Origin: Zootoca vivipara
Lineage: Eukaryota
Reading direction: 5' to 3'
Assembly (NCBI RefSeq): GCF_963506605.1
Contig: NC_083277.1
Location: forward strand, 1,612,001 to 1,676,000
Length of the DNA stretch: 64,000 bases
Both the position numbers and the translations under genes were made by a program. Under the pieces are notes generated by a model, which saw nothing but the letters and a program-made list of their open reading frames with translations, searched no databases and was not told the DNA's origin. Positions 1 to 64,000 of this stretch are shown here, in pieces; within the stretch, counting starts at the first letter, position 1; each line of letters opens with the position of its first letter.

Positions 1-1540
1 TGACCTTGAGCCAGACATCTTGGAGAGTGAAGTCAAATGGGCCTTAGAAAGCACTGCTAATAACAAGGCCAGTGGAAGTGATGATATTCCAGCTGAACTG
101 TTTAAAATTTTAAAAGATGATGCTGTTAAGGTGCTACACCCAATATGCCAGCAAGTTTGGAAAACTCAGCAATGGCCAGAGGATTGGAGAAGATCAGTCT
201 ACATCCCAAGTCCAAAGAAGGGCAGTGCCAAAGAATGCTCCAACTACCGCACAATTGCGCTCATTTCACACGCTAGCAAGGTTATGCTTAAAATTCTACA
301 AGGCAGGCTTAAGCAGTATGTGGACCGAGAACTCCCAGAAGTGCAAGCTGGATTTCGAAAAGGCAGAGGAACCAGAGACCAAATAGCAAACATGCGCTGG
401 ATTATGGAGAAAGCTAGAGAGTTCCAGAAAAACGTCTACTTCTGCTTCATTGACTATGCAAAAGCCTTTGACTGTGTCGACCACAGCAAACTATGGCAAG
501 TTCTTAAAGAAATGGGAGTGCCTGATCACCTCATCTGTCTCCTGAGAAATCTCTATGTGGGACAAGAAGCTACAGTCAGAACTGGATATGGAACAACTGA
601 GTGGTTCAAAATTGGGAAAGGAGTACGACAAGGTTGTATATTGTCTCCCTGCTTATTTAACTTATATGCAGAATTCATCATGCGAAAGGCTGGACTAGAT
701 GAATCCCAAGCCGGAATTAAGATTGCCGGAAGAAATATCAACAACCTCAGATATGCAGATGACACAACCTTGATGGCAGAAAGCGAGGAGGAATTAAAAA
801 ACCTTTTAATGAGGGTGAAAGAGGAGAGCGCAAAATATGGTCTGAAGCTCAACATCAAAAAAACCAAGATCATGGCCACTGGTCCCATCACCTCCTGGCA
901 AATAGAAGGGGAAGAAATGGAGGCAGTGAGAGATTTCACCTTCTTGGGCTCCTTGATCACTGCAGATGGTGACAGCAGTCACGAAATTAAAAGACGCCTG
1001 CTTCTTGGGAGAAAAGCAATGACAAACCTAGACAGCATCTTAAAAAGCAGAGACATCACCTTGCCGACAAAGGTCCATATAGTTAAAGCTATGGTTTTCC
1101 CAGTAGTGATGTATGGAAGTGAGAGCTGGACCATAAAGAAGGCTGATCGTCGAAGAATTGATGCTTTTGAATTATGGTGCTGGAGGAGACTCTTGAGAGT
1201 CCCGTGGACTGCAAGAAGATCAAACCTATCCATTCTTAAGGAAATCAGCCCTGAGTGCTCCCTGGAAGGACAGATCGTGAAGCTGAGGCTCCAATACTTT
1301 GGCCACCTAATGAGAAGAGAAGAATCCTTGGAAAAGACCCTGATGTTGGGAAAGATTGAGGGCACAAGGAGAAGGGGACGACAGAGGACGAGATGGTTGG
1401 ACAGTGTTCTCGAAGCTACGAACATGAGTTTGACCAAACTGCGGGAGGCAGTGCAAGACAGGAGTGCCTGGCGTGCTATGGTCCATGGGGTCACGAAGAG
1501 TCGGACACGACTAAACGACTAAACAACAACAACAACAACA
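1..1540 (+). mobile_element. RTE-BovB LINE, 3' part (RT domain and (CAA)n tail), lying antisense in VPS52 intron 1
   Basis: Uninterrupted ORF 20-1522 with RT motifs FIDYAKAFD, GVRQGCILSP and LRYADD and the BovB C-terminus HGVTKSRTRLND, followed by (CAA)n at about 1521-1540. It runs off the left edge. Confidence 0.95.
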
Positions 1541-1689
1541 CTATTATTAATTATTATTATTATTATTCAGCCCACCTCCCCTGTTATGGCTTGTCCAGCT
1601 GCGTTTCTGCCCTGCTTTCTCTCTTTGCAGCCCAAAGGGGCTCCGTCGGCCTAAAAGCGACAGGCAGGAGCCCAACAGGTGCAGAGGGG

Positions 1690-2709
1690 AAAGCCCCACT
1701 CCGCGCATGCGCATTGGCCAAAGCCGTGGGGCTGAGGGGAGCGGGGTCAAAGGTCACCAGAACATTCCCCACCCCCAGCCCAAATATTCTTTTCGCGATT
1801 GAAGAGGAAAAAAATAAAGAGAGGGACCGAGAGGAGGGTGTCCTTTATTTATGAGACACCGGAAGTCGGAGGCTCAGAGACCGGAAACGGGGACAGGTCC
1901 GTGAGCCTCACCGATCCGTCCCCCGCCTCTTCCTCGTCCATGTCTCCCGCCCGGAGCTGCTGTTGCTCCTGCTGCTGCTGCCGCTGCCGCCGCCGCCGCT
2001 GTTCTTCGGGCTCCGCTTCGCCGGGGCCGCTGCCTTCCTCATCCGGGGCTTCCAGGGGAAGGACTTCCTGTTTTTCGGCACAAAGAACTACAAGCCCCAG
2101 AATGCCCAGCGGCCGCTTTGCGGAAGTGGCCCGATAGGACTCTTCGTCGGCTGCTAAGGCAGCAGAAGCTCAGAAGCTTCGATGGGGTTGTTGGGGGGGG
2201 GGGGTCGAGCATCCCTCTTCCTCCTCCTCCTCCCCCCCCTTGACACCCCCAAAAGGACTCCTTGTTTCCTCTGGCGAGGAGATATGCTCTCACAGAACCT
2301 TCCACTCCACCTCCTTGTTTCCTTACTCGGGCTCCATGGACCATAGATATAGAAAACCTATTGAAACGTAATTGCATTTCCCAGCAGAAATGGGACGGCA
2401 CCCCATTTTACCCGCTTCACCCCTGACACATTTGTAAATTAAAGGGATTATCCAAGCGGGACGACCCGATAAACGTTGTCGAGCAAAAGGCTTCCCTTTC
2501 ACGGCTCTACTTTTCTATCTCTATGGTTCCGGAAGTGGGCCTGCCCTTACTCCGCTATGACTTCAACGCGGTTAGAAAGCCTTCTAGAGAACGGCCCCCA
2601 CCTCCCCCGGAAGTGATTTTCGCTTCGGTGGGTGGGTATATGCAGGCCGTCGCGCCGGCTCTACTTCCTTTTCCGGCCACAACAGGAGCGAGAAACAGGC
2701 GCTGCAGCC

Positions 2710-2720
<11 letters not shown>
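1690..2720. promoter_or_regulatory. Bidirectional CpG-island promoter for VPS52 and RPS18
   Basis: CpG-rich. Contains NRF1-type GCGCATGCGC (about 1703), ETS (C)CGGAAGT (about 1859, 2121, 2529, 2607), ZNF143-type ACTACAAGCCCCAGAATGC (about 2087) and a TOP/TCT pyrimidine tract CTTCCTTTTCC (2664-2674) before the RPS18 ATG. Confidence 0.8.
1912..1941 (-). CDS. VPS52: VPS52 (GARP complex subunit), coding part of exon 1; the rest of the gene is left of the window
   Basis: The minus strand reads ...LRAGD-MDEEEAGDGS then a phase-0 GTGAG donor at 1911, resembling the end of human VPS52 exon 1 (LRAGTSDMEEEEGPL). It is head-to-head with RPS18, as in mammals. The start codon is uncertain. Confidence 0.75.
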
Positions 2721-6621
<3,901 letters not shown>

Positions 6622-6645
6622 ATCTTTTCCCATGTGAATAATCAT

Positions 6646-6651
6646 AATAAA
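6646..6651 (+). terminator. RPS18 polyadenylation signal AATAAA
   Basis: AATAAA begins 25 nt after the stop codon. Confidence 0.85.
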
Positions 6652-6857
6652 GGGTTTTCTCAATGCTCCTGCCTCCTAAGTCTCTGGTGGGTCAGGGGGG
6701 TCAGGGAGGGGGGTCTTGAGGCAGAGCATTAACGCTCGGGGGCAACAGCAGAATGTACGTTGGCAGGGATCCATGGACATATTAATCCTATTTTGACAGA
6801 ACTGCAGTTCAAAAGTTTGCCGCATGCTGGCAGATCAGTCACTCAAAGCACAAACTA

Positions 6858-7225
6858 GAGTAAAAGGTAAAGGACCTCTGGACAGTTTAAGTCCAGTCCA
6901 AAGCGATTATGGGGTTGCGGCACCCATCTCGCTTTCAGGCCAAGGGAGCCAACGTTTGTCCACAGACTGCTTTCCGGATCATGTGGCCAGCAGGACCAAA
7001 CCGCTTCTGGCGCAACAGGACACCGTGACAGAAACCAGAGTGCACGGAAACACAATTTACCTTCCCGCTGCAGCGGCACCTATTTATCTACTTGCACTGG
7101 TGTGCTTTTGAATTGCTAGGTTGGCAGGAGCTGGGACAGACAATGGGAGCTCACCCCGTCGTGGGGCCGACCTTCTGATTGGCAAGCCCAAGAGGCTGGT
7201 TTAGACCACAGTGCCACCCACGTCC
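6858..7225 (-). mobile_element. Sauria SINE
   Basis: (ACCTTT) tail and characteristic body. TSD CAAAGCACAA(A/G)CTA at 6844-6857 and 7225-7238. Confidence 0.9.
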
Positions 7226-7944
7226 AAAGCACAAGCTACTGGATCACTGGCTAACTTTGAATCTGTTTGGCCAAATCTGGTACGTGGATACAGAGGACTG
7301 GTCTCTTATTTACACAGAAGGATGCAAACAGCCACCTGAATGGAAATCTCTGGGGTCAGCTATGCCTTATAAATTGTGTTTCCTTCCGCGTTAGGAGGCA
7401 ATGCACGCCTGTGCAGGTGACTCATAGTATCAAGGGTCTCCCAGGACTGCTGACGGACGTTCTTCCCTCTTTTGGGGGGGGGAAGATGGTCCTGGGCTTC
7501 CTGGTTTGGGCCCCAAATATACCAGTAAATAAAATAATTAAAGAACACCTGATTAAAAGTGGCACTGCCGGTGACTGAGAATCCCTTACAAGGAAAGTCT
7601 AAATAGCTTGGAGACTTTTTAGCCAGGAGACGGAAGGATAAAGGTTTATAAGGTCATGTGCACCCCATTCAAAGCACTTGACTGCGCCCAAGGAATCCTG
7701 GGAACTGGTTTACCCTTTCCCAGTGTTGCAGTTCCCAGCACCTTAACAAACTATAGTTCCCAGGGTTCTTTGGAGGGAGGCTGTGTGCTCCAAATGCATG
7801 GGGTGGGTCTGACACCCAACTGAGGGAAAATTTGGCACTTGCTGCTTTCCCCCCTCCAGGAAAACAGGATCAAGAATAGAAACTAAAAATGTTTTGCCCT
7901 TTTGCTGGCAAAATTATATACCGGTACATATACCGTATACTGTA

Positions 7945-8561
7945 CTAGCTGGCCCTGCACGCGTTGCTGAGCATTAGTCTGTGAAATGGAGGGTAATAGT
8001 CCCCCTGAGTCAAGGCGAGATACTGTGGAGAGGGCAGGTTTCATCCCTGTGTCTCCCCCCACCCTGTTCTGACCCATTACTTATCCCTGCCCTTTATTCG
8101 CCCCCCCCTACCTCCACTTGGCCTAGTCTGGAAAGTGGCCTAGTCTGCAAAGCCGAGGTGAGATATTGTGGAGATCCCTGTGTCTCTCCCCCACCCTGTT
8201 CTGCCCCGCCCCTACCTCCACTTGGCCTTGTCTGGAAAGCGGCCTAGTATGTCTGATAATGCCCGCCTTGGTGGTTTCAGTTGCTTGGTTGATGATGTCA
8301 TTTGGTTTGTGGGTGTGGCTTAGATTTCACAGGAAGGGAGGGGGTGGAGGAGGGCACTACGCCACTTGAGGGCGCTGTTTGACTTCGTGGAAAACCAGGT
8401 CTACACCTGCCCAGGTGTGTGATTTGAGGGATTTTTGTCCCCAACAACGCTCGGGGAGTGGCCTGGATCGTTGTGTCAAAATTTCAGGACGATTGGTTAA
8501 GCGGTTACGGAGAAAAGTGTAGAACGCAGTTTCACGATTTTTACATTTTTATATATATAGA
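7945..8561 (-). mobile_element. Non-autonomous Helitron
   Basis: The minus strand starts A|TC(TATATA) and ends with a GC-rich hairpin plus CTAG|T, with no TSD. It has an internal direct repeat (about 8040-8140 vs 8175-8250). Confidence 0.8.
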
Positions 8562-8569
8562 TACAGTAT

Positions 8570-9455
8570 ATAATTTTTATTAAATTTTCAAAAATGACAT
8601 TTCAAAATATTCATTTAAACAACCTTAAATCAAGGACTTCCCTTTCAGTGGTTTATTTTACATACCATATATCCCTGCATATTTTACATTCAGTATTCCA
8701 TTATTACATCCATCAAAACTGTTGAATTTATCTTAATGCTACCAGCATTTTTTAAATGAACACAATTTTTACCCATATATTCAGTAAGCGTTTTCCAGTT
8801 GTCTTTAAGCATGCATTCTTTTCCCTCTTATTCTTTAAATTAAGTCTGCAAGCTGCACATATTCCATCAGTTTAAGTTTCCACCTCACTCATTTTCCTTT
8901 TTGGAAAGGAACAAGACACAGGCCACTCATGTAGTGGCGTACATGAATAGTAGTGGTACCTCGGTTGTCGGATGTAATCGTTCTGGAAGTTCTGAAACGT
9001 TCAATGACTGAGGCTCAATGGGCAGCCGGCAAATTCCATTGAGAAAATTGAAAAACGCCTTGGAAGCTGTTTGATTTCTAAGGTGTGTTTGGAAATGGAA
9101 GCATTTACTTCCGGGTTTTTGGCATTTCCCAATGCTCTCTTGCCCTTTTACAAGTCCACCACATATGATAAAATGTTCCCTCAACTTCATTACATCTCCA
9201 GCACTTATCTGATTCAGGCTTATACATTTTAGCAAGTCTGCTTCGAGTTAAATACCATCTGGAAATCATTTTCAGGTACAGTAGTTCCCCTTCAAAGAAT
9301 TACATGCTGTGTACTTCAAATCGCTCTTCCACAGATTTTCCCAGAGGTTCAGGTCTATATGATACTTATTAATTGAATTTACATCCTATATCTATTGCAC
9401 AGTGTGTCATGGAAGCTTCAACAAGCTCATCTTTTGTTTCCCAATCTAACAACAG
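8570..9455 (-). mobile_element. Degraded L1/Tx1-like LINE 3' fragment with a nested mariner-type MITE remnant (about 8950-9130)
   Basis: T-rich + strand; the minus strand shows remnants resembling an L1 ORF2 C-terminus (..LFMYATT..). Boundaries are approximate. Confidence 0.5.
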
Positions 9456-9552
9456 ATTTAGTTACAGGTAGGTAGCCGTGTTGGTCTGAGTCGAAGCAAA
9501 ATAAGAAAATTCCTTCAGTAGCACCTTAAAGACCAACTAAGTTTATATTTTG

Positions 9553-9590
9553 GTATGAGCTTTCGTGTGCATGCACACTTCTTCAGATAC
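9553..9590 (-). ncRNA. Minimal type-I hammerhead ribozyme motif in the Penelope pLTR
   Basis: Minus strand reads GUAU-CUGAAGA-A-GUGUGC-AU-GCACAC-GAAA-GCUC^AUAC: CUGANGA and GAAA cores, stem II, palindromic AGCU stem III and a 4-bp stem I. Confidence 0.85.
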
Positions 9591-9793
9591 ACTAGAAACA
9601 GAAGTGTCAGACCCTATATATATATACAGAGGGTGGTGGGTGGGAATGGGAGATGGGCTGATGGGAGTGGTAAACCTGTAGATGGGTGTTAATGGCTGCT
9701 GATGGCTGCAATTAGTCCTGGGCTGAGGTGCTAAAGAAAGCTTGATCATGCATAATGAGATAAGAATCCGATATCCTTATGGTTCCTGGTGTC

Positions 9794-10938
9794 TTGATTT
9801 CAGCAAGGCCTTTGACAAGGTGCCCCATGATATTCTTGTAAAGAAGCTGGTAAAATGTGGGCTAGACAATGCTACCATTCAGTGGATTTGTAACTGGCTT
9901 ACTGACCGAATCCAAAGGGTGCTCATCAGTGGCTCCTCCTCATCCTGGAGAGTAGTGACTAGTGGGGTGCCACAGGGTTCTGTCTTGGGCCCAGTCTTGT
10001 TCAACATCTTTATCAATGACTTGGATGATGGGCTTGAGGGCATCCTGAGCAAGTTTGCAGATGACACCAAATTGGGATGGGTGGCTAACACCCCAGAGGA
10101 CAGGATCACACTTCAGAATGACCTTAACAGATTAGACAACTGGGCCAAAGCAAACAAGATGAATTTTAACAAGGAGAAATGTAAAGTACTACACTTGGGC
10201 AAAAAAAATGAAAGGCACAAATACAGGATGGGAGACACCTGGCTTGAGAGCAGTACATGTGAAAAGGATCTAGGAGTCTTGGTAGACCACAAACTTGACA
10301 TGAGTCAGCAGTGTGATGCAGCAGCTAAAAAAGCCAATGCAATTCTGGGCTGCATCAATAGGAGTATAGCATCTAGATCAAGGGAAGTAATAGTACCACT
10401 GTATTCTGCTCTGGTCAGACCTCACCTGGAGTACTGTGTCCAGTTCTGGGCACCACAGTTCAAGAAGGATACTGATAAGCTGGAACGTGTCCAGAAGAGG
10501 GCAACCAAAATGGTCAAAGGCCTGGAAACGATGCCTTATGAGGAACGGCTTAGGGAGCTGGGTATGTTTAGCCTGGAGAAGAGAAGGTTAAGGGGTGATA
10601 TGATAACCATGTTCAAATATATTAAAGGATGTCATATAGAGGAGGGAGAAAGGTTGTTTTCTGCTGCTCCAGAGAAGCGGACACGGAGCAATGGATTCAA
10701 ACTACAAGAAAGAAAATTCCACCTAAACATTAGGAAGAACTTCCTGACAGTAAGAGCTGTTCGGCAGTGGAATTTGCTGCCAAGGAGTGTGGTGGAGTCT
10801 CCTTCTTTGCAGGTCTTTAAGCAGAGGCTTGACAGCCATCTGTCAGGAATGCTTTGATGGTGTTTCCTGCTTGGCAGGGGGTTGGACTGGATGGCCCTTG
10901 TGGTCTCTTCCAACTCTATGATTCTATGATTCTATGAT
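9794..10938 (+). mobile_element. CR1 LINE, 5'-truncated, with open RT
   Basis: [19 protein letters not shown] and KFADD, open to 10857; (ATTCTATG)n tail at about 10915-10938. Confidence 0.95.
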
Positions 10939-12212
10939 CTCTATTCATCCCAGGTGCTTCCATGGTTTTAAGCTTGGTAATGATTTCCAATTCAGCAACT
11001 TCCCTTTCCAGTCTGTTCCTGAAATTTCTCTGTAATAAAACAGCTGCTTTGAGATCTTGTATAGAATGTCCTGGGAGATTGAAGTGTTCTCCTACTGGTT
11101 TTTCAGTCTTATGGTTCCTGATGTCAGATTTATGTCCATTTATCCTTTGGCGTAGGGTTTGGCCTGTTTGTCCAATATAGAGAGCTGAAGGGCACCGTTG
11201 GCATTTGATGGCATACACAATGTTAGAAGATGAGCAATTAAATAGTCCTGAGATGGTATGTTGGATGTTGTTGGGACCAGTAATGATGTTGTCCGGGTGT
11301 ATGTGGCAGCAAAGTTGGCATCTGGGTTTATTGCAGGCTCTGGTACCAGTGCCCATGTTAAGTCTGGTGGTTGTATTATTGTGGGTGAGGAGTTGTTTAA
11401 GATTGGGTGGCTGTCTGTAGGCAATGAAAGGTCTTCCTCCCAGAGCTTGAGAAAGGGAGCTGTCATTGTCCAGGAGAGGCTGTAGATCTCTGATGATGCG
11501 TTGTACTGTTTTAACTTGGGAGCTGTATGTGATGACTAGTGGTGTTCTGTTATTTTCTTTTTTGGGTCTGTCTTGCAGCAGGTTCTCCCTAGGTATCAGT
11601 CTGGCTCTGTTGATCTGTTGTTTAACTTCCTCAGGTGGATATTTTAGTTCTAAAAAGGTTTGCTGTAGATCTCTTAGGTGAGATTCTCTGTCTGTAGAGT
11701 TGGAACAGATACGGTTGTAACGTAGGGCCTGGCTGTATACGATGGATTGTTTGGTATGTTTGGGATGGTAGCTAGAAGCATGTAGATATGTTTGTCGGTC
11801 AGTTGGTTTTCTGTATAAGGTGGTGTCTATACGTCCATCCTGTATTTTTATAGTAGTGTCCAAAAAATGTATTTCTTGCATAGATTGGTTCATTGTTAGG
11901 TTGATGGTGGGGTGAAAGTCATTGAATGTCTGGTGGAAGGTTTCCAGGGTCTGTTGTCCATGTGTCCAGATAATAAAGATATCGTCAATGTATCGTAGGT
12001 ACAAGAGAGGTTTGAGTGGGTAGGAGTCTAGGAAACGATGTTCTAAGTCTGCCATGAAGATGTTGGCATACTGTGGGGCCATGCGGGTGCCCATGGCTGT
12101 GCCGCTGATCTGGAGGAACAGGTCATCACCAAATTTGAAGTGGTTGTGGGTAAGGACAAAGTGGCAGAGTTTGGTAGCAAAGTCCGCTGTGGTTTTATCT
12201 GGGGGGGGGGGG

Positions 12213-14105
12213 TCTGATGGGTGATGGCCCCTCCCAGCAACTCCCTGCCGTCAATGGTTGAGACGTGCAGGGGAAAGTCCAGCTGCAGAAGTTGGATCTG
12301 GTGCGCTTCTGCAAAGTTTCTCGAAAAGAAGTTGGCAGATGCACCCGAGTCGATTAAGGCTAAGACCGTCAGTGGATATCCATTAGGGAGCGTTAGCGTC
12401 ACTTCTAGAACCACCCCTGCTCTGGGGGGGGGGGTGGGCTGGCGCTGCTCCTCGCTGTGCGGGTGGGTGGGCTGGGGCTGTTGTCGGCCGATTGCGCCTG
12501 GCTGCTGCCCCTTGTCTCCTGCAGCCAGGCTGTCTTGTTTCCCTGCTGTGGTGCTGCGTCAGTGGGGGAGGGCACAACCGTTCCTGCCCTCCCTTGCCAT
12601 TCCCTGCGGTGGGGGCAGTTTCTGACGAGATGCTGAGGGGAGTTGCAGAGGAAGCAGTTCCCGCCCCTTCCCTCCTTGCGTCTTGGCGCCGCTGGGGTTT
12701 GAAAAGCCCCCGCGCGCGCGCTATCAATTTGCATGGGTTCCTGGTCTGCCCCGGCCCCAGGCGTGGCCTGGGATGGCTGTAGGGGGAGTGGCTTCTCCTG
12801 CGACCGTGGGAACCAAGGCTGTGTTGCGCGCGTTGTCTGCTTGTCGTTCCACCGAGATTCCTGCCTCACCCCCACCGCCAGAGCCGCTTTACTCAACTCA
12901 TCCATATTATTGGGCTTCGGACCTCTCGAGAGCTCATCCTTCACATCAGGATGCAATCCCAAATAGAACGCAGCTTCCATCGGAGGCGAGTGAAGTTCCC
13001 ACCCCAGCCTGTGCACCAGCATGGTGAATTTAGCCCAATATTCGCGAACTGTCATTTTCCCCTGGCGTAAATTATGAAGTTCCTCTTTGGTATGGTCCAT
13101 ATGACTGTCACTTGCATACATTACTTTTAAAGCTTCTAGAAATAATTTGACATTCTTCATGCAAGGGTTTGTTGCCGCGATTAACGGTCTGAGCCACTCC
13201 CTTGCTGGTCCGGTCAGATGTTCCACTATAAACGCTACTCTGTGCGCATCATCAGGGAACTCATCATTGTGCAGCTCAAGGGCATACAATATCTGTCTCA
13301 AAGCCCTGATATTCCCTTGGGTCCCCGTTGAACTTGCTTACTAGGGTCCCCGCTCTCCTTCCCGGCAGCACTTGGAGTTGCCCCCCCCCCGCCCTTGTTT
13401 TTCTCTGCATCCAACTTGTTTTGGAGCTCCACTGCTAGCGTTCTTAACTGCTGCTCTTTTTCCTGTAGCGATCTCACCTGGTCAAGGAGATTCTGCCTCT
13501 CCTCCTGGCTTTTCCGCGTTTCCTCTTTGGCCGCTTTTAATTCTCCCTGTGCCTGCACCGCCAGTTGCTGCAGCTCCTGCTGGGCTTGCTCCGCGAGCTG
13601 CCGCCATTTCTCCGCCTCTTGCGCGCTCATTCCGGCAACTCCAAAGTAGCCCAAAAAAAGATTCGGAGGTAGCTGTCACAGTGGCCTGGGTGGGCTACTT
13701 CAGAGTAACGACTCCACACAGCTCTGCATTTTATTCTTTTATTGGTGCTGTGTATTTACAGTGCTAAAGGCAGTGCTATTTACAGAGATTGACACATCTT
13801 ATCAGTCTTCTTCAGTACCTCCGAATGGAGATTGGCGCGTTCTCCTCCAGCATAAAAGCTTGGGGAGACCCAGCCTCTTCCCCCTACGTTTCTTGCGCAA
13901 TTCCGGAGTCGGTGGGATTGGCCTTCCCCCCTTGCTCCCCCCTTCCTGTCCCACCTTGGCCAGTGGCTCTGCTACCTTGCCTGAGCCTCGGACACCACTA
14001 CCTGCTTCTCCACTTGAGTCGGAACTCTCCCTGCTTTCCCCAGCGCTCGGAGATGGGCTGGAGCTCAAGATGGGAGGGACCTCCCGATATCCCCTGTCCC
14101 TCACA
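12213..14105 (-). mobile_element. Ty3/gypsy LTR retrotransposon of the sushi/Tf1 group: 5' LTR (13674-14105), gag (ATG 13630, frameshifted) and a truncated protease
   Basis: 432-bp TG...CA LTR with AATAAA. Gag has a coiled coil, a capsid region (LRQGKMTVREY) and a CCHC knuckle CFLCNSPQHLVRNC. Protease motif ALIDSGASANF. The element ends abruptly at a G-run joined to the Penelope element. Confidence 0.92.
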
Positions 14106-14461
14106 ATTACATTCCAGAAATAGCCTCATTTATAACAATACCAATTTACAGTATAATACAATTACTAATACCATTGTTCAAATACGAATTATATAATTTA
14201 GATGGCCCCGCGCGTGCTAGAATTGATGGTTTTATGATTTTATTTACTTCAGCATTCCAAAATCCTATTATTTTCAATTACATTACAGTCATCATAATAA
14301 TCCCTTGTACAACTACAGTATTAATAAATTCTGTTTGTGTTAACACATTAAATGATTTATAAGACTACACATGAATGATTCAAACTAGCTCAGACGTTGC
14401 CACTCGGGTGAGTCTCATTGCTCTTAATATCTCTTCAACCTACCGCAAGTCTCTTTCCATG

Positions 14462-15306
14462 TGTGACATGTTTGTTTGTTTTTAAAGAAAGGTTCTGTTG
14501 TATTTTGTTTCTCCAAGCAGGCCACTTGAAAGGTTAACCCAGTCTCCCTGGTGACTGGCAGCAACATTCCGCTGGAGGAGGGACTGCTGAGGTTTTAAAA
14601 AATTTGATGTGCAGCAGTTAGTTGGCGGTTGAGGGTTTTCTGTGTGGGGAGCTTGGGTGGTTTTGGAGAAGGTAGACTTAGAGTAGATGAAGTAATAATA
14701 ATAATAGTTTAGTTGATAGGTATTCTGTTATTTGATTACTAAGAAACGTTACCTGTGAAATTAAGTTCGTACCAATGCTACCAGAAAGCAACCATTAAGA
14801 TTCAAGCCAATAAATATCCATCTTTAAAGTGTCACATTAGTAATCGTCTATTTCATTTTCCAGCTAAGGTACCCAGGAACCCAGGTGGTGGGGAACTCTT
14901 TTAAACTGTCAAAACTGCCTTTTAGAGGAGAAAGGTTAGTTTGTGGCTGAGAGTGCACCAAGAAAGGGGGGGGGGCTAAAGGAGGAGACAGGTTCTGAGC
15001 GACAATAAAGTTACCCCAGGAAGGAGGCTAGCTTTACAGTAAGGGAGTTTCTAGTGAAGGGAAACCCTTATCTGAGTGCACATAGGAACAGTCTTATTTA
15101 TAGCCCCAAGTCTATATAGGTACCTGGTCACGTTTAGGCTGGAAGAGGACTCTCTTTTATTTTTGAAAACCCACAAGTGCTAGAGGGTTTAAAGAAAGGC
15201 TAGAGGGATAAGTGGGAGGTTTGATTTACCTCAGAAATCCCTGTTAGTGCTTTTAATAATTGAGAGGTCAGAGTTATAAGACGGAAAGTAAAGGACTTTC
15301 GTCGCA
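14462..15306. mobile_element. Solo LTR (845 bp)
   Basis: TGTGAC...GTCGCA termini, 5-bp TSD CCATG (14457-14461 and 15307-15311), and an empty site in the paralogous flank of gene C (about 35688). Confidence 0.85.
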
Positions 15307-15679
15307 CCATGTATCATATGTGTGCAGATAAAAACTGGATTTGGCTGAAGCAAACAAACACTGCTTACTGCTGTTTCCAACAGCCATTGATGTATAATAC
15401 ACAGAGAATCGTTTCTCCCTCGTGGATGCAATTCTTTGCTCCTGGCATGCGCTTAAGTACAGTACTTTGAAGGATTGAAGAAGAGTAGCAAGAGATTTCT
15501 AGACAGAACCTTCCCACAAATAAAAGCCTGAATTCAACACCTTGGCCAATGACTTCCACCTTGCAGATCTGGATATGTAGTTGAATAATATTGGGCAATG
15601 GGTTTGCACTCAATAGCTTTGAGAGGCAAGGCTGACTTCTCCGCTGGGTTGAAGAAGCACAAGAACACTATTGGGATAG

Positions 15680-15812
15680 TTACAGGTAGGTAACCATGTT
15701 GGTCTGATGTAGTCAAAACAAAATAAAAAAATTCCTTCCAGCAGCACCTTAGAGACCAACTAAGTTTGTCATTGGTATGAGCTTTCATGTGCATGCACAC
15801 TTCTTCAGATAC
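15680..15812 (-). mobile_element. 133-bp Penelope pLTR fragment with a hammerhead motif (15775-15812) in the gene A 3' UTR
   Basis: Similar to 9460-9590. Imperfect 15-bp target duplication (15665-15679 and 15813-15827). Absent from paralogs B and C. Confidence 0.88.
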
Positions 15813-15868
15813 ACACTGCTGGGATAGAAATTAAAGTCTCCTAAAATAAAATTACTACACAGCAATTG

Positions 15869-18800
15869 CTAGAGTTTATCCCCACTGTGAGTTCTTTGAT
15901 GGGAAGTGAATTTGTAGCTGTGACTGAAGCTCTTTCCACATTCCAAGCACTGAAAGTGTTTCTCTCCACTATGAATTCTTTGATGGGAAGTGAGATTATT
16001 CTTCTGACTGAAGCTCTTTCCACATTCCAGGCACTGATAGGGTTTCTCCCCTGTATGAATTCTTTGATGGGAAGTGAGATGGTTGCTCTGACTGAAGTGC
16101 TTTCCACATTCGAAGCACTGATAGGGTTTCTCCCCTGTATGACTTCTTTGATGGGAAATGAGAGAGGCGCTCTGACTGAAGCTCTTTCCACATTCGAAGC
16201 ACTGATAGGGTTTCTCCCCTGTATGAATTATTTGATGGGAAGTGAGATGGGTGCTCTGACTGAAGCTCTTTCCACATTCCAAGCATTGATAGGGTTTCTC
16301 CCCACTATGAATTCTTTGATGGGAAGTGAGAGAGTCGCTTCGACTGAAGGTCTTTCCACATTCCAAGCATTGATAGCGTTTCTCCCCTGTATGTATTGTT
16401 TGATGGGAAGTAAGATTGCTACTCTGACTGAAGGTCTTTCCACATTCTAAGCACTGATAGGGTTTCTCCCCAGTATGACTTCTTTGATGGGAAGTGAGAG
16501 AGTCTCTCCGACTAAAGCTCTTTCCACATTCCAAGCACTTATAGGGTTTCTCCCCTGTATGACTTCTTTGATGGGAAGTGAGAGAGTCTCTCCGACTAAA
16601 GCTCTTTCCACATTCCAAACACTGATAGCATTTCTCTCCTGTATGAATTCTTTGATGGGAAGTGAGATTGCTGCTCTGACTGAAGCTCTTTCCACATTCC
16701 AAGCACTGATAGGGTTTCTCCCCTGTATGAATCCTTTGATGGGAAGTGAGAGAGTCACTCCTTCTAAAGGTCTTTCCACATTCCAAACACTGATAGCATT
16801 TCTCTCCTGTATGAATTCTTTGATGGGAAGTGAGATGGGTGCTCTGGCAGAAGCTCTTTCCACATTCGTAGTATGGATAGGGTTTATTCCCAATGGGATT
16901 TCTTTGATGAGAAGTGGACTGGGACCTCTGACTAAAGTTCTCTTCACATGAGTATTTATATTGCTTCTCCATTGTGTGGATTCTGTCTTGCTCCCATCTG
17001 TTATTAATTTCCATTTCATCCCCACCTGCAATGATAGAACTAATTACAGTGGTACCCTGGTTCTCAAACTTAAACCATTCCAGAATTCTATCCCAAAATC
17101 AAAGCATTCCAAAACCAAGGCACGCTTTCCCATGGCATGGTATGTACAGTGGTACTTTGAGTTACAAACGCCTCAGGTCACAAACACTTCAGGTTACAAA
17201 CTCTGCTAACCTGGAAGTAGTTGCCTCGAGTTGATAACTTTGCCCCAGGATGAGAACAGAAATCATGTGCTGGCAGCGTGGCGGCAGCAGGAGGCCCCAT
17301 TAGCGAAATTGCTCCTCAGCTTAATAACAGTTTCAGGTTAAGAATGGACCTCCGGAACGAATTAAGTTTGTAACTAGAGGTACCACTGTAATGTGAAATG
17401 GATTAATCCGTTCCAGACCATTAAAAACAACCTGTAAAACAACAAATTAACATGAATTTTACTCTGAGACAATTGATCCATAAAATGAAAGCAATAAACC
17501 AGGGTGCAATCGACTACCCAGTATCGAAAACTGGCAGTGATCTACCCATTGCCATTGGAGGGATGAGGTGGAAGGGGAGGAGTTTAAGGGGGGGACTCAA
17601 ACTGGAGGGACAAGGAGCGCACATGGGTGCATGTGGGGAAGGAGGTGGCTAACTGGATGTGGGAGGGGAGTTTAAGTGGGAGGAAGGAAAGGGAGGCAAA
17701 AACTCTCTCCCCCCACCACTCAAGCAAGTCCTTTATCCCCCCCCGCAAAGCAGGTCTCTCGCTTGCTCGCTCGCTCTCCCCTCTCCATGTTTTCTGGCAT
17801 CTGCCCATGCTCCCTGTTCACCCGGGCGAGTCCCAGGGCTTGTCTCCACTTTGGACAGCATGTGCGTCCCTGGTGCGATGGAACAAGGACATGGCAGCAG
17901 CACCAGAGTGTGTAGATGAGGCGGCGGTGGCGGTGGCTGTTCCTGGCTGCTCTCCTACGGTAGCTGCTGGATGCTGAGATGGGTGGGCTGGAGCCTGTGC
18001 ATAGTGCGAGCACCCCGATCCCCCGCTCGGGAATGTGGCACCAGCGATGCTTCGCCTGGATCTCGCCTGGGGTCGGGCTTGGGATGAGGGGAGGGAAGGG
18101 AGGCGAGGGGGTGGGAAGGTCATCCTGCCCAGCATAGTTTTTCCCCCCCACAGGCTCCCCCCACAAACACCGCCTCCCTGCGCGATGGGGGAGAGTCACC
18201 AACTTCCACCTCCCTGCCCACTCTGAAGGATATTCGCAGGCAACACCATGAATAGCCCTTCATTCAAAGTGATTTCTGGAAGCGTTAGATTTCCAGGTGG
18301 TGTAAGTGGCACTAAGGAGAGATGTATGGAATTTCAAAATAGATATTATGATCCAACAGAGAGCTTTACCCAGAGAATCCAGGATCCCATGATTCTCCTC
18401 CATGACCTCCTTATGCAGAGCTCTCTGGTCAGAATCCAGCAATGCCCACTCCTTGTCCGTGAAATGAACAGCGACATCTTCAAAGCACACAGGACCCTAA
18501 AAGACCAAGGGATGATCTACCACACATTGCTCTGTTGTTTTCTGCCTGCTAATTGTTGCATTGCTTTAGGGGGATTGTTTTGCTGCACATGGTATGAATG
18601 CGTATTTTAACATCTCGCTGGAATTACTTTATTATTTTAATGATGGGTCTTAATTTTTGTGTAAATGGGTGGAACTCCACATTGTGTTCTTAAAAGCATT
18701 CCTACCTGATGCCCAAAAGACAATGTCAAGGGGCACATGGGGCACAGGGAGGCGAGGAGAAATGGCAAGGCCGTTGTCCAACTGATGGGGCTGGTTAGAT

Positions 18801-19832
18801 GAATCCTGGCCCATTTTTATGGTTTGTCAAAGTTAAATTTAGAAATAAAACTGCAACTACAGATAAAAAATACTAGTAACATTCAGAAGGCGATATGGGT
18901 GAGGTGGATGTCCCATATTCTCAGTTATATATATATTCTCCATATTTTCATTAACAATTTCAAATGGCATTTCCTACCTTTAGTTCAGGGCACCTTTGAC
19001 AGGAGCCAGGAAGTGGAGGGAGTAACCCTGGTTGCCCACCCCTCAGCCTCTCTCCCTACAAGTCTCCTGCCCCCTACCTGATCTGCTTCCATAGCTGCTG
19101 CTTCCCCTTCGCCACCATGAAAAGACGGATGAGGAGGTATTGTCAGCATCATCCTCTCTCTGGTGTCCATTGGAGTCCTCTCTGCCTCAGAGGAATCAGG
19201 ACCCATTTCTGCTAACAGATCCTTTACCTGAAAGAACAACAAAGATTCAAAGCAGAGAATGGGGAGGAGGATTAGAAAAGGATTTTGCAGAGGCAAACAC
19301 TTAGGGGTATCAGATCTCATTCATTGGCTCCTATACATAAAGGGATGGGACATGAATCCTGCATTTTGGGATACTCTCCCTCTGGTTTGGAGCCCCTTGA
19401 GAAAATCCAGAGGAAAATATATATCACCTGCTGCTCTGCCAGCTTTTTCTCCACTGCCTGACTCAGGAGGAAACCTTCAGCCAGGGCCACTGCCTGGGAA
19501 GTGGTCTCTGCTCCACATTCCCTCACCCAGCTCTCCATCTCGGGTGGAAGGACAGCCAGGAACTGCTCCAAGATCACCAGGTCCAGCATCTCAGCTTTTG
19601 TGTGCCTTTCTGGCTTCAGCCACTGACAGACAAGGTGGTAGAGTCGGCTGCAAACCTCACGGGGTCCTTCAGCCTCCTGGTGGCAGAACTGCCTGAGCTG
19701 CTGGCTCTGCACATCTGAGCGGAGGGTGTCCTCCTCACCCAGGATCTTCCGCACAGAGTTTCCCCCAGTGCTCCCATCTTCAGTGGCCTGGCCTCTTTCT
19801 GCTTTAGGTCCAGCTGAGTCTTGCTCATCCAT
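15869..19832 (-). CDS. SCAN-KRAB C2H2 zinc-finger gene A, 612 aa, 11 intact plus 1 degenerate finger; join(19832-19428,19227-19078,18496-18370,17025-15869)
   Basis: SCAN (GPREVCSRL...[22 protein letters not shown]), a 127-bp KRAB-A exon ([17 protein letters not shown]) and TGEKP-linked fingers. Splice sites are GT-AG and phases are consistent (1839 nt). Confidence 0.9.
17047..17420. mobile_element. Nested mariner/pogo-type MITEs (inner complete copy at 17147-17388)
   Basis: The inner TA-CAGTGGTAC...GTACCACTG-TA copy lies inside an outer element that also starts TA-CAGTGGTAC. Confidence 0.75.
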
Positions 19833-21088
19833 CTTTGCTTTTAGGAAGCTTCCAAGAGATCAGTCCCTTTTTGTCGTCTGCAAAGTTCTTCCTGTCCGAA
19901 TTAGTGCTGGCAAACCCTACAAAGCAAATGCATTGTTCTGTTATAAAATTGGCATTCTGTCAGGATCAGAAAAATGTCCCCAGACAAATGTGGATGACTT
20001 TTGTGAGCAATCAAGGCTGCACTGCACTAAAGCCCAGACTCTGAACATATTGTGATTATGAGTTTTTTCAAGCTGTTTTTAAACTTGATTACAGCACTAC
20101 GCAAGAGAAATAAATACTCCCCGGGGGAAACCCACACACCATTAGAATTTGGCTCAATCTGGCTGGTCTAAATATAATTTTACACATAGTAATACATTAT
20201 TATTACTACTACTACTACTACTACTGTTACTACTATTATGTCGCCCATCTGGGTTGCCCCAGCTACTCTGAGCGGTTTCCATTAAGATGAACATCAAACA
20301 CAGTAAGGCATCAAACATTATTAAAAACATTATTAAAAACATCAACAGAGCAATTATTCTCCTCACTTTGAAACCCCCCCCCTGATTCCATCAATAGACC
20401 AACACTTTATGCTGTTTCATTGGTAGCAGAAGAGGAAAAATGATTCTTACACTTAATCTCAGCACAACCACAAGGGCTCCTGACTAGGCGTTTGGCTATG
20501 GGATGTGGACTGCTAAACCTGTCTTCACCCAACTTGGGGCACAAACCCATGACCAGGAAACTCAAGAGTCTCACTCTTTGCTGGCTGGCTTACCGGTATT
20601 TGCATCATTTATTGTTCCCTTTATCCTTGTTTACACAGCCCTAATAAGAGTTATTCCGAACAGAAAGCAAAAAGACAAGAACACACACCCAAGCGCCACC
20701 TATGCTGCATCTGCAAAGCAGGATCAGGCCACTTTAAAGAGTCCTGGCTTCCTCCAAAGAATCATGGGACTAGTAGTTTGTTGAGGGTGCAGGCAAAGCT
20801 CACTGATTTGGGGGTCTCTGCCCCTCTCATGCACCTTCCTCATGCAGCCCTGGATCCCCCCAGGCATCCCAAGGAGGAAGAAAGAGGAGATGCTGCGGAT
20901 CCCAGAAGGGGCCCATAGGCATCTCTGGCAAAGGAGAGACGAAAGCAACCCCTCCATTCTAGGAGACCTCCCCCTCTCCCCTTTCTGCCCTCCCCTCTCT
21001 AGGAATCCAGCTTAGTTCCTTTTAATCCTTGGCGAACCGAACGCACCCACTTCCCCCCTCTATGGAGAGCAGGAGCCCACAGAGAGAG

Positions 21089-21331
21089 GAGGAATTTTGA
21101 TTTGATATCCCGCTTTATCACTACCCTAAGGAGTCTCAAAGCGGCTAACATTCTCCTTTCCCTTCCTCCCCCACAACAAACACTCTGTGAGGTGAGTGAG
21201 GCCAAGAGACTTCAGAGAAGTGGGACTAACCCAAGGTCACCCAGCAGCTGCATGTAGAGGAGCGGAGACACGAACCCGGTTCCCCAGATTATGAGTCTAC
21301 CGCTCTTAACCACTACACTACAATGGCTCCC
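21089..21331 (-). mobile_element. tRNA-derived Squam3-like SINE
   Basis: The minus strand has an A box (GTGTAGTGGTTAAGAGC) and a B box (GGTTCG). It is absent at the paralogous positions (about 30990 and 43010). Confidence 0.8.
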
Positions 21332-21855
21332 AGAAAAAGAGAGGCTTTCTTCTGGGGATGGTGGGATCCACTTGGCAGGCAGATGAGATAAGATAAGATA
21401 TATTTATTGTCATTCTCCCCTTTCGGTTGCTACATCCACTCAGATAAAGCATTCTGCATAATCCAAAATTACTACGAAACCTAATTAAAACAGTAAATAC
21501 GATACAAAATAACAGGTAAAGTAAGATGACTTCAAAGTCCAGACTTTCCATTTGAGGCCAAAATCGCTCTAGAGAAGAAACTGTTCCAGAGACGGATAGT
21601 TCTTGCCTGCATTGAGGAGGAAGGCTATGCCTTAAGGAAAGGATGGCTTGATGGGGGCTCTTCCCTCGGACGGGGATTGGGAGGGGGGTGTTCAATGGCA
21701 TGCCACTTTTTCCCTCCCCAAAGGGGCAAAGGAAGATCAGAGAGGAAGGGGGAAGATACTCCCTGCTTTGGGAGTCTTCCCCCCCCCTTGGGCATCCTCC
21801 CCCTGCAGCCCTGGGACCCCACTTCGCCCCAGGGGGGAAGAGAGAGGAGACTCAC

Positions 21856-22200
21856 TGGATCCTAGGAGGGGGCACCGAGGCAGCCTTGGCAGAGGACAAA
21901 GGGGGAGGGGCTTCCTCTCTGGAGGACCTAGGACCCCCCACTTCCTGGCCTCTCTAGGATTCCAGCTCAGCTCTTGTTAACCCTTGCCGAACCGAGCGCA
22001 CACAGGTCAGAGGAGACTCTGAGGACCTGCGCTGGGTCTTCTCTCGCGGACGCCTCAGAGCACGAAGCGGGGGAGGCGGAGGGAGGGCGGGGCAAGGACC
22101 CGTGACGAAACAGCCTTGGCCCCGCCCCTCAGCCGACTGCTCTGAGGGAAACTACTTTTCCCAACTTCCCGCCTTTCGAAACCTGAGCCTCGCCTCAGTT
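21856..22200 (-). promoter_or_regulatory. CpG-rich promoter and putative non-coding exon 1 of ZNF gene A
   Basis: GC boxes at about 22086 and 22119 and a GTGAGT donor at 21855. Paralogous to 31235-31620. Confidence 0.55.
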
Positions 22201-22383
22201 TTAGGCGCCAAGGAGGCCGATTGCTGTCAGACCAGGCTGCAGTTTCCCTGGGCTCCCTCATTTATCGGGGGATTTCTTTTCATTTGCACTGATTTCTGTT
22301 CATATCTCTCGCTTTTGTAGTTTCTCTCTGCTTCTTTAGAAAGGCATTTTGCTGTATTTTAAATACCCTTTCACTACGCTTTG

Positions 22384-22506
22384 CTTCCCTCGGTTTATGG
22401 ATAAATAGAAGAGCTCCTGCCAGTCAAAGATGTACCTGTACAGGTAGTGAACCCGCTGCATCCCGTTGGAGAAGTGGCACTCCTGCTTCATCCGATACAG
22501 GATGTG
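22384..22506 (-). pseudogene. MHC class II beta chain exon 2 (beta-1) fragment, copy 1
   Basis: Translates as HILYRMKQECHFSNGMQRVHYLYRYIFDWQELFYLSINRGK, matching the class II beta pattern ECHFxNGTxRVRxLxRYxYxxEE. Confidence 0.85.
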
Positions 22507-22509
22507 TTA

Positions 22510-23075
22510 TCAAATCCAACTCGGTGGTGTAACGTTGCAAAATGTCGATCACTTCTCCTACTTGGGCCAACATTGAGGCCAAAATCCAGCATCGCCTGAG
22601 CTCTGCGAGTGCGGCTTTCTCCCAATTGAAGGGTCATTGGCAGGGAAACCAAAATAATAATAATAATAATACCGGGTAATAATAATAATAATAATTTATT
22701 ATTTATGCCCCGCCCATTTGGCTGGGTTTCCCCAGCCACTCTGGGCGGCTTCCAACAGAAATATTAAAATACACTAATTTCTTAAAGATTAAAAGCTTCC
22801 CTAAACAGGGCTGCCTTCAGATGTCCTCTAAAAGTCTGGTAGTTGTTTTTCTCTTTGACATCTGGTGGGAGGGTGTTCCACAGGGCGGGTGCCACTACCG
22901 AGAAGGCCCTCTGCCTGGTTCCCTGTAGCTTTGCTTCTCACAGTGAGGGAACCGCCAGAAGGCCCTCGGCACTGGACCTTACTGAAATAAGTAAAATGGT
23001 TGTTTACAAAGCTATTGCACTACCAACCTTACTGTATGCTTGTGAAACATGGACCACTTACAAATACCATCTCCA
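22510..23075. mobile_element. RTE fragments (+) interrupted by an L2 3' fragment (-, about 22690-22980)
   Basis: VYKAIALPTLLYACETWT is RTE-type. The L2 3' sequence is shared with 53200-53450 and 58200-58420. Confidence 0.65.
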
Positions 23076-23959
23076 AGTTCCCTCCCCCCCACCCCAAATC
23101 CTGCCCTCCCTTCCCAGCTACCCTGTTTGCAGATTCAGGGATAGGGAAAGCGCAATCTTCTCCCCCTCCCCACAACCCCAAAATAATAATAATATTTTGC
23201 ACCTTTTTTTCCTCCTCCTCTGCAGACATGCTCCTTTTCTGGGAATGTGGATGGAGGCCCCTCCCCCTCCAACCTCCCCCCCCCTAACCTTCCCGCCTCT
23301 CTAGGAAGCGGAGCTCACTGACCCATGGGGAGGAATGAGTGACGCCTCCCTTCCAGAACACACAAATTCTCCTCCTTCCAAACAAGCTCTGTTAACCTGT
23401 TTCTTTCCTGAGAAGGTCCCAGGTTTGATCCCCGGAGACGGCACGGAAAGAGACCCCCCCCAAAAAAAAACCTCCGAAAAATTCCTCCGGGGCACAAAGA
23501 TTACATTCCCCCTTCTTCACTTTTTTAATCTATTGCAAGGAGGGGGGGAGGGGGATCTGGTCAATTTCACACCCATTTCCCAACGTGGGGGAGGCAGGGC
23601 TGTGGCGTAAGGTGTCCCCGTTACAACAGCCCTACAAAGTAGACCAGAATTGTTATGCGCGTTTGGGACTTGGAACAGTGACTTACAGCAACCCTAAAGG
23701 GTAGTCCAGTGTCGTCATTACGGGTGCCTTTTTAAAATAGGGGCTGGTGTTTGAACTTGGGCTTTGCTAATGTTACTAAATTGGTGGGGGGTGCACTTGT
23801 GCGAGAGCAGGTTTCTTTGACTGTCTGCCCGTTCAGTGGTTGCCCCTTCTGCTTTCTCATGGCAAAGGACGGTGAGCCCAGAAAGCCTTTTCTTTCCCAG
23901 CTGCACAAGCCCAACACACTTTCGTAATAAACAGAAACCCTGTCTCTTTGTCTCCATGT

Positions 23960-24240
23960 ATGCAAACTCTTTGTCCACCAAATCTAAATCCTTGAACCTG
24001 TTCCTCACTTCCACTGTGTATTTATAAGGAATTTGATTTAGATTTGCAATATTTTTATTTACAGCATTGGACTTTCCTTTCACTTCCAGGGACATCTGCA
24101 ACTGAGTGACATTTCGGCTTTGGCCCAGCCGCTTCATCAGCTCTGACTCTACTTGTACTTGTCCTCCGCTCTTCCTCAGTAGCATGTTGAACGCCTTCCG
24201 ACCTGAGGGGCTCATCTTCCAGATCTTCCAGCCTCATAAC
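23960..24240 (-). mobile_element. BovB/RTE internal fragments
   Basis: NLNQIPYKYTVEVRNRFKDLDLVD and EDEPLRSEGVQHATEEE on the minus strand. Confidence 0.7.
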
Positions 24241-24261
24241 TTATATCCCTGTTGTTTTTGT

Positions 24262-24414
24262 CCACAGGTAGCCAATGTCCCACCTTTCGACGTGGGACCC
24301 ATCCTCTGGGGACATGGCCACAAACTTCCCTCTGTGAATGGTGAAATGGAAGAGCTCCCACCAGTCAAAGAAATACCTGTACAGGTAGTGAACCTGGTAC
24401 ATCCCGTTGGAGAA
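24262..24414 (-). pseudogene. MHC class II beta exon 2 fragment, copy 2
   Basis: FSNGMYQVHYLYRYFFDWWELFHFTIHRGKFVAMSPEDGSHVERWDIGYLW; homologous to copies 1 and 3. Confidence 0.8.
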
Positions 24415-24637
24415 GGGTGTTGTCTGTTGTGCTAGCATGGAGGAGCACACAGCCTCCATGTTCTGATCAGTGTGTCTTCTCCATTTTGTATGTTTCTGTG
24501 TGTTTGGAGAAGTGACTGCTTAGTCACAGTCACTTGGGACTAACTTTTTTATGGAATAGTTCTAGTTGTTATGTAACCTAAGCCTGCCTTCAGGGATGTC
24601 TGTGAACCTGTATGAATCTGTGAGTAAACTACTTTTA

Positions 24638-24840
24638 CAGTGAGGGGGAAAAGAACTTGATCCCCTGCTAAATTTGCCTGTTTGCCCTCTGACGAAGAAA
24701 CAACCAGTCCATAATTTTAATGGTAGGTTTATTGTAGCTGTGAGAGACAGAATAACAGGGGAAAACCCCAGAAACCCAGAATACAAAAGTCAGAGATTGA
24801 TGTGCATTATAATGAGTGAAATAAGTATTTGATCCCCTAT
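24638..24840 (+). mobile_element. Tc1-like IR/DR terminal repeat (one end only)
   Basis: Starts TA-CAGTG, with the direct repeat TTGATCCCCT at both ends of about 200 bp. Confidence 0.55.
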
Positions 24841-25501
24841 CGTTAGGGAAGGATATCATTAAATAATATATCCTCTCCTGCTTCCCTAATCATCCCCACA
24901 TACAACAGGTGCAAGGTCACTCTGAAGAATGTTCTACACATGCGCTGCTTCTGGGCTAACCAGAGATGTTTCCTACAATAGGAGTCTAACCTCTCCTATT
25001 GTAGTGTTAAGATGTAAAGAGAAGATATGGCAGCTTTTAGGGTTAGCATTATGTGAAGATTTGGAAAGAAATTTTAAAAGATCTAGAAATATTGATAAGA
25101 ATGAAAGTATAATTGATGGGGAAAATCTCGGCAATAAAAATGAATATAATGATAAAAAATAATTTTTAATAAAATTTATATCCCACCCGTCTGTTTGGGT
25201 TTCCTCAGCCATGTTAAATTGTTGTTTTACGGGTTGTTTTTAAAAGCCTGGAACGGATCCCAGGGGTCAGCAAGGCTTACCAGGCATGGGCTGGTCACTC
25301 CCGTGGAGATCACTCCGTGGGCTCGACCGGCACAGCGCATCACTGGAAATCATTTATGTGCATGTCCGTGGTGCCAAACATGCGCAGAAGCGATTTTCAG
25401 CATATGGGTATACACATAAGCGATTTCTGGAGCCACGGAAGAGAGTTATCGCACCGTGCTGCATGTGCCGAGTGGGCAGCTCGGTTCGGGAGCGGCTCAT
25501 G

Positions 25502-25730
25502 GGAAGAAGAAGAAGAAGAAGAAGAAGAAGAGGAGGAGGAGGAGGAGGAGGAGGAGGAGGAGGAGGAGGAGTTTGGACTTGATATCCCACTTTATCACTA
25601 CCCTAAGGAATCTCAAAGCGGCTAACATTCTCTTTTCCCTTCCTCCCACACAACAAACACTCTGTGAGGTGAGTGAGGCTGAGAGACTTCAGAGAAGTGT
25701 GACTGGCCCAATGTCACCCAGCAGCTGCAT
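25502..25730 (-). mobile_element. 5'-truncated Squam3-like SINE with an expanded (GAA)n(GAG)n tail
   Basis: The body matches 21095-21255; the microsatellite spans 25502-25570. Confidence 0.8.
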
Positions 25731-26131
25731 TACTTTCTATTGGAAAGCACGCCTTGGTTTTAGAACGCTTTGGTTTTGGAACAGACTTCCAGAACAGATT
25801 AAGTTTGGGATCCAAGGTACTACTCTACAAACCAATAACAACAACCACAACAATAATAAACAGTTTACATTAATACCCTAATTAAAGTAACCATCAGCAC
25901 CATCTAAAAACATTTAAACAACACCAACCTGACAAAATCAAAACAGATAAACCAAAATTAGAACTGTGTAAAATATTTTAGCCAGAGCAATGCTCTCCCA
26001 TGTCTAGTTTCATATGAAGGGGGAAGAAACCCAGAATAAAACATTAGATTGTTTTTTATAGGAATGACAGAAGCACAATAACACTGCTACAATACAAATT
26101 AAAATCTCCTAAAATTACTACACAGCAATTG

Positions 26132-28813
<2,682 letters not shown>

Positions 28814-28960
28814 CTGTGCTCTCAGGAAGCCTCCGAGAGATCAGAAGGAGTCCCTTTTTTCTTCTGCAAAGTTCTGCTAGTCCAAATTAGAGCTGCTGGC
28901 AAACCCTAAAAAGCAAATGCATAAAACCTTGAGATAAACACAGAGGCTTCAGAAAAGGGG

Positions 28961-29046
28961 TGCGGGAGGCAGTGGAAGACAGGAGTGCCTGGCGTGCTCT
29001 GGTCCATGGGGTCACGAAGAGTCGGACACGACTAAACAACAACAAA
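28961..29046 (+). mobile_element. BovB 3'-end fragment
   Basis: Nearly identical to 1440-1530 and flanked by a duplication of about 37 bp. Confidence 0.85.
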
Positions 29047-29347
29047 TCAAGCGTGCAAAAAGAAAAAACCTTGAGATACAACACAGAGCCTTCAGAAAGG
29101 GGGTAGGGAAATTTGAAGTCTCTCCACCCACCCACCCCCCAACAGCTTGAGATTTTGTTACAACTGAGCACTCATACATTGCAGCATCATGAGGAAAAAA
29201 ATAAAGACTCCAGAAAACACACACACACACACTATCAGCATTTGTCTCAGTCTGGCTAGTCTAAATTTAAATTTAAGCAGAAGTTATTATCTCTGCTTAG
29301 AAACCCACTTGCATATAGTAATTGTATTAAATTATTATTCTTACTAA

Positions 29348-29697
29348 GGGACGCGGGTGACGCTGTGTTCTAAACCACAGAGCCTAGGGCTTGCTGATCA
29401 AAAGGTTGGGAGTTCGAATCCCTGTGATGGGGTGAGCTCCTGTTGCTCGGTCCCAGCTCCGGCCAACCTAGCAGTTCAAAAGCATGCCAGTGCAAGTAGA
29501 TAAATAGGTACAGCTCTGGCGGGAAGGTAAACAGTGTTTCTATGCATTACTCTGGTTCGCCAGAAGCATCTTAGTCATGCTGGTCACATGATCCGGAAGC
29601 TGTCGGTAGACAAACCCTCAGCCTATAGAGCGAGATTAGCGTGAAACCCCAGAGTTGTCCGCAACTGGACCTAACTGTCAGGGGTACCTTTACCTTT
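29348..29697 (+). mobile_element. Sauria SINE, full length
   Basis: GGGACGCGGGTG head, ACCTTT tail and TSD TTATTATTCTTACTA. Confidence 0.92.
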
Positions 29698-29889
29698 ATT
29701 ATTCTTACTACTGCTGCTGCTGCTATTATGCTGCCCATCTGACTGAGTTGCCCCAGCTACTCTGAGTGGCTTCTAACAAAATGAACATCAAACACAGTAA
29801 GGCATCAACAGAGCAATTATACTCCTAGCTTTGAATCTCACCCCCCAAGTTCATCAACAGACCAACACTATATGTTGTTTCATTTACTT

Positions 29890-30170
29890 GAAAGAGAAGT
29901 TGCTGAATTACAACTTATTACTAAACTTAAAACTATGGAGAGACCTGGTCTGAATAGAGACATTGGATTCTTATCCCAGTACACATGCTAAGCTATTTTT
30001 GGCCATCTGCATCCCTTGCTTTTTCCCGTAAGACCAATTGCAGTTGTTAATCATCAACAGGTTTACCACACCTATCAGCCAATCACCCATTCCATCTCCC
30101 CTTCTGATAAATACCCCTCCCCACCCTCTCACTATATCTAAGGATCTGGTGACTTCTGTTTCAATGTATC
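29890..30170 (+). mobile_element. Penelope 3' fragment (ORF end plus partial pLTR)
   Basis: EREVAELQLITKLKTMERPGLNRDIGFLSQY; it stops at GTATC just before the hammerhead core. Confidence 0.8.
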
Positions 30171-30539
30171 CCATTTCATCTTTTTCTGTTTAAGCCAATT
30201 CACGAACCTAGAACTCAATACAGTGACCACTCATAATGAAACATATGTCACAGATACCTTGCAAATTTATTGTGACATTATGTGATATATATAAGACGGG
30301 AGAGGATTTACAATCGGAGAACCATCAAATGGGAAGAGACCCTGAGGACCATTTAGTCCAGCCCCCTGCGATGCAGGAATCTTCACCCAACTTGAGGCAC
30401 AAACCCATCACCAGGAGATTAAGAGTTATTCCAAAAGAAAGGAAAAAGAGAAGAACACACACCCCGGCTGCATCTGCAAAGCAGGATGAGGCCACTTTAA
30501 AGAGTCCTGGCTTCCTTCAAACTAATCATGGGAATCATA

Positions 30540-30654
30540 GTTACAGGTACGTAGCCGTGGAGTCGAAACAAAATAAAAAAATTCCTTCAGTAGCACCTTA
30601 AAGACCAACTAAGTTTTTATTTTGGTATGAGCTTTCGTGTGCATGCACACTTCT
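30540..30654 (-). mobile_element. Penelope pLTR fragment with an incomplete hammerhead
   Basis: Matches 9461-9582 but lacks the CUGA core. Empty site in the paralog at about 42676. Confidence 0.8.
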
Positions 30655-31234
30655 AGTTTGTTGAGGGCGCAGGGAAAGCTTCCTGATTTGGGGGTCTCTG
30701 CCCCCCTCATGCACCTTCATCCTACAGCCCTGGGACCTCCCTTCTCTGCAAGGCACCTCAAGGGGGGAAGAGAGAGGAGACTCTGTGGACCCCAGAAGGG
30801 GCACATAGGCAGCTCTGGCTAAGGAGAGAAGAAAGCAACCCCTCCCCTTTCAAGGACGGAGGGTCGTTGGCTTCGGGGGACCTGGCCCACTTTCTGCCCT
30901 CACCTCTCTAGGAATCCATCTTAGTTCCTTTGAGCCCTTGTGGGACAGAGCGCACCCAGTTCCTCCTTTTATGGAGAGCAGGAGCCCACAGACAGAGGCT
31001 TCCTTCTGGGGAGGGTGGGACCCCCTTGGCAGGCAGAGAGGAGGAGCAGCAGTTTGTAGGGGAAAAGGCTGTGCCAGATGCAAAGGAGGGTCTGGTGGGA
31101 AGAACAGAGAGGAAGGGGGAGGATGTTCCCTGCCTTGGGGGTCTTCCCCCCCTTGGGCACCCTCTCCCTGGCGCCCTGGGGACCCCCCCACTTCTCCCCA
31201 AGGCGCCCCAAGGGGGAAGAGCGAGGAGACTCAC

Positions 31235-31620
31235 TGGATCCTAGGAGGGGGCACCGAGGCAGCCTGGGCGGAGGACAAAGGGGGAGGGGCTTCTGCTCTG
31301 GAGGACCTAGGACCCCCCCCCTTCCTGGCCTCTCTAGGATTCCTGCTCGGTTCTTGTTAACCCTTGCCGAGCCGAGCGCACACAGGTCAGAGGAGACTGA
31401 GGAGCTGCGCATGCTCCCTGCGGGCGACGCTGGGTCTTCTCTCGCAGACGCCTCAGAGCACGAAGCGGGGAAAGGGGGAGGCGGAGGGAGGGCGGGGCAA
31501 GGACCCGTGACTAAACAGCCCTGGCCCCGCCCCTCAGCCGGCTGCTGTGAGGGAAACGACTTTTCCCGCCTTTTCCCAACTGCCCGCCTTTCGAAACCTG
31601 AGCCTCGCCTCAGTTTTAGG
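31235..31620 (-). promoter_or_regulatory. CpG-rich promoter and putative non-coding exon 1 of ZNF gene B
   Basis: Paralogous to the gene A promoter, with GC boxes and GCGCATGC at about 31406. Confidence 0.55.
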
Positions 31621-32002
31621 TGCCAAGGAGGCCGATTCCTGTCAGACCAGGCTGCAGTTTCCCTGGGCTCCCTCATTTATCGGGGGATTTCTTCTCATTT
31701 GCACTGATTTCTGTTCATATCTCTCGCTTTTGTAGCTTCTCTCTGCTTCTTTAGAAAGCCATATAAACAACCCTCTCCCCACTGCCTGCGGGATAATCAT
31801 CATAATAATAATAATGTTATACCCCACGCATCTGGCTGGGTTTTCCCAGCCACTCTGGGCGGCTTCCAACAGAATATTAAAATACAATAATATATTAAAC
31901 ATTAAAAGCTTCCCTAAACAGGGCTGCCTTCAGATGTCTTCTAAAAGTCTGGTAGTTGTTTTTCTCTCTGACATCTGGCAAAGGGGGAGAGACATTTGAC
32001 AT

Positions 32003-32159
32003 AAAGGTAAAGGGACCCCTGACCGTTAGGTTCAGTCGCGGATGACTCTGGGGTTGTGATGCTCATCTCACTCTATAGGACCGAGCAACGGGAGCTCACC
32101 CCGTCGTGGGGATTTGAACCACCGACCTCCTGATCTGCAAGCCCTAGGCTCTGTGGTTC
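32003..32159 (-). mobile_element. Internally deleted Sauria SINE
   Basis: AAAGGTAAAGGGACCCC tail fused to the head region. Confidence 0.75.
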
Positions 32160-32291
32160 ATTTATTCCAATTCGAAATAGTCCTTTATAGTGTCACCCTC
32201 CTCTCTCTCCTCCTTTTCCGCTGCCACTGAGGAGAATGGAAGAGGCTTATCTGCCTCGGGTCGCACGTGTGTCTGCGTGTGAGAGAGAAAC

Positions 32292-32515
32292 TGGGTGGAA
32301 GAAGGGCCCAAGGATCCTGTAGAAGCCCCACAGGTAGCCCTTGTCCCACTTTTGGACATGGGGCTGCTCCTCTGGAGACATGGCAACAAACTTCCCTCAG
32401 TTGATGGAGAAATAGAAGAGCTCCTGCCAGTCAAAGATGTACCTGTACAGGTAGTGAACCCACTGCACCCCGCTGGAGAAGTTGCACTCCTGCTTCATCT
32501 GGTACAGGACATATT
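32292..32515 (-). pseudogene. MHC class II beta exon 2 fragment, copy 3, with an intron-1 remnant
   Basis: VLYQMKQECNFSSGVQWVHYLYRYIFDWQELFYFSIN*GKFVAMSPEEQPHVQKWDKGYLWGFYRILGPFF. It has a CGA>TGA stop at 32397-32399, and its upstream pyrimidine tract ends in a dead acceptor CAT (32518-32516). Confidence 0.85.
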
Positions 32516-33419
32516 ATGCGGGGGGCAGGGGTGTGTCAAAGGTCAGGTGGGGGAGGGAAACACCAGGGGGGGCAGGCATACCCCCTGCTCCCTCCTGCCA
32601 AAGGAGCCCCCCCTACCATGTGGCAGGACCTCATCTGCCCCCCACCCCAGCTAAGCATCAACAGTCCCATCATGCAGGGTTGCCACCTGCCCTGTTTAAT
32701 ATGTTGGATATGATTCCTTTATTCACAGAAACAACGCTGTGTAAAGTTTCCAGAAGATCTGTTATTTACAACAGGTGCAAGGTGACTTCGAAGAATGTTC
32801 CACACATGCGCTGCTTCGGGGTTGACCAAAGAGATGTTTAGTCTGACCTCCGCTATTGTCGTGTGAAGATGTAAAGAGTGGGTATGGCAGCTTTTAGGGC
32901 TAACATCATGCAAAGAGTGGGAAGGAAAATTTAAAAGATCTAGAAATATTGAAAAGAATGAAACTATCATTGATGGGGAGAATCTCGGCAATAAAAATGA
33001 ATATAATGATAATATTTTATTTCATTTTTTAAATTAAGATCCCTCCCGTTTGGCTCGGTATCCACAGCCACTCTGTTTGGCTTATATATAAAAACAGAGC
33101 ATAACATCAAACAGTAAAAAAAAAAATCCTATCAAAACAGAGGAACCAAAATTAGAACTGTGTAAAACATTTTAGCAAGTTGCCCCAATAAAATAGTTGT
33201 TCCAGCCATGTCCCCTTGGCCTCCCAGGAGCCCTTTAGTTGTTTGGGGTGAGTGTGGGCTGCACCCCCTAGGCCAGGTGGAAATGGGCCTTACAGCAGGG
33301 AGCGGTCTTCCTTCCAGCACTCAGGGCAGCAGCATTGCCCCTCCAGCCTCCCAGGAGCCTTTTAGCTGTTCAGGGTGAGTGTGGGCTCCGCATTTCCAGA
33401 TTTAGAATCATATTCTGAA

Positions 33420-34660
33420 CCGTCCTATCTGTGCTGGATAAAAGACTAGGTACTGCTGGAAAACACACCGTTGTTAGAGCTATACATAAAAGCTTCTCTA
33501 ATCATGTTACCAGGAAAAAAATAAATAGAATTTGGGGGAAACATAGAAACTTATTGGAAAACAAAACACCAAGGTGGGTATCCCCAATAGAAGCAAAGAC
33601 AAGGAAAAAATAAATATAAGTCACAAATGGGGTAGCTACAATTATCTGTTAGACATTTGAGGGAGAAACAAAAATGAAAGAATTAGGAAAAAATTGTGTC
33701 AGACTGGCTAAACTATAATCAAATTAACTCAAAGTTTAAGGGAAACAAAAAATAGATTTACAGAACAATAATCACAATTTGAAAAAGATATTAAGATGTA
33801 CAGTTAAAAACCTCTGTAAAATGTATAAAATACTTCTTCTTAAATACTTATTCTTTAGAGCATAGCTGTCAAATCCATTGCCAGCTATACTCTAAAGAAG
33901 AAGAAAACAGTTGGTACATTTGTTCACTTATGATGTTCATGTTGTAAGGTAACAAAAGAATTATGGGAGATGGTGTACAATGAACTTAAGAAAAAATTTT
34001 TTAGAAACATTTCCCAATAATCCAGAAGCTTTTCTTCTGGGAATAAAAAATAAAAATAATAATTTATGAATGTACGGGCCAACATTCACTCAAATTCTAA
34101 TTGCACAAAAATTGAGAACATATAAAGTCCCATCAAAAGAAATATGGCATATCAAAATACTTGAATATATCGAAGCAACCTGTATGACAAACAGGTTAAA
34201 AAATAAGGAGCAGACGTGTGAGATTGTTACGTCACATGTCTGTTTACGTTCCAGCACAGTCTTCTGGGAACTTCCGTTTGTGTATAGCTTTTGCTTTCGG
34301 GACTCTCTCTGAGGAGATGGGGAGATGACATGCTTTCTTTGTCCTGATTTATGCTGAATAAATCTGCTTGTTATTATGCTTTCACAAGCCTCTTCACGCA
34401 GCTTCTGTTCATGCAGCGCGCTCTGCTAATATAGTGTACTCAGACTTTTGAAGAAAGGGTTGCTGGTACCAGTATATGTCGCTCTAGAGATCGGGGGATC
34501 GTCCAGCGTGTCGGCTGGAAGGGCATGATCCAGTTGGGGGCTAGCCAGCTGGCCACTTGACCCCCTCTGGATGCTGATCTATAGAGATTATATAGAAATA
34601 TATTACACCAATAATCATAACAGGTGTAGACAGGAAACCATGGAAAGAGTGGAAGAGAAG
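33420..34660 (+). mobile_element. Degraded L1-like ORF2 3' region with an LTR-like insert (about 34215-34575)
   Basis: A-rich, with remnants such as PEAFLLGI and KILEY. Boundaries are approximate. Confidence 0.5.
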
Positions 34661-34689
34661 TAAAAATAAAGATATATAGGATTTAAATA

Positions 34690-35187
34690 ATCACAGCTTT
34701 TCTCCGTAACTGCTGAACCATAATGTAACAAATTTGGCCACAACGTTCCATGCCCATCAGGGAGGGATCTGGCATTAATTTTTTTCCAAAAACAGACCTT
34801 TCACACCTAAAATAATGATTAAACACAAAAAGTGGCACCCAATTAGACGTCACCACCATTAGCTCTGAAAACTCCAGCAACATCCAATGGAAAGGCTGGT
34901 CGCACCCTGCCGCCTCCAAAGCTGTGCCACCAGATGACATCACAAAATTCCACAGCAACCAACTGAAAACAGTCCTTTTGCAGCAACAAGGCCCAGCTTT
35001 TTAAATAGGCCGCAGCCTTGCCAAGCAGGGAAAACTGAGTAGGCCGCACCATTCATTAGGCCACAGGCAAAAACGAAAAGAATAGGGCCTTTCACAACTT
35101 GGGGGGGGGGCAGGTGAGGGGACTCTGAAGATAGACTCTGAAGGTCCATTTAACACAAAAACCCACAACAACGCGTGGCCGGGCCAG

Positions 35188-35191
<4 letters not shown>
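34690..35191 (+). mobile_element. Non-autonomous Helitron related to 7945-8561
   Basis: Shares CTTTTCTCCGTAAC near the 5' end and ends CAACGCGTGGCCGGGCCAGCTAG|T. Confidence 0.7.

Positions 35192-35226
<35 letters not shown>
35191..35226. repeat. (GT)n microsatellite
   Basis: About 18 GT units. Confidence 0.95.
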
Positions 35227-35229
<3 letters not shown>

Positions 35230-35787
35230 CATTTTGTCCATGGTGGTAACATAGTATGTTTTGTTGGTGAGATATAAGAGATAAGTAAATTAAAAATGGA
35301 AGAAAACAGTAAAAACATTAATATTACAATTATAATATTAAAACAAATCAAGCTCTCCACTTCTGGAAAGGTTAGCCTAAACAAAATATTTCAAGCAAGC
35401 ACCAAAAAGAGTAAATTGAAGGTTGCTGCCTGACCTCAACAGGCAGAGGAATTCCAGGGAAGAAGTAACCCTAAAAGTACCTCATCTGTTGTGGTGGACT
35501 GAAGATCCATTAACACTAAGGAAGAAGGGAAGCAGGTCACCAGCTCAAGGAATGTATGTCACACAATGACAAAAATATCCCCCAGTCAAGATCTGGTGTT
35601 CACTCCACAGGAATGGAAAAAGGACTCAGACATTGCCACTGGGGTGAGTCGCATTGCTCTGAGTCTCTGTTCAATCTAAGTCTCCTTCCATGTATCATAT
35701 GTGTGCAGATGAGAACTGGATTTGGCTGAAGCAAACAACCTCTGTTTATTGCTGTTCACAACAGCCTTTGAGGCTGTATATACACAG

Positions 35788-35852
35788 GCGTGCCTGGCGT
35801 GCTCTAGTCCATGGGGTTACGAAGAGTCAGACACGACTAAACAACAACAACA
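35788..35852 (+). mobile_element. BovB 3'-end fragment
   Basis: GGGGTTACGAAGAGTCAGACACGACTAAA(CAA)n with TSD ATACACAG; absent in the gene A flank. Confidence 0.8.
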
Positions 35853-36169
35853 ATACACAGAGAACACTTTCCACTCATGGATGCAATTCTTTACTCCTGG
35901 CATGCGCTAAGTACTTTGAAGGATCGAAGAAGAGTAGCAAGAGATTCCTAGACTTAACCTTCCCACAAAGAAAAGCCTGAATTCAACACCTTGGCCAATG
36001 ACTTCCACCTTGCAGATCTGGATACATAGCTGAAGAATATTGGGCACCGGGTTTGCACTCGATAGCTTGGAGAGCCAAGGCTGACTTCTCTGCTGGGTTG
36101 AAGAAGCACAAGAACACTGTTACGATACAAATTAAAGTCTCCTAAAATACAATTACAACACAGCAAGTG

Positions 36170-41741
<5,572 letters not shown>

Positions 41742-42059
41742 CTGTGCTCTCAGGAAGCTCCCAAGAGATCAGAAGCAGTCCCTTTTTTCGTCTGCAAAGT
41801 TCTTCCTGTCCAAATTAGAGGTGCTGGCAAATCATACAAAGCAAATGAATTGTTCAGTTATAAAAATGTCCCCAGACAAATGTGGATGACTTTTGCTAGC
41901 AATCCCAGACTCTGAACTTATTGTGGTTGTAAGTTGTTTTAATCTGTTTTTAAACTTGATTACAGCTCCGCAAGAGAGCGGCTTCCAGTAAGATGAACAT
42001 CAAAAACAGTAAGGCATCAAACATTAAAAACGTTTCTGCATCAATAGAGAAATTATTCT

Positions 42060-42485
42060 CCTAGCTGGGTCTCTCAGTGGCTTTTGACACCATCGACCCC
42101 AACATCCTTCTGGACAGTCTAGAGCAGTGTTTCCCAACCTTGTGCCTCCAGATGTTTTGAGACTACAATTCCCATCATCCCTAGCTAGCAAGACCAGTGG
42201 TCAGGAATTATGGGAATTGTAGTCTGAAAACAGCTGGAGGCACAAGGTTGGGAAACACTGGTCTAGAGGGGTTGGGAGCTGGGGGCACTGTTATACAGTG
42301 GTTCCGCTCCTTCCTCCTGGGCCGTGTTCAGAAAGTGGTGGTGGGGGATGAGTGTTCAGACCCCTGGGCTCTCACTTGTGGGGTGCCTCAGGGTTCCATA
42401 GTCTCCCTCATGCTTTTCAACATCTATATGAAGCCGCTGGGAGAGAACATCAGGGGGTTTGGGCTGGGTGTTCATCAATATGTCC
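42060..42485 (+). mobile_element. L2 RT fragment
   Basis: AFDTID and WFRSFL...CGVPQGS...LFNIYM. Confidence 0.8.
42125..42260. mobile_element. 136-bp palindromic hAT MITE
   Basis: TIR CAGTGTTTCCCAACCTTGTGCCTCCAG and 8-bp TSD GTCTAGAG. Confidence 0.92.
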
Positions 42486-43299
42486 AGCCCCCTGCAATTG
42501 CAGGACTCTTCACCCAACTTGGGGCACAAACCCATGATCAGGAGATTACGAGGTATTCCAAAAGAAAGGAAAAAGAGAAGAACATCTCTTTCCCCCCCCC
42601 CCAGCTGCATCTGCAAAGCAGGATGAGGCCACTTTAAAGAGTCCTGGCTTCCTTCAAACTAATCATGGGAATCATAGTTTGTTGTGGGCGCAGGGAAAGC
42701 TTCCTGATTTGGGGGTCTCTGCCCCCCTCATGCACCTTCATCCTACAGCCCTGGGACCTCCCTTCTCTGCAAGGCACCTCAAGGGGGGAAGAGAGAGGAG
42801 ACTCTGTGGACCCCAGAAGTGGCACATAGGCAGCTCTGGCAAAGGAGGGACGAAAGCAAACCCCCCCTTTCAAGGATGGAAGGTCTTTGGCTCTGGGGGA
42901 CCTGGCCCACTTTCTGCCCTCCTCTCTCTAGGAATCCATCTTAGTTCCTTTGAGCCCTTGGGGAACAGAGCGCACCCAGTTCCTCCTTTTATGGAGAGCA
43001 GGAGCCCACAGACAGAGGCTTCCTTCTGGGGAGGGTGGGACCCCCTTGGCAGGCAGAGAGAGGAGCAGCAGTTTGTAGGGGGAAAGGCTGTGCCAGAAGC
43101 AAAGGAAGGCCTGCTGGGGGGTGTTCAATGGCATGTCACTTTTTCCCTCCCCAAAGGGGCAAAGGAAGATCAGAGAGGAAGGGGGGGGTGTTCCCTGCCT
43201 TGGGGGTCTCCCCCCCCCCTTGGGAACCCTCCCCCTGCAGCCCTGGGACCCCCACTTCTCCCCCAGGCGCCCCACGGGGAAAGAGAGAGGAGACTCACT

Positions 43300-43895
43300 G
43301 GATCCTAGGAGGGGGCACCGAGGCAGCCTTGGCAGAGGACAAAGGGGGAGGGGCTTCCTCTCTGGAGGACTTTCTGGCCTCTCTAGGATTCCAGTTCGCC
43401 TCCTTTTCCTGCCTGTCTCCTTCTGCGCCTGCGCCCTAACCCTCTTGGATGAGGGCGGTCTTTTACTCCTAGAGGGTCGACGTCACTGACGCGAGAGGTC
43501 AGCAGGAAGCCCCGCCTCCTCCGGTCCCTCAATCTAATGGCTCGCGGGGACGTCATGCCGGAAGGGGACCTCGAACTTCGCCTCCCCTGTGAGCTGAGGG
43601 GAAAGGAAAAGGGGGGAAAGGGAGATGGGGGAGGGAGGGGGAGCCCCTAAGCGCAGGCGCAAAACAGGAAAAGGCAGGCAGGGAGAGGGAGGGAGGGAGG
43701 GAGGGGCGGGCTCGGTGCCCTCGGATTGCCAAGAGTTAAAAGGAGCAGAGGTGGATTCCTAGAAAGGACAGGAAGTGAAGTGAAGTGGGGGGGGGTCAAG
43801 TTCCTGCATGCAAAATTCCCTCCCTCCCCATCCCTTCCTGCTGTCAGAGAGGAGGTTGCTTTCTTCTCTCTCCTTTGTAAAAGCTTCCTCGGTGA
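43300..43895. promoter_or_regulatory. Bidirectional promoter and putative first exons of gene C (-) and gene D (+)
   Basis: CpG core at 43470-43580 with CRE-like GACGTCA/TGACG, ETS GGAAG and a GC box. GTGAGT donors face outward (about 43298 on -, 43892 on +). Confidence 0.6.
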
Positions 43896-44759
43896 GTCTC
43901 CCCCCTCTCTCTTCCCCCTGAGGGTGCAATGGGGAGAAGGGGGTCCCAGGGGTGCATGGGGGTCCCTGTTCAGATCATGCACGGTGGGGGGAGACCCCCA
44001 AGTCAGGGAGCAGAGGAGGTCAACATCTCTGTTCTTCCTTGGGATTCAGATGCTGCCTTACTTTTTGGGGAGGGGGCTTTGGGTCAAGAAAAGCTGGGCA
44101 TGCAGATAAACCCCCTTCAGATCTAGGGTTAAGTCACATTTTTTAACAGATGCCGCAGCCAGATGGGAGCATTTGCACATGGGAGAAGAAAAGCCCTCCT
44201 GCATCTGCAGCAGCAAAACCCGACCACTTCCTCTGTCCCAGATGCAACAAAACATGTCTCTCCCCTGTACCCTATCCACCCACAGCTGGCACTGTTACCT
44301 TCCAACAGCTGGATCTCACTCCCAAAGGCACCCTCTTCCATGGTCTCCCAAGACAGATGGAGGCCAATGAACCAACCAACCATTTCCCCCCTCCCTCACA
44401 ATGCACAATGGGGCTTTCCCTCCCCCTCTCCCCCCCCTCCTGGTGACCCTTGAAGTTGGCTTGAGGGCTTGGGAGGGTCCACCCCACCAGATGATGGGGG
44501 AGGAGGTCCTTCCATCTAGAATATGGGAATGCTTGCAAATATTTATGTGAAGATGAGTACCATATAATCATAATAATAAAATTATTATGATGTGGAATTC
44601 CCCCATTTACACAAAGATTAATACCCAGCATTAAAATTGTTCCATTACGATGTTGAAAATGCAGGAAAAGAATAGAATTAAAACAGTGCGGCTATTAAGA
44701 GGCAGAAAGGAACAGAGCAATGTGTAGAAGACCATCTTTATTCTCCCTTTCTCTCTTAG

Positions 44760-44885
44760 GATCCAGTGTGTTTTGAAGACGTAGTTTTTTGTTTCACATA
44801 CAAGAACTGGGCGTTGCTGGATCCTGACCAGACTGCTCTGCAGAAGGAAGTCAAGGAGGAGAAGTGTGGGATCCTGCACTCTCTG
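44760..44885 (+). pseudogene. Degenerate KRAB-A exon of gene D (126 nt, wrong phase)
   Basis: [42 protein letters not shown]; one base shorter than the canonical 127-nt exon. Confidence 0.8.
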
Positions 44886-45169
44886 GTAAGGCTCTATGCT
44901 GGATCGTCAGATCAGATTTGAAATTCCATACAGATCTCTGTAGGACAAACCTCCCCTATTTTGAGGGAGCCCAATAGCACCAGCTACAGCGTCTGAGATT
45001 TTAACAAACCCACAACTCTCCTTGAATGGAAAACTATCAATAGGAGGGGTATCTCCTGTTTTGTCTGGGAATATTATTCCACCAGTCATGCCTTTTCAAA
45101 CCATGATGAGGCTGGTCTCAGCTGCCCAGGCTTTCTTAAATGCAGGCTTAAGAGATCTTAGGGATGTGG

Positions 45170-45508
45170 AGGTAAAGGTAAAGGTACCACTGACCGTTAG
45201 GTCCGCTCACGGACGACTCTGGGGTTGTGGTGCTCATCTTGCTTTACAGGCCGAGGGGGCTGGCGTTTGTCCACGGACAGTTTTTCCTGGTCATGTGGCC
45301 AGCATGACTAAGCCGCTTCTGGCAAAACCAGAGCAGTGCACGGAAACGCCGTTTACCTTCCCGCCACAGCAGTACCTATTTATCTAATTGTACTTTGAAG
45401 CTGGGATCAAGCAACAGGAGCTCACCCCATTACGGGGATTCGAACCACCGACCTGCTGATTGGCAAGCCCAAGAGGCTCAGTGGTTTAGACCACAGCGCC
45501 ACCTGCGT
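45170..45508 (-). mobile_element. Sauria SINE
   Basis: (GGTAAA)n tail and body. Confidence 0.9.
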
Positions 45509-46248
45509 AAGGTAATACCAGCCAAAAAAGGCAGTAACTCCCTTCCCTTCTGCCTCTTTCGCAAACATTCATTTGCATTCTTCAATCATTTCAGGCTCCA
45601 TTTCTTCATGTGGCTATGGTTGTTGTTGTTATTATTATTATTATTATTTAATTAATGATATATTATATAATATATATTATATGCACAAGCAAAAAACTGA
45701 ATTTTATGTGAATAAGGAAAATGAGGGGGTGGCTAAGAAACAGCAGGAGCTAGATACTATTACCAACCTTATAGGGTCTCTCAATAGCTGTAATGATGAG
45801 CAGGGAATATTCTTCCGCCAAACCTTTGCAAAAGCATTACAGGACATCCTGGGGTCCCTACCAGGCCCTGATAACTCAGACACCCCTGGGTCCTTGCGCT
45901 TGAGGAATCTGGGAAATGACCTTATTGACAGAACTGAAAAAGAATTTATTACAATCCTTCTGTGCTCTGCCACAAGACACCCAGAATGAAATACTCTCCA
46001 GATTTGACCTCTTACGTTCCTGACTGATAAGTTGAAGAAAGAGCAGAAGGCCTCATGCAAGCAAAACGTGACCCTTTGTATTTCAGATCCAGCCCACCAT
46101 ATATTCCACTGTGAGTTGAATTAATGGCCTGAAAAGCCACCCTCCCCCCCAACTAACAGCAGGTTACTGAACCCTCTTTCCTACTAATTGGAGATGAAAA
46201 GCATCCCTAAACATTTGGTCCCCATGCAACACCTGACAGAGGCAGGAT

Positions 46249-46327
<79 letters not shown>

Positions 46328-46653
46328 GGGACCCAGGTGGCGCTTGCTGATCAGAAGGTCGGCGGTTCGAATCCCTGTGACGGGGTGAGCTCCCATTGCT
46401 CGGTCCCAGCTCCTGCCAACCTAGCAGTTCAAAAGCATGTCAAAATGCAAGTAGATAAATAGGAACCGCTACAGCGGGAAGGTAAACGGCGTTTCCATGT
46501 GCTACTCTGGTTTGCCAGAAGCGGCTTTGTCATGCTGGCCACATGACCTGGAAGCTATACGCCGGCTCCCTCGGCCAATAATGCGAGATGAGCGCGCAAC
46601 CCCAGAGTCGGTCATGACTGGACCTAATGGTCAGGGGTCCCTTTACCTTTACC

Positions 46654-46654
<1 letters not shown>
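46328..46654 (+). mobile_element. Sauria SINE flanked by (AAT)n/(ATT)n microsatellites
   Basis: Head GGGACCCAGGTGGCG and tail CTTTACCTTTACC; repeats at 46250-46326 and 46654-46690. Confidence 0.9.
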
Positions 46655-46690
<36 letters not shown>

Positions 46691-47542
46691 GGCCACATCT
46701 GCCTGGCTTGCAATGAGAAGCTTCTAAAGCTTGTCAACATCACTTTCCATACAAAGCACCTAGCATGGGGGTACCTACATGTAATAGCTACTCTGCTATT
46801 TTCTGCCCATGCTCTGGGGTTGCAATTTTCAGGCTTGGGGGCAGGGTGGTGAATGATTTTTGAAGTTCTGTCCATAAATCCCATTGAGTTCAATGGGATC
46901 TCCTCTCAGGTCACTACTGTGCAGACCATGCCATCCTGGAAATGTTTAGAAATAGGGCTTCTGTTGGAATGAGGCTACCCCATTTGTGCTGCTCCAGGGG
47001 CAGGGGATTATATAGGGCAGGAGAATCCCTGCAGGGCCTCTGAGGCTCCCCTTGCTTCTTCCTCTCTCCCAGGACCCTGCAGCTTCTTTTGACTCCTTGA
47101 CTCTTCAGGAAGGATGAATGAGATGGATCCTGCATACCTAGCGAGGATGCATCCCTCCCCACAACCTCTGAGCGTTCTCTCCCAGGGACCTCCAAGAGAT
47201 CTGGTGAGTTCCAGGGGAGTGGAGATGGGGAAATGGAGGGATGGAGCCGGAGAGGTAGTGGGGCTTGCTCAGCTAGGGGGTGGGGGGAGGCAGGCAGGCG
47301 GATGGAGAAGGGGAGCATCTTTTCGGGCTCCCCCACCTGCCTGCCTGCCTGTGCAGGCAATTTGAGCTAGGAATACAGTCGTTACCAATGAAACAATATG
47401 GAGTTGCTCTCCTCATGAACACGGGAGGGGGTTTCAAACTGATTTATGGGGTTTATTTTTTATGGGGGTTTCAAAGTGATTTATGTATAAATTTAAATTT
47501 AGACCAATCAGATTGAGGCAACTGCTGATGGGGAGTGTGTAG

Positions 47543-47638
47543 GTTTCACAGACGAGGCCTGGACGTTGCTGGATCCTGACCAAAGAGCTCTGCATAAGGA
47601 AGTAAAGGAGGAGAATCGTGGGATCATGGAACCTCTCG
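47543..47638 (+). pseudogene. Partial KRAB-A duplicate 2 of gene D
   Basis: [31 protein letters not shown] followed by a GT donor at 47639. Confidence 0.75.
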
Positions 47639-47696
47639 GTAAAACTCCCTGTTGAATCATAAGATTAGTTTTGAAATTCCATACATACCTCTATGT

Positions 47697-47907
47697 CAGG
47701 GGTCAGCAACCTGCGACCCATGGGCCACAAGCGGCATACGGGGTCGTTTAAACGGCCCACAAGCCACCCCCAAACCGGCACGGGGCGGGGCGGGGACTCG
47801 ATTTCACGATGTAGGAAATCAGACGCAGACGCATGAGCAATCCGGCCCACAGAGGGATCTCCACGGGACTGAACTGGCCCAGGCAAGGTAAACCTTGCTG
47901 ACCCCTG
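47697..47907. mobile_element. hAT MITE (211 bp)
   Basis: TIR CAGGGGTCAGCAA, TSD CTCTATGT, and an empty site in the duplicate at about 48911. Confidence 0.9.
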
Positions 47908-47944
47908 CTCTATGTGATGAACCTTCACTATTTTGATGGAGATT

Positions 47945-48665
47945 AAAAGCTAAGCAATTGGCTCCTTACACCTCTCGCCCTGACCTAGCCACTGTGATCC
48001 ATGTGACGGTCACCTCCAGGCTTGATTATTGTAACTCACTCTATGTGGGGCTGCCCTTGAAACTGACCCAGAAACTCCAGCCGGTACAGAATGCCACGGC
48101 AGGACTCCTTACACGGTCCTCGCTGCGGGAGCACATTCATCCGGTGCTATACCAGCTGCACTGGCTTCCGGTGGAGTACAGGATCAGGTTTAAGGTGCTG
48201 GTTTTAATCTTTCAAGCCCTATACGACCTAGGAACCTCGTACCTACAGGACCGCCTCTCCTGGTATGTCCCACAGAGGACCTTATAGTCTTCAAATAAAA
48301 ACATCTTGGAGATCCCGGGCCATAGGGAGGTTAGACTGGCCTTGACCAGAGCCACAGCTTTTTCGGCCGTGGTCCGATCTGGTGGAACGCTCTGTCACAA
48401 TAAACTAGGGCCCTAGTCATCTTTCTGCAGGGCCTGCAAGATGGAGCTTTTCCGCCAGGCCTTTGGCACAGTCTGACCCCCTCTCTCCTTCTGTAATATT
48501 CATAGAACTCCAACCCGATGGTTGCCATTAACTTGATTCTGAATTGATTCTAGAATGTACTTTAATTAATTGACTGTGTGGTTTTATGTGCACTGTGCTA
48601 TTTTTTTACTTGTTAGCCATTCTGAGCCAGGCTTTGGCTGGGAAGGGCAGGATATAAATAAAAAA
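47945..48665 (+). mobile_element. L2 LINE 3' part
   Basis: VTSRLDYCNSLYVGLP...LHWLPVEYRIRFK. Confidence 0.85.
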
Positions 48666-48847
48666 TTACTATTATTACTATTATTATTATTATTATTATT
48701 ATTTGAGATTCCATCATCCCCACCGTGAATCCTGAATGCAGGGATATCAACTGTTTTCTCCGTGAATATTTTTCATTTAATCAAGCTTTTCTGGATCCTG
48801 ACCAAAGAGCTCTGCATAAGGAAGTCAAGAAGGAGAATCATGGAATC

Positions 48848-52657
<3,810 letters not shown>

Positions 52658-52761
52658 TTGGAATGTGGAAAGAGCTTCAGTCAGATTTCCAATCTCAATT
52701 CCCATCAAAGAGTTCATATAGGGGAGAAACCCTATCAGTGATTGGAATTTGAAAATAACTA

Positions 52762-53012
52762 TGGTGTAGTGGTTAAGAGCAGTGAACTCCTAATCTGGTG
52801 AACCGGGTTCGATTTCCTGCTCCTCCACATGCAGCTGCTGGGTGACCTTGCGCTAGTCACACTTCTCTGAAATCTCTCAGCCTCACTCACCTAACAAAGT
52901 GTTTGTTGTGGGGGAGGAAGGGAAAGGAGATTGGTAGCCGCTTTGAGACTCCTTGGAGTACTGATAAAGCGGGATATCAAATCCAAACTCCCCCTCCTCC
53001 TCTTCTTCTTAT
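52762..53012 (+). mobile_element. Squam3-like SINE inserted in decayed zinc-finger repeats after the gene D stop
   Basis: TGGTGTAGTGGTTAAGAGC...GGTTCGATT; finger remnants continue to about 53178. Confidence 0.85.
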
Positions 53013-53199
53013 TATTCAGTTACAGCAATGAACTCACTTCCCATCGAATAATTCATATACAGGGGAGAAACCCTATTGGGGCTTGGAATGTGGAAATAGC
53101 TTCAGTGATAAGAGTAACCACACTTCCCATCAAAGAATTTGTACCGATCAGAAACCATATCAGTGCTTGGAATGTTTAAAGAAGTAATAATAATAACCA

Positions 53200-54190
53200 C
53201 AATTTAGTATTTATACGCTACTCATCTGGCTGGTGTTCCACAGCCACTTTGGGCATCTCCAAACAGAATGTTGAAAACATGATAAAACATCAATCATAAA
53301 ATACTTTCCTAAACACGGCTGCCTTCAGATGTCTTTTAAAAGTCAGGTAGCTTATTTCCTTAACATCAGATGGGAGGGCATTCCACAGGGTGGGTGCCAC
53401 TACCGAGAAGGCCCTCTGCCTAATTCCCTGGAACCTCACTTCTCGCAGTGAAGTAACCACCAGAAGAAAATGTACTAGGAACCACTGTAGGTCTTTCAGG
53501 ACCGGTGTTATATGGTCACAGTGACCATTCCCAGGCAGCAGTCCAGCTGTCACATTCTGGATTAATTGCAGTTTCGGAGTCACCTCCAAAGGTAGCCCCA
53601 CATAGAGCACATTGCAGTAGTCCAAGTGGGAGCTAACTAGAGCATGCACCACTCTGGCAAGACTGTCTGCAGGCAGGGAGGATCTCAGCCTGCTTACCAG
53701 ATGGAGCTGGTAGACAGCTGCCCTGAAAACAGAATTAGCCTGCGCCTCCTTGGATAGCTGAGAGTCCAACATGACCCCCAGGCTGCGCACCTGGTCCTTC
53801 AGGGGCACAGTTACCCCATTCAGGACCAGGGAGTCCCCCACACCGGCCTGTCCCCTGCCCCACCCCCAAAACAGTACTTCTGTCTTGTCCTCCATCTGTT
53901 AATTGCCATTCATCCTCCAACTACTTCCAGACACTCACACAGGACATTCACTGCCTTCACTGGTTCTGATGTAAAAGAGAGGTAGAGCTGGGTATCATCC
54001 TCATATTGAGGAACACCTAGCCTAAATCCCCTGATGATCTCTCGAAGTGGCTTCATATAGATTTTGAAAAGCATGGGGAGAGGGTGGAACCCAGAGGCAC
54101 CCCACAAGTGAGAGCCAAGGGGTCCGAACACACTAGCCCAGCACAACCAAGGCAGTTTCAGTCCCATGATGTGGCCTGAATCCAGATTGA
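53200..54190 (-). mobile_element. L2 LINE 3' part
   Basis: QVRSLGVMLD and LDYCNVLYVGLP, with RT remnants. Confidence 0.85.
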
Positions 54191-54196
54191 AAGGGA

Positions 54197-55419
54197 TGTT
54201 AGCAAGGGATGATGTAGGCCGAGTTTGCCTATGCCTGCGCTAGTTGTGCCTGGAGTTGCTTAGCAACCACCCGCTCAGTCACCTTGCCCCAAAATGGAAG
54301 ATTTGAGACTGGGTGTTTTTTTAAGAAGCGGTTTAATAACCGCCTCTTTCAGCGGGTCTGGGAAGGCCCTCCCTCACAGAGGGAAGCATTCACCACCCCA
54401 AAGATCCTATCACCCAGCCTTTCCCGGCTCACTTTTATTAGCCAGGATAGGCAAAGACCAAGGAGACTGGTGGCTGGTTTCACTCGTCCAAGCAGCCTGT
54501 TCACATCCTAGGAGGTAACAGGTTGGAATTGATCCAATGCCACTTGACTAGACAGGACTCTAGCACTCTCCCGCCCCGGCCCTGCTCCCACGGTGGAGTC
54601 TACCTCCTTCTGAATCTGAGCGACTTTATCTGCAAAAAACCTTTGCAAAATCATTGCAGGAGATCCTGGGGGCCTTTTCAGGTCCCGATGGCGCAGGTGG
54701 CTCCATTAAACTACAAACCACCTGAAAGAGTCTTCTGCTGCTGTTTTCTGCAGATGCAATATAGGCGGTGAATAAGGTTCCCTTCACTGTCGCTATTGCC
54801 ACTTGGTAGGCTTGACATTGAGCTCTAACCCGTGACTGATCTGATTCAGAATTAGTTTTCCGCCATCAGTGCTCTATGCCGGATGTATTACTCATGGGCA
54901 GTCAAGTCACAACATTTCCTAGAGTGACCACATGAGGGGACATCTGACCAGGTCAACATAACACTTCCTGTTGCTGACCTGGAACGGACTTCCTCTTGCA
55001 TGTAACATGAGATGGGTATGACCTCACCTGTGCAGGTAATAAAAGCGCAGGGAGCATCCTCAATTTTCCTCTTTGTGATCGTCCTTCAGAGAAGACACAT
55101 CTAAGTGAGGGATGTTCTCTCTCAGCTCCCAGCCAAGAGAGAGCAACGGATCTATCACCCATATGGGGTAGATTATACCTGTAAATACATTTATCTAAGC
55201 TAGTGCTGCCTTTCTGAGATCATGCTGTAGCTCAGGAACGTCTGTGAGCAAACTCTTTTTACTTTTAAAGAGAATTGTATTGTGTATTTTCTTTTAAGAG
55301 TGATAAAGGGATTATACCAGGAATATATATTATTTTAGAGGCTTTAGCAAGCCTGCGCCACCACTTTTGCTGTGTTTAAATGGGAATGAAAACTCTGCTA
55401 GTTTGGAAACTTTTTAACA
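54197..55419. mobile_element. Possible LTR-like insert between L2 fragments
   Basis: TGTTA...TAACA termini but no clear TSD. Confidence 0.3.
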
Positions 55420-55469
55420 CAAGTTAGCATAGGACATATTAGACAATATCTCCTCATCCACATCCCTGA

Positions 55470-56010
55470 ACATTCCCACACTCTAGATGTCTCAGCCATT
55501 CTTTCATCGCCCTCACCTCTGGGGGAAACCATGGGGCTGTCCAGGCTCCATGCAATTGGATAGGGCGCTTTGGGGCCAGACAGTCGATAGCCCTGGTTAA
55601 CTCCGCATTCCAGCAGGCCACCAGGGAATCAGCTGAAAGGCCATCAGAATGGGTTGACGTGCCTAAGAAAAACCTGATAGACAAGCAGCGGCAAGAACAT
55701 GTCCATCTGCTTCAACCAACCAAGTATTCGTTACACATGCCAGGTCCTTCATCCACGATCAAGTCCTGGATGGCCGCTGTCTTGTGAATCATTGACCTGG
55801 CATTGCACAGCAGCACCTTCAGGTCATGTGGACCTCCCTTGTTGATTCCAGTATCGTTCCAGTCAAGACCAGACCCGGAGGCAGGGATGGTCTTCAAACA
55901 ATGACAAAACCCGCCATGACACGGTCTGGGCTTAGCGTAACTCCTCCTTCTGCCCATGATCACCAAGATCGGGTGTCCCAGATAATCCCCCCCCCCCGGT
56001 GGAACTTGCC
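55470..56010 (-). mobile_element. L2 endonuclease-region fragments
   Basis: LKVLLCNARSMIHKTAAIQDLI and WNAELTRAIDCLAPKRP. Confidence 0.75.
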
Positions 56011-56542
56011 CCAGCCATTCTGTTGGCAAGACCCCACTCCCAGGCTGCCCTAATCGTACAGAATACAAACTATACAAGAAACCAATACAAGAAACTAATT
56101 TTTTTTACAAATTAACTTTATACTAAAATTAAACTAATCTTCAGCCACAAAACACCACAGATTGAAAACTATTTTAAAAAAATTAAAAGCATTTTTGACA
56201 TTTGCTCCAATCCCAGAGTTTGTTCCAGTGAGTTTGAGCTCTTCATAATTCATAGCAGGGCAACATCCCTCCGCCCTTCCAGGAATTCACGCCAGGGCAG
56301 GAAGCATATCAGTGTTTGGAAAGTGGAATAAGCTTCACTGTCCTAGAGAAACAGTCTCACTGCCCAATCATAGAATTGTAGAGTTGCGAGTAACCCTGGC
56401 GTCATCCAGTCTAACCCTCTGCAACACAGGAATCTCAATTCAGGGATCCCTAAGAGATAAAAAACCACCAGTGAAGGAGAGACCGCAAACTCCAGAGGGA
56501 GACCAGTCTACTGTGAAACAGCAAAAACCACCAGAAAGTTCT

Positions 56543-57007
56543 AGTTACAGGTAGGTAGCTGTGTTGGTCGGCCATAGTCAAAACAAAATAAAAAAATTTT
56601 TAAAAATTCCTTCCAGTAGCACCTTAAAGGTAAAAGGACCCATGACCATTAGGTCCAGTCGTGGGGTTGTGGCGCTCATCTCACATTATTGGCCGAGGGA
56701 GCCGGCATACAGCTTCCAGGTCATGTGGCCAGCATGACTAAGACGCTTCTGGCAAACCAGAGCAACACACGGAAACACCGTTTACCTTCCTGCTTATAGC
56801 GGTACCTATTTATCTACTTGCACTTTGACATGCTTTTGAACTGCTCAGTTGGCAGGGGCTGGGACCAAGCAACAGGAGCTCACCCCGTCGCAAGGATTCA
56901 AACCGCTGACTTTCTGATCGGCAAGCACTAGGCTCAGTGGTTTAGACCACAGCGCCACCCGCATCCCTAGAGCACCTTAGAGACCAACTAAGTTTGTCAT
57001 TGGTATG
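56543..57007 (-). mobile_element. Penelope pLTR fragment interrupted by a Sauria SINE (56627-56967)
   Basis: AGTTACAGGTAGGTAGC end; SINE TSD AGCACCTTA. Confidence 0.85.
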
Positions 57008-58199
57008 TTTGTCGTAACACTACATTGGATTATTCCATTTTCTTTTAAGCGTATTGCCTAGCTAATCTGAAAAGGCCTGTGCCTGCTTCCTTTTACAGTA
57101 CAGAAGGAGCTGGTTTTAGGTCCTGTACGTACGGTAGTAAAAGTTGGTTCTGGAACCTTGAAAAGAATAAAGTGTTGGCCACTATGGGGACCATTGAATG
57201 CATGAAAGGAGAATCGGCTAGGCGTGGCAATTGTGATTCATCTTGAATTGATTTTAAGACAGATGAAAGGAGACATTGGAAGACTTTTAGTCAATAGGAA
57301 TATTAGCCAAAGTCTTAATAAAGAAAGACACAAGAAATAGTTATATGTAATCACATGATGACATGATGAGGGCTGATCTGAAGAGCCAAATGATTTTGGT
57401 TGGTTCAGGATGATGACCTTGGGTTGCAACTTTTAAGATTGCTGCGATCCTTTGATTGGAGAATATGACATGTGCAATTTGGAAGTGTATTTAAAACAAC
57501 AACAACAACATTGTTTTGGATGTGGTTCTTTTCATGCACATTTGTATTTCAATAAAGGCCTTTCTTTTCAATGGGGGACTGCATCCTTTTCTCTTGGGTT
57601 TCTGTGTGGGTAACCTCCAGTCTGTACTCTAGTATTCCAGCCACAGTCCCCTTGGGACAGAGAGGACCATTAGTAGAGCATTTTAGTCATGGTAGCAATG
57701 CTCCGCGTCAGACGGGATTCTTGCCGTGCCCTCCATGTGGAGCTGCCCTTGAAGACGACTTGGAAGCTGGTCCAAAATGCAGCGGCCAGATTATCGGCTG
57801 TGCCCCCCCCCCTTTACTAATGACATTTCTCTCCCACCTTTTTCTCCAAGGTGCTCAAGGTGGCATCAACGGGTCTGCCCCACTCATTGAATCCCACAGC
57901 AGCCTTTCAGTACACATTTCAGAACTCATACAGTGATCAGCAATAATAAACTGTATGTTGTAGATATTCCTGCTATTTTTGTGATACAAATGGAATGAAA
58001 TGACTTGGTCTATTCACCTGCATCTTTCATTATTCCCACAATCCTTGTTAATAAAACCCCAAAAAAATGTTATTTCAAAAAGAAAGGGAAAAGACAACAC
58101 AGGTGTAGCAGTTAAGAGCAGTGAACTCATAATATAACTCCCCACCTCTCCACATGCAGCTACATGGTGACCTTGGGCTACTCATAACAACAACAATTT

Positions 58200-58700
58200 A
58201 TTATTTGTACTTAAAATACATTAAAATGTCACACATTAAAAACTTCCCTGAACAGGGCTGTCTTCAGATGTCTTCTAAATGTCAGGTAGTTATATTTATC
58301 TCTTTGACATCTGATGGGAGGGCGTTCCACAGGGCAGGTGCCACTACCGATAAGGCCCTCTGCCTGGTTCCCTGTAGCTTTGCTTCTCGCAGTGAGGGAA
58401 CCGCCAGAAGGCCCTCGGAGCTGGACCTCAGTCTCCAGGCAGAACGATGGGGGTGGAGACGCTCCTTCTGGTATACTGGACCGAGGCCGTTTAGTGCTTT
58501 AAAGGTCAACGCCAACACTTTGAGATGTGCTCAGAAACGTACTGGGAGCCAATGTACGTCTTTCAGGATCGGTGTTATGTGGTCTTGGCGGCCGCTCCCA
58601 GCCACCAGTCTAGCTACCACATTCTGGATTTGTTGTAGTTTCCGGGTCACCTTCAAAGGTAGCCCCACGTAGAGCGCATTGCAGTAGTCCAAGCGGGTAT
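58200..58700 (-). mobile_element. L2 LINE 3' part
   Basis: RLDYCNALYVGLPLKV and LSVVAPALWNALP. Confidence 0.85.
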
Positions 58701-58977
58701 CAAATTCAAATCCAAACTCAAATCCAAATGCACATGCCCCAGGCCACACCTGCGCTGCATATGCAAACAGGATCAGGCCACTTTAAAGAGTTCTGCCTTC
58801 CTCCAAAAATCCTGGGAACCATAGTTTGCTGAGGGTCCTGAGGCGTCCCCACCTTGAGTGGTTTAGCAATCCCTCCTTCTTTCCAGGGTGGAGGGGGCTG
58901 GTGAGAGAGGGTCTCCCAGCAACTCTAAGCACTTGGGGTGGGGGTGTCCATAGTGACCTTCCAAGGGAGACCGGTCC

Positions 58978-59185
58978 ACTGTCAAACATACCCAGCTCCT
59001 TCAACCGCTCCTCATAAGGCTTACCTTCCAGACCCTTGATCATCTTGGTCGCCCTCCTCTGCAAACCTTCCAGCTGGTCAACATCCCTCTTAAATTGTGA
59101 TGCCCAGAATTGGACACAGGATTCCAGGCATGGTCTGACCAAGGAAGAATAGGGTGGCACTATGGCTTCCCTTGATCTGGGGAGT
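58978..59185 (-). mobile_element. CR1 fragment
   Basis: [16 protein letters not shown]...[12 protein letters not shown]. Confidence 0.8.
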
Positions 59186-59559
59186 ATACAGCTTTGTCTG
59201 CTGAAGAGCCCCTCTTTTCCCTAGGTCTCTGTGTGGGCCCCTTCTGCTTGCATTTACTCTCCGGGTGACAAAGCAGCCGGTACGGGTGCAAACCGCCCTC
59301 CCCTGTGAGGGAATCATTAATCTCTGAGGAGATCAGGGCATAGCCTGGATTTTTGTTATGGGGTGCATATCCTGGGAGACCACTCTAACCACTAGGCCAT
59401 CCTAGCCCTTCGGTCCTGTTCACTCTTCCCTCCCCTCGACAAGCGGCCCTTGAGAGGCAGCCTCCCTGGTAGGACCTGATCCTGGACGAGACCCCTCTCC
59501 TGGCAGGCATCCGATACCTTGAGGCTGCGAGTTCCGCAGGTCAGCCCATGCCATAGCTG

Positions 59560-59956
59560 CCAAGTCTCCCGTTTTCCCCGGGAAAACCCCGATTTTAAAG
59601 CCATTCCCCGCTGTCATCCCGAATGGGGAAATATCCCGTAATAACCCCGTAATTTTTTGCAAACCGAGCCAGGAAGTGTGCGCGCGAGTATCACTCTTTA
59701 CTTTTTCCTATCTCTATGGCCATGCAAACCGAGCCAGGAAGTGCGCGTGCATGTATCACTCTTTACTTTTACTTTTCCTATCTCTATGGACACGTTCGCT
59801 CCGTCTTCCCGGCTCGGTCTTCCTGCCTCCGCGTTTCCTTTTGCAGCCCGGGACCAGGAAGAGTGTGTGGCGATTCTTTCGCTTGTCCTCCCGCCAAGCG
59901 CCTTTCCTTCCTGGTCCCCAGCAACTGTTCCTTGTGCTGCGGTGCCTCTGGTGAGT
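59560..59956 (+). promoter_or_regulatory. CpG-island promoter with a tandemly duplicated motif block and a putative non-coding first exon (donor at 59951)
   Basis: The unit TGCAAACCGAGCCAGGAAGTG...TTTTCCTATCTCTATGG occurs at 59658-59719 and 59723-59789; donor CTG|GTGAGT. Confidence 0.6.
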
Positions 59957-60639
59957 GCAGGAGCCATGACGGGCTCAAGGTCCTAATTTTGGGGGGAGGC
60001 GCTTCTTGCCCTCTAAACTTTGCTTTGTGCTGGGAAGGGAAATAGCTACAACTTCAGTACAAATGTTGGCAGCAGCAAATTTCTATTTTTAAACTCCTCC
60101 TTGCTGTGGCAAAGTCTCCAGCCCAGGTATATATAGCGGAGTTTTAAATGACTAATTTAGAGGTCAGAAAGATAAACAACTACCTGGCATTTAGAAAATA
60201 CTGTGTTTTAGACAGGGGGAAGAGGGATTTATCCATACTGTGCAGTATAACATGAGACCACATATGTTTGGGGGAGCTATGTTAGCTGATATTACAAATC
60301 AAAACAAATAAGCAGATTTTAATTTGCCTATTTGGTGCCTGGATGTTCCTTAAAAACATCTCTTGTAGAACTCATTGTAATGACCCTTGAAATATTTTTT
60401 TTAAAATCTGCATTGATAAAACAGGTCAAATTTTGCAGAGATTCTTGGTCTTCTGAGTATAAGGTAAATTTTTGTTATTTTGTGTGTAAATATGTTGCAA
60501 TTGATAATGAAGATTATGGGGTTAATATCCCCCTTTGAAAGTCATAAAAAACATTCTTGCTATTGATAGTTATTGTTTTGAGTTTTTTGTGTTTTACAGT
60601 CAAGAATACAATAAAGCAAATCATTTTTTAATTTGTCAG

Positions 60640-61010
60640 TCAAGCATGAGACTCTTAATCGTGGATTTGAGACCTATGTTGGGCAAATGATTCCTGCCTT
60701 GTAGGGGGTTGGACTAGATGACCCTTGTGGTCCCTTCCAACTCTACAGTTCTATGATTTTATTAAATAAATAGGGCTGTGATAAGGTATACCAGGAGCAA
60801 TTTGCCTGCTTGGCGGTGTTGGAAGCCACCTTTTGGGGGCTTCCTTTGAGCTCAAAACCTTATACTGTATATAATTGTGGAGTTGGAAGGGGTTCCCAGG
60901 GTCATCTAGTCCAACCCTCTGCAATGCAGGAATATGCAGCTGTCCCATACGGGGATCGAACCTGTGACGTTGACGTTCTCAGCACCACGCTGTAACCAAC
61001 TGAGCTATGC
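60640..61010. mobile_element. Two tRNA-head/CR1-tail SINEs tail-to-tail (about 60640-60757 on +, Lys-like; about 60873-61010 on -, Ile-like)
   Basis: tRNA-like heads followed by a CR1-type tail GGGTTGGACTAGATGACC...CCTTCCAACTC. Confidence 0.75.
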
Positions 61011-61437
61011 ATGTACCTTGTCTTCCAACAAAATATGCCCAGAGGCAGCTTGTGTTTGCAAAGTGGCGAGGCAGAGATGACTTTCTGCACATGCTCAGAA
61101 GTGTGCTTACTAGTTTCCAAGGGCTCAAATCAGGCCACCCTTGCTCCCTAATCCTTCAAGAATGAGCACAAATGCAAGGTCTCCCGCCTCCCTCAATCTC
61201 TTGCTGAGCTCAGCCTTCCTCACTAGGAGCAGAGCCATAAGGATGGCTGAGCAATGTTCTCCGGCTTGCTAGGAAAACATCTGGGATTCTGGAGAGACAT
61301 TTTGCAGAACGTTCCACTGCCACAAGCTCTGAGCCAGTGGAGGGAGCCGGCAAACGGCCAGAAATTTTGCAGAAGGAAAACAAAGTCTAGCCCTCAAGGC
61401 AAAACAAAATGTACGCAAGGTGGGTTTGGCCTGTTCG

Positions 61438-62688
61438 TCATAGAATCATAGAGTTGGAAGAGACCACAAGGGCCATCCAATCCAACCCCCTGCCAAGCAG
61501 GAAACACCATCAAAGCATTCTTGACATATGCCTGTCAAGCCTCTGCTTAAAGACCTCCAAAGAAGGAGACTGCACCACACTCCTTGGCAGCAAATTCCAC
61601 AGTCGAACAGCTCTTACTGTCAGGAAGTTCTTCCTAATGTTTAGGTGGAATCTTCTTTCTTGTAGTTTGAATCCATTGCTGTGTCTGCTTCTCTGGAGCA
61701 GCAGAAAACAACCTTTCTCCCTCCTCTATATGACATTCTTTTATATATTTGAACATGGCTATCATATCACCCCTTAACCTTCTCTTCTCCAGGCTAAACA
61801 TACCCAGCTCCCTAAGCCGTTCCTCATAAGGCATCGTTTCCAGGCCTTTGACCATTTTGGTTGTCCTCCTCTGGACACGTTGTCAGTATCCTTCTTGAAC
61901 TGTGGTGCCCAGAACTGGACACAGTACTCCAGGTGAGGTCTGACCAGAGCAGAATACAGTGGTACTATTACTTCCCTTGATCTAGATGCTATTCTCCTAT
62001 TGATGCAGCCCAGAATTGCATTGGCTTTTTTAGCTGCTGCATCACACTGTTGACTCATGTCAAGTTTGTGGTCTACCAAGACTCCTAGATCCTTTTCACA
62101 TGTACTGCTCTCAAGCCAGGTGTCTCCCATCCTGTATTTGTGCCTTTCATTTTTTTTTGCCCAAGTGTAGTACTTTACATTTCTCCTTGTTAAAATTCAT
62201 CTTGTTTGCTTTGGCCCAGTTGTCTAATCTGTTAAGGTCATTCTGAAGTGTGATCCTGTCCTCTGGGGTGTTAGCCACCCCTCCCAATTTGGTGTCATCT
62301 GCAAACTTGCTCAGGATGCCCTCAAGCCCATCATCCAAGTCATTGATAAAGATGTTGAATAAGACTGGGCCCAAGACAGAACCCTGTGGCACCCCACTAG
62401 TCACTACTCTCCAGGATGAAGAGGAGCCATTGATGAGCACCCTTTGGGTTCGGTCAGTCAGCCAGTTAAAAATCCACTGAATGGTAGCATTGTCTAGCCC
62501 GCATTTTACCAGCTTCTTTACAAGAATATCATGGGGCACCTTGTCAAAGGCCTTGCTGAAATCAAGATAGGCTATATTCACAGCATTCCCTTCATCTACC
62601 AGGCTTGTAATTCTGTCAAAAACTGAGATCAGATTAGTCTGACACGACTTATTTTTCAGAAACCCATGCTGACTTATTTTTCAGAAAC
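61438..62688 (-). mobile_element. CR1 LINE, 5'-truncated and frameshifted; same subfamily as 9794-10938
   Basis: [14 protein letters not shown] and an ATTCTATG tail. Confidence 0.93.
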
Positions 62689-62851
62689 TCAAGCAGCAAC
62701 ACCAGGATTCCTAGGAGGGGGGTGGCTTCTGAAGAGAGGTGCAAACTTATACGTGCTTGGGTTGCAGGCCAACCCCTCCACCCTCCGCATTAGATAGGGA
62801 GAGAAAAGGACCGGCGCTGGGTCCTTTCGGTGCCCAGACATGTGCAGAGCC

Positions 62852-62909
62852 GGCACCGGAAGTCGCTTCTGCGCATGTCCAGACATGCGTAGAAACGACT
62901 TCCGGTGCC
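62852..62909. repeat. 58-bp palindrome with two inverted ETS sites
   Basis: 28-nt arms with 2 mismatches, beginning GGCACCGGAAGTCG. Confidence 0.8.
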
Positions 62910-63079
62910 ACACCGCTGGGTGAGTCTGTGATCCCTTATTTTTCAATGCTGAACTTGGCAGCTATGGCCCATGCAGCCTTTCACCTGTTGTAGCCAGCGG
63001 TGTAGTGCCTGCCTGCCTGCAGGGGGCGCCCGTGTGCCCTCAGAAGGAGATTTGGGCTCCGTGGGGTGGAAGGGGGGGA

Positions 63080-64000
63080 AGCCCCTGAGCGCAGGCGCAG
63101 AAGCAGGGAAACTGCAGGCAGGGAGAGGGAAGGGCGGTCTCGGCTTGGCAAGGGTTAAAAGGAGCAGAGCTGGATTCCTAGAGAGGACAGGAAGTGAAGG
63201 GGGAGGGGCAAGGTCCTCCATGGCGGAATTCCCTCCCCCCCCATCTCTGCCTGTCAGCCGAGAGGAGGTTGCCTTCTTCTCTCTCCTTTGCAAAAGCCCC
63301 TCCTGGAATCGGGTGAGTCTCCTCTCTCTTCCCCCGGAGGGTGCAATGGGGAGAAAGGGGTCCGAGGGGTGGAGGGAGGGTGAATGGGGGTCCCTGTTCA
63401 GATCATGACTGGTGGGGGGAGACCCCCAAGTCAGGGAACAGAGGGGCCTCCTTTGTCCTCTCTGCCAAGCCAGGAGGTCAACACCTCTGTTCTTCCTTTG
63501 GATCCAGAGGCTGCCTTCCTTTATGGGGAGGGGGCTTTGGGTCAAGGAACACTGGGCATGAAGATAAACCCCCTTCAGATCTGGGGATAAGTCACATTTG
63601 TTAACGCTGTTCCCAGACAGAACAGGGAGAAGAAAAGCCCTTCTGCATCTGCAACAGCTGGTTCTCACTCCCAAAGGCACCCTCTTCCTTTATCTCCCAA
63701 GACAGATGGAGGCCAACGAAGGAACCATCCCCCCCCTCACAATGCACAATGGGGCTTTCCTGCCCCTCTCCTCCCTCTCCTGGTGTCCCTTGAATTTGGC
63801 TTGAGGGCATTGGGAGGGTCCACCCCACCAGATGATGTGAGAGGAGGTCCTTCCATCTGGAAAATGGGAATGCTTGTGAAGAAGAATGCTGTATAATCAT
63901 AATCATGAAATTATTGTGATGTGAAATTCCCCCATTTACACAAAGCATTAAAATTGCTCCATTACGAAGTTGAAATAAGCATGCAGGAAAAGAATAGAAT
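63080..64000 (+). other. 5' non-coding region of a fifth ZNF paralog (gene E), duplicate of 43645-44678
   Basis: Colinear similarity to the gene D 5' region. By colinearity a KRAB-A-like exon should begin about 80 nt beyond the window end. Confidence 0.7.

Follow-up and report, generated by a model that had tools for sequence, protein, structure and literature searches.

HLA-DRB9/Mamu-DRB9 is a class II beta pseudogene that, in the accessible parts of two reports, is described as reduced to a single exon 2 and of unproven function (PMC11610599, PMC12674619). In the chicken MHC-Y blocks, class II beta fragments (five of the eight MHCY2B loci) have been co-duplicated with KRAB-C2H2 ZNFY genes, according to the part of that study available to us (PMC9635633), and tuatara BACs are reported, in the accessible text, to carry zinc-finger loci together with a detached partial exon 2 (PMC4502378). 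No published description of the locus presented here was found in the literature, supplements and subscription articles aside; the accessible text of PMC5496512 and PMC11472244 has nothing on it, and the words zinc, ZNF and RPS18 do not occur in the main text of the Anolis MHC paper.

The locus lies in a 64,000-nucleotide stretch of Zootoca vivipara DNA (the window) from the class II region of this species, which holds three full-length class II beta (IIB) genes. Three minus-strand segments of the window are, judged by homology, fragments of MHC class II beta exon 2:

22384..22510, minus strand: copy 1, 41 codons from the 5' part of IIB exon 2, with the dead acceptor reduced to its last two bases (AT)
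24262..24415, minus strand: copy 2, the middle of IIB exon 2, with the first 12 codons (including the first Cys) and the 3' third gone
32296..32533, minus strand: copy 3, a near-complete IIB exon 2 plus about 15-20 nt of intron 1

We assign a probability of roughly 0.87 to the reading in which a single solitary IIB exon 2 gave rise to all three segments, now decayed and probably carried along as non-functional passengers by local tandem duplications; that they might be mere passengers had been raised in the initial annotation, and our results support it.

The segments are present where they were first reported, with the translations then described, and their class II beta identity is borne out by the Pfam MHC_II_beta family (PF00969, beta-1 domain; curated cut-off 20.9 bits). 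Copy 1 (27.2 bits, E 4.6e-6) and copy 3 (28.7-29.7 bits, best E 7.6e-7, with the stop read through as X) score above the cut-off. Copy 2 falls slightly below it (19.5 bits, E 0.0011) and is homologous by DNA, scoring 151.6 bits with a profile whose members include copy 2 itself; its peptide is 52% identical to intact IIB1 over 46 aa (E 9e-11). Copy 3 reaches 232.8 bits by nhmmer. Copies 1 and 3 are 90.5% identical over 127 nt, of which 52 nt form an identical tract (about 50 had been noted), and copies 2 and 3 are 83.1% identical; the relic peptides show 35-66% identity to intact lacertid IIB proteins. Copy 1 has an open frame and is cut off past the RGK motif, and copy 2 is followed by a LINE 5' fragment, its 3' flank matching the repeat at 87-89%.

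The lesions first described in copy 3 are all present: its pyrimidine tract ends in CAT at 32518-32516 (CAG in the intact genes), and TGA stands at 32399-32397 in place of the CGA of copy 1 and the intact genes. The AG to AT change in the acceptor is common to copies 1 and 3. Copy 3 has also lost 6 nt and 33 nt, the second beta-1 Cys is gone, and there is no donor site; all deletions seen within the exon (6 and 33 nt) preserve the frame. No relic combines the intact acceptor and donor, open frame and two beta-1 cysteines of a functional IIB exon. The CpG observed/expected ratio is 0.94-0.97 in the intact exons as against 0.52, 0.33 and 0.09 in copies 1, 2 and 3, and of the 16 CpG sites present in two or more of the three intact genes, copy 3 retains one and shows TG/CA at nine. 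By BLAST, copies 2 and 3 are 83% identical, compared with 81-84% for the flank X described below, and copies 1 and 3 are 90.5% identical, compared with 87-92% for the promoter and 92% for the SCAN exon; the relics are therefore not better conserved than their neighbours. Values of dN/dS among the relics are below 1 (0.55-0.76), on tiny synonymous/non-synonymous counts (3/8, 5/18 and 3/10) and with no formal test. Read from their sequence, the relics are dead. RNA depth, measured directly for copy 3 alone of the three relics, was 0, 0.45 and 0 over 32275-32481 in three runs of about 7.5 million reads, roughly 6% of each run (0-2 reads), a weak blank, since the neighbouring gene B promoter and exon 1 are almost without reads as well and there was no IIB positive control.

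As originally reported, the window contains no leader, beta-2 or transmembrane exon; exactly three of each occur in 1.26 Mb, all within full-length IIB genes. Copy 3 aligns with IIB1 through the acceptor up to window position 32531, and this short intron remnant, with no adjacent exon 1 or 3 sequence, rules out a processed pseudogene, in agreement with the earlier view that these are genomic fragments and not retrocopies. A chimeric retro-transcript was likewise considered for copy 1, whose 5' flank matched two sites 1.2 kb apart, and was rejected because that flank is a high-copy repeat (1538 candidates genome-wide, of which the 40 scored gave 80-91%). This repeat and the other features around the relics are as follows:

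22511..22631, minus strand: fragment of a dispersed repeat that has taken the place of the intron upstream of copy 1
24901..25211, minus strand: flank X(A), an old dispersed-repeat fragment at the same position in the copy 2 and copy 3 units
32767..33070, minus strand: flank X(B), 81% identical to X(A)
21731..22347, minus strand: predicted promoter and non-coding exon 1 of ZNF gene A, 86.8% identical to 31098-31762
31098..31762, minus strand: predicted promoter and non-coding exon 1 of ZNF gene B, homologous to the gene A promoter
15872..19859, minus strand: ZNF gene A coding region, with a SCAN exon (Pfam 118 bits) and 11-12 C2H2 fingers
26135..28840, minus strand: ZNF gene B coding region, with SCAN, two small exons, KRAB and 9 C2H2 fingers
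36173..43398, minus strand: ZNF gene C, with SCAN; a sister unit lacking the relic and the 5' part of the promoter
3972..6640, plus strand: RPS18 exons, a landmark of the class II region

Pfam confirms the SCAN, KRAB, zinc-finger and RPS18 setting proposed for the fragments. The gene B coding model is built on Pfam SCAN, KRAB and zf-C2H2 matches and splice sites, and Ribosomal_S13 matches RPS18 at 5416-5511 and 6187-6276, with no match for 3972-4061. Both promoters (GC 0.63 and CpG o/e 0.53 for gene A, 0.65 and 0.57 for gene B) are predicted from sequence, the reads showing no start site. Copies 1 and 3 had been placed just upstream of these promoters. Between the end of copy 1 and the point where the A/B promoter homology begins there are 37 bp; copy 3 is farther off, separated from it by about 530 bp containing two repeats. 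Co-duplication of the relics with SCAN-KRAB-ZNF units A and B is supported. X(A) is the best genome match of flank X(B), at 84%, with other copies mostly at 71-75% across the core. The unique sequences that lie upstream of copy 2 and of copy 3 show no homology, scoring below shuffles, and a further repeat, R, was rejected as a landmark common to units A and B because each copy matches better elsewhere (98% and 95%, against 94%). Homology of unit C to unit B stops at 43398.

The initial annotation had also spoken of a tandemly expanded composite amplicon. Only three relics were found, and of the 53 zinc-finger arrays in 1.26 Mb two carry one, so that expansion is overstated. Genome searches with DNA, Pfam and a Podarcis protein (P0027), in which the best candidates were scored and of which the Pfam search overlooked copy 2, found no relic beyond these three; nhmmer across 1.26 Mb found none either (next match E 5.2), and there is none upstream of four further paralogues of the A/B promoter or in unit C.

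The age of the relic was overlooked in the first reading. In the tree the three Zootoca copies cluster at 100/92, and together with P0027, a 70-aa Podarcis lilfordi model with an open frame and both Cys, they form one side of a branch with support 96/87. P0027, the sole member of its cluster, bears a predicted name and is annotated as class II beta chain-like. The relics and the Podarcis copy have in common a two-codon deletion, CpG-type changes and an internal ATG, and these shared acquired marks date the relic lineage as old, predating the Zootoca/Podarcis split. In contigs of a second species, copy 3 occurs without the 33-nt deletion.

Several other explanations were weighed against this reading. 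We give virtually no credence to an assembly artefact or to collapsed or duplicated contigs: the region is repetitive, but the copies are 10-17% apart with distinct flanks, the 1.26 Mb contains no N, and contigs of another species hold copy 3 with its flank. The suggestion that the solitary exons form a donor pool, feeding short tracts into functional IIB genes by gene conversion, is extremely unlikely. The relics do share a chromosome region with those genes (255 kb to IIB3, 560-600 kb to IIB2/IIB1), the fragment is the peptide-binding exon, and at variable positions three residues of the relic are also seen in 2-3 of the 30 intact sequences. However, DNA identity to the intact exons is only 71-81%, the longest exact common stretch is 22 nt and lies in a motif that the intact genes also share, and the maximal runs of agreeing polymorphic sites are 1-3 long (permutation p 0.29-1.0 in nine of nine pairs). 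Moreover, nine diagnostic residues and the two-codon deletion are found in none of the 30 intact lacertid beta-1 sequences. With one assembly for DNA and 30 proteins, 4 of them from Zootoca, neither longest common substrings nor polymorphic-site permutation revealed a donor tract. A donor array of the chicken Ig pseudo-V type has many near donors of high identity; here there are three copies, 71-81% identical and at least 255 kb off. If true, the idea would offer a testable source of MHC polymorphism, but the tests gave it no support, and with no sign of donation to working genes we regard the relics as ordinary MHC debris.

A role as co-opted DNA in a control region upstream of ZNF genes A and B is very unlikely in our judgement. 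Copy 1 does adjoin ancestral promoter-upstream sequence, a second species retains the relic upstream of the same promoter family (on separate contigs), and the 52-nt tract exceeds random placement (p 0.016; 0.07 without CpG-context mismatches). Yet copy 2 and the Podarcis protein deviate from the tract, the relic is absent from the other four promoter paralogues and unit C, its conservation is no better than that of flanking repeats, and in unit B two repeats intervene. We consider it highly improbable that the relic is the remnant of a distinct non-classical class II beta lineage, possibly still coding outside Zootoca. Such a lineage would be broken in Zootoca and expressed elsewhere as a short protein, confined to beta-1 and starting at the internal ATG. 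The two cysteines of the P. lilfordi model, the in-frame second-Cys segment kept by the second species and a Rhineura beta-1-only model that adjoins the relic clade (87/88, unstarred) favour it. The Zootoca and Podarcis copies are, however, only 57-69% identical, low for a constrained protein; the diagnostic changes strike otherwise invariant residues; P0027 stands alone in its cluster under a predicted name; and Rhineura lacks the two-codon deletion, its two shared residues being such as CpG decay could produce. No other protein (42-135 or 136-2000 aa) contains three 5-mers of copy 3, a search that is insensitive, since it also missed P0027. Improbable too is a lizard counterpart of DRB9 at a KRAB-zinc-finger promoter, either co-opted for regulation or yielding the Podarcis 70-aa, two-cysteine mini-protein through the acquired ATG; it would have been kept across lacertids, perhaps since their split from amphisbaenians.

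Under the preferred reading of decayed passengers, a rearrangement would have stripped the exon 2 of one IIB gene of its other exons, in a region where IIA and IIB genes are interspersed among dozens of zinc-finger genes, and likely left it isolated, long ago, in front of the promoter of a zinc-finger gene. The fragment then gained, before Zootoca and Podarcis parted, the marks that it shares with the Podarcis copy. From pairwise identities, which are the sole basis for the order, an older duplication probably separated copy 2 from copies 1 and 3 (83-86%) and units A and B probably go back to a more recent one (copies 1 and 3, 90.5%); deletions and repeat insertions would then have left two relics ahead of gene A. 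Each copy was subsequently damaged in its own manner, as its individual lesions attest. No product is predicted for the relic, and no exchange between it and the intact IIB genes is detectable.

The significance is modest: this is a dated case of birth-and-death debris in the poorly described squamate MHC. It places lacertid class II genes within a large cluster of zinc-finger genes, in which duplications can take fragments of the MHC along. Such relics could be mistaken for alleles or genes when exon 2 is genotyped or genes are annotated by homology; the Podarcis copy already bears the annotation class II beta chain-like protein.

Intact lacertid IIB genes (P0001-P0023, P0030-P0046) are the source family of the relics and, unlike them, have the full exon set, a CpG-rich exon 2, both cysteines and intact splice sites. 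Tuatara and crocodile, also reptiles, resemble Zootoca in that some IIB genes of their MHC are partial or broken, although in the accessible text their fragments mostly keep other exons, and no repeated exon-2-only unit at a zinc-finger promoter is described there (PMC4502378, PMC4263668). The chicken MHC-Y is similar in that IIB fragments were duplicated with KRAB-zinc-finger genes, but its blocks, unlike the relic units, also carry class I and lectin genes and full-length IIB loci; in the part of the report available, ZNFY is described with KRAB and without SCAN, and an exon-2-only state of the fragments is not stated (PMC9635633). HLA-DRB9/Mamu-DRB9, as far as the accessible text describes it, is like the relic a solitary exon 2, old and shared between species, and the relic's intron remnant fits a pseudogene of this type. 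DRB9, however, retains flanking introns and has a fixed place adjoining DRA, whereas the relic keeps about 15-20 nt of intron 1, lies about 250 kb from the nearest alpha-type class II exon (C2:1.894 Mb), and is present in three copies beside zinc-finger promoters. The relic is DRB9-like in kind, but it is of independent origin and not an orthologue of HLA-DRB9.

On sequence evidence, the three minus-strand segments are real MHC class II beta (IIB) exon-2 sequence, as the initial annotation had proposed: copies 1 and 3 score 27.2 and 29.7 bits (the stop in copy 3 being read through as X) with Pfam PF00969, copy 2 falls under the 20.9-bit cut-off at 19.5 bits, and in the PDB copy 3 matches class II beta chains best. 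Identity is 90.5% over 127 nt between copies 1 and 3, 83.1% over 154 nt between copies 2 and 3, and 85.7% over 91 nt between copies 1 and 2. The finer details of that annotation also held: the ~50 identical nucleotides shared by copies 1 and 3 form a 52-nt tract, copy 3 has a dead acceptor (CAT) and a CGA>TGA stop, and the relics lack leader, beta-2 and transmembrane (TM) exons, each of which occurs three times in 1.26 Mb, in full-length IIB genes only. Copy 1 has the final two bases of that dead acceptor as well, so this lesion likely predates the copy 1/3 duplication.

Relics and associated features in the window
32767..33070, minus strand, flank X of unit B
32296..32533, minus strand, copy 3
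31098..31762, minus strand, inferred promoter of gene B
24901..25211, minus strand, flank X of unit A
24262..24415, minus strand, copy 2
22384..22510, minus strand, copy 1
21731..22347, minus strand, inferred promoter of gene A

Read along the minus strand, both units open with flank X followed by unique DNA. In unit B, copy 3 comes next, then two repeats, the promoter and SCAN-KRAB-ZNF gene B; in unit A, copy 2 is followed by LINE pieces, a repeat fragment and copy 1, which lies 37 bp before the promoter and gene A. Flank X belongs to an old dispersed repeat and matches its partner best (84%); repeat R also occurs in both units but was rejected as a landmark common to them because it has closer matches elsewhere. 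No relic lies upstream in unit C or in four other paralogues of the A/B promoter, searches of the 1.44 Gb genome with DNA, with Pfam and with the relic protein of Podarcis returned only the three relics and three intact exons, and a DNA profile over 1.26 Mb gave the same six exon-2 loci, the next match having E 5.2. The suggested tandemly expanded amplicon is therefore reduced to two units out of dozens. A promoter/exon-1 paralogue of this family lies at C2:1023626-1023941 on the window's contig (C2), downstream of a SCAN-ZNF gene and facing, in opposite orientation, the TM exon of the full-length gene IIB1 ~3 kb away.

A copy 2 query against 1.84 billion representatives returned three proteins, the best being P0027, a 70-aa Podarcis lilfordi model in a single-member cluster. 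It begins at the same acquired ATG as the relics and has their 2-codon deletion and diagnostic W, M, H, Q and K; a tree (38 rows, LG+C20+F+G4) groups it with the relics at 96/87 and the three Zootoca copies at 100/92. Its accession falls between intact IIB models of the same contig, which fits, without proving, synteny. In a second species (run X14), contigs span copy 3 together with the flank upstream of it; over 269 nt they show 19 other letters and 22 gaps, and they have 37 letters in place of the window's four at 32320-32323. On a reading by eye, these letters restore 11 codons, among them the DGFCW motif that P0027 also has. The 33-nt deletion is thus specific to the lineage of the window, and the two lines of evidence together make the fragment older than the Zootoca/Podarcis split, after which the triplication likely came. 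The still older Lacertini/Eremiadini split is put at 40-43 Mya in one source (PMC2719621). A Rhineura floridana model, P0029, sits beside the relic clade at 87/88 (unstarred, weak) and lacks the 2-codon deletion; its placement could result from long branches and parallel CpG decay. Both P0029 and a Podarcis lilfordi model, P0002, have a beta-1 and no beta-2 domain.

We conclude, with a probability of roughly 0.87, that the relics are dead passengers of local duplications, for which neither product nor role is predicted. CpG observed/expected is 0.94-0.97 in intact exon 2, a CpG island, and 0.52, 0.33 and 0.09 in copies 1, 2 and 3; copy 3 keeps one of 16 conserved CpG sites (nine are now TG/CA). 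Copy 3 also lost its second beta-1 cysteine and is without a donor site, the first cysteine is missing from copy 2, and copy 1 ends after 41 codons. Three observations speak against a purely neutral reading: relic-relic dN/dS is informally estimated at 0.55-0.76 (from 11-23 differences per pair), the deletions inside the exon are in frame, and for the 52-nt tract p is 0.016 (0.07 once CpG-context sites are left out), a length that could be due to chance or to conversion of copy 1 with copy 3. Regulatory co-option of a relic, to be set against the finding that relics are conserved no better than adjoining repeat or promoter DNA among paralogues, is improbable; slightly more so is a lineage still coding elsewhere. 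RNA depth in three runs of the species (~7.5 million reads each, ~6% of each run; an 85% threshold, which should admit copy 1 reads too) was 0, 0.45 and 0 over 32275-32481 and 0, 0 and 1.42 over 32482-32688. Gene B exon 1 is also almost uncovered, and the SCAN and KRAB bins, at depth 35-185, show many other letters and so mostly paralogous reads, which makes the relic RNA result weak.

The proposal that the relics form a donor pool for gene conversion into functional IIB genes fared badly, and we consider it very unlikely. Identity of the relics with the three intact exons, which are the scope of the DNA-level test, is 71-81%, the longest exact shared stretch, 22 nt, lies within a motif common to the intact genes themselves, and runs of polymorphic-site agreement reach only 1-3 (p 0.29-1.0) in all nine relic-gene pairs. 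Nine relic-diagnostic residues and the 2-codon deletion are absent from all 30 intact lacertid beta-1 sequences compared (four from Zootoca, some near-duplicates; of the fetched proteins 12 were left out, ten of them duplicates and two, P0025 and P0030, unusable). At variable positions, another three relic residues are found in 2-3 of the 30. An assembly artefact, which the run X14 contigs across copy 3 also address, is hardly credible. For the dead passengers, the most likely course is that a rearrangement in the zinc-finger-interleaved region cut one IIB gene down to exon 2, a step beside which we cite the IIB1-adjacent promoter paralogue; the fragment would then have died and been carried through two local duplications, and deletions and insertions of repeats would have followed.

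The window (C2:1612001-1676000) lies within the class II region, since its contig carries three full-length IIB genes (1.03, 1.07 and 1.90 Mb); a Zootoca vivipara protein matches an intact class II beta exon 2 there at 100%, and RPS18 exons are ~16 kb from copy 1. The fetched region C2:802001-2066000 (1.264 Mb) holds 12 SCAN exons (gene-B query) and 53 C2H2 arrays with at least three fingers, some being split pieces of one gene; the class II region sits inside this cluster of ~50 arrays. The main text of an Anolis MHC paper leaves zinc-finger genes unmentioned, and Anolis DMA is reported to lie on chromosome 4 (PMC9679377). One exon among L006:9234-9515 and L006:2383-2607 (a stretch at C2:1.414-1.421 Mb) is DMB-like, its top five PDB matches being DM beta, and the adjoining class II Ig exon, with mixed matches, may be DMA. 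The beta-2 exon of IIB3 (C2:1904376-1904660, stretch L048) has a TGA in the assembly where protein P0012, with the same exon 2, has W, which makes it either a null allele or an error in the assembly; two of the three IIB genes, and no more, read through. A partial class II alpha-type Ig exon at C2:1040816-1040953 is possibly another MHC fragment, full ones lying at 1.055, 1.081 and 1.894 Mb. Directly 3' of the IIB2 TM exon is a full-length open LINE frame (1036 aa, C2:1066278-1069385), by resemblance presumably RTE-like, and nested minus-strand frames at 10919-13675 of the window resemble what we take to be a GIY-YIG retroelement and a gag-like protein with a protease motif.

No report of the lacertid element appeared in the literature searched, subscription papers and supplements being outside its scope. 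Broken IIB genes are described from tuatara and crocodile, and tuatara BACs hold zinc-finger loci (PMC4502378; PMC4263668). Chicken MHC-Y has duplicated blocks with IIB fragments and KRAB-ZNF genes (PMC9635633), and the lizard units resemble it in that IIB fragments were duplicated together with KRAB-ZNF genes. HLA-DRB9 is described as a single exon 2 between its introns, the remainder being absent (PMC11610599; PMC12674619). Like it, the lizard relic is exon 2 alone; unlike it, the lizard relic is independent and has no adjoining alpha gene. The relics are real, and are a lacertid example of an already known type (cf. HLA-DRB9).
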